Assembly: GCA_965153355.1 (NCBI GenBank)
Contig: OZ231126.1
Coordinates: 4,898,001-4,962,000, forward strand
DNA length: 64,000 nt
Direction: 5' to 3'
Origin: Flaccisagitta enflata
Lineage: Eukaryota
In this document: one piece after another, positions 1 to 64,000 of the stretch
Position numbering within the stretch: the first letter of the stretch is position 1
Layout: each line of letters starts with the position of its first letter
Made by a program: the position numbers and the translations under genes
The notes under the pieces: generated by a model
What the model saw: only the letters and a program-made list of their open reading frames with translations
Database searches by the model: none
Told to the model about the DNA's origin: nothing

Positions 1-229
1 CAGAATAAGAAAATATTCCCTCATTTTTCAATCAACCTCAATAGGGGGAAAAGGAAGTATTTAGTCTCAATTTCCACTTATTTTCCACAGACTTTTTCAT
101 TTCCCCCCCCCCCTCCTCGTGTTTTTTTCTCCACATTTTTTTTTTCATTTTCATTTTTGTAACCTAAAAAAATTAACCCGATGCGCCAAAATGACGTGGG
201 AACTCAGGCTAGGAAATTTTCTTGAAATG

Positions 230-680
230 AAAGGGGAGGAGAGGGGGAAAGGAGAGAGGAAAAGGGGGAGAGAGACAAGAAGACGGAAGAGGGGGGGGGG
301 GTTGAGGAGGATAGTCACAAGAGGAGTGGAGAGGGGAAAGGAGAGGGATGAGGGGGAGAGGGACAGAGGAGGGGAAATGGGGAAGGGGGGAAAGTGGAAA
401 GGAAAGGATGAGGAGGGATTGGAAAGGGGGGGAGGTAAAAAGAAAGGGAGATGGAGGAAAAAAGAGGATCAAGAAGGGGTAAATGGAAAGGTAGAAGAAA
501 GATAGACGGACACGGAGGAAAGAAGGAAGAGGAGGCTAAGCAGGAGAAACCGAGGAAAGAAAGAGGTACAAGGTGAGCGCTGCGTGGGGAAGATGAGGTT
601 AAGGGGAAGCAGGGTGAGGACGAAAGAAGAGAAGATGAAAGGGAAGGAGGAAATGAAGAAGGAAAGAAGAGGAGGGGGAA
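230..680. repeat. Purine-rich low-complexity (G/A) tract
   Basis: Plus strand is almost only G and A; the overlapping ORFs are low-complexity artefacts. Confidence 0.8.
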
Positions 681-2174
681 AAAGTGGTTGATATTGCTTC
701 TTAAAAAGTGATTAGTCTCGTTACAAGCGGTGGGCCAATTGATCAAATGTTCTTTTAAAATCATTTCCGAAAAGGGGAAAAAATGAAGTAGAAAACCTCC
801 AACGAAGAAAAACACTTAAAATTTCCCGAATTTCCTGGGGTGGAGGAAGAACAAAATGTCTCAATTTAGAGAAAAGATTCTGAAAGCATTTCATAAGAAT
901 TATAATGATGGGTTTTTCTAGAATTATTTTTGCGTGCTTTGTTCGCAGGCTTTCACACGTTAACTCACTCGCTAATTGTTCCTTGAGCAACATTTGATTG
1001 TATGATCAAGCTGTTGAAAAAAAGCTATTTAACTTTGACGCTTAGTCCTGCACTGAAGGTTAACTACCATTAATTTTTTTGATTTTCTGAACGATGTAAA
1101 CAATGTGAGCAACTAGAAAAGAATTATGAAAAATCGTTGTTATTTATCTTAAAATGTGACAGTATCAATATCATATTATCAAATTCACAGTGATACGGTA
1201 TAGATTCTGAAAACGTTGATATTGATAAGACTTGATGACCTACCTTGTGATATGAAAGTGTCGTAGTATTGAAGCAGATTTGCGCGGCGAACAATTTCCT
1301 ATTGATTGCATCCCACTTTTAAAAACCATTTTTCAAAAAAATATTTTGTGATTTGTCCCTAATGCAAGACATAAAATTTTTTTGGTAAGTTTTTGGAAAA
1401 AGGGAAAAACAAGATTTTTGGATCAGCAAATCAAACAATTTCCTATTGATTGCACTCCTTTTGAAAACCTTTTTTTTTTTTCAAAAAAAATTTCAACAAA
1501 GGTTTTTGTATCTCTTAGGGTCTCCCTAAGAAGAAAATAATAATGTTTAGTTGAAGCCGACTTCATAGAGAAATCAAATTTGTCGAACAAGACCAAGAAC
1601 GCTCTAGATCGGTAGTATAGAGCCCAACAACAGTCAACACTTCAGGGGGCGAGTTTTTTTCAAAGCGAGATCCGCTTTCAGCCCTAGAAATTCCAAGTTG
1701 TAGACCGACGGACGGACGGACAGACCCTCTTATAGAGATGCGTTCCTGACGGACGCATCTAAAAAACTATCAACCGGTTACTAGTAACCCGGGGTTACAA
1801 AATCGTCGCGGATCGGTTGGCAATGAAGAACAACCTCCATTTCACTCAAAGGCTTCAACTTGAAAATGCAAGTCGACGAAACAACGAACCCTGTCGAACC
1901 CACGGGCCAACGAACGGTTTAAGCCTCTTATAGAATGGCTACAGTCCGCGATTTTGAATGAAGAATGACGGAATGTTTTGCTCGAGCTGAAGATGCTTTT
2001 AGTCATTTAGGGGACGGCATAGAAGATAACCCGAAGAAATCGCGTGATCGCAAAGCAAAAAGGGGAAGAAAAAAAAAACAGCGCAATAGCACATGGAATA
2101 GTTATTTAGATTCATTCGTGTGTGTATAGATAAAGAGTGGACTAGACTATCGAAAAAAGAAAAAAAATATCAAA

Positions 2175-2492
<318 letters not shown>

Positions 2493-3519
2493 CTGAGACA
2501 AGTCACCCAAGGATCTCACATGGTGAGCGGGACCCGTTGTCCCGCTTGGGGTATTAAAGGTAGCAGGTGAAGTGAAAGCACAAAAGCGCCAATGTTCTGA
2601 AGAATACCCATGTCCAGGAAAAAGGTGAGGGGGATTGAGAGGACCTATGAGGTCTAATTTGAGTTTCGGTCAGTCAGGGCTTATTTCAAGTCTGAAAGTG
2701 CTGATTTTATATCAAACACGCAGACACGCAACTCTATAAGAGGTTTTGTCCACTGGTCCATCCGTAATTGGTCTGTCCATAAGCACGAGTCAAAAAGTGG
2801 GAAAATGAGCGTTTTAGAAGCTTTTTGTGTATGTGTCTATGCTAAAAGGGAGGTTGGGTGGAGTGAGGATAGGGGTTGGCTGCCCCTGCCCACCCGTCGG
2901 CAACAATATTGTGACCCCGCGTCACTTATTCTTAGAGAAGTGATTTCAAGTCCTTAAGAGCTGATTTCATGCTTAAGAGGGTTTATTTCAGGCCTGAGAG
3001 GGCTGATTTTTGGCCTGAGAAAGCTGATTACAGGCCTAAGAAGGCTGATTACAGGCCTGAGAGGGCTGATTTAAACTCCAGAGACTACATTAAGGCCGCA
3101 CTAGGCTGGACTGGAGATCCAGGCCTCGGGAGAGGGTGAGGGACATTCAGAAGTACGGACAAATATATGGAAATTCACCCCTGTTTTCAACACGACATTG
3201 GCCCTTTGGGGCCGCTGCCAAACGAGAGAGAGAGAATGAGCACAGTAACTATAAGACAGTGGAGACAGAGACAGAGAGGGAGATAAAAAGTCAGAGGAAG
3301 AAAAAAAAATATATCCACTTATTTTCACGAAGGTTACGTCATGTCATGAGACAAACAAACAAAAGAGCCATTTGGAAAAAAAAACGAAAAACTCAATTTT
3401 TCTTCTTCACTTTTTTTTTTAGTTTTTTTAATAATGAGTAGTCATGTGCATTACCCCAGGTCAAAATGATTGTAATCACGTGACAAAGCACGCGACATCA
3501 CGCAAACACGACTTTTCCC

Positions 3520-4669
<1,150 letters not shown>

Positions 4670-4904
4670 AAAAACAGACAAACAGCAAGACCACACCTCA
4701 AGTTTTTGACGGTTACGGCTAAATCATTTTTAGTTGCGTACACGTAACTGTATAAGAGGCTCTGTCCATCCGTCCGTCCGTAATGATCGAGTCGAAAAGT
4801 CAACAAGCGCTTTAGATATTTTTTGTTTATACTTGTGGGTATGTCGGAGGGGGGGTGGATGGAGGCACACCCGTCCGCAACGATATTGTGACCACACGTC
4901 CCTT

Positions 4905-5620
4905 GGGTGCTTCACATAACAAAATTTGGGATTAATTCTTCTTCACTCCTACTTAGGTAATATGAGGAAACAAAATTCATAAGATGGAGTAATTTTTTTT
5001 TTTCAAAATTATTTTATTTCCTTCCGTTTTTAAGCGGCTTTGGCTTTAAAGTTCCTACAGATTTCCCAGAATTCAGCAACATCTCAAAGTAGTTTTGTAA
5101 CAAACAAGTGACGCAGGGGCTGCCAAGATGTTACACGAGTGGGCAGGGCATCCACCCCCCACCCACACCAAATCCCACCTTCAACACTCACATACACCAA
5201 AAGCATTAAAAACGCTGCCAACTAGATCACCATAACGCATTTGACCAACCGACTGAACCAAACCAAACAGACAAAGCCTTCTATAGAGTTGCATGTCCGC
5301 AACTCAAAAGGACAACTATTTGCTTCGAAAAATCATGATGTTGGTAAAAATTAATAAAAATATCAGTACATAAGCTATGTAAGAGCTTATAAAAAAGCAC
5401 AATTATAATTTTTTGAAGAATAGAAAGCTAATTCAAATAATGTCAGCAAATTGTTTTATCCCAGTGCATTATGCAAATTAAGTCCTCAAAAACAATTTTC
5501 AAAAGAACAGAAATGAACGATTTTTGATAAAAGAAAAATGCTAAGGGGTTCTAAAATTGGCCTCCATATTAGGTAAAGAGGGCGAAAAGAAATAACCAAC
5601 TTTTGCTATGTGAAGCACCC
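4905..5620. mobile_element. Non-autonomous TIR element (MITE) nested in a DINE-like element
   Basis: Termini gggtgcttcacata / tatgtgaagcaccc, with imperfect inverted similarity over ~60 bp; flanked by the direct repeat acgtccc(tt) at 4896 and 5623. Confidence 0.75.
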
Positions 5621-8479
5621 AAACGTCCCTTGTTTGATATCCACCAATGATAATTTTATACACCAAGGATGAAAAAAAAGTTGTCTAGAAAATATAAAAT
5701 TTATGTCAAACTCCCTAAACTTGACGGTCACATAGTTGAAACAGTTAAATAGGTACTGCATTTTGACACACTCAAATGACCCAATGACACCATGACTTTG
5801 AAACAAAAGCCAAAATTGCAAAAAGCATCAGCCTTCACTGGTTTGTTTTGCGACTCTCAAATGGAAAAGCGAAAAGAAAAAAAAGCAAGGCCAACACCTA
5901 TAAGTCGCGTGCGAGACATATATTTAGAAGCACTTAGAATGACTTAGCATGAGTTAGTATACCCTTAAATGACATAAAATGACTTCAAGAAATAAAGTTG
6001 ATAAAAAAAGTTTAAGTGTGACGGACCAACTGACAGACAGACTGACCGACCAACCGACACAAAGCTGGGTGTAGAGTCGCGGGCACGCGACGAAAAAAGA
6101 AAAGAAAAAAGAAAAAGAAAAATAGAGGAGCGCGCGTTTGCCCGGCGGGAATGAAAATCATTTGTGTGCACGCAGTTGTGCCTGAGCTCGTGGCAGTGGT
6201 GTCGTGATTGCGCGTTGCGCGCGCAAAATGTGAAAGAAAGAAAAGTCCTTTCATGACGATGTTCAGTTTCTAGTAAGGTGCACGCAATTTCAGGTTACGT
6301 TAATTGGAGTTAGGAGTTTTGAGTATGGAAGGATGTCCCTATTTCGGTTAAATTACAAAGCCTCTTCAAAACTTTTAGAGGCGCACACGGCGCACACACG
6401 ACATTACCCGAAGCCATGTTCAGATTTCGTATAATCAATGTAGGTAGACTTTTTATGAAATTAGATGAACTCTGTTCTCAACTTGCAATCATCAGTATTT
6501 GCGCCATTTGTGGGCATGTTGTGAAATGAGAATCAGCCCCAAATGACCCGAAAGGCACTTTTGAGTTGGTATTTAACTAATTTAAGAGGCCTGAATTTAT
6601 GCGTGGGAGGAGGGTTATGGCGACGATACTGGGATTTGGTCCGCATGAATGGCATATAGTAATTTTTTGTAATATGAGTGTTGACTGAAATGCGCGGAAA
6701 ATGGCTTTGGTATCCCCACCCGGCGCTTTTTCCTTTCCAATATAACCAAAAATAGTAAAACAGGCCTCAGAAAGTCATTAAGGCATCGGAATTGAGCATC
6801 GGTAGTTGGAAGAAAACAAGAAACAGAAAATACAGGGCTGACACCCAACTTTGTTAGCTCATATCTTTTAAAGGAATCAAGCTACTGACCTCAATTTGGG
6901 CTCATTTTAAAGAGTAGGCACTGTTTGATGTGAGCCTAAATTGAGGTCATTAGCTCAATCCGTTTAGATGCAGCATTGCTCCAAAGTTGATATTAGTTTG
7001 AGCAAAACATGGATTTCATTTATGCAACTTTGAAAGCTTATCTTCCAAAACGAATTGAGCAATGGACTCAATTGTAGTCATTTAAAGAGCTGATCACTCA
7101 AATGAGCCCAAGTTGAGGTCACTAGCTCATTTCGGTAAAAAGTAGCATTGCTCCAAAGTTGATGTTAGTTTGAGCAAAACATGGATTTCATTCATGCAAC
7201 TTTGGAAGCTTATATCTTCCAAACAAATTGAGCAAATGACCTCAACTTGGGATCATTTTAAAGAGCTGCATTTGACTTTTAAAATGAGTCCAGGTTGAGG
7301 TCATTAGCTCAATTCGTTATAAGCAGCATTGCTCCTAAATTGATGTCAATTTGAGTGCACGCATCTGTGCAACCTGCTTTGCCTGTCTGTCAAACTTTTT
7401 TTTTTCTTTTTTGCGTATACAGGTGGTTATTACTGCCCCTGCCCACCGGCACGCAACTATGGTGGCCATGTATCTTGCCTTGTTAACATCCACCCATAAG
7501 AGAAATCCCTCATGCGTTGGCGACTAGGAGCAGCATTACAAAAACAAGCCACTGAAAGAAGACAATGAGACAAGGTTTTAGAAGTTTGTTTTTCAATTTC
7601 ACTTTAATCTTTTTTTGAATTTTTTTTTCATCACACAGAAGTATTGAAAAATATCAATATAATTCTAAAACAAATTATTACAAAATTCTAAAATTCTTTA
7701 GAAAAGATCTTGTCAAATTTTAAAATCTAAATACGCAAGGAATTCACAATATAAAAGGCAACCGAGGCCAATAATATGAAGAAACCGAGGCCAAAAATAT
7801 GAACAATATTCATTCATCATAGGCCTTCACTAATGCCGCTTTTGTGCACCGGCTCGGTAAGCGCTCAATTGCCTCGGCCCAACAACACTTGATACTCACT
7901 CGAATTAAAAAAAAAAAAACGCAAGTTTTTCATAGAAGACGAATAAGACCACTTTTTCCTTCTGAGCAGCATTTTGTGAGCTGGTTTGGTTTATTTGAGC
8001 TTCCATGGATCATATCCAAGAGTTTTAGTCTTCAGAATCAAGCTGATACCGAGAAATCGCCATGCAAAAGTGACATATACTTTAGAAATTTTTGCCTTTG
8101 ATTTTCAGTTAAGAGTCTATGATGATTTTAAAGATTTTTTTTGTTATTAATCATATTCAGTGCTTCATTTTTCACCGCAGACATTGAGGAACTCAAATAC
8201 AAAAACTATGAAAGCAGACTGATGAAAAAAAACTATGAAAAGACTATAAAAGCAGTCTGACTCTTCATGGCGGTGCAATTACTCCATCACCTTCACCCCA
8301 AAATAACCTTTTTTTCCTCTGACTGCATTTTCAAATTTGGACCCCTACACCTTCTTTTGAGTATAACTTCTTAACAAGCTACAGATGTGGGATTGCGCTC
8401 AAACGAAAGCCCTTGAAAAAAGCTTTAATTTGGTCACCGATAAATCATGGCTCAAGTGAACCAAAGGCGCAAAAATGAG

Positions 8480-9330
<851 letters not shown>

Positions 9331-9779
9331 TAAATATCATTGATCAGGATGAGCATTTGATTTTACTAAGCTGGATAATTGTCTCACTCGGGGATGAGCA
9401 AAGTGAGCGAACACGTCAATGGAGCAAGTGACCGGTGTGAGTGAACAAACATAGTGAGTGACCAAGACCAACAAAAAGAAAACAATTAGGTTGAAAAGTG
9501 AGAACCTTTCTAGTCAGGGATCTTAAAGAAGTGTAGGGTAAAAATTTCAAAACAGCTCTGGAACTTCACTATTCTGACATATTTTTTTTCGCTGAACACG
9601 AATCTGACTTCCATTTTGGAATATTTTTTGGGCACCCCTTTCAAAAATCTAATTTTTTGCCATTTTTAGGGTAAAAATGCACTTTTTAGCTATTTTGAGT
9701 TCACTGTTGACACCCAGTTGCGTTTTTCAGTTGAACCTAACAAGAACTGGAGTATATACACAGTTTACGAGAGTTTGGC

Positions 9780-11035
9780 GGCCATTCGGGGACTGTAACT
9801 GGCCAAAAATAGGCCAAAAAGTGCCCAAAAAAGCCAAAAACCCCATTTTTTCTCAAAAAATGAGTGTTATTTAAGAATTTCTTGCCAAACACACTCAATT
9901 AGGTCAGAATAAGGACAAATGTACTCATTGAGAGCTAAGGACAAATGTACTCATTGAGAGCTTTTAGTACTGCTATGGGGGTAATAACAGGCCAAAAACA
10001 GGCCAAAAATGGCCCAAAATGGCCAAAATCGGCATTTTCAACATATAGATCATTGTTATCCGGAATGTTTTCACTTATCTCACCCAATCCAGTCAGAACT
10101 AGACTAAATATACTCATTGACAGCTTTAAACTGATATACGGGGGCCACAACAGGCAAAAAACAGGCCAAAAACGGCCCCAGATGGTCAAAATCGGCATTT
10201 TCATCTCATGTATCATTGTTATTCAGGATTTTTTCGCCAATCTCACTCAATGCAGTCAGAACAAGGTCAGATATACTCATCGAGAACTTGGAAACTGACA
10301 CTGGGGGCTTCAAGAGCACAAAAACAGGCCAAAAATGTCCTAAAAGCGCCAAAATCGTTGCGCCATCTGATAGATTATTGTTATTCAGAATTTTTTCGCC
10401 AATCTTACTTCCAATGCAACAGAACTAGGTACAATACAGTCACAGAAAGCTGGAAACTGATATCCAAAGCATAACAGAAGCCAAAATACAGGCCAAAAAT
10501 GGCCTAAAATGGCCAAAAAAGACATTTTCATCTAAATTATTAAAGCTCTTTGGAATTTTTTTTAAATCTCACTCAATCCAGTCAGAATTAGGACAAAAAT
10601 ACTCATCGAGAGCTTTGAGCACTGATTCCGAGGTCATAACAGGCCAAAAACAGGCCAAAAATGGGCTAAAATGGCCAATTCTGCATTTTCATCAGGCAGA
10701 CTATTGCTTTTTCAGAATTTTTAGCCAATCTCACTAACAACACAATAAAATAATGGGTCAAATATACTCATTGAGAGCTGTGAAAACTGATACCGGGGCC
10801 ATAGCAGGCCAAAAACAGACCAAAATTGGGCTGAAATGGCCAAAATCTGCATTTCCATGAAATAGATCATCGTTAATTAGAACTTTTTTTGCGTATCTCA
10901 CTCCATCAATTAAGAACTAGATCAAATATACTCCTTGACAGCTTTGGATGCTAAAACTTGGGTCCTAATAGGCCAAAAACAGGTCAAAAAATGGCCTAGA
11001 ATATCCTAAATCTGCCTTTCCTTCACGCTAGACTA
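9780..11035 (+). repeat. ~165-bp tandem repeat array (about 7 diverged units)
   Basis: Recurring 'aggccaaaaacaggccaaaaatgg...ccaatctcactcaa...aaatatactcattgagagc'. Resumes at ~12985-13225 and reappears inverted at ~16070-16430. Confidence 0.85.
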
Positions 11036-11044
11036 TGAAGCTGG

Positions 11045-14000
11045 AGTTACAGCGGTCCCAAAGGGGACAATGTCCTGTAGAACACAGGGAGACTTTTCGC
11101 TAATTTGTACGTATGCCTTCTCCCCCCCCAGCCTCGAGGCTCAAATCCCAGCGTCAAGCTAAAATCCGGACCTCAAGGCTGAAATCCCAGATTCAAGGCT
11201 TAAATCCCAGCCTTGAGGTTCAAATCCACAGCTCAGCGCTCAAGTCCAAGACTCAAGGCTCAAATCCCAGCCTCAAGTCTAAAATTCATCCCTATCTTCA
11301 AATCCCAGCCTCGAGACTCAAATCCTAACCTCAGGGCTCAAATTCCAGCCTTGAGGCTCTAATCCCAGCCTTAAGCCTCAAATCCCAGCCTTGAGGCTCA
11401 GATCCCAGCCTCGAGGCTCAAATTTCAGCCTAGAGGCGCAAATCCCAGCCTTGATGCTCAAAAACTCAATTGGGCAAAAGTCCCCCTGTGTTCTACAAGA
11501 CATCATGCCCTTTGAGGCCGCTGCCCTGCTACCCATCACCTACAATCACTTATAAACAAAGCAGGGCAAAGGGTATCGCTGACCACATATTGCCCTTGGG
11601 CAACTGGTTCAGAATCTTTAGGCCGCGTGCTACGCGTCTCTAAACCCTGCTATGTCGGTCCATTGGTTGGTTGGTTGGTCAGTCGGTTGGTCAGTCAGTC
11701 GGTTATCCCTTGGCAGCGCTCTGAGTGGGACAAAGTCCTGTAGAACAGGACTTTTGTTCATCCGTTTGCACATTGGCCCTCCCCTCATAAGGCCCCTCAG
11801 GCCTCAAATCTGGCCTCTGAGACCTCGGGACCTGACCTCTCAAGCTCCCAATCCACTCTCTCAGGCCTCAAATCCAGCATCTCACACCTCAAATCTGGCC
11901 TCTCACGCCTCAAATCTGGCCTCTCACGCCTCAAATCCAACTTCTCAGGCCTCAAGCCTGGCCTCTCAGGCCTTAAATTAGGCTTCTCAGGCCTCAAATC
12001 AAAATTCTAGGCTCTCAAACCTGGGCCTCTCAGGCCTGCAAACAGCCTCAAGCTATGTAGCTTGAGACTTGCTCAGGCTTCCAATCAGCTCTCAACCTTG
12101 CTAGCCTTATTCCAGCCAAGCCCCAGCCACCCACCAAGCTTCCAGTTGGCATTCTCCAGCCTTACATCAGCCTTCTGAGACCAGGCCAGGGTTCTTGCAA
12201 GCCAGCCAACCCTTCAGCATCTACAGATGGACGGATGGACGAACGAACGGATCAACAAAAGTCCCCCTGTGTTCTACAGGATCATGCCCTCGGGCCGCTG
12301 CCTTGTCTCCCCACCCCAATTTACAATCACAACCAAAGCAGGGCAACAGGTATCGCTGACCACACATTGCCCTTGGGCAACCTGTTACTTTTTCGGCGTT
12401 TTTGAGCTTTTGGGCAGCGGCTCCGAAGAACACAATCTGTCCATCCATCCGTATGACCGTCCATCCATCCCCCCCCTGCCCCATCGGCTTTGTCTCCTTT
12501 GGGGCCTATTCTGACCTAATTTCTGCCAAATAGCCCAAATCTAAGCAATGGGGCCGTTCGGCCAAAAAGCCTAAAAATGGCCTAAATCCAAGCATAATGG
12601 CTCAAACTAAGGAAATGCCCAAATTCGGTCTAAATTCATTGGCTGTCATTATTTGTTTAGCTAAAGGCCATTTTACTCAGATTTTGTATATTGCTTGGAT
12701 TTAAGCATTTGGAACAGATGGATGTATGGATGGGACATACTGATGGATGGATGGACAGATTCCCCCTGTATTCTACACTACTTTGTCCCCTTCGGGGCCG
12801 CTGCCCTGCTCCCCTCAACTTAAATCACACACTACTCAAGCAGGGCACGGGTACCGCTGACCACTTACTGCCTTTGGGCTGCTACTTCAACATACGGCTC
12901 CTGCCCAGATGCCGTAGCGACCTTCTCTAGCACTGCTCCCCCCCACCCGCACGCAACTAGGGTTGCCGTGAATCCGGCCTTGTTTTTGCCTCTCCATCCA
13001 TCCAGTCAGAAATAGGTCAAACATATTCCTTGAGGGCCTTAAAAACTGATACCAGGGTTATAACTGGCCCAAAACAGGCCTCAGATGGCCCAAATTTGCA
13101 TTTTATCAAATTGATCAATATGATTTGGAATTTTTTAGCCAATCTCACTCAATCCGATCAGAACTAGGTCAAATGTACTCCTAAAGAGCTTTGGAAACTG
13201 ATACCCGGGCCGAAACAGGCCAAAAGCATCAGATGGTCAGCAGTACCCCTGCCCTGCCTAAATAGGTTGTGCATGAAGTTGAAGGCAGTGGCCCTGAAGG
13301 GGTTGATAACCTATGCTTTCATACATATGGGGAATTCTCTCCTCCTTCTTCTTCTGGCCAACTCTCCTTCTCCATCCTCCCTCAAATCCCAGTCTGAGGT
13401 CCAAATTCCAGCCTGAAACAAATCCCAGTCTTGAAGCCTAACTCCCAGCCTCGAGTACTCACTAGCCGCAAAAGCGTTAGATGGTCGGGGGCGGCACCCA
13501 TGCCCTGCTGAGTAGGTTGCGGCTTGAAGTTGAAGGGGGCATAGCAGCGGCCCCAAAGGGGGTCGATGACCCAGTGCTTCACACATGGGGGATTTTCCTC
13601 CTCCTCCTCCATCTTCTTCTCCATCCCTCCCCCCTCACAAATCCCAGTCTTGAGGCCTAATTCAGCCCCGAGGCCAAAATCGATCTCCGAGGCCAAAAAT
13701 CCCGCCGAGACTCCAATCTCAGCCCCTGGGCACTCCAAAATCCTAGCTCTGCTCGAGATTTAAGCATCAAGGCTGGGATCTGGCCTGGACAGAGTTTCTG
13801 GGACCCCGAGGCTGGATTGGCTTGAGGCTTGTATTTGGGCCTGAGGCTAGGATTTGGGCCTGAGGCTAGGATTTGGGCCTCAAGGCTGGAATTCTGGGCC
13901 CCTGAGATCAGGATTTTTGGGCCTCAAGACTGGAATTTAGGCCTTGAGACTGGGATTTGAGGGGGAGAAGAAGAAGAAGGTGGAGGAGGAGGAGAAAATC

Positions 14001-16065
14001 ATGAAAATCGTGAAAGCATAGGTCATCGACCCTTTTGGGGCCGCTGCCCAAAATGGCCAGCCTGAAGGCCTGCAAATCCCAGCTCAAGGCCCAGATTCTA
14101 GCCTCAAGGCCCAGATCCTAGCCTCAAGGCCCAAATCCTAGCCTCAATGCCCAAATTCTAGTCTCAAGGCCCAACTCCTAGCTTCAAGGCTCAGATCCTA
14201 GCCTCAAGGCCCAAATCTTAGTTGAGTGCGGGTGGACAGGGGCTGTATTTGAGGTCACTTGATCATATGGGCAGGAGCAGTGAGGCCATAGACCAAACAA
14301 AGTAAAAATAGCTGCGAAAGCATTAGATGGGCAGTGGTACCTGTGCCCTGCCTAAAGGGGTTGATGACCTATGCTTTCACACATATGGGAATTTTCCTTC
14401 TCCTCCCTCCTTCTTCCTCCCTCCTTCATCTCTTCCCCCTCTCAAATCCCGGCCCCAAGGCTAAGATTCACTCGAGGCCCAAATCCCAGTTTTTGAGGCC
14501 CAAACCCAGCCTCCCAAGGCCATTTTCCCAAGAGGCCCAGATGCCAACTTCCAGGCTGAGATTTGGGCCTTGAGACTGGGATCTGGATCTCAGGACTAGG
14601 ATTTGGGCCTCAAGACTGGGATTCGGGCCTCAAGACTGGATTTTGGGCCTCAAGACTGGAATTTGGGCTTCCAGACTGGAATTTAAGCCTACAGACAGGA
14701 ATTTTCTTTTCTATGATTGAACTAGTCATCCAAGGATCGCACATAATCATACCCGATGCCCTGCTTGGGTGATGGCAAAGCAGTGGAGTGAGAGCAGGGC
14801 AGCGGCCCCCAAAGGGCCGATGTCCTGCAGGACACAGGAGGGAATTTCCATACGTCCTATGGGGGAATATAGCAGGCCTAAGAGGTACTTGAGATGGGGT
14901 TTGAGGTCTGAGGAGGTTTATGCCTAAAGATTAGATTTGAGGTCTGGGGCAGGCTTTAGGCCATGGGGGCAGATTTGAGTCCTGGAGGGCCGATTTGAGG
15001 CCTAGAATGCTGATTTGAGGTCTGGAGAGCGGATTGGCCTTGAGGGCAGATTTGAGGCCTGGAGGGCTGATTTGAGGTCTGGAGAGCGGATTTGAGGCCC
15101 GGAGAGCTGATTTGAGGCCATGAGAGCTGATTTGAGGGCTTAGAGGGCCTAAATCAGGCCTGAGAGTGAGGATATGAGGCCTCGATGGCCAAATGGGGAC
15201 TTGACGGACGGAAGGGACGGACGGACGGACGGGATCGGCGGGAAATTCCCCCTGTGTCCTTACAGGACATCGGCCCCTTTGGGGCCGCTGCCCAAAAAAG
15301 CATCAAACACGCTGGGCTGTTATTTTGAGCCTTGAGGGTGGATTTGAGCCTTGAGGCTGGGATTTGAGCCAAGGGTTTGAATCTGGAGCCTGGGCTGGGA
15401 TTTGAGCTTTGAGGTTGAGATTTTGTATTTTGAGGCTAGGATTTGCCTCAAGACTAGGATTTAAGCTTCAAGGCTGGGATTTTGTACCAAGGCTGGATTT
15501 GAGCCTCAAGACTGGGATTTGCTTCGAGACTGAGATTTGAGCCTGAGACTGCGACGAGTTGAGGCTGGGACTTGAGCCCAAGGCTAGGGATTTGCCTCAA
15601 GGTTGGGATTTGAGCTGAGGCTGGGATTTGAGCCCAAGGCTAGGATTGAGCCTGGGGGTACATAGAAGAAGCCAGCGAGAAATTCTGTGTGAAAGCACAG
15701 GTCATCGGCCCCTTTCTCGTCATGCCCAAAAAGGGAAAAAAATCAGAAGTTAAATAGTGTAGAGCAGTTGGTAGAGTTGCTTGATCACCGAGTTGGATGA
15801 CCGACTGAGTTTGAAGCAAAAGGAAGAGCGATCCATTAGTAACTTGGTATTTGAATTTGCACGTAGTTGGCTCAACAGCTTTCTTGTCCATTCGTACATA
15901 CACTCAAAATTCCCTACCCTCCCTGCGCCTCTTGAGCCCTGATCCTGCCCTCCCTAGCCTTCATTCAGCCCTCCTGTTAGTCCATTTGTCCGTCCATCTG
16001 TCTATCCATCCCCCTCAGGCTCTCTCAGGTCTGAGATCCGCCGACTCAGGCCTGAAATTCCCAAA
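11045..16065. mobile_element. Nested cluster of non-autonomous inverted-repeat elements carrying 20-21-bp minisatellites (Helentron/DINE-like inferred)
   Basis: Repeated ~45-bp inverted motif gggcagcggccccaaaggg..gatgtcctgtagaacacagggg around arrays of ctgggatttgagccttgagg or tttgaggcctgagagggctga, followed by a tail aagcagggca.gggtaccgctgacca. Confidence 0.75.
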
Positions 16066-16069
16066 TTAA

Positions 16070-16430
16070 CATGATAATTTGAACAACAAACATTTTTACC
16101 TGATGAAAATGCCAATTTTGGCCATTTGAGGTCATTTTTTGCCTGCTTTTGGCCTGCTGTGACCCTGGTATCAGTGTCCAGAGATCTCAGTTAGTATCTT
16201 TGTCCTAGTTCTGACTAGATTGAGTGAGATCTCCACAAAAAAATTCGAACAATTATGATATTTGAGATGCAGGTTGACATCACTTAGGCCATTTTAGCCC
16301 ACCCTGGGCCTGTTATGGCCCCGGTATCAGTTTTCACAGCTCTCAATGAGTATATTTGACCTACCCTGACTGAAATTAGTGAGATTGGCTAAAAAATTCT
16401 GAATAACAATGATCTGCCCAATGAAAATGC
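16070..16430 (-). repeat. Inverted copy of the ~165-bp repeat, truncated at ~16430
   Basis: Reverse complement of units at ~10560-10860; stops mid-unit after 'aatgaaaatgca'. Confidence 0.85.
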
Positions 16431-19400
16431 ATCAACGACTTGTCATCAATCATCGAATCACCAAAATACCGTCAGTGGGGCGCATCCGTATCCAGCGCCG
16501 AACTGTTATCATCAGAATCCGCCAATTCAACAATCGCCGCCGACATATCTTCCGCAGGTTTCGTATCAAACGACACCGCAGCATCAGGCGTCGTCAACGC
16601 AAGCATCGCCGCCAAATTACCACGCAGCGCCGACTTGCAACCAAGTTTTTGCGAACAGCGGCGTTCACCAGTCACCGCAAAATCTGCAATTAAAGAAGAT
16701 TCAAAATAGACAAATCGACGTTTATCATCAATCACATCAACAACAAGCTAACATCATTCCTAACTGGGGAAATCAGACAAATCCTCCCTTCAGCCAAAAC
16801 TTTGGATTCCATCCAAACACGCCGCAAGACGCAAACTTCACTCGAACGCCGACTCAGTCTGCAGTCAACCCATTCGCGGCCGTCAGCCCATTAAACCAAC
16901 AAATCGGCAGCCAACAATCTCAGCGAGATCATAGCAGCCAATTGCAAACCACCGCCCAATTGCAAACAAACTTAACATATTTGCAACTGGAAGCAACAAA
17001 TCGACGCCAGCAATTGGAATTGGACCGGAAGATAAAAGAGTGTGACAACCTCACCGGCATCCTCGCGAACGCCAAATACAAAGAATCACAGGACAAGAAC
17101 GTCATTGACAATCAGAAACAACAATTAGAAAGTCAAAAACAACAGTCGGCAGAATACCGGGAGAAAGTTGAAATCGCTGAACAATCTCATCATCAAGAAC
17201 GATTATCCCATCAAGCGGCACTCAGAAAAATCATACGGCTGGAAGAAGAACTGAAATTGGCAAAAGAAGAAATAAAGGCGATCAAAGGAAAACAAACACA
17301 AGAAAAAACTCGATTGCAACAAAATCACGACGTCCAGATCGCAAATAGCAACGAAGAATTGCGCATCAAAATCGCAGAGCTGGAATCTGCGAAACGAGAC
17401 TTAGCCGATATTAAGTCTGAAGGCCAAGAAGAATTCAATACAAGATTAATTGAAAAAGAAACGGAACATAAAACAGAATTGATAAAGATCAAATCGACAT
17501 ACCAAGAAGCACTCAACAAGAGAGTCGAAGACTTGCGGCTGCAATACGAAGAACGCATCGAGATCCTCAAAGGCCGAATCAACACCCACGATAAACATTA
17601 CGATAATTGGGTCATTCAAATCCGAGCCTTGGAATCTGAGACAGAGAAAGCCAAAGAGAATTACGAAAAACAAATCGACGGCTTAAAATCGGACGTTAAA
17701 TCACTTCAAACCCAACAAGGACGCTACGAACAATTACTAGAAATCGCCAACAAACGGTGCAAAATTCTCACGCTTCAAGTGACATACTCTGAAAAACTTG
17801 AAGCTGAAGCAAAAACAAAGACCGAAGAATATAACAACGAATTAATCAAAACAAAGGCCGAACTGCACAAAGCAAGATTGGAATTATTCACCATCCAAAA
17901 TCAACACCAAGAGAGCCCAAAAACGCCACTGCGGGATGAAGAAGATGGAAACGAAAATCGAGGCGACGACGACGACGACAACGACGTCAACGACGACGAC
18001 GAAGTCGCACGGGCCAACGCAAGAACTTATAAACCAACAATTGCCGCAAACTCATTTGGAAACGACATGTCAACCCCAGTCAGCGACGACAGAGCAACAG
18101 ACTCAACAATCGCAGCTGTCGGCGCTCGCAGCACCATTTCAAATGACGTCACAAAAAGTATCACAGCAGCAGCAGCAACGATATCAGTTGCAACAGTCAA
18201 CGCAAACACGGCCGTTGACGTGGTGGGAACGAATACAACAAGCGGCGCGAATACCACCGCCATTACTTCCGCCGCCACCCCTTCCACCACCACCACTTCC
18301 GCCGCTGCCACCGCCGACATTAAACCCAACATTCATCTCACCGATGGTTCCACCGGAGACGCTCCGACCGAGGATTATAACGAGTCGCCATCAACATCAG
18401 TCACCGAAGGTCGGGAAACGAATTACAACAAGATGGTCGTCGATGCCATCCTACGAGCGTCAACCACAATCGACGTCGAAGCCATCAAAGACATCCTTAG
18501 AACAACCACCGACGGAAACAAATTTCCAATCACCACTGCTTACACTGGAAATAAGACAACCTACAAACTCGGAAGCGTCGGTTACGGCATTCTCAACGGG
18601 GCAATCACACCAACAGGAAACACCGTCAGTCCAGCCTTCACGAGAGCTTGCAAAAAGCAATGGATCATCAATTGTCTCAATGGCAATGAAATCATCGGGG
18701 ATATCAGAGACAAAAATAAAATCACCGAACTCATGCGTCATCACGGGATCAGAATTATCACTACCCAGCAAGGACGACGAATCAATGAGCGCGGACACGT
18801 CATGGTCGATGACATCACCTACAACGACGACGTCAACGGAGACCCAGATTGGCAACCAGACAACGAGGACACAGACACAAAATATGAAAAAGACTCCACA
18901 AGCGCCGTTTTCGAATCCGGGCCGGTCAAGAAAACAACAATGGCAAGAAAACTGCAGCAGAATAGCAGAAACAAGCAAACTGGCGCAATCACCTCAGCTG
19001 CTGCAAGTCAATCTGAGCGGATCAGTGCTAATGAGTCCGCACCAGTTGGAAAAACTGAACCAATTGATGCAGAATTGCATCATCATCAGCCCAATGCCGA
19101 GCAGATTGACAAACCAACAACAAAGATGCCGAAGTTGTCCTTCAAAAGAAAGAAAAATGCCACCGGAAAGTGCGGCAAACGGAAGCAAGCAAATATCGAT
19201 TCAATCAGAGAGAAGGCCATCGATCCCGACAACGACGCAAATGACACATCCTCAACGAGAAAATCCGCAGCAGAGCCAGCAGCGGCAGCAACAGCATCAG
19301 CAGCTACCACAACAGATGCCGCAACAGCAGGAGCAGCAACATCAGCAAATGGCGCCCCAGACAGCGGATCTTCAATATGGTCAAAATTCAAACAATTGGG

Positions 19401-22400
19401 AGGCGCCAAACAAAATCCTTCAAGCAGCAACCTCGAAGCCAATAATGAAGGAATCAACCTCGAAATGGCCAAACATAGAATCAAACAAAATGACGACGCA
19501 TGGCTGGCAGACCAAATCTACAAACAAGAAGGAGAAAGGCGACGCAGCCCGAGGGCGAATGCGGGAAAGAAATATCAGCGACACTGATAAAATGCAAAGA
19601 CTTGACCAAGATTTGAGCAACGACGTAGCACACTACAGTAGAGTAGCAAACTCAATCAGCAACATAGAAAAGCGGATAAAAGAGTTGGACGACGTGCTGC
19701 AAGAGGCGACTCAGAACATTGTAAATATTTCTCGTCCTTCACAAAACTTCATGATGTCGAGATTGGCAGAAGCAAAAAGATGTAGGAATGAAGCGGCTTT
19801 GATCAAGAAGAAAGGAAGCATCAATGATCCAGATGTTCAAGCACGCATCACTGCCCTTCTAGCGAAATCAGCTGATATCATCGAAGAACTCATCAGCGAC
19901 AATCCACGAACAGGATTTAACCACCATGAAGCTCAAACAGCCATGTTCAACATATCAATAAATTCAATGGTTTCAAACGAACTGATGCGTCAAATAGTCA
20001 AGGAAATGACAAATGCCTTCGAATATTTGCTGCAAACCATTGGAAGAACAATGGGCAATCTGAAAAAGGCAATTTCAGATGAAAAATTGGAGAAATGTCT
20101 TCCTCATGAACAGACATTCGACCAATTGATACGACAAATGCAAATTAACATGGACATCGTCAACGCGATGATGGAAAAGGTCACAGCCTCAGGCGACGAC
20201 GTCCGGCGACTACAGGCGACAGCGGAATTGAGCATAGAATTGAGCCAAGCTGAAAGACCAACACACCGAGTAATGGAATTTGTAGAGATCGGCAGAATAT
20301 TGGCGGAAAAATGCGGCGTTGCATTATTGACAACCGCTTCAGCAGCATCAACAAGATTTGAACAAGCAACCCAGAGATTGTTCAACACAAACGAATTGTC
20401 ACGCGATTCTACATTCCATCGAATCATTAGTCAAACTCACATCGAGCTACCATGCTTCAACAACGTTACTTACCCTGAAAATACCTTCGGGAATACAAGA
20501 ATCCCATACAACGTCAATGACCTCGTGACAATTCATGAATCCCTCACAAGAGAATACAACGCATTGAGAGTCGCATATAAGTCGTTGATGGGAATATGCG
20601 AAATACAGCTAAGAAGAATTGACGACATGAGCATTCAAATACTCACTATGCAACAATGGTTCCTAGATTATGTTGCAAAAATCAGAGAGATCAATCTCTG
20701 CAACGATCTTCTCCTTTTGACCGAACAGTCAAAGAGGATAAAGTATGGGAAACGGTTTGACGAAGTCATCACTCTCATGGACATCCACCACAACGAATTG
20801 GAAGTCACTTGCAACGAGATTCCACATCCTCGACCGGAAAGATTGGACCGAATTGCCACAATCAACGCCACTACATTGCAATCCATCGCGGAAGTAATCG
20901 CCAATCACATTAACCTCAACATCGGCGCAACTAAGAGTGAACAACAATACGAGGATTATTTCATCTCATTGGCCTCAGTGCCAGAATTGGACAAAAGCAT
21001 ATTGACAATAGTAGGCGAATCACCAACGGCAAGCAATTACGTAACGCCGACAGAGAGCCAAGACGGTTCTGATACAAGACTATCACCCAGATCACCATCA
21101 AACGAGCCTCGAGAAAAATCAAAATCGCCATCTCAATACATGCGAAAGGAAAGTAAATCTCCAAACGGCGTCAGAAACACTAGCGCACCATTGTCGCACA
21201 AATCAAGGATAACTGAATCGCCAAAAACCACGACAACGGTGACTCAACAACAGCAACAAATTAAACAACAAGCTCCAACACAAAAAGGAAGAAAAAAGAA
21301 AAAACCAGCTCGAAAAATAAAGGCTAAAGGGAATCAAGCGGCCCAACCAATTCAAACAACAGCGCCAAATAACAAAAACAACGGCTCCAATAGGTCAAGA
21401 AAGAAAACAACTAAAGCAGAAACAGACGAGGAGACGATGCAACGGCAAAGATTATACGGAGCCATCACTCAAATAAGTGGCAATGCGGGCATTTTGACCC
21501 CAAAGGAGACAACGGGGGTAATAGCCCATGTGAAAGCGGCAAATGGTGACGCAGAGGATGAAGACAACGAGATATGGTTCAGCATTGAGACGGGCGACAA
21601 CTTCCAAAACGACCAATGGAGAACAAAAGCCAGGCTGTACAGAGAGACTCTCATCCGCGAAAGTGGAGGAGATCCTAAGGCATTTGATAAAGAAGAAGAA
21701 TACGCCCCAATATGGAACCCTCGAACAGGCAGATTAATCGCTAGAATATACAAAAGGCGTATAGTAGCCGAGCTGAACACACCCGATTATCAAATCAACA
21801 TTAGCGACGCCATGAATGGCATGTCTCCGAATGAAGTGTGCGCAATAAAAAGTTTAATCGAATTTGGACGCTCAGAGAAGCAGCATCAACGCGCGATGGA
21901 ACGCGCGGGACCGGCAGATAGGGCAAGACTCGTTTTGGAACGACGCCAACTGACAGATTGCGTACAAGAGCAATTACAACTCATATCACCAGATTCGGGC
22001 TCAAACATTTCAAACGCCTTCGCAAAAATCCAATGGGATACAGACCAAGGCACTTCATCTACTGATAAAACACCCGAAGACTCAATATCAAATTGCCCAC
22101 AAGGAAGCGTCATTGAAGGCGGCAATAGAATGCTTCTACCAGAAAGAGAGCAAGACTTCAAGCAAGAAAGAAGCAATTACACATCAGAACAAATGCAAGT
22201 AATACGGTATTATCAGCAGCAGGCCGAAAGACTTGAAGAAGAGCTCAAGAAAACAATGGAACCAGATATCTCGGACGAAGAAACAGAATCAATCAGAGTG
22301 TTATACAAGGCCTTGCAACAGCAATACAGGTCATCAATGGAACTGGCAAAGAATGACCTACGCATCTTCGACACACTCCTCGACGTCTCAATAATGCATG

Positions 22401-23505
22401 ATGATGACCCAAGGAGAGAAGCAAAAATCGCAAAATATGAAACGGCAGAAGCAGAGCACGCACAAGCAAGAGCCACACTTGATGATTGTATAAGAGTCAC
22501 AACGGAAATGATGAAAAAGATCGAATCATTTAACAAAAAGAAGATCAACGACAAAGTCAAAAGATACAACAAAGGAAGATGCGGCAGGAAAGCGGCAATG
22601 AAATGGATAAAAAGACGCACAAAAGAAAGAGATGAAATGGAAAGTGATAGACAAAAGGTGGAACAAACAATAATGAGCAGCATCACCAAATTACCTCCAG
22701 GCTTCTCCGCGAAGATAAATGTGAGAAGATCAAACGAGGACGGAGACACGGATGAAGAGGAGGAGGAAATTCCATTCGAAGAGTACTCTGACGACGACGA
22801 TGAGACGCAACGCATTTTCACCATTTCCGCAATATCGTCAGATAGGATGCCAGTCATGGAAGAAGAGGCGATCGAATATCACCCAACTCCACCAACGTTT
22901 CCAGTAACACCTCCTCCGCCGGAAGATCCCAGCGATTCATCATCCGACGAATATCCATTAGTCCCGCCATATTTAGCATCTCCTCCACCGGAATACAGTG
23001 ACGAGTATGAAGAAGAAATGCCGAGTCCACCGACTTTACTCAGAAGCGCCGGAACATCACCACATCCAATTATGGATGAAGACAGTTCAATCATTGAAAT
23101 CATAGAGACGGTCGAAAACGATGAAAATCAGCCGAGACGAGTAATCTTCTCAGCGTCAGCGGCGCCTCCAGAATATACTCCAACTGAAGATATTTGGAAG
23201 AAAGCAGTAATGGACATCATTGGGATGAAACAATCCGGCAATAAGCGCAAAAATGAAAACACTCTGAAAGAGATACTAAATGAATTGAAAAGAAAACATG
23301 ACCACGAAAATGACGGTGAATGCGAGAAATGTGAATTGACAGCTGAAGACATGATGCTTGAAATAGAACAACCATCCGAGGGAGAATCAGCAGCAGAAAT
23401 AACATCAAAACTGATCAAAAACATAAAGAAAGCAAAGAAAGCAATCAAGCATACACATACAAAGAGAGTCTCATCATTCACACAAACTGACAAACTGACA
23501 AACTC
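16431..23505 (+). mobile_element. Intronless two-ORF block, probably a fragment of an unclassified retroelement or endogenous virus
   Basis: Strong A>T skew, CpG-rich, and free of introns, microsatellites and MITE insertions over 7 kb, with abrupt junctions on both sides. No RT, integrase or capsid motif recognised. Confidence 0.55.
16432..19587 (+). CDS. Orphan ORF1, 5'-truncated (~1050 codons): Q/P/H-rich N-terminus, long coiled coil, Thr/Ala-rich linker, small globular segment, basic tail
   Basis: The frame stays open upstream of the track start (16942) back to a TAA at 16390-16392 inside the flanking repeat. First in-frame ATG is only at 18067. E/K/Q/L-rich heptad-like region at ~16960-17900. 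Confidence 0.8.
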   Translation, partial: STTCHQSSNHQNTVSGAHPYPAPNCYHQNPPIQQSPPTYLPQVSYQTTPQHQASSTQASPPNYHAAPTCNQVFANSGVHQSPQNLQLKKIQNRQIDVYHQSHQQQANIIPNWGNQTNPPFSQNFGFHPNTPQDANFTRTPTQSAVNPFAAVSPLNQQIGSQQSQRDHSSQLQTTAQLQTNLTYLQLEATNRRQQLELDRKIKECDNLTGILANAKYKESQDKNVIDNQKQQLESQKQQSAEYREKVEIAEQSHHQERLSHQAALRKIIRLEEELKLAKEEIKAIKGKQTQEKTRLQQNHDVQIANSNEELRIKIAELESAKRDLADIKSEGQEEFNTRLIEKETEHKTELIKIKSTYQEALNKRVEDLRLQYEERIEILKGRINTHDKHYDNWVIQIRALESETEKAKENYEKQIDGLKSDVKSLQTQQGRYEQLLEIANKRCKILTLQVTYSEKLEAEAKTKTEEYNNELIKTKAELHKARLELFTIQNQHQESPKTPLRDEEDGNENRGDDDDDNDVNDDDEVARANARTYKPTIAANSFGNDMSTPVSDDRATDSTIAAVGARSTISNDVTKSITAAAATISVATVNANTAVDVVGTNTTSGANTTAITSAATPSTTTTSAAATADIKPNIHLTDGSTGDAPTEDYNESPSTSVTEGRETNYNKMVVDAILRASTTIDVEAIKDILRTTTDGNKFPITTAYTGNKTTYKLGSVGYGILNGAITPTGNTVSPAFTRACKKQWIINCLNGNEIIGDIRDKNKITELMRHHGIRIITTQQGRRINERGHVMVDDITYNDDVNGDPDWQPDNEDTDTKYEKDSTSAVFESGPVKKTTMARKLQQNSRNKQTGAITSAAASQSERISANESAPVGKTEPIDAELHHHQPNAEQIDKPTTKMPKLSFKRKKNATGKCGKRKQANIDSIREKAIDPDNDANDTSSTRKSAAEPAAAATASAATTTDAATAGAATSANGAPDSGSSIWSKFKQLGGAKQNPSSSNLEANNEGINLEMAKHRIKQNDDAWLADQIYKQEGERRRSPRANAGKKYQRH

Positions 23506-23602
23506 CGATGTATCGCAGCTTGGAGCCTGGGGACTTCACAGCCAATTCCCAGCACCAAACTCCTCCCGGATTGGCCTGGCAATTTGCCGGAAGTTAATCT
23601 GA
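19592..23602 (+). CDS. Orphan ORF2 (~1336 aa from ATG 19592; frame open from ATG 17936, 1888 aa), helical with a Pro/acidic C-terminal region, 3'-truncated
   Basis: The ATG lies 4 nt after the ORF1 stop (cacTGAtaaaATGcaa). Folded-looking sequence starts at MQRLDQDLSND. The last ~30 codons read into a Tc1 relic. Confidence 0.8.
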   Translation: MQRLDQDLSNDVAHYSRVANSISNIEKRIKELDDVLQEATQNIVNISRPSQNFMMSRLAEAKRCRNEAALIKKKGSINDPDVQARITALLAKSADIIEELISDNPRTGFNHHEAQTAMFNISINSMVSNELMRQIVKEMTNAFEYLLQTIGRTMGNLKKAISDEKLEKCLPHEQTFDQLIRQMQINMDIVNAMMEKVTASGDDVRRLQATAELSIELSQAERPTHRVMEFVEIGRILAEKCGVALLTTASAASTRFEQATQRLFNTNELSRDSTFHRIISQTHIELPCFNNVTYPENTFGNTRIPYNVNDLVTIHESLTREYNALRVAYKSLMGICEIQLRRIDDMSIQILTMQQWFLDYVAKIREINLCNDLLLLTEQSKRIKYGKRFDEVITLMDIHHNELEVTCNEIPHPRPERLDRIATINATTLQSIAEVIANHINLNIGATKSEQQYEDYFISLASVPELDKSILTIVGESPTASNYVTPTESQDGSDTRLSPRSPSNEPREKSKSPSQYMRKESKSPNGVRNTSAPLSHKSRITESPKTTTTVTQQQQQIKQQAPTQKGRKKKKPARKIKAKGNQAAQPIQTTAPNNKNNGSNRSRKKTTKAETDEETMQRQRLYGAITQISGNAGILTPKETTGVIAHVKAANGDAEDEDNEIWFSIETGDNFQNDQWRTKARLYRETLIRESGGDPKAFDKEEEYAPIWNPRTGRLIARIYKRRIVAELNTPDYQINISDAMNGMSPNEVCAIKSLIEFGRSEKQHQRAMERAGPADRARLVLERRQLTDCVQEQLQLISPDSGSNISNAFAKIQWDTDQGTSSTDKTPEDSISNCPQGSVIEGGNRMLLPEREQDFKQERSNYTSEQMQVIRYYQQQAERLEEELKKTMEPDISDEETESIRVLYKALQQQYRSSMELAKNDLRIFDTLLDVSIMHDDDPRREAKIAKYETAEAEHAQARATLDDCIRVTTEMMKKIESFNKKKINDKVKRYNKGRCGRKAAMKWIKRRTKERDEMESDRQKVEQTIMSSITKLPPGFSAKINVRRSNEDGDTDEEEEEIPFEEYSDDDDETQRIFTISAISSDRMPVMEEEAIEYHPTPPTFPVTPPPPEDPSDSSSDEYPLVPPYLASPPPEYSDEYEEEMPSPPTLLRSAGTSPHPIMDEDSSIIEIIETVENDENQPRRVIFSASAAPPEYTPTEDIWKKAVMDIIGMKQSGNKRKNENTLKEILNELKRKHDHENDGECEKCELTAEDMMLEIEQPSEGESAAEITSKLIKNIKKAKKAIKHTHTKRVSSFTQTDKLTNSDVSQLGAWGLHSQFPAPNSSRIGLAICRKLI

Positions 23603-23768
23603 TAACAAATTTTTGGTCGCAGATGAAGAATATGCAGCAACAGGAATACGCTACTTCAATTGAGGGTCTGAAAAGTCACGCCATCTTACCTAAAAGCCTT
23701 GTACAAATTGCTGCTGGCGAGAATGCAGGCAGTGATTAGCTAGGAGGGACACCATACCAACTATTGAG
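23505..23768 (+). pseudogene. Decayed Tc1-like transposase C-terminus
   Basis: LLPDWPGNLPEVNLITNFWSQMKNMQQQEYATSIEGLK matches the Tc1 WPxxSPDLNPIENxW motif. After a frameshift, PSYLKALYKLLLARMQAVIS*EGHHTNY* matches the RxxAVIxxxGxxTKY end. Confidence 0.85.
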
Positions 23769-23984
23769 AACCATTTGGACATGTTTTTGTATCATTCTAG
23801 GCGATATATGAACTGACACTCATTTTGATGCTAAACTTATTTCTAAGGTAGTAGAGTCAGTAATCAAATGTACAATCCAGACTAATTTTTCATCAGTTGA
23901 TTCCCCTTGAACTTCATGATGATCATGTGGCAGAAAGTAAATCTTTAAATATAGGCAACATCCCAATTCTAGAAAACGCTTTAC

Positions 23985-24144
23985 CTGTAATGGTTGAATA
24001 ATGCTGAGACAATGAGAGATGAAATGGTGAACATGAAGGCTGTGTCAAACTGGAAAATCATTCTTGTTGGGCATTTGTGATAGATGGTGGAAAAAATCCC
24101 CTCAAATACAAAACTCCAGGCGATGGCATATGCGAGGGAGTAAT
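23985..24144 (-). CDS. SID-1/SIDT-family gene, last visible exon
   Basis: ttttag|..|gtaaag; DYSLAYAIAWSFVFEGIFSTIYHKCPTRMIFQFDTAFMF matches the SID-1 hallmark EGxxSxxYHxCP...FQFDTxFM. Confidence 0.93.
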
Positions 24145-24235
24145 CTAAAAGGAGTAATGAAATATGCTCATCATACTGATGCTAGAAGTTTGAATCTACA
24201 GTTTAAGAAAATGTCATTCATATGTGTGACCTTAC

Positions 24236-24452
24236 CATAATATCCAAAATGCCCCTTATTGTAGCAGTAGGCCTCTCTGAATCCAAATGCAAGGAAGAAG
24301 ACTAATCCATGGACCACATAGGGAATGTTGGAGGACAGAAGATTAAAGGGGAAATCTTCATAACTGGTAGATGGAATGTAGCATCGTTCGTTATAGAAGC
24401 AAATGTCTCGGTTACCACTTTCAATCATCTGCTGCCAGTTACCATGCACCAC
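24236..24452 (-). CDS. SID-1/SIDT-family gene exon
   Basis: tttag|..|gtaag; VVHGNWQQMIESGNRDICFYNERCYIP...FNLLSSNIPYVVHGLVF matches SIDT GNxDxCxYNxxC...FN...SNxxY; phase 1 joins the next exon. Confidence 0.93.
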
Positions 24453-24556
24453 CTAAAACGGACAGAAAGAGTAAGTCAATTACATGGCTCCAATAAATGA
24501 AAACTTAATCAAAATTGAAAGGACATAAAAAGACAAATTTGCAAGATTGATAATTA

Positions 24557-26964
24557 CAGTGTCTTCAATTACGGTTGACTTATTCTAAATAAGCGCTGTG
24601 TCTCTCATACTCATCCCTCTGACTTTTTCTTTTTTTCCTCCTTTAGTATATTGTTTGACTTTTTTTGCATCAAAATTTCAAGGGTCCAAGTCAAATAGTT
24701 TGTCCGTAGCATTAATTTGAAGTACCTTATGTATACATGGATAAGACTGAAAAAATCGATTTTTCTCTGAAACTTTTTTCCTCTTGTAACTTATCTTTTT
24801 AACGGTTTGAACTACAGATGCAAGATTAGTACAAGATTGTGTGATGAAGTTTCAGGGAAGGAAATGAAAAACAGTTTTTATCACCATTATTTAGTAATCA
24901 TGTGAGAAATTATTTGTTTGATGAGGTCTTTGTCAAGTTGATTTCCAGGTCAAAACCTTATTCATGCACGACAATCAGAATTGCAGAACAAGGCATAACA
25001 ATGTCACCCCCAGTCTTAATTAGGTAATCAGAAGCAGTGATGCAAAGGTTATCTTAGGAATTGGGCAGGAATAGTGATTCAAAATCCTCTCATTGATGAC
25101 AAGTCTCCATTGGGGAATTTTGAACCAGTGGACAGATGGATGGAAAGAGACAGATGGATAGGAAGACAGAGAGCAAATGGACTGACTTACTGACTGAAAC
25201 TGATCAAGGTAATTGCAAAAAACTACATCAAATCATTTTTAACTTGAGACCTATCTCGCATCTGTAACACAATCCATTTTGAAATGAGAGAAATTAGAAA
25301 AAAAAGGCATTGATAAACAATCAACTTTTTTCAGTCAAAACCATTAATACATGAAATACTTCAAATTAGTGCTACAGACAAACTAGTCGTCTTAGACCCT
25401 TGAAATTTTGATACAAAAAAACGTCAAACAATATACTGAAGGAGGAAAAAAAGAAGAATACAGAGTGATGACCATGAGAGGCTTGACGGTATGTTTTCCC
25501 CCTCATGTGCTCAAAACCCCTGTACCCGATCGTTTTTGATTATTTTTATAATATTACTACCTAGAACTAAAGAGATTTGGGATTTTTGATCCATTTTAGG
25601 GACCGCGAGTTCCATTTATTTATCACCACTCCAAGGTGGTTGTGGTGAAAATGTTGAAATTTGGTCACTTTGGGCTCAAAATTGGGCCACTTTGGTTTGG
25701 AAATTTGACCCAAAATCTGTGAGATTATGAAACTAGAGCTCAAGAGCTAACCAGTGGTGCAATCCGCATGTTGCCATCATTTTTTGTTAAGATTTGAGAG
25801 CTTTTCAAAGATGGAAGGGTATGAGGGTTATTTTACCAATTGAATTTGGTGGTCAATTTTGACATTTTTTACATTTTTTGTTATATCTCCACTTTGGATA
25901 GACAAATCTGGATGAAATTGGTGACCAAATTGAAGAGTTTTTGATGCTCTAACTGAATCTGGTAAAATTTTTGATCAATATGACCCTCAAAATTTTTGGG
26001 AGACTCTAGAAGCAGGTGCTAAAAAGTGATTTTTTTCACCATTTTGGCTACTTTGGTCAAAAATTTGGGCACTTCCAAGATAGAAAATGACAAAAAATCA
26101 GTGGGCAAATTAAACTACTGTTCAAGATCTAACAAATGGTGCAATCGGCATGTCGATATGTTGAAGCATATAGATTTGGCAGAGCTTTTAGGCTCATAAT
26201 GACCAAAAAATGTCATTTTATCAAACCCACTGATCTTTGAAGCTTTGCCAAATCTATATGCTTTAACCTATTGACATGCCGATTGCACCATTGGTTAGAT
26301 CTTGAACAGTAGTTTAATTTGCCCACTGATTTTTTGTCATTTTCTATCTCAGAAGTGCCCAAATTTTTGACCAAAGTAGCCAAAATGGCGAAAAAATCAC
26401 TTTAGCACCTGCTTGTAGAGTCTCCCAAAAACAGGTCATATCAATCCAAATTTTACCAGATTCAGTTAGAGCATCAAAACTCTTCAATTTGGTCACCAAT
26501 TTCATCCAGATTTGTCCATCCAAAGTGAAATATATCAAAAATTGTAAAAAAGGTCAAAATTGACCACCAAATTCATTGGTAAAATAACCCTCATACCCTT
26601 CCATCTTTGAAAAGCTCTCAAATCTTAACAAAAATGATAGCAACATGCAGATTGCACCACTGGTTAGCTCTGGTTTCATAATCTCACAGATTCATCAAAC
26701 CAAAGTGGCCCGATTTCGAGCCCAAAGTGACCAAATTTCAACACTTACACCACAACCACCTTGGAGTGGTGATAAATAAATGGAACTCGCGGTCCCTAAA
26801 ATGGATCAAAAATCCCAAATCTCTCTAGTTCTAGGTAGTAATATTATAAAAATAATCAAAAAAGATCGGGTACATGGGTTTTGAGCACATGAGGGGGAAA
26901 ACATACCGTCAAATGAGAGGCACACCATCTATTTAGAATAAGTCAACCGTAATTGAAGACCCTG
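24557..26964. mobile_element. Non-autonomous Tc1/mariner-type element with ~130-bp TIRs
   Basis: TA|cagtgtcttcaattacggttgac ... gtcaaccgtaattgaagaccctg|TA; the right TIR is split by the foldback insertion. Confidence 0.85.
25483..26912. mobile_element. Foldback (near-complete palindrome, ~700-bp arms), MULE-like
   Basis: ttgacggtatgttttccccctc ... gagggggaaaacataccgtcaa, centre at ~26190-26240; 9-bp TSD atgagaggc (25474) / atgagaggg (26913). Confidence 0.9.
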
Positions 26965-26967
26965 TAC

Positions 26968-27315
26968 GAAACATTGAGATGATTATGTAACATTGAGATG
27001 AGTATGTAACATTAAGATGAGTATGTAACAGTGAGATGATTATGTAACATTGAGATGAGTATGTAACATTAAGATGAGCATGTAACATTGAGATGAGTAT
27101 GTAACATTAACATGAGCATGTAACATTGAGATGAGTATGTAACATTGAGATGAGAGTGACAAGTGGAACAATATCTCTCACTTAACCCAAACTGAAATAA
27201 ATGGAAGAGGGCCTTGTGAACCCTCACTGACTAGTTAATACGCGCACCACTTATGTAACAGTGAGATGAGTATGTAACATTGAGATGATTATGTAACATC
27301 GAGATGAGTATGTAA
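26968..27315. repeat. 19-bp minisatellite (tgtaacattgagatgagta) in two blocks
   Basis: Read directly at ~26970-27152 and ~27252-27315. Confidence 0.9.
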
Positions 27316-27363
27316 AAGGGAGATGATCTAAGCCATACAGCAGTACAAAAAAAGACGACAAAC

Positions 27364-27492
27364 CTGATATCCTCCCACAGCAAATGTGATGGCAAATACT
27401 CCAGTAATATAAGAAAAGCTTTTATTGCCTCTTTTAAACCAGTTGGAAATTGTTGTGCAGAAAGACTTGGCTCGCATTCCACTGAAAAGTTC
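27364..27492 (-). CDS. SID-1/SIDT-family gene exon (TM2 region)
   Basis: ttcttcag|ELFSGMRAKSFCTTISNWFKRGNKSFSYITGVFAITFAVGGYQ|gtttgt; phase 0/0. Confidence 0.85.
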
Positions 27493-27698
27493 CTGAAGAA
27501 TGGCAAGGAAATAGGAATATATGCCTTGACACTGAAAATAGAAACAGACATTTATGGCTTAAAGTAGGAACTTCATCAAAATCTTTACCAATAATGATAA
27601 GAGACAATTGTGTCAGATATGACTGGTTTCAATTGTTAAGATTTGAAAATAGAGTGACCAATTGTCAGAAATAATCAACTGAATATGAAAACCCTAAC

Positions 27699-27879
27699 CT
27701 TGAGTGGAGGCAAATCTGAGACGAGAGCGTAGTAAAGAAATACAACTCCAACGCCGATGAAAAAGGCCAAAAGACCCATAAACCAAATTTGCCCGTTTGG
27801 ATAATTGTACTTGGACTCTACGTCAAACGTCACATTCTTTTGGCTGGTCAATGATCTATCCATTAATATGTGGACAAAC
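27699..27879 (-). CDS. SID-1/SIDT-family gene exon (end of ectodomain plus TM1)
   Basis: ttttccag|..FVHILMDRSLTSQKNVTFDVESKYNYPNGQIWFMGLLAFFIGVGVVFLYYALVSDLPPLK|gttagg; phase 2/0. Confidence 0.85.
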
Positions 27880-28343
27880 CTGGAAAAAAATGAGAAGAAA
27901 AAAGAATGAATTCTATCTGCAAATGAAACGTATACGTGTATGTAGACTGTGAGATGGATAATGTGGTTATTTTGTCAAGCCCTCAATATTCAACAGGCAC
28001 ATTTGACCATCATAACATCATCATTTGAACATCATAACAAAATGGCTTTTAATCTTCTTCTTCTTTTTTTTTTTTTTTTTTTTCTTTTTTTCATCTACTG
28101 TCCATTCTAATTTTTAGTCGCGTGTACGCGACTCTACACCCCGCTTTTTCCGTCCGTCCATCCATCGGTCTGTCGGTCGGTCAGTTTGTCACACTTTTAC
28201 TTCTTTTATCAATTAATCCCTTTAAGTCATTTTAGGTTATCTAAGAGTATACAAAGTTATCCTTAGTCATTTTAAGTCATTCTAAATGCAATTCTCGCAC
28301 GCGACATGCAGGTGTTGGCCTTGTTATGAGCAATGCTGCTTAC

Positions 28344-28496
28344 CAAGTTCCATCTCCTATGGCGGGTTTTGAGTTCTTGGAAATGGTGATTCTGCCAAAT
28401 TTGTCGAATTTGAGATGCATCGTTTTTGCCTCTTCTTCTGCAGTAATTTCCACGTTTTCCAATGATGAAGGATCAATTGTAGAACCGCAATCACGA
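28344..28496 (-). CDS. SID-1/SIDT-family gene exon (ectodomain)
   Basis: cacag|..RDCGSTIDP...HLKFDKFGRITISKNSKPAIGDGTW|gtaagc; phase 2/2, compatible with both neighbours. Confidence 0.8.
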
Positions 28497-28829
28497 CTGT
28501 GATATCATAACCATAAAAAAGAAACGTTATTGTATGGTACGAAAATGTATTGCCATCGTGGCATTACAATAAGCAATGTCAATATATTTAGAACTCACAA
28601 CAATGAATTGCGGTAGGCTGAAACCCCTGGCTATGGATGAAAGGAACAAGATTTCCTATTGAAAGGACAGTTCAAGTATTTTTTGGGAAAAAGAAAGGGT
28701 GAGTGATATCAATATAGTGGCGGAAAGAAGTTGCACAAATGTTCAAATGAGAGTCCTCTTAAAATTCATGTTAAAGTTTTGCAAACAGTAGCAAATGAAT
28801 GTGGTCAGAACCTAGGGGTAGTACATCAG

Positions 28830-29127
28830 ATTGAACAAGGCCCAATAGGCCAAAGATGCGTCCAGTCTTGGTTTATATGATCTTTCTTTATACGGTCTTG
28901 GTTTGTATGGTCTTTCTTTATATGGTCTTACATTATACGGTATTACTTTACATGGTATGATGATGACGATGATGATGAGGTTGATGAATCTCTTGATGAC
29001 GACGACGATAATGACGAGGATGATGATAACGATTATGATGATGACGATGGTGATGATGATAGTGATGATAATGATGATGATGACAATGGCGATGATAATG
29101 ACGATGACAATGACAATGACGATTACA

Positions 29128-29225
<98 letters not shown>

Positions 29226-29256
29226 AATGACGATGACAATGACGATGACGATTACA

Positions 29257-29324
<68 letters not shown>

Positions 29325-29545
29325 AATGACGATGACAATGACAATGACGATTACAATGATGATGATGAAGATGATGATAAAGATGATGATGGTGATGATG
29401 ATTATGTCAACGATGATGATTACGGTGATGATGATGATGATGACGATATCGATATTGTGACGAATTTTGCAATATGGACCGACTGACCAACCAACCAACG
29501 GACCTACAAGGCCAGTTATAGAGATGCGAGGACGCATCTAGAAAT
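28830..29545. mobile_element. DINE/Helentron-like non-autonomous element containing an (ATG)n array
   Basis: ~500-bp degenerate (ATG)n, then (ACCA)n, then the terminal hairpin tatagagatgcgaggacgcatcta. The same terminus occurs at ~1731, ~43645 and ~49099. Confidence 0.7.
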
Positions 29546-29614
29546 GAAAAAAACAAATCCTTCAATTTCTTGACATCTGATGAATAGATGAACGTTTCCC
29601 CCACGTGAACTAAC

Positions 29615-29757
29615 CTAACAACAAGCAGTCCCAACCCATCCTGCTTTGAGGTGACGGTGAATTGAAGAATCCTTTCAACACCAAACTGGACGTCAACTTC
29701 TAAAACGCGCAGTGATTCCCACTTTGGAGATTCTTTGATGTTTGTAACCACATTTCC
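29615..29757 (-). CDS. SID-1/SIDT-family gene exon (ectodomain)
   Basis: atatcag|GNVVTNIKESPKWESLRVLEVDVQFGVERILQFTVTSKQDGLGLLVV(S)|gttagt; phase 0/2. Confidence 0.75.
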
Positions 29758-30214
29758 CTGATATCATGTAAATGAGGAAATGGTATTCGAATGAGGCCTG
29801 CAAGGAATTTCCACTTGGATTATTCTTTGATGTTATTAACCTCATTTCCCTGATATGATGTTTATGACAATTTGGTTTTAATATAAAACAATCAAAGGTT
29901 TTCAACTTTGGCGATTCTTTCTTTTCTGTGACCACTTCTTCCCACTTAAATTGGATGAAGGATTGAAGTTTAGGATTAGAAAAAAAATGAAAGCTTCATT
30001 TGCATGAAGCTGTTCTCAGACAAGCAAATGTTAGTTTGAATAGTATTTCTCTTCAATTAATAACTTGCTAGTTAGTAACGCAAAGTGAACGAGATGAAAT
30101 GGACACCAGACAGCTGAGATCTAATAGTTCTGGATGAGTGGCAAAATTCAGTTCCTTTTTAGGTCAGTGTGACTGTGAGTGGCAAAATTCAGTCAGTATG
30201 ACTATGAGTGGGCC

Positions 30215-31050
30215 TACCACAAATAGTCGCAAAAGCGTTAGATGGTCAGCGGTACCCGTTGCCCCCATGTGAGTATGTGGATGTGTGAGGGTGAGAGGGG
30301 CAGCGGCCCCGAAGGGGCCGATGACCTATGCTCAGTAAGTTTGAAAGTTCTTGACTGGAATTTGAGTTTCAATGCTGGGATGAGCCTTGAGGCTTGGATT
30401 TGAGCCTTGAGGTTTTGATTTGAGTCTTGAGGCTGTTATTTGAGCCTGTAGGCTGTTATTTGAGCCTCATGACTGATTTGTTTCTTGTGGCTGGGATCTG
30501 AGCCTTGAGGCTGGGGTGTGAGCCTTGAATTTGTGATTCAAGCCTGTAATGTGAGCCTCAAGGCTGGAATTTGAGCTTCAAGACTGGGATTTGAGCCTTA
30601 AGACTGAGATTTGGTCCTAAAGATTGAAAATTTGAGCCTGGAGGCTGGAATTTTAGCCTGGAGGCTGGGATTTGAGCCTTGAGACTGGGATTTGAGCCTT
30701 GAGACTGGGATTTGAGCCTTGAGACTGGGATTTGAGCCTCGAGACTGGGATTTGGGCTTTGAGGCTGGGATTTTAGTCTTGAGGTTGGGATTTGAGCCTC
30801 AAGGCTGGGATTTGAGCCTCAAGGCTGGGATTTGAGCCTCAAGACTGGAATTTGAGCCTTGACGCTGAGATTTGAGTTTCGAGGCCGGAATTTGGGCCTT
30901 GAAGTAAGAATTTGGACCTTGAGACTAGGATTTGGGCCTCACAACTGGGATATGAGCTTCGAAGGGGGTGGACGGACGGAGAAGGAGGAGGAGAAATTTC
31001 TCCTGTGTGAAAGCACAGGTCATCGGCCCCTTCGGGGCCGCTGCCCAAAA
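30215..31050. mobile_element. Inverted-repeat element carrying a 20-bp minisatellite
   Basis: gggcagcggccccgaaggggccgatgacctatgc ... gcacaggtcatcggccccttcggggccgctgccc around ~28 units of ctgggatttgagccttgaga/g. Confidence 0.8.
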
Positions 31051-31067
31051 ATGGATTATCCATCTAC

Positions 31068-31118
31068 CTTGATAAAGCTCATAAATACTTCCCACCATGG
31101 CTCTGCATCTACTTCTCC
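31068..31118 (-). CDS. Possible 51-nt exon of the SID-1-like gene
   Basis: ctcag|GEVDAEPWWEVFMSFIK|gtagat; phase 0/0, so it can be skipped and is not required for frame. Confidence 0.4.
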
Positions 31119-31253
31119 CTGAGTATGTGGAGATGAAGGATTGATATCAGAACTAGGTTCAATCGGCGAACATCGAGGAGGAACAGAAGAACCGGCAGAC
31201 AGACAAGGCATGGACGAACAAGCAACAAATACATGAACAAACAGGTAGATATC

Positions 31254-31541
31254 GGGTGTTTCTAGTGACCACCAAAACCGCGTTTCTTCTCGTTAAACGC
31301 GTTCACAGAGTGAACACATATTCAAGAATTTCAACTGTCCAAATAAGGAGTAAACCAAGTGAGTGAGCGAGCCCATGAACGGAGCGAACGAGCGAAGCAA
31401 GCATAGCAAAGTGGAACGCTGCGAAGCGAGCATAGCAAAGTGGAACGCTGCGAAGCGAGTGAGCAAAGTTAGTGCTGCGAGCGAACGAACGTAGCGAGCG
31501 GCCTGTTCAAAACGCGATTGTCTGTAACTAGAAACGTCCCC
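31254..31541. mobile_element. MITE with internal gagcga/gcgaac repeats
   Basis: Imperfect TIR gggtgtttctagtgac / gtaactagaaacgtccc; related fragments at ~9385-9515 and ~37605-37870. Confidence 0.65.
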
Positions 31542-31555
31542 TTAGTTTAACTCAC

Positions 31556-31713
31556 ATGCGCGGAGGAATTTGAAGTTTCAGGTTGAGTTGAAGCGGAAGG
31601 ATGATAAGTCAACATCCGTGACACTTTTTGGCCGGTAAAATGAAGCGGAGTGTGACGTGATATCGTCCAGCTAGAAGTTGAGTCAGCTCCCAACACAATC
31701 ACTCGCAATATAC
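31556..31713 (-). CDS. SID-1/SIDT-family gene exon (ectodomain)
   Basis: ttccccactaag|(G)ILRVIVLGADSTSSWTISRHTPLHFTGQKVSRMLTYHPS...SAH|gtgagt; phase 1/0. The acceptor is AAG and less certain. Confidence 0.65.
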
Positions 31714-33506
31714 CTTAGTGGGGAAGAGGACGGAGGGGGGGGGGAAATTGGAGACATGGTGGGAGAAAGGGGATGGTGGGGGGAGGTAGGATGGGGTAAA
31801 ATGGGGAATGTGGGGGAGGTGGATGAAGGTGGGATAAGAGGGGACATGTTACAAATGGGACAAATGGTTGCAAAACAAGGACATGAAATAAATTTGGTGT
31901 GAATGGGAATGGAAAAGCCAAGTGCAATGAGAAGCGTTACTTAATAATTTTTGTTAAAATCTAAATTCTAAACACCAATGGAGTATGTTTTAAAGAAAAT
32001 GTGAATGTGATGGATATGGAAGTGGAAATGAAACTAGCCTGAGGTTCAAAGCACCGAGGAATTGTTGGATTAAATCAAATCAGCGCTATTGAGACAAAGT
32101 GCAGATTCATTGTAATACATCGCTGGATACACCAAAGCCGATCAAAAATTTAAGCAGATTTACTGGATCCCAAGGCTATTCAACAATTTATGGTGTTAAC
32201 TGTTTTGATTGAGCCATTGATTTGAACATATTTCGAAAGCTATGTATGACATATGACGCGCAGGCCGTACATCGAGAAGCAAATCGCTGTTAACCCCATT
32301 ACAAAGGGTAAATCTTTATTAGGTTTAGTCCTGATTTAGTTCGGGTTTTTTTCTATAGGAGGTTTATTGTGTTGCTTGGGCCCAAATGAATACTGCCTCA
32401 AATCAGTATTCTTTAAAGATTATTTGAAGATCCCTTGGCTCTTATTTCCTGCGGATAAATTTGGCTTTCCTTTTGGCAGCGGCCCCAAAGGGCCGATGTC
32501 CTGTAGGACACAGGGGGGAGTTTCTTTATATCTGTCTGTATGTCCAAAGCTGGCCAATTCAGGACTTAAATCAAGCCTAAGAGGCAGGTCCAAAATTGGC
32601 TCTCCCAGATCCAAAATCAGCCTTCTCAGGCCCAAAATCAGCCCTTTCCAGCCCAAAATCAGCCCTCTCAGATTATGAATCAACCCTCTCACACTTGTAA
32701 TAAGCCCTCTCTGGCCTGGGATAAGACGTATGAGGCCTCAAATTTACCGTCTCAAGCCTAAAATCTGAGCCATCAGGACAAATGGACATGAGGAAATTAA
32801 CCCCTGTGTCCTATGGGACATCGGTCCTTTTGGGCTGCTGCCCTGCTCTCACTCCACTTTTTCAGCTGATCAATCCAAGCAGGGCATCGGGTACCGCTGA
32901 CCATGTGCGATCCTTGGATGTCTTGTTTCTTATGATTAATTTGGGAAAGTTGATCCATTTTTGGAGCTGAATGAGACTGCTCATGAAGTTTACATGGTAA
33001 GTATATTAGACAATGCTCTTTCAGATAGCGTCAAGCAGAATTCAGCACAATAGATATTTACGGCTTTTTTCCTGCGGCTAGAGCTTTCTTTATTTGTAAT
33101 AATAGGAGGCAGTGGATGCAAATTTGATTTAAGCCAATCCCGACATTTATCCAACAATCAGCCAGAAAATAGAAAAATTAAAGGATGATGTGAAAATTCT
33201 TATGAAAACTTAATAATATTCCGGAATGTAGATTTGGTCATGAATTTGCTTATATCATGACCAGAAACAGAAATAATGACAGGAATTTTCAATGACAAAG
33301 AAATGAAAATGAATCCCACTCTAGCGCATCTCTTTTAATGAATCGTTATCATGCCAGAACCCGAGAAAAAAGGGGAGAGCTTGTAAATAGAGAGGGACAT
33401 ATGAATTCAAAATGGAAAAGGCTGGTTAACATAGAATGTTGGCATTAGGTAGGTGGTCATGTGGCCAGGAAAGTTAAGGGTGGTTGATTGGTTATCAAGA
33501 GGTAAA

Positions 33507-33772
33507 CAGTCTATGGACATTTTGGTATTTGTAGATATGTCAGCAGCATATATTTCAACCTGTTGAAATTTCTCATTCTGGCATATTTCAACGGATTGAA
33601 ATCTTTCATTCTACTGATATAAATCTTGTGGAATGAGAGATTTCAACGTGTTGAAATGTGCCAAAATGAGAGATTTCAACCCATTGAAATATGCCAGAAT
33701 GAGAGATTTCAACGGGTTGAAATATACTAAACTGCTGACATATCTACAAATATCGAAATGTCCATAGACTGT
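33507..33772. mobile_element. Palindromic MITE
   Basis: cagtctatggacatttt.gtatttgtagatatgtcagcag / ctgctgacatatctacaaatatcgaaatgtccatagactg, with internal atttcaac..gttgaaat palindromes. Confidence 0.85.
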
Positions 33773-34189
33773 AAATTCTGTGGAACAAAAACGTTAGCCT
33801 GAGATTGGAATGAAAAGGCCAAAAAGGTTTGATAATAAGGTGGTTATTTAGAGATGAACAGGCATTCGGGCGGGTCCATGGTTCGATGGTCCGAGGTTAT
33901 GTTTGGGTGTAAACAGGTAGTTGATGGGGGTAGAAGTCCGAGTGGGAGATATTTTTTGAGTTATTGGCTGTTCTACATGATTGATCACTTGCCAAAAATC
34001 AGCGATTTTCGCACCTTGGAGGTCAATGTTGTGCTTTCTCACTGTAGAACAAAAGGCAAAGCAATTCTGTGACATTTTAACCAAATATGATCAACACCAA
34101 TGCACGTGCGTCAGTACGTTTGTCCATTTGTTCTTGCTCATGTTCATTTCTATCTTTGTGTCTATGATTTTTTTGTGTGCATGTATATG

Positions 34190-34585
34190 CAGGCCTGATT
34201 TTAGTAAATTTTTTGACAGAGCCAGTCGGGCTCGCTTCCCCCATTTTTACAGAGCCCAACGGGATAACCATGAGCCCGGTCAAAACTTTTTGGCCTTTTC
34301 TCAGAATATGTCAGCCTACATTTGTGATAATATTTGCTGATTAGATGATGCAATGATATGATAATCACTAATTGTATTATCATTTATCAAATATGTGAAA
34401 TGCTCAAAAAATGACTCAAAACGTGAAGATTTTTTCAAACATTTTACTCCATCAACTTTAGAGTTCCAAATCCGTCCCATTGAGAGAGAGCCTGTCGGGC
34501 TCAGAGCTCGCAAAATATGAGAGCCCGAGACCGAGAGCAGAACATAGAGCATTGGGCTCGCGGGCTCGCTCTAAAATCAGGCCTG
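34190..34585. mobile_element. hAT-type MITE
   Basis: TIR caggcctgattttag / ctaaaatcaggcctg; perfect 8-bp TSD tgtatatg. Confidence 0.9.
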
Positions 34586-34941
34586 TGTATATGGCAGAGA
34601 AATACAACTTAAACATTAAGTGAATACTACTAATATAAAACGTTTGACAAGTTAAAGTGCAGCAACTGAACGGTGCCATCTAATTTGCTACTTCCCCGCC
34701 CCTCCCCCTCACGCTTGCTAAAACAAATGTCCTTCCCTGAGTTCAAATAGTGATATATACTCATAAAAGTCCTCAAATACTTTGATAATGATTTCAAAGA
34801 TTTGTTAAGTCTCAGTCAGCCTTTCCATGAACCATACTGTATATTCATGATTTTATAATTTAGTCCAGGTAACCATCATCATGACCTCATGAGCCTCATC
34901 ATATATTCATGATTTCATGATTTTGTCTAAGTCAGCTTTAC

Positions 34942-35101
34942 CATGAGTCATATCCTTAGTGTCATTGGAACAGATTTGATGTCTTTTTGAGGAGAGTTGA
35001 GGACTACAAGACATAACGTAAGTCTTGAATGTGTGATGATCCATCTCCGCGATCGCTGACACGTGGTTGTCCTCGTTCTCCACATCGCACTTATTTTCAA
35101 C
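34942..35101 (-). CDS. SID-1/SIDT-family gene, coding exon 2
   Basis: aaacag|VENKCDVENEDNHVSAIAEMDHHTFKTYVMSCSPQLSSKRHQICSNDTKDMTH(G)|gtaaag; phase 0/1. Confidence 0.7.
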
Positions 35102-35837
35102 CTGTTTTACATATTGAAAAAAAAAAAATCGAGTTATCAATGTTTTACGGTCGTATGTCCATTGCCTTATGTACTTAAGTTGTTATACTTGTAATTATTA
35201 TACTTGTGTTTTTAAGCCTTATGTACTTAAGTTGTTATACTTTTAGTTGTTATACTTGCAGTTGTTATAATTATAGTTGAAACACAGGCAGTTGAAACAC
35301 AAACACACACAGTCATACAGGAGACGTAAACCAAAAAACACTAAGAAAATGTAGAAACGTGCCATAAGCCCTAAACATAAGCATATGTTTCTCTCTCCGA
35401 CATCTGGACACATTTTCACAATCACCCCCCCCCCCCCCGTTTTCTCCCTTCGAAAAGACCAAAGCTTCTTCCTCCAGATCATCATTGTTGATTCTGAGAC
35501 TGAAATCTAAGAAAATTTCACCAGAAATTAAAAAAAAAACAAGAAGTAAAAGTTGTCGCAAAAAATCGACATTCAAATCGGAAAGTTACGATCGAATATC
35601 AACAAAGCATTTGACGAAGTACGTCGGGTCAATCAAGCTCAAGACTAAACATTTAATCTTATCCATGTGGTTTTTTTCATTCCATTTATTCATTTACACA
35701 TTCATTCATTCATTCACACATTCATTCATTTACACATTCATTCATTTCTTCATTTGTCTATATAACTCGGGTGGACAGCAGACAGGAAGAGTGGCGTGAT
35801 GGACCGCTCACAAAGACCTGAAAACACTAGAAGAGTC

Positions 35838-36132
35838 GTCAGACGGACAAGCTGACAGATGAACGGACCAATCAATCGACTGACGGACAAGCTGACAGAT
35901 GGACGGACCGATAAACAGACCGACGGACAAGCCGACAGATGGACGGACCGACCATTCGACTGACGGACAAGCTGACAGATGGACGGACCGACCATTCGAC
36001 TGACGGACAAGCTGACAGATGGACGGACCGATAAACAGAGCGACGGACAAGTTGACAGATGGACGGACCGTTAAACAGACCGACGGACAGGTTGACAGAT
36101 GGACGGACCGTTAAACAGACCGACGGACAAAG
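35838..36132. repeat. 40-bp minisatellite (~7 units)
   Basis: Units of gacggacaagctgacagatggacggaccgataaacagacc. Confidence 0.9.
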
Positions 36133-36784
36133 CCTTTTAAATGGACGCCTGTTAGTTTCTAAAAAAGTTCACCGAGAATATGCAACTTCCGTCATTTGAC
36201 CCTCTTAGAAATGACAGAAATTCATAACAATTCAAATCTCATAATCGATTATCTTAAGTATCCAGTTATTTGTCTATATGAATATAGTTTTATTTCAACA
36301 AGAATATCCCATTTCTACGACCATTGCAATTGTTCTCTCCCAGTACCCAAAGACAAAACACTCAATTTTGATATTCCACGCCCTTGGCCCTTGTCCTCGG
36401 ATCGCTGAGGTATCAATTTGCATAGTCCATAAATCCACTTTTAATATGATGAGGCCGTTCAAACATTAACCTCGATTGCATAATGCATAATGCAATCTGC
36501 ATAATGGAAAGGGGCAGTAAAACTAGTAAAGCAAAGCTCATACAGTCTAAGCTCCGTTATGTAAGAATTGTGCATCTACTTGCAGTACCAATGGCAATGC
36601 AATGTCTGGCTCATATATATGCCTTCGAAGTAACCGGTCAGTGTTAAGCATAGTAAAGAGGATCGAGAGGAGTCTCATAGATGCACGTGGATGCTTTTGC
36701 ACTCCCAATAGCAAAATGAATGGCAATCAAATCACTGCAATGATATAAATCAGTGCAAAGATATTTACATCATACAAAGCTTAC

Positions 36785-37024
36785 CTTGATGGTGATAAGG
36801 TTGACATCTTCAGGCTGTAAATCATGTTTGATAATTTCATGTTCTTTGTCATTCTGATTGATTTTGATTGTTTTATTCACTAGAATTTCTTCTTCGTCAT
36901 CTTCACCTCCTCCTCCTCCTCCTCCTCCTCCACCACCTCCTTCGTTTGCATGTGCAATGCCGCCCAAAAAGACGACTGCTAGAACTATTAGTATTGTCAA
37001 TTGGGCACCATGAACTCGAGACAT
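36785..37024 (-). CDS. SID-1/SIDT-family gene, first coding exon (signal peptide)
   Basis: MSRVHGAQLTILIVLAVVFLGGIAHA (signal-like), poly-Gly, acidic stretch, NKT sequon, donor AAG|gtaagc. Linkage to the SID-1 exons is inferred from strand and phase. Confidence 0.75.
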
Positions 37025-38157
37025 TGTCTATTTGTTTCACTTGTTTTCCTTCAGTTGTTGAATGTTTCTTTTTAGATTTTTTGGGATTTTTTTGTTTTAC
37101 AGGACTTTTTCTTTATCCGTCTTCTTTTTACTGATATCTTTAAGTAATATCAGTCTTACATCGGAGCAAATTACATTCAGGCATTGAAATGGGTTTGTAT
37201 TTGAGTTCAATTTTGTGATGTTGCCCTCTTATCGTTTGTTTTCAAGCAAGTTTCATTTTTACATTCTCTCCCAAGAGTAGTCATTTATTAGTCATTTAGT
37301 TTTACTCCTTCGCCTTAAACGTAAAACTCGAAACTCTGATAGATAAGGGCAAAAGGCCATTCATGCATTTAAGCAACAAGAAAGAGCTCTTCCTTGACTG
37401 TTTGATGTTTCTTCTTCTTCTTCCTCTTTTGCTCTCTGTTATTCTTCTCCTTCTTCTGTTATTCTGAAAGAGAAAAAGAGAAAAAGATTCGAAAATCGAG
37501 AGAAATGCGATATAAAAAGTTACGCAGACTGATTATCGAAAGTCTTCAACTTGGGCCATAAAGAATCAATTGGTAATCTCTGAGTGATGATCAGTTGGTC
37601 TTTTGAGGGCGTGTTCCGATTTAGTGCATACGGACAATCGCGTTTTTAAGGGGTCACTCGTTCGCTCATTACTTTTGTTCGCTCGCACAGATTTTCATTT
37701 GGTAGCACAATTTCGCTCCATTTGTGGACTTACTCTATCCACTCACTCATATATGAGTCTGTCAAAAATTGATTATGTGTTCACGCTGTAAACGAGATTA
37801 ACTGAAAAGGATCACAATTGTTATCGTTACTGGGAAATAATCTTGGTTGAAGTCGTTACTACAAACACTCCCTGTGTGATGATCGAGTTGGTCTTGAAAG
37901 ACCTTCAAGCAGGAGTTCGAAGAGTTTGAAGCTTTGAATGAGAAAAACTCGACCGGCAACAAATAGATCGAAGATGCCCCGCATCATAACGCTGCAAAGC
38001 GAGACTTGTTTGTTTCTTCCTGACTTTTTTCATTTTAATTGAGATGCGTCCTCGCATCTCCAGGCTCTATCCGTTGCCGTTGGTCCGTTAGTCCTTTCAT
38101 AGATTCTGGAATTTACCAAACAAGCTTATATCATCATTGCTTCCTGTTCCCTTTCTC

Positions 38158-38380
<223 letters not shown>

Positions 38381-39181
38381 TTGTTAGTCTACCTATCTTT
38401 ATTCTTTGCCTTTATCTCCTCCTGCTCTTTTTTTCTCTTCTCATTCCACTATTTCTTCTTCATTTTGTTTTATTGTTGTTTTTTTATTCATTTTTTGTTT
38501 TGTTTTGTTTTTGTTCTTCTCCTTTCTCTTCTTTTTTTCGTATTCTTCTTTTATAGTAAGATTTTGGAGGAAATCCGCCCCAGCCCAGCCACACACAACA
38601 GGTTAAACAGCCCCAGGTTACTTCGGCTACTTTTTGAGTGTGTTTTTTGCTTCCTATGTTTGCTTTTTTTTTTCAAGTGGTTTATATCGTTAATTCACTG
38701 AAAGGGCTGTGGTTACACATTGTTATTGTATTCTGTTATTCCTGTGAACATTACACATGGGTGGGAGCAAAGAACTCAGTGTTTCCTAGCTTTATTCATT
38801 TTTTTTCTATATTGTTTATCAATGACTTTGTTATCAAAACATATCATAAATTCAAAATACTCGACGACCGTTGATTGACAGGGACTCTAAAATGGGAAAC
38901 TTTATCGATGCCCCGTTAAGGTCCGTAAAGTCCGTGAAGTAAACAAACAAGACATGAGCCAAGTGATGGCCAATATGTGCGCCTCGCGGAAAGAGGTATT
39001 TGAATGAATGAATGAATGAATGAATGGATGAATGGATGAATGAATGAATGAATGAATGAATGAATGAATGAATGAATGAATGAATGAATGAATGAATGAA
39101 TGAATGAAGGAATGGATGAATGAATAGATGGATGGATGAATGGACGAATGAATAACAGAAACGAAAACTTGAATGCGGGTA

Positions 39182-44070
<4,889 letters not shown>

Positions 44071-47000
44071 GGTAGGCTTTGAATGAATAAATGAATGAAT
44101 GAATGAATGAATGAATGAATGAATGAATGAATGAATGAATGAATGAATGGATGGATGAATGGATGAATGGATGAATGGATGAATGGATGAATGGATGAAT
44201 GGATGAATGAATGAATGAATGAATGAATAAGTGAATGAATGAATGGATGAATGGATGAATGGATGAATGAATGAATGAATGAATGAATGAATGAATGAAT
44301 GAATGAATGAATGAATGAATGAATGAATGAATGAATGAATGAATGAATGAATGAATAATGTAAATGAAAACTTGAATGCGGGTCGCTGCTTTGAATAAAA
44401 TGTGACCGACGGACAGCCCGACGGACCGACCGATTGAACGACAAACATGATCTTGTACAGATGTGCGAGTACGCTCATAAAAACCTCGTTACACTTAATT
44501 GGCTTATCTGCGGTTAAATGTAAACCATGATTCGCCTCGTGTCGTATTTGTTGACAAATGATAATATGTGATCCTCGATGGTTTATATTGAGAGCCTAAC
44601 GAGCCAAATAGCACAGTATCTGTTGTCAAGGCAAGTCATTACCGGGGATTACAGTTAAAAGCGTATTGATCTTGGGTTTTAAGTTGATTGATCAGATATA
44701 CAGAATAAATACTTTGCAAATATTATGATTGGGCTCTATTGTATTGATTAGGGGGTATCGCATCTCTAGTGGCTTTTATCGGGATAAAAAACTTGTATAA
44801 ACGTAGGACATTACATGAATGAAGATGTTTGACTTGATGTACTGGAGCTAAAGCCGATGGCTTTCCATAACCGGTTTGATTGAAGTTGAAGTTGAAAACC
44901 GATTTCATGATTATTCATGTATTCCATTTGCATAATGCCAAACCAGTCAAAAATTCAAATGAAATCAACCTATTGTAGATTCAATGAATGATCTATTAGA
45001 CTGAATCAAGCAAATGGAAAACTGTTGTCAATTCTTGGCAATGAAAATAATGAAGAAGGGGTACTCAGTTATGTTGCTCATATCTTATTGATTATTAGAA
45101 ATTTTAATTTTGTAGTCTTAAGATTAGATAGAAATTGCATTTACAAAAACAAGTTGGAAAGGCTACAGATACAACCTGGGATATGGGACTGTATTAAGCT
45201 ACATATTGACGACAGAAAGAACCAGATGAGAAGTTTAGAAATAAACTGTTGTCGTATAAATTCGTCCTGTTTGACGAAAAAGAACATAAATGTCAAGCAC
45301 ATAAAATATGAACTCCCCGTTATTTCATGTCAGCATGACATCAACTGAGAAAAACATTACGGGGGATTGTACTACTCAGTAAAAAACGTGGAAAAAAAAT
45401 CAAGTCTAATTTAGATTTGTCATCATTTTTGGGAATAATTGATAATGATTGTGAAAAAAAAACCCAAGACTATCATGTTTAGCCATAACCACGCAACTCT
45501 ACATTCTGCTTTGTCTGTCGGTCCCTCCGACCCTTCATCCCAAAAAACTAGATCCAGAATTCAACGTGAGTTTAAATCGAGCTGTTAGGCGTTTTACTTC
45601 AATAGGCTGAACTTAATCTCCGTTTGCGGTCAGAAATACAGAAGAAAAAATAGAGATAAAATTCGTGCGAAGCAACCACGGCGCACTCACGGATGAGACA
45701 TAGTGGCCTGTAAAGTATGTATTAAGAGGAATTTACACAATGATCGTGTCGTCGGTGGGCAGCCCGGACGGCCGTCAAATACCGTCATCAAGGAAAACGA
45801 AGAAGGAAGAAATGAGAAAAATGACAGGTAGATGAGGATACGGATGTACTGGATGCTTGAAATATTAGGAATTATTAGGTTAGAAATGCGACAACTGAAA
45901 AATCGTTTGTGGTTGGGCTATGGGCAGGGCAGGGGAGCCTTATGCGCAAAAAGGATACCTTGCTGAAAACCAATGGTAAATACCCTATTTTTAGACGTGA
46001 CCAAGGAGGTGTTTAACAAGGCTCGATACAAGGTTAAGTTTTTAGTCGCGTGCACGCGACTCTCCACCCCATTTTGTCCGTCCGTCAGTCGGTTGGTCAG
46101 TCGGTTGGTTGGTCAGTCGGTTGGTCAGTCGGTTGGTTGGTCAGTCGGTCGGTCCCCATTTTACTTTTTTTATCTGTTTTATTTTATTAAGTCATTTTAG
46201 GTTATTTAAGGGTAAACTAAGTCATTCTAAGTCAATCTGTAAGTCTCGCACGCGACTTATAGGTGTTGGCCTTGTTTTTTCTTATAGGAACGTCACTTTC
46301 TGGGCAAGCCTTCAATGTTCTTAAATTTTAGGCAGTTTCAAGGCTTAAGCGTTCTTAGATTTTTGATTCAAAAGCAGTTTTTAACTTTTTATTAACAACA
46401 TTCCTAATTCAAAATTATCTTCTGAGAGAAATAAAGGAAAATGTCAATGAAATAACAAAGCAGCAAGTTTAAATGTCTTAAGTCAAAATCAAGAACAATG
46501 AAAATGGAATGAAACCTGCGGTAAAAACAAAAAAAATATCATTTTTATTGAAGAAATGATATTTTCTAATATTTTTAGCATGTTTTTAATTTTTTGAAGA
46601 TTTTGAGCCGTATGTTTCTTAAATTATTAGTAAAATGAATCTTTCCGAAGTTTTTAGCATGTTCTTAAACTTTTGAGGATTTGGAGCCTAATGTTCTTAC
46701 AATCTTGGTTCTTATAAGGAAAAAAAATTGCAAACCTTAGTCGCGGATGGGTGGGCAGGGGCAGTGATGAAAGGGAACAGTCAGAGTTGTTTTTGTTTTG
46801 GCATATTCGAGAAGTCACAAACTTTCAAAGAAATCATGGTAACCTTATTTCCCTCTGATTAGTGGATGCCAATGATAAACTTCCTATCTCCGAAGATGAG
46901 ACGACATCAGCACATCGCTGCCAACTTTTTCCACTGAAAAGGCTTCAATTTGGATAAGGATGTCCTTACGGCCACCACGCCGACCAGGTTCATCGATCAA

Positions 47001-47409
47001 AATTTTGTGTATTCAAATTACTCGGTTTAAGTAACAATGCAAGTGATGTGAGCTCAAAAAGGCCATGCCGGTTCATTCTTAAGCAGGGGTGTATGTCACA
47101 GAGCAAATGAAGACAACATGTAATGAGTCAACACATCTTTTTAACAATTTCTATTTTCATTGATGTTTTTTTGTAACAAAAAATAGGTTAATTTATTTTT
47201 ATTTCTGATATTTTTGCATAAAAGGTAATTGATATGTCATTTCAATGTAAGAAAAATAAAGATAAATAATGCAAAAATTGTGGATTTATGAAGAAAATTT
47301 GATTTAGCAATTGGAGATGTTTTTGGTGAAATTCTAAGCCATCTTCTTATTTGATAAATTTGCATTTTCAATAACAAAGCTTCATTCTAACAAGGCCAAG
47401 AGATGTCCA

Positions 47410-49126
47410 ATAGATGCGTCCTCTTTAGATGTAAATTATTAAGATATAAAGATATTAAGATATAATGATATGAAAATATAAAGATTCAGAGATAAAGAGA
47501 AAAATATGAATTGATTTCTCTCTCCCCCCACGCCTCTCCACCCCTCCCCTCCACGCTTCCCTACCCCTCCCCCCACGCCTCCCCACCCCTCCCCCCACGC
47601 CTCCCCACCCCCGTCCCCACGCCTCCCCACGCCTCCTCCCCACGCCTCCCGACCCCTCCCCCCCACAACTCCCCACCCCTCCCCTGCCTCATCCTCATGA
47701 AGAGACATGAAAGGACTTGGAGAGACATGGATAGATATGGAGAGACATGAAGAGACATGAGGAAACATGAGGAGACATATAAAGACTTGAAGAGACATAA
47801 GAGACATAAGAGACATAAGAGACCTAAGAGACCTAAGAGATGCAAGAGACATAAGAGACATAAGAGATTTAACTTATAAGAGATATAAGAGATATGAGAT
47901 ATAAGAGATTTAAGAGACATCAGAGACATGAGAGACATGAGAGACATATGAGCAGACCTTTCCTTAGTCATTTTTTTGAGTGGGCCAGCCGGGCCCGCTC
48001 ATCAAAATTTTAGCGGGCCCGGCAAAGAAACAGCGGGCCCGGTTCTCTGTTCCCCAAATATGCTATTTTACAGTGGATGGCATGCATCATGTAAAAAAAA
48101 CTTGCTAAACACGCTCCTTGCGTACCCCATTCAAATCTAACCAATTGAAATATGAAAAAAATATGGCTTCTTTGAGAAAAAGGGTATGAAAGTAAAGGAA
48201 AGAAGAGTAGCCTTGAGACTACTAATGACTGTAAGGACAATTTAGTACTGTGAAAATGATGTTACATAAGGAGCTATAAAATAGTTTTTTTTTACAAGAT
48301 GAAGCGCACTGCTCAAATCTGATAGTGCTTCTTGTTGCTATGGAAACATGAAAACTTCAATTTATGTGGAAAACTTATTTCCAGATTTGCAGATTACCAC
48401 TTTTGGAAAGTCCCGAGTCAAATGAAGACTTATGGCGGAAAACAAATGTTGTCTGTTAAAAGTTTTATTCAAAAATGTTTTCTCTGTATGACATGATACT
48501 AAAGGTGTCTCAAAAAGGAAATAATATTCAGTATCCTTCAGTTTTACAAAACAAAAATTTATCAATTACAAGACTATCATCAAAATAGTTTTAAAGAGAA
48601 ATGTTAAGTCAAAAACATAGGAGGAAAATGAGAGCGGGCCAACCGGGCCCGCATCCAGCAAAAAGTGCGGGCCCGACAGCCAAATTGCGGGCCTCGGGCC
48701 CGCGGGCCCGCTCTAAATCAAGGCCTGCATATGAGACATATAGGAGACATAGGAGACATAAGAGACATATAGGAGACATATAGGAGACATATAGGAGACA
48801 TAAGAGACATAAGAGACATATGAGACCTAAGATACATAGGAGAAATAAGAGACATAAGAGATATAAGAGACATAAGAGATGTAAGAGACATATAGAAGAC
48901 ATCAGAGACTTACAGGACACAAAAGAGACAAAAGAGACAAAAGAGACGAAAGAGATGAAAGAGACATAAGAAATATAAGAGACATGAAGAGACATGAAGA
49001 GAAATGAAGAGAAAACCCTAAAATTTGCCTTTAGAGAATTTCGCGTTACAGACATACCTTCATACCTTCATTCCTTCATACGTAGGGACAGAGCCTCTTA
49101 TAGAGATGCGAGGACGCATCTAAAAA
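47410..49126. mobile_element. DINE/Helentron-like element with C-rich and 9-bp (gagacataa)n arrays
   Basis: Starts near tagatgcgtcctc (47411) and ends tatagagatgcgaggacgcatctaaaaa. Confidence 0.65.
47953..48727. mobile_element. hAT-type non-autonomous element
   Basis: cagacctt / aaggcctg termini, subterminal gcgggcccg motifs, perfect 8-bp TSD catatgag. Confidence 0.85.
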
Positions 49127-49752
49127 CATATAAGAATAGGGCCATGTTCTTAAAAATGCAAAAATTTGCATCTGGAAACAGTCTCAGAATTTCACCCAAC
49201 TGCTTCATAAATTCTTGCAATTCTATTTTTAAAGAATTCTTGCAAATCAGAGATGGTTTCTGTCTCTCATCAATGCAATATCAAGTTTCTTTGTTTGTTT
49301 ATATTTTTAAGCTTGTTTACAAGAATGATGAGACTAAAAAAACTAAGTATACTTTGATCTGTTTCAATAAAAAAGTTGAGTAGGTTATGAATATGTGTGG
49401 TTGTTGAATTTCGCCTTTGTTTGCACTGTGACGTATATAGTTGCACGGCTTTTGTTTCTTTCCCCCCTGCCTTTGATTTCCTTTCCCGCATTGCGTCGCG
49501 TTGCAAAATCTATGATTTTCTTCCCTACAAAGCAATAAAACTATATTTTAGGTTTAATCAATGTAGAATTGTGTTGTACTAATTAGGTTTTATCATTTGG
49601 TACTGCCAAAATCAATATTTTCCTTAATTTTCTTTTTTTTTTCTCTTTTTTCCCTTTTTTTTCCCTTCCCCATCTCCAAACCTTTTGATTAATTTTCCCC
49701 CCCCCCGGGGAGGGGGGGGAATATGCAAGAATATACACCCCTGTTCTTAAGC

Positions 49753-49812
<60 letters not shown>

Positions 49813-49833
49813 ACTTACTTACCTACTTACTTA

Positions 49834-49913
<80 letters not shown>

Positions 49914-50129
49914 AAAGGACAGTTTCGATAGAAAATGAGCACGCACACAACGAAAAGATGTGTCAGCTTGGTTTTGAATCAGTCCAGTTATGCGGCATAT
50001 CTCATCAGGTGAATTAGTAACAATAAAATGAAACCCACATTCATCTTTAGATACAATCACTGTAAATCTTTTTTTTTTCGCCTTTGCGACTTTACATCCC
50101 GCCCGTCGGTCTCTCTCTCTTTGTCTCGT

Positions 50130-50260
<131 letters not shown>

Positions 50261-52186
50261 CTCTCATCTTGCATCTTTAGTTGCAGACAGGTAACTCTAA
50301 AAGAGGCTTTGTCTGTCCGTTTGTCCATTGGTCCATCATGATCGAGTTGAAAAGTGCAAAAACACACTTATAGTTTAAACCTATATAATTTCTAAACGCT
50401 TTGAGCTAGAATTCTGGGATTGGACTCAAATTAAAGATTTTTTGCAGGGGATCATGCTAGATTAAAAAAAACAGCAAAAAAAAAATTATCAATATGTTTT
50501 TTCATTGTTTTTCCAAGATTTTTCATGTTTCGCTAACTTTTCATGTTAAAAATTCATTTCTTATGTTAGTAATTTCTTAAAGGTGTATATCATTTGACAG
50601 AAAAGCAAATTTGTAAGCAAAAGAACCTCCATTGGGATCAGCTTAAACATTTTGTATCAATATTTGCTCTATTTTTACAAGATCAAAGAGGCTAAACTCC
50701 TTTATTCCAGGTCAAAATCCCAATATTTTGATGAATTTGTGGTACTTTTCAAAATATCATAGAAGCTAAACTACTTGGCTTCAGGTGCTGAAATTTTGCA
50801 TGAAAAAACCGCAGGTAATATGCTAATAGATAGAAGAAACCCGAATTTCAAAATATGAATAGTTTTTGCGCAATACATCTTTTGTTGGTTGCAGTTGATT
50901 TTGAAGACAGGGTAGGCGAGGGTGTGGATGGGGTTGTATGTCCCTGTCCACCCGTCCACAACTTTATCGTGACCTCGCATCATTTGTTTGCATTACTACT
51001 TCAGAAGGAGGCCCCGCGACTATCGGCTACAGTGTATAGAAGCTCTATGTTTTCTCCACAGGAACTTATGCTGGGATTCTGAAATATAAGAGGAACTACC
51101 GGTTGGTGCTAGGGAATCTTGCTGGCGTAATGGATAATGAAGAGTCGAATCATGAACATAATGAACAATGTTATCTGTATATGCCTTTTCTTGAATTTCT
51201 GTTGTTTTATCGGATAGTTACCGTCGATAGAAATGTAAGATTATGCTAATTTGCATAAAGTTGTCAATATGATTTTGCATTCTCAAAAGAGACCTTAGTC
51301 AATAAAGAATCAAAGAAGGCATCAATGGAATCGTTATTCTTACGTGGATGAATATGCGAAACTAAGCATGGATCAATGAAGTCCGGAAAGAAAAAAACCC
51401 GTCATTTAGTCGATTCATGCTAATTGGTCTTCGAGTTTGAAAAAAAGAGTAATGTGAATACGGTATTCATCAATTTGAGCCTAACAATAAATAAGTTTGT
51501 TTATCAGTGGCAACCAGGACGGAGAATCTGAAATGGAAGCCGAAGTCCCCCTTGTTTTATCTTTTTGTACATTACAAGTCATTTCGAGTCTACTTAAGGC
51601 ATCCTTGGTCTTATTAAGTCAGTCCGTGTCATTTTAAGACATTTTGTCATTTCTGTATATAAAGTCATTTTTTTAGATTTTTTTTTCTATTCATTTTAAG
51701 GAAAGGCAGCTGACGTTTTCGGACTGACAGACGGACTGACAGACGGACAAATCAGGGAATAGAGAGTAAAATGTGTTCATGCTCACGCCTATGGTTTGTG
51801 TAAAATCAACAAGTTTTCCCAATACTTGTTTTTAAAGCGTCCATTTCTGCTGACGGTTATAGTCTATAACATAAAGAAAGAAAAGAGAAAATGTTTTTCT
51901 GATGTTTTCTCAAAGTTTGGCCAACCAAAAAAAAACAAGTTTAGCGAAAAATTGTTACGGCCCCAAAAAAAGCATGACAAAAAAAAAGAAGTCAATACCG
52001 ACGATGCCTGGTCATGTGACCCAGTCTGCGAGACAGCTGCAGCAACAGCGGCTGTGGCAGTGACAGCAGCAACAGCAACAGCAGCAAAAGCAGCAGCAAG
52101 AATTCACTCCCCGTGGATGACTGGAATCGAGAGGGAAAAGGGATGGAGACAGAAAAGATGAATTCGTGAACACTTAGCACTGTATC

Positions 52187-52650
52187 CAGAATCTGAAATT
52201 TAATGTCTCGCACTGTATGCAGAGCCTGAACCTAAATGTCTCGCACTGTATCCAGAATCTGAAATTAAATGTCTCGCACTGTTTTCAGAACTTGAAATTA
52301 AATGTCTCGCACTGTATCCAGACTCCGAAATTAAATGTCTCGCACTGTATCCAGACTTTGAAATTAAATGTCTCGCACTGTATCCAGACTCCGAAATTAA
52401 ATGTCTCGCATTGTATCCAGACTCTGAAATTAAATGTCTCGCACTAAATCCAGAATCTGAACTTAGATGTTTCGCACTGTATCCAGAACCTGAACTAAAT
52501 GTCTCGCACTGTATCCAGAATCTGAACTTACATGTTTCGCACTGTTTTCAGAACCTGAACTTAAATGTCTCGCACTGTATCCAAAATCTAAAATTATATG
52601 TCTCGCACTGTATCCAGAATCTGAAATTTAATGTCTTGCACTGTATTCCG
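52187..52650. repeat. 33-bp minisatellite (~14 units)
   Basis: Units of tgtctcgcactgtatccagaatctgaaattaaa. Confidence 0.92.
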
Positions 52651-52859
52651 AAGTTCATGGAGTGTTTTAGACTGTATTTGAAATATAAGTGTTATGAAGT
52701 GTGCCATATTTTAGGGGATGCATTGCACTGTGTTCTTAATTGGAAGAAATACTTGGTTCTGTGTTCTAAATTGGAAGAAATCCCAAGGACTCAAATCTCA
52801 AATTCTCAGCCAAAGTGCCCGAAAGGCCATCAGGAGGCCACTTGTGGATCTCAGCCTCA

Positions 52860-53865
52860 ACAAGGCTGGATACACGGCTACCGATGTCGCGTGCGAGTGG
52901 GCAGGAGCATTGATAAACCAGTTGCCCAAGGGCAATATGTGGTCAGCGATAGCCGTTGCCCTGCTCTGCTTGTTTGTGAATTGGAGTGAGGGGAAGCAGG
53001 GCAGCGGCCCCAAAGGGAACAAAGGGGACAAAATCCTGTAGAACACAGGGGGACTTTCATTGGTCCTTCTTGAAAAAGTTGATAAGATGCTATAGAGGGC
53101 TGATTGAGGGCCTTCACGAACCTGAAGGCTTTCCCATGGCTAATTCAAGGCTTGACAAAGATAGCTAGGCTGATTTGAAGCGTGTGAGCATTTATTTGAG
53201 GTCTGAATGGGCTGAATTGATGTCTAAGGGGGCTGATGTAAAGCCTGAGAAAGCCGATTGGAGGCTTGAGGGGGCAGATTTAAGGCTTGGGAAAGCTGAA
53301 TGAAGGCTTTAAAGACTTTAAAGACTGACTGATTTGAGGCGTAGATGGCTGATTTGAGGCCGGATTTAGGCCTAGGAGGCTGGATTTGAGGACTGAAAGG
53401 CCAATGTGAGGCCTGAGAGACCAAATTTGAGGCCTGAGAGGCTGGATTTGAGAACTGAGAGGCCAGATTTGAGGCCTGAGATACCGGATTTGAGGCCTGA
53501 GAGGCTGGATTTGAGAACTGAGAGGCCAGATTTGAGGCCTGAGATACCGGATTTGAGGCCTGAGAGGACGGATTTGAGGCCTGATATGCCAGATTTGAGG
53601 CCTGACTGGCCCAATGGGGGTGACAAATGAACAGACGAACGAATGAACGAACGACTGGACAAACGAAAGTCCCCCTGTGTTCTACAGGACTTCGTCCCCT
53701 TGGGAGCCACGGCCCAAAAAGGTTAATCAAACATTTGGGTGGGAACAGACATGCAAAAACCGCTCGTTAATGCCAAAATAGCTAACGGTGATCGATGGAC
53801 GGACAGACCGACGGACGGACCGACCAACATATAGGATTATACTGTCGTGTGCACGCAACTAAAAA
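52860..53865. mobile_element. Nested DINE-like and minisatellite-carrying inverted-repeat element
   Basis: aacaaggctggatacacggcta start; gcagcggccccaaaggg..cctgtagaacacagggggac / gtccccctgtgttctacaggac inverted pair; 21-bp tttgaggcctgag array; gtgcacgcaactaaaaa end. Confidence 0.7.
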
Positions 53866-55400
53866 CCTGAAATCTTAGCTTAATGACCCGAAATCCGTGA
53901 CACGCAAACATACAGATAGACGAGAGATACGAATGCGATAGAGAGTATGATAATATTGACAATTTCAAACTTCATGAGATGAGATTTGTTTCGTTTTAAA
54001 GTTCAACCTTTGTTGTATTCTTTCTCTGTCTTGGCATTGGGCTTCAAAGCCTCTTAGCCTAATGTCACGTGCGGCTGGGTCTATCATGATGTAGCAGCTA
54101 TTTTCAACATTGGGCAGGACTAGTCTCTCAGCCTTATGTCGCATGCAGCAGCCATTTCTGTCATTGGGCCTCATTGCCTCATAGGACGTCGAATCTGCCA
54201 GGGAAAAATGAAGTGCTTCACCCCACGTTTGCATCAATAATGGACTAATTGTCCATCCACAAATGTTTTCATTTCTCAAGTTGTCACTGGATACACTTGA
54301 TAATGTACATCTGTTTCATATTTCACGCTTTAAATCGCCTTTTATAAGCTATTCTGACAGAAAATGGCAGGAAAATGAAGATTTTTAGTGAAATTTTGTT
54401 GACATTTTTTTCTATTTTCTGAGGTCGAAATCATAAGAAGGCCACAACAAGAAAAATTTTGCATTTTCAAAAACATAGATCTCTCTAAAAACGATTTGGG
54501 GAGGGAACTATGTTCTTTGTTTTTTCATTTTTTCATTTTCTATGCAAACTTATAATTTCGACCAACCCCATGTCAGTGACAAAAAAGAAATTTGTAGAAA
54601 TTTTCAGTAAACTGTTTTCAGTAATTTAAGCTAAATCTGCTAATCTTGCTAAATGGATGCAAATTTTCCTTTCAAATATCATGCGTGTCTTATCTCGATC
54701 ATTTTTATTCACTTGTTTTTCTATTTTCACTCATGTATGTTTTCCATTTTGACCTATTTTGATACCCTAAATGTTGGCTTCGTGGGCACGCTATCATAGA
54801 CTAATAATGCGTGCGGGTGGGTCTGTCATGATGTAGCAGCTAATATTGCGTGCGTGCGGGTGGGTTCATTGTGATGTAGCAGCTATTTTTGCCATTGGAC
54901 AGGAATAGCTTCTTTGCCTAAAATCGCGTGCGGGTAGCTCCGTTGTGATGTATCAGCTATATTCGCCCTTAGACAGAAACAGTGTTGCAAGATCTTCTTG
55001 CCACTTCCGCGACTTTAACGTTGAACTAATTTCCAAAGGAATCCAAGAAAATTCCTTATCATACGTCCATTGTCCTTGGCCTCTCTCATGATCATGGTCG
55101 CATGATCAAAGTGGCAAAACTTAGGCACATCCCGACCTAAGTTCTATAGAGATACATCTTGTAGATGCATCCCATAGAGATGCATGAATTTTTAATGATC
55201 ACGAGTTTGTCATGCATTTGCCATTACCAAAGGTCATTCATTTTCTTTTGTTTGGGAATATTCCTGTGGTTTCTCACTTTGGACTGATATCGATTTGATC
55301 CAATAAAGTCATTCTTCATTCTTCATTTTTGGCTCAAGTGGAAAATTCCATCTTTGTGATCAGATCTTGGAAAACTCTTCACGAGTTCATCTACTTTCTA

Positions 55401-56111
55401 CACCGTCTTTAAATCGGATTGATAAATGTTAAATCATTATAACTTCTGAACTACTTGGCAAATAGTCTTCAAATTTTCAGAGATTGTGGGTAATATACTG
55501 CAGTTTTGTTTTACAAAACCTCAAATTGGAGTATTAGATAATTGAGGATTGGCAAAACATCAAATGAAATTCACTTTTGAAGCTGCAACAATTATTCTAT
55601 ATTTTCTTCCATGAAGAAGCTTTCTTTATTTGCATGCCATTTCTAATGAAAAAAAGCTATAGCCCCAGGGATGGTCTCAAATGGAAGGAAATATGTCAAA
55701 GATTTCAGTTCTGTCCAAAAAATTGAGAAAATTTGGATATTTCAAGAGGTTACGATTGATTTGAGAAAAAAATTTGCTATCATGCAGACACTCAAATTCT
55801 GGTAAATTGATCAAAATCTTCATAAATGTAAAATTGACCAGCCTTATGGTTCCAGCTCAATATATTTTGAAATGGTAAGCATATAATAACAACTTCATTC
55901 AAAAAAACCTATGAAATAACTGATTTTGCCCCAAAAAATCCACTTTTTTCAATGATTTGCTGATCCTCACCTTTTCATGACCAAAAATTGAAGTTTTGCT
56001 TAACAAAACCGCAGTATATTGCCAACATTCTCTAAAAATTTGAAGACTTTTTGCCTCGTAGTTTAGGAGTTATAAAGGTTTAACATTTATCAATTTGATT
56101 TAAAGACGGTG
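55401..56111. mobile_element. TA-flanked non-autonomous TIR element
   Basis: TA|caccgtctttaaatc ... gatttaaagacggtg|TA, with ~110-bp imperfect TIRs. Confidence 0.85.
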
Positions 56112-56587
56112 TAAAAAAAAAAAGAAAAAAAAACTTTCATAACGTTTGGACCCATAACTCTTTCAAGCTCATCAATTGTTTAAGATATCCAGACTAACGA
56201 CACAATTCTAGCTCAATTCATCCAAAAGTTATTCAACTTTAACGGAATCTTTTCCATTTCAAAATTGTTTGAAAGCTCTAAGAAAATTTCAGTTTTCAAT
56301 TTGTATATACAGTTAAACTTTGCAATAACGGACCCAAGAGTAACGGAAACCCAGCTTTAGCGGAAAGATACCATTGGTCCCTGCATTTTCTCTTTTATTT
56401 CTTTGCAAGAGAAACTTGTTAGTACCGGCCTCTTCTGTATCGAAAAGTTAATCTAATCCGCATGACCTGAGCGGTCCGAAGCATGATAATCCCTAGGTCA
56501 ATAACGGAAAGTCGGCATCCATCAATGGCAATCGCCGATGAGCTAGTGGTGAAATTGACGGCATCAATTGGATTTGCCGTCATGAAG

Positions 56588-56625
<38 letters not shown>

Positions 56626-56984
56626 CTCTTTACCTCAAGATCTATGACTGACGCACTATTCATTAACTTCCTCCATCTTCAACGATAAACGATAAACATA
56701 TTGCATGTTACAAAAATTATTTCACCTAAGCATCGCCAAAAAAGGAGATAATCGATCTTGAACAAAAAGGAAACCCGCGTACAGTCATTATTAGTCACAT
56801 TTATGCCATCGCCACCAGTACACTTTTTGACTTCATCAAAAATGTCTTTCGGTCTGATTATCTTTTTAATTGCGGATACGCAACTCTATTTAGAAGAGGC
56901 TTTGTCCGTCCGTCCGTCCGTTGGTCCATTGGTCCGTTGGTCCATCGGTCTCTACTGATCGAGTCAAAAAAGTGTGGTAATGCC

Positions 56985-57342
56985 CATTACGGATGTCAGA
57001 GTGCCGGAATTGGCTGAAATTGGCTTTCCACCCACCATCATCAGTTTCCTTTGCTGAAATGCTATTAAATGAGCCGTCGCGCAATTTTCAAATCAATCGG
57101 GAACCATCGTTAGGGTGACCAAGAAGTTTCCATTGATATCTATGGCGGAGGTAAAATTTGCATAATAAAGATATTGATTCTAATGTTAATTCAATACAAA
57201 CTTCAACCACTCCCTAACGATGGTTCCCGATCGAATTTAAGGTTGCGCGACGGCTCGTTAGAAAGGGCTTTTGCAAAAGAAAACGATGAGGGTGGGGGGA
57301 AAGCCAGTTTCGCCCGTTTTTGGCACCCTGACATGCGTAATG
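56985..57342. mobile_element. MITE with ~130-bp imperfect TIRs
   Basis: cattacggatgtcag..atcgggaaccatcgttaggg mirrored by ccctaacgatggttcccgat..ctgacatgcgtaatg. Confidence 0.75.
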
Positions 57343-57817
57343 CCCATTTATGATTGTCTGAGTTTGCGAGTGAGCATGGGATGAGAGAGGTTATGGATGG
57401 GGGTTGTATGCCCCTGCCCACTGGTCCGCAATGGTATTGTGACCCTGCGTCGCTTGTTATCAGCCTATGGGGATTCGTTCGAATGTCAGTCTTTCTTACT
57501 GTCTTTCTGTCTTTTATCCTGTCTGTCTGTCATTCTATCATTCTTTTTATTCTGTACTTAGTTATACCTATTTATTGTTTTTGTTGTTTTTCACTTTATC
57601 TTTTTGTTAGAAGCTGTGTGGTGTATTACTCGTCAATACTTAGGTTATTCTTTGTTTAATCATGATTACGAAAAGTCAAATTGGCAACACCGGAATTTGG
57701 CACAACCGGAAAAAAACAGTTAGTCCCTTGAGATCCGTTATTGCGGGGTTCCACTGTACAAGATTCTGGATAATTACAGGGTTCCTATTTTCAAAGTTTT
57801 TATTCAAAATAAAAAAG

Positions 57818-58144
57818 ATGCCTGACTACTTCTCTGGATCTGAATGGAACTACCAAGAAGGACAATATTATTTTTCTTCGACGCCGGAACAAAATTCGCG
57901 CAGAAAAACATATTGGATAACAAAAACAATCTTTGTTGACAATTTTGAGGAACAGGACCCCATGGAAACTGAGTGCTCCTGCCCCCTCGATCCAGATCCT
58001 GTAATATTCAGAATCGTTCTCACTTTCGACCAATCAGATCATCAAGAATGCCGCGATCACAAACAGATGACTGTTAAATTGACGGCCATGAACAAGCCAA
58101 CGAACGTGATCAATATGAAGTTACGCATCGTCGACGATATTCAG
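57818..58144 (+). CDS. Probable exon 1 of the MATH-like/BTB gene
   Basis: ATG with A at -3; beta-strand-like sequence (YWITKTIFVDNF, VIFRIVLTF, MTVKLTA, MKLRIVD). A phase-0 join to 59299 needs a GC donor (CAG|gcaggg). Confidence 0.55.
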
Positions 58145-59298
58145 GCAGGGCCGAGGGGGTGTTTATATTTGAAGCGCCTTTGATTACCCCCCCCCCCCGC
58201 CCCGATATACAGGCAGGGGTGCATACAATTGAGTTGCCTTTGCTTCCCCCTCCTGCCTTTGAATTTTTATTTCTCCCACTGCGCGTTGCATCCTGTACGA
58301 AATCTATGATTATGATCTTCATAGGACAATAAAATAGTACATTTTGGGCTCGTATAATGTCGAATGTGTGTAAGTAATGATGATCAATGATGATCAATGA
58401 TGATCAATCTCCTCCACTTTTGGGCAGCTGCCCCGAAGGGGTCAATGACCTACACTTTCACTCATATGGGGAATTTTTTCCTTCTGCTGCTTCTCCTCCT
58501 TTGTACCCCCCCCTCTTGGTCCAAAATTCCAGCCTAGTGGCCTAAATTCTACCAAATTCTGCCAATTTTTGCCTATTTTTGCCAAATCCTGCCAAATTCT
58601 GCCAAATAAGGTCCTTTGGGGCTGATGCCCTGCTTCCTCCCTAAAATCAATCACAACCTACTAAGGCAGGGCGCGGGTGCTGCTGACCATCTCACGCCCC
58701 CTGGAGGGGCAGATGACCTATGATTACACAGAGGGCGATTTTCTCCAGTTATGATCTACATCCCGTTTTTCCCAGGCCTCAAAACAGGCCCTCAGACCCC
58801 ATAACAATCCTCTCAGACCCAAAATCAGGCTTACAAGGCCCAACTCAGGCCTCTCAGACCCAATTCTAACCTTTCAAACCACAAGTCAGGCCTCTTAGAC
58901 CCTTATTCAACCCCCTCAGATTCCCAAAAAAAATGTCTTCCAGACCCCAACTGAGGCCTCACAGACCCATTTCAGGGTTCTCAGATCTTAAATCAGACCC
59001 CCCAGACCTCCCGTACCTCAAATCCAGCCTTTCAGACCCCAAATTAGTCGACTTAGGAAATCGTCCTGTGTAGAATCATGGGTCATCTGCCCCTCAGGGG
59101 CCTCTGCCCTTCTCACCATCATATCCTATTATAAACTAACTCAGGGGCATCGGACACAGCTGATCATGTAACGCTATAGCGATTATTTTCTCTCTCTCTT
59201 TCTCCTCATTGGTTCTCTTCCCCAAATTCTGAACCCTTTGCTTCCCCGCCCCCTCTGTTCAATTCAACACACTCAACCATGAACATCCCTGTCCTCAG

Positions 59299-60414
59299 GA
59301 TGTGGTGACAACACTTACGTCCTGGAACGTGGATCATATCGACCTCCGTTTGAACGCGAAAGGAGGTCGCGTTTTCAAGAGGATCCGCGCGTCAATTCTG
59401 CCCTTTTCATTGACCGCCGAAATTGAATACGATGAATGGGGACACGAGCCTTCAGACTACAGTCAGGCTCAAAAGGATTTCCTGAAGCTGCTTGAAATGG
59501 AGAAAGACGCAGATGTGGTATTCATAGTCGGCGATGGCAAAGGCGGCAGCGGCGGTGGAGGGGGCAGCAGCGGCAGCAAAAGTGGAGGGGAAGGCAGTGG
59601 CGAGGCAGGTGACGACAACAGTGGCAGTGGCAGCGGCAGTGGAAGCGGCAGCGGCAGTGGCAGCGGTGGCGGCAGCGGCAGCGGCAGCGGCAGCGGCAGC
59701 GGCAGCGGCAGCGGCAGCGGCAAGGACAGAGGCGAGGGCAGTGGCAACAGCAGTGGTGGTGACAGCAGCAGTAGTATCAGCGGTGGCAGTGGCAGCGAAA
59801 GTGAAAACAACAGTGAAAATGGCGACCTCAGCGGCAGCGGCAGTGACAGCTGCAGCAGCAGCAGTAATGGCAGTGTCAACAGCAATGTCAGCGGCGAGAG
59901 AATCATGGCCCACAAGAGCATTCTTTCCGCGAGATCGATTTATTTCGCCAACATGTTTGAGTCGGGCATGAAGGAGAATCTGACCAACCAAGTGAAGATC
60001 ACGGACGCGGAACCGGAAGTCTTCAGGGCTTTCCTGAGATACGTCTACGCGGAAATTCCGCCGGAAGATCCTCCTTTGGCGCTGAAAGTCATCGTCATCG
60101 CCGACAAGTACGGAATGAGAGACCTCAAAGAAGTCTGCGAAAGGGTTTTGTTCACCAATTTGAGTAGTCGGCGAGTGGAGGATATTGGCAACGTGGATGC
60201 GGTTGTCGACGCGCTGCTGATCGCCGAAAAGCTTCGTTGCGGGGATTTGCTGACGCGGGCCAGAGTCGTCTTGAAGGAAAATGTGGACAAGATCACCGAC
60301 GAGAATCGGGACAAGTTGATCAAGAATGATCCTCAACTTGTGTTTAAGATGTTTGAGCATGCTTGCAGGATCAATTCGAATCAACCGAAACGGATCAATA
60401 AGCTGTATTTTTAA
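59299..60414 (+). CDS. BTB/POZ-domain protein (SPOP/roadkill-like Cullin-3 adaptor), final exon
   Basis: cctcag|GAT acceptor; ADVVFIVG...IMAHKSILSARSIYFANMFESGMKE...ITDAEPEVFRAFLRYVY...IADKYGMRDLKEVCE is a canonical BTB, followed by BACK-like helices; AATAAA at ~60570. Confidence 0.93.
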   Translation, partial: DVVTTLTSWNVDHIDLRLNAKGGRVFKRIRASILPFSLTAEIEYDEWGHEPSDYSQAQKDFLKLLEMEKDADVVFIVGDGKGGSGGGGGSSGSKSGGEGSGEAGDDNSGSGSGSGSGSGSGSGGGSGSGSGSGSGSGSGSGKDRGEGSGNSSGGDSSSSISGGSGSESENNSENGDLSGSGSDSCSSSSNGSVNSNVSGERIMAHKSILSARSIYFANMFESGMKENLTNQVKITDAEPEVFRAFLRYVYAEIPPEDPPLALKVIVIADKYGMRDLKEVCERVLFTNLSSRRVEDIGNVDAVVDALLIAEKLRCGDLLTRARVVLKENVDKITDENRDKLIKNDPQLVFKMFEHACRINSNQPKRINKLYF

Positions 60415-60945
60415 CGTGTTTAAAGCGAGTTTATAGCGTGTTTAATATGTGTTGATAGCTTTATATATTATAGCGTGCTTGTAATATTCATCTCTGAAAA
60501 AAACAGCGTGCGAGCTTGCTTTCACTGATTGTAGGGTGAACTCATCATGATAGATATTACAAGAACCTTAATAAACTGATTCCTTGATCTTCTAATGATG
60601 TACAAAAATTGTTTTAAGTATTTAAACAAACACGAACATAGCGTGATTGGAGTTTTTTTTCTTTTCGGTCACTCTCTAATAGATATCTTATGCTCTTTGT
60701 TTGGCTTTTGTTCTTGCAATCACCATCACGAATGTTATGAAACAATGAACAGAAGCTGTATTGTCATCCCTGGAGGTCGTAGTTCTTCTTTGAGAGAAGA
60801 TAACTAAAAAAAAAGATTATCATTTAACATGGACTACAAAAGTTAGCTTTACAGCCTAATGTTTTGTCATTTCTTATCGATTAATATCGCTAAAATAACC
60901 TAAGGCTTGATAAAAACCTAAGTCAGTCTCTGTCTCTGTCTGTCC

Positions 60946-61080
<135 letters not shown>

Positions 61081-61714
61081 TCTTTCCATGGGCGGTGACA
61101 TTTCGAACCCTGTGCCAACAATGAATCATATGCTGAAAAATATGTTCCTCGTAAAACTTTCAAACGCAAATGATTCAGATTGCATCAACCAATCAAAATA
61201 TCCCAAAATTGGGAGACAAAAAATATTTCGGGAAAGGGAACCAACTTAAGAAAGAGAAGGCAGATGAGAAGACGCGGCAAAATGTTCACGGTCAAATTAA
61301 ATGAATTGGACAGTCAGTTTGATTCACTTAACGCAAGAGTCATATATATTCGGATTGGCGGACCGATCAAACAGACGGATGGACGGAGCTGTGGCGCACC
61401 TAAGAATGAATTTTTGGCATAAACATGTCAAACGGAGGCATGTGTTGTTCCAATACATTAAAATGTTATCGCTTGAAGACACGCTGAAGCACTCCGCAAC
61501 GCCAAGCTCGAATTTTGTGGCATTTGCGAAAAATAGGCAAAAAGAATCTATCGATTTGGTATGTACATATTTTGATATCATTCTTATTTGTTCGCGTTCC
61601 GAAGCACAAAGAAATGGCAGCGACGGAGCATTGGAATTGTGCGCTGCCAGCATATTGGCTTTTTGGCTTACAATAAAAAAAGCTGCCTCTTTGCTTTGGT
61701 TGTTATCATAAAAG

Positions 61715-61772
<58 letters not shown>

Positions 61773-62104
61773 GAGAACTGGGGACCGCGCGTGCTTATAC
61801 ATGCATCGTTGGGAACTCGAAGTTCGTAATTGTAGAGGCAGAAAGAGGGAAAATAGAAGGAAGAGAAGAAAATACAAAATGGGAAAGAGGGAAGAAATGC
61901 GAAGAGAAGAAAAAAGAAAAGAAACAAGGAAAGGAGGGAAAGGAGGGAAAGGAGGGAAAGGAAGGAAAGAAAGGAGGGAAAGGAAAGGAAGTAGGGAAAT
62001 GAAGGAAAGGAAGGAGCAAGGAATGGAGGAAGAAAAGGAGGTTGAAAGAAAGAAAAAGAATGAAAAAGGCGAAAGGGCACCGCTCTCCATTTTCTTCTGC
62101 CCTT

Positions 62105-62205
<101 letters not shown>

Positions 62206-62382
62206 GCCCTCAAAATTCAAATGGCGCATAGAATCAAGGACTTAATTAATCATGATCAGTAATTACAATGTCTTCACCACCAGATTTAAACAACAATAGG
62301 ATGCGAAGACAAAAAAGAATTTAGACTTTTAATGATATGCATTTGTACAAAGCGTCAGTAAGTTTAATTCTGCTTTGAATTA

Positions 62383-62558
62383 CAGTGGGACCCCGCAATA
62401 ACAGCCCCGCCTTTAAAGGTTCCCCATCAATAAAGGTCAATATTTTAAAGTCCCAAATGATAGTATTTAATGTTATTTTGCCTCTCTTTAAAGGTAAACC
62501 TGAGATAAAGGTGAAAAATCTATGGTCCCAATAGGACCGATGAGGCGGGGTCCTACTG
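62383..62558. mobile_element. TA-flanked Tc1/mariner(pogo)-type MITE
   Basis: TA|cagtgggaccccgc ... gcggggtcctactg|TA. Confidence 0.8.
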
Positions 62559-64000
62559 TATTTCTACGGGGGTAAGGAAGCCAAGAGCTCATTTTGAGGA
62601 GCATAATGACATTTATTCTGTTAGCGATAGACTGGATATGTATCAACCATACCATGGTGGGAGAAATATCTTTCACAAACACTGTGGTACTGAAGATAAA
62701 CAATGACGCTGGGTCACAATATTGTTGCAGACAGGTGGGCAGAAGCATCCAAACCTCATCCACACACCCCCTCACCCACCTGCCACCCCCCCCCCACAGG
62801 TGCGGTAAAGCAAATCTGTATGTATAAAAGTAAGACCACACCTTGAATCCTCCAATTCATAATCTATCAATCGCATCTTGGATTGCAGCTGACCACCCTT
62901 CCGCAACTAGCACAATTTAATTTTCACTTCCTCTATCATTAATCATCCACTGAAAGCGAATGAAAGACCCTTTAGGATCAATAAACGTACTATTATTGAT
63001 GCGCACATACAACAAAGATTGTAAACCACATGTATGTTGACGTGGGGGTGATGTGGATTGCTTTATCAGTTATCTGGACCTTTGCGGTTAATGGTGATTT
63101 CTGCTATCCTATCATATTACCTCCTTTCGATAACTGAATTGCGATTTCAGAAAAAAAAATCATATCAACATGTTTACACTTCATTTGTAGAATATATTGG
63201 GTGTTGAGCAGCAATGAAATCCAACGACGGGCTGGGTAAATAACAAGGCCAGATACACGGCTACCCTAGTCACGTGTGAGTGAGCAGGGGCAGTGATGGA
63301 GAAGGCCGACCAACCGACCAACCAATGGCCCAACCGACCGACCAACCAACAGATAAAGCGGGATGTAGAGTCCTGTACTGTAGGGGATAGCATACAGGGT
63401 TGTATTTTGAAAATCGCCTCAGAACTCAGGTTATACTTAGTTCAATATGTCCTTATTACAAGAAAAATTTTTTGGGAAGCTGAGTCATTGGGAAGCTGGA
63501 GCCATTTTTGACAGAAGTTGACATATCTGATAGGTGAAAATTGCTATTTTCGTCAAAATTGTTTTTTTTTTTTTACATTCATTATTAGTATTTTTGAAAT
63601 TGATTATTGAATACTGTTTGACTTGTTTATCCATTAGTAGTGTTCTAACATGCCTTAACAACATTCACATCAATATAATATGGCTGTTTGCCATGGCTGA
63701 GGGTCAGTAAAGACAGGGCCCTTTTGGCGTAAAAATAGAAAAATCACTGTTTTCGCCCACAGTATGATTCATGTCGACTGTGACATTTCATTACGGCATT
63801 GCTCAAAAAGTATTAGAAATAGCTTAATTTGGAAAAAAGTGTCTGAAAAACAGTAGTTTGGCATTTTTGGATGAAAAATCCCTAGGATCTTTTAGGAATA
63901 TCTAATTCCTTAAATTTATACTAAGCCAAAAATCATGATAAGTAGAGGAAGCTATTTTGACATATTATCAAAAAACTTTTTTTATGATTGCTTTAATTTT

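What the first reader, a model, noticed from the sequence alone, without database searches (positions are those of the whole stretch)
16431..23505. Orphan 7-kb intronless two-ORF block: candidate unclassified giant retroelement or endogenous virus
Seen: ~7.1 kb of continuous one-strand coding sequence (ORF1 ~1050 codons, ORF2 at least 1300 codons), strongly A>T skewed and CpG-rich. It has no introns and no microsatellite or MITE insertions, whereas the flanks are interrupted every few hundred bp and the neighbouring SID-1-like gene has exons of 240 nt or less. Known: A-rich sense strands and tightly coupled intronless ORFs are typical of retroelements and some viruses; giant multi-ORF retroelements with coiled-coil ORFs exist (e.g. 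bdelloid Terminons). Inference: this is a young foreign unit, possibly the non-enzymatic part of a much larger element. I recognise no RT, protease, integrase, CCHC knuckle or capsid motif.
Basis: partly seen in the sequence, partly recalled or inferred. Interest (0 to 1): 0.88.

Follow-up and report, generated by a model that had tools for sequence, protein, structure and literature searches.

The report
Truncated copy of orphan two-gene repeat
This 7-kb block is a young, silent copy, cut short at both ends, of a multi-copy pair of back-to-back genes found only in one marine animal and in marine plankton samples; the two long, mostly helical proteins resemble nothing known, so it looks like a selfish repeat but cannot yet be called a retroelement or a virus.

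Summary
Two same-strand ORFs fill 16432-23491 and are A-rich and not CpG-depleted (o/e 1.13 against 0.33-0.80 in the flanks). The block lies beside SID-1-like exons on the other strand.

It is a fragment. Compared with its only relatives, which are unnamed marine-metagenome proteins, ORF1 lacks its first 223 codons and its start codon, and ORF2 lacks its last ~216 codons. Both breaks abut unrelated high-copy repeats.

The family looks multi-copy. Unitig depth is about 3-6x that of the SID-1 exons. Other copies are truncated or frameshifted. Differences between copies are mostly synonymous (24 of 35).

Host polyA RNA gave no genuine reads. A marine metatranscriptome holds contigs 95-97% identical.

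No RT, protease, integrase, transposase, capsid, LTR, TIR or ribozyme was found. ORF2 is predicted all-helical and ORF1 is coiled-coil plus disordered. Relatives' contigs (up to 8.6 kb) suggest a unit of just these two ORFs.

The 4-nt gap between the ORF1 stop and the ORF2 ATG is conserved in a lineage with 34%/61% protein identity. The ORF2 frame also stays stop-free for 582 codons over ORF1 (about 10-18 stops expected).

Best reading: a dead copy of an unclassified, enzyme-less, bicistronic repeat family. Whether it is mobile remains unproven.

The parts
16105..16431 (.). High-copy repeat unit of about 310 nt that abuts the 5' break of the block. It is not part of the family.
   Evidence: summed depth about 20,700 in X1; back-joints 16414->16105 show that the unit also occurs in tandem elsewhere; one contig leaves the window sequence at 16431; inverted copies at 13013-13228 (pairs I6, I10, I16).
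16432..19587 (+). ORF1 remnant, corresponding to codons 224-1275 of the 1275-aa relative P0007, ending at stop TGA 19585-19587. The start codon and first 223 codons are missing. Layout: Q/P/N-rich segment with two PPxY motifs; proline-free, charged stretch at residues 167-508 (about 16891-17916), likely coiled coil; acidic and S/T/A-rich linkers; conserved block of about 135 aa (about 18415-18822); basic tail and a conserved C-terminal motif (19459-19584).
   Evidence: 91% identity to P0007 from 16432; 34% to P0008; alignment; motifs; 342-aa proline-free stretch; first in-frame Met at codon 559.
17846..19591 (+). ORF2 reading frame (+1 relative to ORF1), stop-free for 582 codons where it overlaps the 3' 55% of ORF1. 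This is a candidate dual-coding or frame-kept-open region.
   Evidence: 0 stops against a mean of 9.7 (minimum 3) in 2000 codon-order shuffles and 18.1 (minimum 6) in 2000 synonymous resamplings; none of the 21 NTA/NTG codons is followed by the base that would make a stop (9.8 expected), while the rest of ORF1 (15 observed, 13.4 expected) and ORF2 (80 observed, 80.3 expected) behave as expected. Against sequence constraint: 13 of 15 listed variants change the +1-frame residue.
19585..19594 (+). ORF1 stop, 4-nt spacer and ORF2 start (TGA TAAA ATG). The TAA directly after the TGA is a second in-frame ORF1 stop.
   Evidence: sequence; relatives' ORF2 starts at the same Met; the same 4-nt spacing deduced for the P0034/P0009 lineage; 0 of 2000 shuffles compatible.
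19592..23491 (+). ORF2 remnant, corresponding to residues 2-1350 of the 1566-aa relative P0003. The last ~216 codons are missing. Predicted all-alpha: N-terminal helical domain 1-460, disordered 456-672, helical 674-810, confident helical bundle 850-1032, then disordered with a conserved PPxY.
   Evidence: (60% identity over 1361 columns).
23492..23602 (+). Read-through tail: the ORF2 frame runs on into the flanking repeat until a fortuitous stop. It is not homologous to relatives.
23502..24002 (+). High-copy repeat at the 3' break. A frame at 23491-23736 weakly resembles the C-terminal end of a DDE_3 (Tc1/mariner-type) transposase.
   Evidence: X1 summed depth about 9,000; an X3 contig enters at 23502; DDE_3 E 0.074, below the curated cut-off.
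23984..24452 (-). Two exons of a SID-1-like host gene (context, and the single-copy depth reference).
   Evidence: PF13965: E 7e-11 for profile positions 309-354; E 6e-8 for 240-297; X1 unitig depth 85-146.

Best explanation
The block is a recently formed, transcriptionally silent copy, truncated at both the 5' and 3' ends, of a lineage-restricted, multi-copy bicistronic unit.

The intact unit is about 8.6 kb and appears to carry only two genes:
- ORF1 (about 1275 aa): a disordered N-terminus bearing PPxY motifs, a coiled coil of about 340 aa, a small conserved domain and a basic tail.
- ORF2 (about 1566 aa): all-helical domains joined by disordered linkers.

The ORF2 ATG sits 4 nt after the ORF1 stop. 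The family evolves under protein-level selection and spawns truncated and frameshifted copies. I read it as a selfish repeat that encodes structural, scaffold-type proteins and no polymerase, integrase or transposase. It would therefore be copied by machinery supplied in trans, or by a route not yet known.

Shown: the truncation, relatives confined to marine metagenomes, selection on the proteins, the lack of known domains, and the conserved 4-nt ORF1/ORF2 junction. Suggested by unitig depth rather than measured: multi-copy status.
Inferred: the unit size, translation of ORF2 by termination-reinitiation, mobility, and dependence on trans-acting machinery.
For: Truncation:
- Homology to P0007 covers residues 224-1275 starting at 16432; homology to P0003 covers residues 2-1350 ending at 23491. 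The missing ends appear nowhere in the 64 kb at E<=10.
- There is no in-frame ATG before ORF1 codon 559.
- Both breaks abut unrelated high-copy repeats.

Multi-copy:
- In organism A's DNA run X1 the block is broken into unitigs of 229-341 nt with depth 224-601, against 85-146 for the SID-1 exons. Summed bin depths are 527-2190. Many variant contigs are present.

Decayed sister copies:
- P0039 has frameshifted stretches, P0032 diverges after residue ~183, and P0030 is an ORF1 tail only.

Selection:
- Of the 35 variant sites listed inside the ORFs, 24 are at third codon positions and 24 are synonymous (p=2e-5).

Youth:
- No stop in 2351 codons, with P(no stop) 0.03 at 1% neutral divergence.
- CpG o/e 1.13 against 0.33-0.80 in the flanks.

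Narrow family:
- 21 of 1.84 billion representative proteins hit at E<=1e-3. All are unnamed, and all those whose source I looked up come from marine-metagenome collections; most are fragments (sources).

Conserved bicistronic junction:
- The same ORF2 Met is used in P0003, P0009 and P0042.
- The tail of P0034 and the head of P0009 can be encoded by one DNA stretch in +1 register with a 4-nt spacer (0 of 2000 shuffles), and both lie on a 5605-nt contig.

Expression:
- 0 genuine reads among 12.2 million polyA reads of organism A. The 10 reads laid all sit on the CGA repeat and have loose ends.
- Metatranscriptome X11 has contigs 95-97% identical, one of which spans the ORF1/ORF2 junction (19366-19937).

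Unit size:
- P0003-type ORF2 (4.7 kb) lies on contigs of 8494 and 8646 nt.
Against: - No hallmark of any transposition mechanism was found: no RT, EN, IN, transposase or Rep, no LTR or TIR around the block, and no TSD or poly(A), which cannot be assessed on a doubly truncated copy.
- Unitig depth is only a proxy for copy number, and the tool itself warns against reading it that way.
- I could not read any full-length copy or its flanks. The 8.6-kb unit size and the absence of further genes therefore rest on contig lengths alone.
- Helical and disordered proteins without enzymes are equally typical of fast-evolving host structural genes.
- The 90%-identity lineage yielded ORF2 only as short fragments, so intact ORF2 in that lineage is not shown.
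Confidence: 0.5

Rival explanations
1. An amplified, lineage-specific host gene pair (operon-like or ampliconic, for example germline-restricted structural proteins). The window would hold a recent pseudogene fragment made by segmental duplication or retrocopying.
For: - Neither protein has a mobility enzyme or a viral domain.
- Both are coiled-coil, helical and disordered, like many cytoskeletal or nuclear scaffold proteins.
- Differences between copies show purifying selection.
- Transcripts occur in marine metatranscriptomes (P0010 comes from a transcript catalogue).
- Silence in one polyA sample fits tissue- or sex-limited expression.
Against: - The unit is intronless over 7 kb, while the only neighbouring gene I checked has exons of at most 93 codons.
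- CpG o/e is about twice that of the surrounding DNA.
- Four-fold sites are A-rich (38-46%), unlike the BTB exon in the same window (A 10%); the two small SID-1 exons are also A-rich.
- There are several differently truncated or frameshifted copies.
- No orthologue with any name or domain appears among 1.84 billion representatives.
- In metagenome X3 the block is far deeper (30-95 per bin) than the SID-1 exons (0.5).
Confidence: 0.25
2. A fragment of an endogenous virus, or of a much larger element (giant retroelement, Polinton-like or herpes/nimavirus-like insert), whose enzymes lie outside the window.
For: - Tightly packed, intronless ORFs on one strand, with a 4-nt gap and a long frame overlap.
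- An A-rich sense strand at synonymous sites.
- PPxY motifs in both proteins, one conserved in P0003. That such motifs act as late domains in viral budding proteins is recalled, not tested here.
- Both ends of this copy are missing, so neighbouring genes cannot be excluded from the window itself.
Against: - No relative in IMG/VR: 364 pattern hits, none confirmed.
- Foldseek against predicted viral structures gave only TM 0.05-0.10 with rmsd 24-94 A, which is meaningless.
- No Pfam viral, RT, IN, PR or capsid family in ORF1, ORF2, P0003 or P0007.
- No hammerhead or other Rfam family.
- No LTR or TIR.
- No enzyme-like ORF among the 10 other long, non-repetitive ORFs of the window that I scanned.
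- Relatives' contigs stop at about 8.5-8.6 kb in two assemblies.
Confidence: 0.15
3. An assembly artefact or a contaminant contig misjoined to host DNA.
For: - Both borders coincide with high-copy repeats, where assemblers misjoin.
- No contig spanning either border appeared among the pieces the tool listed.
- Only 0.68 and 0.55 of the block's sampled 31-mers are in organism A's two DNA runs.
Against: - Exact-match unitigs of the block, with 0 differences over 245-295 nt, are present at high depth in organism A's own DNA run.
- The family is also present in 8 marine-metagenome runs from 2 studies at shares of 0.21-0.39.
- The coding frames are intact and match independent metagenome proteins.
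Confidence: 0.03

Closest known systems
LINE-1-type non-LTR retrotransposons (bicistronic ORF1/ORF2)
   Same: - Two same-strand ORFs on one transcript-sized unit with a very short gap between them.
- An ORF1 with a long coiled coil followed by a small conserved domain and a basic tail.
- An A-rich sense strand.
- Copies truncated at different 5' positions.
- Silence in the host alongside selection on the proteins.
That L1 ORF2 is translated by an unconventional termination-reinitiation mechanism is recalled (Alisch et al. 2006); I did not read that paper here.
   Different: - ORF2 has no reverse transcriptase and no endonuclease (Pfam 0 families).
- It is predicted all-helical.
- No CCHC motif was found, and no RRM could be modelled.
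- No 3' poly(A) can be observed because the 3' end is missing.
- At about 8.6 kb with a 1275-aa ORF1, the unit is outside the usual LINE layout.
Terminons / Penelope-like giant retroelements of bdelloid rotifers
   Same: [quoted passage not shown]
   Different: Terminons are defined by a PLE-type RT, reach up to 40 kb, are 5'-truncated by telomeric repeats, and end in a hammerhead ribozyme motif (same passages). Here there is no RT and no Rfam hammerhead. No telomeric repeat was seen by eye at the 5' junction. The unit appears to be about 8.6 kb.
Non-autonomous retroposed units and processed retrocopies mobilised in trans
   Same: Intronless copies of a transcript-sized unit without its own enzymes, with variable truncation and decay of the copies.
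   Different: Such units normally do not keep two long ORFs under purifying selection across lineages that differ by 40-66% in protein sequence. No poly(A) or TSD evidence is available here.

Membership tests
Non-LTR (LINE) retrotransposon | Reverse transcriptase domain in ORF2 | tested here: not met
   Pfam at E<=1: 0 families for window ORF2 and for the full-length relative P0003. The AF2 model is all-helical.
Non-LTR (LINE) retrotransposon | APE or REL endonuclease | tested here: not met
   No Pfam hit.
Non-LTR (LINE) retrotransposon | 3' poly(A) or simple-repeat tail and target-site duplication | not testable with these tools
   The 3' end of this copy is missing (homology ends at 23491), and no full-length genomic copy could be fetched.
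Non-LTR (LINE) retrotransposon | ORF1 with coiled coil plus nucleic-acid-binding domain (RRM/CTD or CCHC) | tested here: inconclusive
   A 342-aa proline-free, charged stretch fits a coiled coil. No CCHC motif was found. The conserved ~135-aa block gave an unusable model, pLDDT 46.
LTR retrotransposon / endogenous retrovirus | Flanking long terminal repeats | tested here: not met
   No direct-repeat family has copies on both sides of 16431-23505 within 12-28 kb. Caveat: this copy is truncated.
LTR retrotransposon / endogenous retrovirus | gag (CCHC), protease, RT/RNase H and integrase domains | tested here: not met
Penelope-like element / Terminon | PLE-type RT (with or without GIY-YIG), terminal hammerhead ribozyme, 5' truncation by telomeric repeats | tested here: not met
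   No RT or GIY-YIG. Rfam gathering scan of the whole window: 0 matches. No telomeric repeat was seen by eye at the 5' junction. Defining features taken from PMC6431247.
Cut-and-paste DNA transposon (e.g. Tc1/mariner) | Terminal inverted repeats and a DDE transposase belonging to the unit | tested here: not met
   No inverted pair brackets the block. The only DDE_3-like signal (E 0.074, below the cut-off) lies in the unrelated repeat beyond the 3' break.
Endogenous viral element | Sequence or fold homology to proteins of a known virus group | tested here: not met
   IMG/VR scan: none confirmed. BFVD Foldseek: TM <= 0.10. PDB: no hit with E < 0.2. Profile searches against PDB sequences returned only coiled-coil noise, E >= 0.026.
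Conserved cellular gene | Single copy with orthologues in other taxa or a known domain | tested here: not met
   21 hits among 1.84 billion representatives, none named. Depth is 3-6x the neighbouring exons. Protein Atlas: no usable hit.

The most novel reading that the evidence does not exclude
The family is a new class of enzyme-less, two-gene selfish element (or virus-like agent) of marine zooplankton. It would spread without its own polymerase. ORF2 would be expressed both by reinitiation 4 nt after the ORF1 stop and, through a 582-codon frame kept open across ORF1, as a longer overlapping or frameshift-fusion product.
Probability: 0.2. Interest if true: 0.8.

Novelty: new variant of a known kind. 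Interest (0 to 1): 0.5.

Why it matters
If the family is mobile, it would be a dispersed coding repeat that keeps two large structural genes under selection but carries none of the enzymes by which transposable elements are classified. Domain-based annotation cannot see such a unit.

The stop-free 582-codon overlap is one of the longer candidate dual-frame regions in a eukaryotic unit, and it can be tested directly.

If instead it is an amplified host gene pair, it is an ordinary fast-evolving orphan family. In that case the window copy is a pseudogene of little wider interest.

Tried and rejected
- Own-genome search: no genome is held for this window, so copy number and full-length copies could not be examined directly.
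- Related-loci scans with the ORF2 alignment: JGI metagenomes gave 323 pattern hits and IMG/VR gave 364, none confirmed.
- Protein Atlas, for ORF2 and for the ORF1 conserved block: no usable hit.
- A search seeded from the only distant relative, P0024 (23% identity to the ORF2 N-domain), found only itself.
- AF2 of the ORF1 conserved block with 3 sequences gave pLDDT 46 and is unusable, so no fold search was made on it.
- AF2 of ORF2 residues 1-1200 gave mean pLDDT 56.7. Foldseek against PDB found nothing below E 0.2, and the BFVD rows had TM <= 0.10. I rejected these as generic long-helix matches.
- Profile searches against PDB sequences returned only keratin, NEMO and myosin coiled-coil noise.
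- Rfam scan of the window: 0 matches.
- Pfam on 10 other long, non-repetitive ORFs of the window: 0 families.
- Whether the block lies inside a SID-1 intron: a regex and a hydrophobic-ORF screen for SID-1's 3' exons upstream of the block found nothing I could recognise, so this stays open.
- ORF1 against ORF2 by BLASTP: no similarity (best E 1.1), so they are not duplicates of each other.
- Two literature searches were aimed at comparators, not at this family. I make no claim about whether the family is in print. Supplementary files were not consulted.
- The ORF1 C-terminal 'DDAWLA..IY' motif reminded me of ubiquitin-binding MIU motifs. This is recalled only, was not tested, and carries no weight.
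- The earlier-findings look-ups by place and by sequence returned nothing.


Full report
WHAT IS THERE

On the + strand, a stop-to-stop ORF of 1064 codons runs 16393-19587, and a second frame is open from 17846 to 23602. ORF1 ends with TGA at 19585-19587, followed directly by TAA. Four bases after the TGA lies an ATG at 19592. This is the same methionine at which the relatives' ORF2 begins, so ORF2 is 1336 codons in this copy.

The block is A 38% and T 17%, with AT skew 0.31-0.40 against roughly 0 in most flanks. The A excess persists at four-fold degenerate sites, A 38-46% against T 13-16%. CpG o/e is 1.13 in the block and 0.33-0.80 in the other 4-kb bins.

Tandem Repeats Finder sees only a (CGA)13 run and two weak 15-nt coding repeats inside the block. 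The flanks are full of 19-20-nt arrays and microsatellites. Two exons of a SID-1-like gene lie on the opposite strand at 23984-24452.

THE COPY IS CUT AT BOTH ENDS

The word-indexed search of 5.8 billion proteins found one ORF2 relative, P0003 (1566 aa, 61% identity). It found two ORF1 relatives: P0007 (1275 aa, 90% identity) and P0008 (960 aa, 34% identity). All are unnamed and come from ENA metagenome assemblies.

TBLASTN of these proteins against the window gives two sharp boundaries:
- P0007 residues 224-1275 align from 16432.
- P0003 residues 2-1350 align up to 23491.

The missing 223 N-terminal codons of ORF1 and the ~216 C-terminal codons of ORF2 are nowhere in the 64 kb, even at E<=10. 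ORF1 has no in-frame ATG before codon 559.

On the left, the block abuts a high-copy unit of about 310 nt (16105-16431). Other copies of that unit occur in tandem elsewhere and in inverted orientation at 13.0-13.2 kb. On the right it abuts another high-copy repeat, entered by a metagenome contig at 23502. One frame of that repeat weakly resembles the C-terminus of a DDE_3 transposase (E 0.074, below the cut-off). No direct or inverted repeat brackets the block.

THE FAMILY LOOKS MULTI-COPY, PARTLY DECAYED AND UNDER SELECTION

No genome is held for this window, so I used public runs. In organism A's DNA run X1 the block is shattered into unitigs of 229-341 nt with depths of 224-601. Several of them match the window exactly. 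Unitigs over the neighbouring SID-1 exons have depths of 85-146. Summed depths per bin are 527-2190.

In metagenome X3 the block sits at 30-95 per bin, while the SID-1 bin is at 0.5. Unitig depth is not a copy count, and the tool warns about this. The pattern nevertheless indicates several near-identical copies plus diverged ones.

Sister copies in metagenomes are visibly damaged:
- P0039 carries two out-of-frame stretches.
- P0032 departs from ORF1 after residue ~183.
- P0030 is only the last 655 residues of ORF1.

Table 3 showed 40 variant rows and left 220 more unshown. Of the 40 shown, 35 lie in the ORFs. Of those 35, 24 are at third codon positions and 24 are synonymous (binomial p=2e-5). 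Copies therefore diverged while they were coding.

The window copy itself is young. About 5% of all possible substitutions would create a stop, so an unbroken 2351 codons has probability 0.03 at 1% neutral divergence. The undepleted CpG agrees with this.

EXPRESSION

In 12.2 million polyA RNA reads of organism A (about 6% of run X19), 10 reads were laid. All lie on the CGA repeat and have loose ends, so none is genuine.

A marine metatranscriptome (X11) holds contigs 95-97% identical to the block. One of them (19366-19937) crosses the ORF1/ORF2 junction. In that RNA run the block reaches depth about 3.7, against 5.7-7.6 for the flanking SINE-like repeat. In metagenome DNA (X3) the same repeat is about 500 times deeper than the block. 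DNA carry-over is therefore an unlikely source of the RNA signal. This is an inference across different samples.

WHAT THE PROTEINS ARE

- Pfam gives 0 families for both ORFs and for P0003, and only a sub-threshold coiled-coil arm for P0007.
- ORF1 has a Q/P/N-rich disordered region with two PPxY motifs (three in P0007). It then has a 342-residue proline-free, about 38% charged stretch that is probably a coiled coil, followed by acidic and S/T/A-rich linkers. Next come a block of about 135 residues conserved even in the 34% relative, a basic tail and a conserved C-terminal motif.
- The AF2 model of ORF2 residues 1-1200 (23-row alignment, mean pLDDT 56.7) is entirely helical. It has a confident bundle at 850-1032 and long disordered linkers.
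- Foldseek found nothing in the PDB below E 0.2. Against predicted viral structures it returned only rows with TM 0.05-0.10.
- The exhaustive HMMER scan of 1.84 billion representatives returned 21 proteins. Most are fragments from contigs of 0.5-1.8 kb. One is a distant relative of the ORF2 N-domain (P0024, 23% identity), which in turn finds only itself.
- No RT, protease, integrase, transposase, capsid, CCHC motif or ribozyme was found anywhere.

ARCHITECTURE OF THE UNIT

P0003-type ORF2 (4.7 kb) lies on contigs of 8494, 8646 and 6475 nt. ORF1 needs 2.9-3.8 kb. The unit is therefore probably about 8.6 kb and holds just these two genes. I could not read the contigs, so this is an inference.

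In a lineage with only 34% (ORF1) and 61% (ORF2) identity, P0034 and P0009 both lie on a 5605-nt contig. The last 18 codons plus stop of P0034 can be encoded by the same DNA as the first 18 residues of P0009 in +1 register. No shuffled control out of 2000 achieves this. The arrangement places the ORF2 ATG 4 nt after the ORF1 stop, exactly as in the window. Such a conserved stop-4nt-start junction points to coupled translation by termination-reinitiation. That mechanism is inferred, and the L1 precedent for it is recalled rather than read here.

AN UNEXPLAINED EXTRA: THE LONG FRAME OVERLAP

The ORF2 frame is stop-free for 582 codons upstream of its ATG, where it overlaps the 3' 55% of ORF1.
- Codon-order shuffles of that part of ORF1 give a mean of 9.7 stops in the +1 frame (minimum 3 in 2000).
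- Synonymous resampling gives a mean of 18.1 (minimum 6 in 2000).
- None of the 21 NTA/NTG codons in the overlap is followed by the base that would complete a stop (9.8 expected). The rest of ORF1 (15 observed, 13.4 expected) and ORF2 (80 observed, 80.3 expected) behave as expected.
- Yet 13 of the 15 listed variants in the overlap change the +1-frame residue. What is preserved is openness, not sequence.
- Relatives show the frame open at least 20 codons (P0009) and at least 45 codons (P0042) upstream of the ATG, as far as their gene calls can tell.

A long N-terminal extension, a frameshift fusion and a spliced fusion are all possible. None was tested.

VERDICT

The best-supported reading is that the block is a dead, recent fragment of an unclassified, enzyme-less, bicistronic repeat family of a marine animal (confidence 0.5).

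The rivals are an amplified host gene pair with pseudogene copies (0.25), a piece of a larger retroelement or endogenous virus (0.15), and an assembly artefact (0.03).

The block fails every tested defining feature of LINEs, LTR elements, Penelope-like elements and Terminons (features taken from PMC6431247, two passages), DNA transposons and known viruses. It resembles LINE-1 only in layout. The decisive test is a whole-assembly search for full-length copies and their ends, which I could not run.

Noticed in passing
window 25447-26400 (tRNA-like 25685-25776): An extremely abundant repeat: X1 summed depth reaches about 830,000 and X3 about 22,500. It contains a tRNA-His-like head found by ARAGORN, so it is probably a tRNA-derived SINE. 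Copies lie in inverted orientation at 25483-25699 and 26696-26912 (97% complementary).
   Followed up: partly
window 13650-15650: Dense arrays of 19-20-nt tandem repeats in both orientations (TRF rows; families D2-D5), upstream of the block. GC is about 51% and CpG o/e only 0.33.
   Followed up: no
window 9700-10900, 13013-13228, 16105-16431: Several copies, direct and inverted, of the ~310-nt repeat that forms the left border of the block. In organism A's reads the unit also occurs as a tandem array (back-joints 16414->16105).
   Followed up: partly
window 59233-60411 (+): A long exon encoding a BTB/POZ domain (Pfam E 4e-18), preceded by a G/S-rich low-complexity stretch. Its four-fold sites are C-rich and A-poor (A 10%), the opposite of the block.
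   Followed up: partly
window 23984-24452 (-): SID-1-like exons cover only profile positions 240-354 of 594. The exons for the C-terminal 40% should lie at lower coordinates, across the block, but I could not find them. The block may therefore sit in a SID-1 intron, or the gene may be disrupted.
   Followed up: partly
window 2100-4750, 8780-9000, 28900-29400, 38100-38400, 42070-42500: Very long microsatellites, including about 1.3 kb of (GA)n/(TC)n, (CA)n and trinucleotide runs. They produce spurious ORFs of 100-350 codons.
   Followed up: no
relatives P0024 / P0036 (unnamed metagenome proteins): A distant relative (23% identity) of the ORF2 N-terminal helical domain exists as an ~810-aa protein with its own disordered N-terminus. 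It lacks the rest of ORF2, so the domain occurs in at least one other protein context.
   Followed up: partly

What the first reader, a model, noticed from the sequence alone, without database searches (positions are those of the whole stretch)
17936..19594. ~550-codon dual-coding overlap plus stop-start coupling between ORF1 and ORF2
Seen: the ORF2 frame (+1 relative to ORF1) has no stop from ATG 17936 to 23602, so ~1650 nt are open in two frames; the +1 product is Q/S/T/P-rich (PPPLLPPPPLPPPPLPP). Separately, the ORF1 stop is followed 4 nt later by an ORF2 ATG (TGAtaaaATG). Inference: ORF2 may be made by termination-reinitiation at 19592, by a +1/-2 frameshift giving a fusion protein, or from an overprinted N-terminal extension. 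The T-poor composition lowers stop frequency, so chance is not excluded.
Basis: partly seen in the sequence, partly recalled or inferred. Interest (0 to 1): 0.7.

Follow-up and report, generated by a model that had tools for sequence, protein, structure and literature searches.

The report
Long dual-coding overlap behind ATG-free tract
Two very long genes of an unknown, repeated genetic element in a marine eukaryote overlap for about 550 codons in two reading frames, and the sequence suggests that ribosomes reach the second gene by scanning through at least 1.5 kb that holds no ATG at all, a trick known from some plant viruses but here on an unusually large scale.

Summary
Frame A (ORF1, 16393-19587) and frame B (17846-23602, first ATG 17936) are both open over 1,649 nt. 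Synonymous shuffles of ORF1 expect about 7 frame-B stops, and 0 of 2000 shuffles had none. All 21 ORF1 codons that could form a B stop are followed by a safe base (P about 6e-7).

ORF1 is the conserved, older frame. Relatives at 90% and 34% identity read frame A through to the same C-terminus. Frame B has typical +1-frame composition there and gives a Q/P/S/T-rich, probably disordered peptide.

New here: the 1,509 nt before ATG 17936 hold no ATG in any frame (19 expected). ORF1 relatives have no Met for about 740 codons in one lineage and 490 in the other. This is the signature of leaky scanning, as in rice tungro bacilliform virus and badnaviruses. ORF2 would then start at 17936/17945 with a 552-residue extension, not only at the TGAtaaaATG junction.

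The element is multi-copy, has no recognisable domains, and this copy is truncated at both ends.

Limits: no relative's DNA could be read, no expression was seen, and one related fragment has a frame-B stop. Confidence is about 0.55.

The parts
16393..19587 (+). ORF1 (frame A), 5'-truncated copy. It codes a Q/P-rich part, a coiled coil, an acidic T/A/S-rich low-complexity part, a conserved block (...FPITTA...PAFTRACKK...GHVMVDD), a basic stretch, and the conserved C-terminus ...NDDAWLADQIY...AGKKYQRH. Stop is TGA 19585 followed by TAA 19588.
   Evidence: P0003 is 90% identical over residues 224-1275 and P0004 is 34% identical over 81%, and both end at the same C-terminus. Homology to P0003 starts at nt 16432. 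No AG acceptor lies upstream, and the flanking repeat ends at 16414/16415.
16428..17935 (+). ATG-free tract: no ATG in any of the three frames for 1,509 nt inside ORF1.
   Evidence: Observed 0 against 19.3 expected (first-order Markov). ATG is the only one of the 64 trinucleotides that is absent. 0 of 3000 synonymous shuffles had none (mean 9.0). It is the longest ATG-free stretch of the window on either strand; the next is 631 nt.
17843..17845 (+). Last stop (TAA) in frame B before the long open frame. Upstream of it, frame-B stops have normal density (15 within ORF1, 16393-17845).
17936..17947 (+). Proposed start of the long form of ORF2. ATG 17936 has context gcgggATGa (G at -3). ATG 17945 is in the same frame with context aagaagATGg (A at -3, G at +4).
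   Evidence: These are the first two ATGs in any frame after the ATG-free tract, and both are in frame B.
17936..19584 (+). Dual-coding overlap of 1,649 nt. Frame A codes the C-terminal half of ORF1. Frame B gives a 552-residue Q/P/S/T-rich peptide that runs without a stop into ORF2.
19585..19594 (+). Stop-start junction TGA TAA a ATG.
   Evidence: Homology of frame B to ORF2 relative P0002 starts at nt 19601, which is P0002 residue 2.
19592..23491 (+). Conserved body of ORF2 (frame B). It is 60% identical to P0002 residues 2-1350 of 1566. It is all-helical in a low-confidence model and matches no known domain.
23492..23602 (+). Unrelated tail of the frame-B ORF after homology to P0002 ends, marking 3' truncation of this copy. 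A high-copy repeat follows.
   Evidence: Depth jumps in bins 23426-24027.

Best explanation
The locus is a copy, truncated at both ends, of a multi-copy element of unknown class. The element carries two very large orphan genes.

ORF1 (frame A) is the older, conserved gene and is read through to 19587. ORF2 is read in frame B, and I propose that its main start is ATG 17936/17945 rather than ATG 19592. On the full-length mRNA, some scanning 40S subunits would pass the ORF1 start. They would then travel through the ORF1 5' part, which has been cleared of ATG in all frames. That tract is 1.5 kb as seen in this DNA and about 2.2 kb judged from the Met-free ORF1 proteins. They would initiate at the first ATG they meet, which is in frame B.

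Nucleotides 17936-19584 would then code two proteins at once. Frame A gives the C-terminal half of ORF1. Frame B gives a disordered Q/P/S/T-rich N-terminal extension of ORF2. ORF1 stops just where the conserved ORF2 body begins, which fits the idea that only a tolerant, disordered stretch can be overprinted.

Shown: both frames are open beyond chance; frame A is conserved; the ATG-free tract exists and ends at a frame-B ATG; the Met-free ORF1 N-part occurs in two lineages.

Inferred: frame B is translated, and leaky scanning is the route.
For: 1. Frame-specific lack of stops. Frame B has 0 stops in 579 codons, against 6.9-21 expected and 25 in frame C. 0 of 2000 shuffles had none under each of three nulls. 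0 of 21 risky codons complete a stop, P = 6e-7, while control regions behave as chance predicts.

2. Local codon choice is shifted away from NTA/NTG. Of codons with T at position 2, 21 of 92 end in A or G in the overlap, against 35 of 91 and 162 of 310 in the control regions.

3. ATG-free tract 16428-17935. 0 ATG against 19.3 expected; ATG is the only absent trinucleotide; 0 of 3000 synonymous shuffles had none. NAT codons followed by G: 0 of 40. TGN codons preceded by an A-ending codon: 0 of 7. It is the longest ATG-free stretch in 64 kb on both strands. ATG is common afterwards: 30 in 1,656 nt and 89 in 4,008 nt.

4. The first two ATGs after the tract are both in frame B, and the second has an optimal context.

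5. The Met-free ORF1 N-part is present in both protein lineages. P0003 and P0009 have Met at 1 and 24, then none until 766/767. P0004 and P0013 have Met at 1, then none until 489/490. ORF2 relative P0002 is 3.3% Met.

6. In ORF1 relatives, no Met in the overlap-equivalent part is followed by I/M/T/N/K, which would force TGA in the +1 frame: 0 of 8 in P0003 and 0 of 5 in P0004, against 20 of 51 in ORF2.

7. [quoted passage not shown]

8. Among the 15 copy-to-copy differences listed in the overlap, only 1 hits the position that changes both proteins (A2/B1), against 6 of 10 upstream (Fisher P = 0.007). None creates a B stop.
Against: - No DNA of a diverged relative could be read, so conservation of the open frame B and of the ATG-free tract in all frames is untested outside this copy.
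- P0015, a 141-residue B-like ORF on an 888-nt contig, ends in a stop about 60 codons before the ORF1-stop equivalent. In that copy frame B is closed, though the copy may be decayed.
- A HMMER search of the frame-B peptide against 1.84 billion representatives found no ORF2 with such an extension. It found only P0014 and P0015.
- Frame B has the composition of an ordinary +1 frame: G at 39% of four-fold third positions, against 17% in ORF2 proper.
- In 18642-19275, all 6 listed differences change the B peptide and 5 of 6 are silent in A. Apart from staying open, frame B shows no sequence constraint there.
- The A1:A2 bias of inferred changes is not significant (30:12 against 19:17, P = 0.10).
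- The poly(A) RNA run of the same organism showed essentially no reads on the element, with about 6% of the run read.
- The ORF1 start codon and its context are missing from this truncated copy.
- Scanning over about 2.2 kb exceeds the documented 900 nt.
- The finding was picked for being extreme, which weakens raw P values.
Confidence: 0.55

Rival explanations
1. Termination-reinitiation only. ORF2 starts at ATG 19592, four bases after the ORF1 stop, as in SART1, caliciviruses or hypovirus. The open frame B upstream is not translated.
For: The stop and start are 4 nt apart. Homology to ORF2 relative P0002 begins 3 codons after this ATG, and P0002 is called from a Met at nearly the same place. 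ORF1 relatives end at the same C-terminus. Known reinitiation systems keep stop and start within about 20-30 nt (PMC10275272, passages read).
Against: It explains neither the 0 of 21 stop-avoiding contexts nor the 1,509-nt ATG-free tract that ends at a frame-B ATG. Frame B has 21 ATGs in 552 codons, so an ATG within three codons of the ORF1 stop is expected about one time in ten (my estimate). The junction RNA folds no better than shuffles (z = -0.25). The only TGGGA within 200 nt upstream lies 195 nt away (the motif itself is recalled). P0002's start says little, because all 17 database proteins fetched (P0002-P0015, P0017, P0018) begin with M, and two of them begin at Leu positions of their relatives. 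That points to a bacterial-type gene caller that limits overlaps (inference).
Confidence: 0.15
2. By-product or relic. Frame B is open by chance plus composition, or it was functional in an ancestor and is no longer used. The ATG-free tract serves something else.
For: The finding was selected for being extreme. Frame B has +1-frame composition, and its peptide varies freely among copies in the 3' half of the overlap. P0015 has a B stop. No expression was seen.
Against: Two independent signatures are each far beyond chance. They fit together, because the tract ends at the ATG that opens the long frame. Frame C has 25 stops and the control regions behave normally. The Met-free ORF1 N-part is shared by lineages only 34% identical.
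Confidence: 0.2
3. ORF1-ORF2 fusion by programmed +1 (-2) ribosomal frameshifting, or by splicing from frame A into frame B near the start of the overlap, in a gag/gag-pol-like arrangement.
For: Frame B is open from 17846, which is 90 nt before its first ATG. The 4 risky codons in 17863-17929 also avoid B stops (my estimate of about P = 0.05). A natural fused form exists, in which P0014 runs from the ORF1 tail into frame B and ORF2.
Against: P0014 is a 251-residue remnant ORF on contigs of up to 19 kb, explained by a 1-nt deletion after ...NNEG. No slippery site or structure was identified (fold z = -1.16). No joints inside the element appeared in the poly(A) RNA reads, apart from those at the triplet repeat 17962-18002. 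A frameshift needs no ATG-free tract. Known +1 sites use overlaps of tens of bases (recalled).
Confidence: 0.08

Closest known systems
Leaky scanning through AUG-free ORFs I and II of rice tungro bacilliform virus and badnaviruses (Caulimoviridae)
   Same: An upstream long ORF is cleared of internal ATG in all frames. The next ATG opens the downstream large ORF on the same RNA (PMC5902531, passages read).
   Different: The tract here is 1.5 kb in DNA and about 2.2 kb inferred, against 900 nt. The two ORFs overlap by 1.65 kb instead of abutting. No reverse transcriptase, protease or movement/capsid domains were found. The element sits in a eukaryotic genome of marine origin, not a plant virus. 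The upstream start context is unknown.
Long overprinted gene pairs translated from one mRNA (tymovirus p69/replicase; mammalian GNAS XLalphas/ALEX). Recalled, not looked up here.
   Same: Two long proteins are read from overlapping frames. The younger frame gives a proline-rich or disordered product with atypical codon usage, and is reached by leaky scanning.
   Different: In those cases the two start codons are close together. Here they would be about 2.2 kb apart, with an ATG-free tract between them. Here the overprinted part is an N-terminal extension of a large conserved protein.
Termination-reinitiation at adjacent stop/start codons (SART1 UAAUG, caliciviruses, influenza B, hypovirus CHV1)
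   Same: The ORF1 stop and an ORF2-frame ATG lie 4 nt apart, in different frames (PMC10275272 passages; PMC2699510, search listing only).
   Different: No upstream or downstream structure beyond shuffles was found. This mechanism does not predict a 550-codon open frame upstream or an ATG-free ORF1.
Non-LTR retrotransposons (ORF1 + ORF2)
   Same: Two ORFs lie on an A-rich, T-poor sense strand. The element is multi-copy with truncated copies, and summed depth is lower over the 5' part.
   Different: No RT, endonuclease or any Pfam domain was found in 1,566 residues of ORF2. ORF1 has no known ORF1p or gag-type domain.

Membership tests
Leaky-scanning polycistronic RNA with AUG-free upstream ORF (RTBV/badnavirus type) | Upstream ORF devoid of internal AUG in all three frames | tested here: met
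   0 ATG in 16428-17935 (1,509 nt) against 19.3 expected; 0 of 3000 synonymous shuffles had none. The first 223 codons of full-length ORF1 are absent from this copy and are known only as protein (Met at 1 and 24).
Leaky-scanning polycistronic RNA with AUG-free upstream ORF (RTBV/badnavirus type) | Downstream ORF begins at the first AUG after the AUG-free tract | tested here: met
   The first ATGs are at 17936 and 17945. Both are in frame B, which stays open to 23602.
Leaky-scanning polycistronic RNA with AUG-free upstream ORF (RTBV/badnavirus type) | Upstream start codon is non-AUG or in a weak or moderate context | not testable with these tools
   The ORF1 5' end is missing from the window, and no relative's DNA could be fetched.
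Leaky-scanning polycistronic RNA with AUG-free upstream ORF (RTBV/badnavirus type) | Both ORFs lie on one mRNA and both are translated | tested here: inconclusive
   One metatranscriptome contig spans 19366-19937, but it may derive from DNA. The poly(A) RNA run gave about zero depth on the element.
Caulimoviridae / pararetrovirus | Polyprotein with reverse transcriptase and RNase H | tested here: not met
   No Pfam family at E <= 1 in P0002, P0004 or the frame-B peptide P0016; P0003 had only a sub-threshold hit to a tRNA-synthetase arm, PF10458. No relative was found in IMG/VR.
Termination-reinitiation (TURBS / SART1 type) | Stop and restart codons within about 20-30 nt | tested here: met
   TGA 19585 and ATG 19592.
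Termination-reinitiation (TURBS / SART1 type) | Required RNA structure or 18S-complementary motif next to the junction | tested here: inconclusive
   The fold of 19490-19700 gives z = -0.25. The only TGGGA in the 200 nt upstream is at 19397. There is no alignment on which to test covariation.
Non-LTR retrotransposon | ORF2 with endonuclease and reverse transcriptase | tested here: not met
   0 Pfam families for the 1,888-residue frame-B ORF and for P0002. No PDB sequence match at E <= 1.
Overprinted (dual-coding) gene pair | Two overlapping frames, each stop-free beyond what composition and the other frame's protein allow | tested here: met
   Shuffling A gives 6.9-21 B stops against 0 observed. 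Shuffling B gives 11.6-19 A stops against only the 2 terminal stops observed. 0 of 2000 in each case.
Overprinted (dual-coding) gene pair | Older frame conserved; younger frame with atypical codon usage and a disordered product | tested here: met
   Frame A is conserved to P0004. Frame B has 39% G at four-fold third positions, against 17% in ORF2 proper, and is 49.5% Q/P/S/T.
Overprinted (dual-coding) gene pair | Open second frame and reduced synonymous change conserved in diverged relatives | tested here: inconclusive
   Only protein sequences of relatives were available. There are no forced +1 stops (0 of 5 and 0 of 8). P0015 has a B stop. Only 15 nucleotide differences in the overlap could be seen, out of 845 differences in total, 805 of them not shown.

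The most novel reading that the evidence does not exclude
This is a previously undescribed kind of multi-copy eukaryotic element, mobile or virus-derived. Its two giant orphan proteins (about 1,275 and over 2,000 residues) are made from one mRNA. Ribosomes scan about 2.2 kb through an ATG-free first gene and then read 1.65 kb in two frames at once. The architecture has been kept since lineages diverged to 34-61% protein identity. That would be the longest scanning tract and one of the longest dual-coding stretches known in a eukaryotic genome.
Probability: 0.4. Interest if true: 0.8.

Novelty: new variant of a known kind. Interest (0 to 1): 0.66.

Why it matters
Overlapping genes and leaky scanning are textbook for small viruses, but they are rare and short in eukaryotic genomes. 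This locus carries two independent sequence signatures, each far beyond chance. Together they point to about 550 codons being read in two frames, and to a scanning path more than 1.5 kb long through a translated gene.

If confirmed, it would stretch the known limits of 40S scanning past an upstream start. It would give a natural system for studying how a conserved protein tolerates overprinting. It would also flag a family of large orphan genes, abundant in marine metagenomes, whose nature (transposon, endogenous virus or amplified host gene pair) is unknown.

There is a practical lesson too. Gene callers split or truncate such pairs: every database relative of ORF2 starts after the ORF1 stop.

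Tried and rejected
**Searches for DNA of relatives**
- JGI metagenomes: protein patterns from the ORF1 alignment matched 597 stretches, none confirmed. A degenerate DNA pattern for the conserved peptide PAFTRACKK gave 4 loci, none related by tblastn.
- IMG/VR: 375 stretches (ORF1) and 364 stretches (ORF2) matched patterns, none confirmed.
- No whole genome is held for this window.
- Earlier findings of this scan: nothing.

**Protein searches**
- The third word-indexed search, with the ORF1 overlap part, returned nothing, although P0004 is a relative. It was presumably swamped by low-complexity words.

**Function searches**
- Pfam gave only sub-threshold coiled-coil-like hits.
- PDB sequence search gave nothing meaningful.
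- ESM Atlas gave no usable hit for ORF2, and only hits scoring 0.89 or below, mostly hypothetical or coiled-coil proteins, for ORF1.
- AlphaFold2 models had mean pLDDT 46.6 (ORF2 N-part, all helices) and 34.1 (ORF1 C-part). Both are too poor for a fold search, so none was run.

**Codon-usage likelihood**
- It does not separate frames A and B in the overlap: both score far above frame C. I do not count this as evidence, because the frame-B peptide resembles the Q/P-rich training regions. My first version of the test used a wrong phase and was discarded.

**Expression**
- Poly(A) RNA run X19 laid 845 reads, of which 843 fit only partly. Almost all are at the GAC/GAT triplet repeat 17962-18002 and run on into unrelated sequence. 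About 6% of the run was read. This shows no expression in that sample and nothing more.

**RNA structure**
- Junction z = -0.25; start of the overlap z = -1.16.

**Other checks**
- The odd tail of P0010 (ORF1 N-terminus joined to other sequence) matches only simple repeats in the window and gave no splice lead.
- P0015 is not the +1 frame of the P0004 lineage: the longest compatible run is 8 residues.

Full report
**1. The observation**

Two open frames overlap on the + strand.
- Frame A runs stop-to-stop from 16393 to 19587. It ends in TGA 19585 followed directly by TAA 19588.
- Frame B is +1 relative to A. It runs from 17846 to 23602, with its first ATG at 17936.
- The junction reads TGAtaaaATG, with the ATG at 19592.
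- In the overlap, frame B reads as a Q/P/S/T-rich peptide (49.5% of 552 residues) that includes PPPLLPPPPLPPPPLPPLPPP.

**2. Is it chance?**

No. I tested the 579 overlap codons against three nulls.

| Null model | Mean expected frame-B stops | Shuffles with none |
|---|---|---|
| Synonymous shuffle of ORF1 within the overlap | 6.9 | 0 of 2000 |
| Codon permutation | 9.7 | 0 of 2000 |
| Resampling from the element's own codon usage | 21.1 | 0 of 2000 |

Frame C has 25 stops.

The reason is visible codon by codon. The overlap has 17 NTG and 4 NTA codons in frame A. None is followed by the base that would complete a frame-B stop (P = 6e-7 under independence). The same contexts in the control regions follow chance:
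- ORF1 upstream of the overlap: NTG|A 4 of 20, NTA|R 11 of 14.
- ORF2 proper: NTG|A 35 of 89, NTA|R 45 of 73.

NTA/NTG codons are also rarer among T2 codons in the overlap: 21 of 92, against 35 of 91 and 162 of 310.

Outside the overlap both frames close at normal density. Frame B has 15 stops within ORF1 upstream of the overlap (16393-17845), the last at 17843. Frame A has 27 stops between 19585 and 20938, the first two being the ORF1 terminators.

**3. Which frame is the gene?**

Frame A certainly is.
- P0003 (1,275 residues) is 90% identical over residues 224-1275.
- P0004 (960 residues) is 34% identical over 81% of the query.
- Both continue in frame A through the whole overlap to the same C-terminus...NDDAWLA..IY....RRRS.R..AGKK.QR..
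- The overlap holds a well conserved block, FP..TA......TY..G.VG...LNG.I.P......PAFTRACKK.WI...DIRD...I..LM..HGI..I.T.QGR.IN..GHV.VD.
- Nucleotide periodicity in the overlap is that of frame A.

Frame B looks like an ordinary +1 frame. G takes 39% of four-fold third positions, against 17% in ORF2 proper. If frame B is translated, it is the younger, overprinted frame.

Downstream, frame B is a real gene. It is 60% identical to P0002 residues 2-1350 of 1,566, starting at nt 19601.

**4. The new observation: an ATG-free tract**

Listing ATGs showed none, in any frame, from 16428 to 17935, a stretch of 1,509 nt.

In 16432-17934:
- ATG is the only one of the 64 trinucleotides that is absent: 0 observed, 19.3 expected from a first-order Markov model.
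- Synonymous shuffles that keep the Met-free protein expect 9.0 out-of-frame ATGs; 0 of 3000 had none.
- 40 NAT codons are never followed by G.
- 7 TGN codons are never preceded by an A-ending codon.

It is the longest ATG-free stretch of the 64-kb window on either strand. The next longest is 631 nt, in a simple repeat. ATG is otherwise common in the element: 30 in the next 1,656 nt and 89 in ORF2.

The tract ends at the frame-B ATG 17936 (G at -3). The in-frame ATG 17945 follows, in an optimal context with A at -3 and G at +4.

At protein level the pattern is shared by both lineages.
- P0003 and P0009 have Met at 1 and 24, then none until 766/767.
- The distant P0004 and P0013 have Met at 1, then none until 489/490.
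- ORF2 (P0002) is 3.3% Met.

**5. Interpretation**

An upstream ORF cleared of ATG in all frames, with the next ATG opening the downstream ORF, is the known signature of leaky scanning. In rice tungro bacilliform virus it operates over 900 nt and is predicted for badnaviruses (PMC5902531, passages read).

Applied here, the signature explains why frame B must stay open from 17936 to ORF2. That stretch would be the N-terminal extension of ORF2, read from the same mRNA by ribosomes that passed the ORF1 start.

It also explains why ORF1 stops exactly where the conserved ORF2 body starts. Only a tolerant, disordered stretch is overprinted.

By this reading the TGAtaaaATG junction may be incidental. 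Frame B has 21 ATGs in 552 codons. Reinitiation there as a second route is not excluded (PMC10275272, passages read).

**6. Evidence that bears on constraint**

From the reads and contigs laid on the region, 40 of 845 differences were shown, and 15 of those fall in the overlap.
- None makes a frame-B stop.
- Only 1 of 15 hits the position that changes both proteins (A2/B1), against 6 of 10 upstream (Fisher P = 0.007).
- In 18073-18361, 6 of 8 are silent in B and change A.
- In 18642-19275, 5 of 6 are silent in A and all 6 change B.

Changes inferred from ORF1 protein variants give A1:A2 = 30:12 in the overlap, against 19:17 upstream (P = 0.10). G-rich first positions could bias this. These data are suggestive only.

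Forced +1 stops (Met followed by I/M/T/N/K) number 0 of 8 in P0003 and 0 of 5 in P0004 in the overlap-equivalent part, against 20 of 51 in ORF2.

**7. Evidence against**

- The HMMER search of the frame-B peptide over 1.84 billion representatives found no extended ORF2. It found two proteins.
  - P0014 is a 251-residue remnant ORF on contigs of up to 19 kb. The ORF1 tail runs into frame B and the ORF2 head after a 1-nt deletion.
  - P0015 is 141 residues and 39% identical to frame B residues 396-519. It ends in a stop about 60 codons before the ORF1-stop equivalent. That copy has frame B closed. Many database copies are visibly broken (P0008, P0010 and P0012), so it may be decayed, but this cannot be checked.
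- All 17 database proteins fetched (P0002-P0015, P0017, P0018) start with M, and two of them start at positions that are Leu in their relatives. This suggests a bacterial-type caller, so the start of P0002 after the ORF1 stop says little about frame B upstream. This is inference.
- The poly(A) RNA run of the same organism gave no real coverage. Of 845 reads laid, 843 fit only partly, at a triplet repeat; about 6% of the run was read.
- One metatranscriptome contig spans the junction (19366-19937) but may come from DNA.

**8. What the element is**

- It is multi-copy. In the organism's own DNA run, thousands of contigs lie on the stretch at 85-99% likeness: 6,477 laid, flanking repeats included. 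At many sites variant and reference letters coexist. Related variants occur in marine metagenomes from several studies.
- This copy is truncated. Homology to P0003 starts at its residue 224 with no splice acceptor, against a flanking tandem repeat that ends at 16414/16415. Homology to P0002 stops at residue 1350 of 1566.
- No domain, solved structure, atlas cluster or viral contig matches either protein.
- Two AlphaFold2 models were too poor to use.
- The sense strand is A-rich and T-poor. Summed depth is lower over the 5' part. Both recall retroelements, but no reverse transcriptase is present in what is known of the element.
- The host is a eukaryote: a BTB/POZ ORF lies at 59233-60411.

**9. 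Verdict**

The best reading is a dual-coding overlap in which ORF2 is reached by leaky scanning through an ATG-free ORF1 (confidence 0.55).

Rivals:
- Reinitiation only: 0.15.
- By-product or relic: 0.2.
- Frameshift or splice fusion: 0.08.

It is a new variant of a known kind of expression strategy, carried by an element of unknown class. What is missing is DNA of diverged intact copies and any translation data.

Noticed in passing
window 14460-15660 and 16060-16415: Tandem or satellite-like repeats lie upstream of the element (units like gggatttgagcctcaaggct..., and a unit of about 180 nt ending ...aaaaaattc.aa.aa..atgat). They show very high summed depth and many 'goes back' joints in DNA contigs. 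The second array abuts the break of homology at 16414/16415.
   Followed up: partly
window 17962-18002: A GAC/GAT triplet repeat (poly-Asp in frame A, poly-Thr in frame B) attracts hundreds of RNA and DNA reads that run on into unrelated sequence. It produces a false depth peak in bin 17707-18007.
   Followed up: partly
proteins P0014, P0017, P0018 (ENA contigs of up to 19 kb): A short remnant of the element, seen on several long contigs, fuses the ORF1 tail to the ORF2 head through a 1-nt deletion after ...NNEG, giving a 251-residue ORF.
   Followed up: partly
window 16503-23425 (depth bins): Summed contig depth in the organism's DNA run is about 1,200-1,950 over the ORF1 5' part and about 2,500-4,200 over ORF2. 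That would fit more 5'-truncated than full-length copies. The tool warns that this depth is not a copy number.
   Followed up: no
window 59233-60411 (+): An ORF of 393 residues carries a BTB/POZ domain (PF00651, E = 3.8e-18). It is presumably a host gene or exon and marks the window as eukaryotic.
   Followed up: no
window 3451-4911, 42067-42530, 60945-62262: Long GA-rich simple repeats are open in several frames on both strands and read as (RE)n. They account for many of the 'ORFs' in the window.
   Followed up: no
window 23492-24027: After homology to ORF2 relatives ends, frame B runs on for 37 unrelated codons into a stretch with about ten-fold higher depth, presumably another repeat family.
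   Followed up: no
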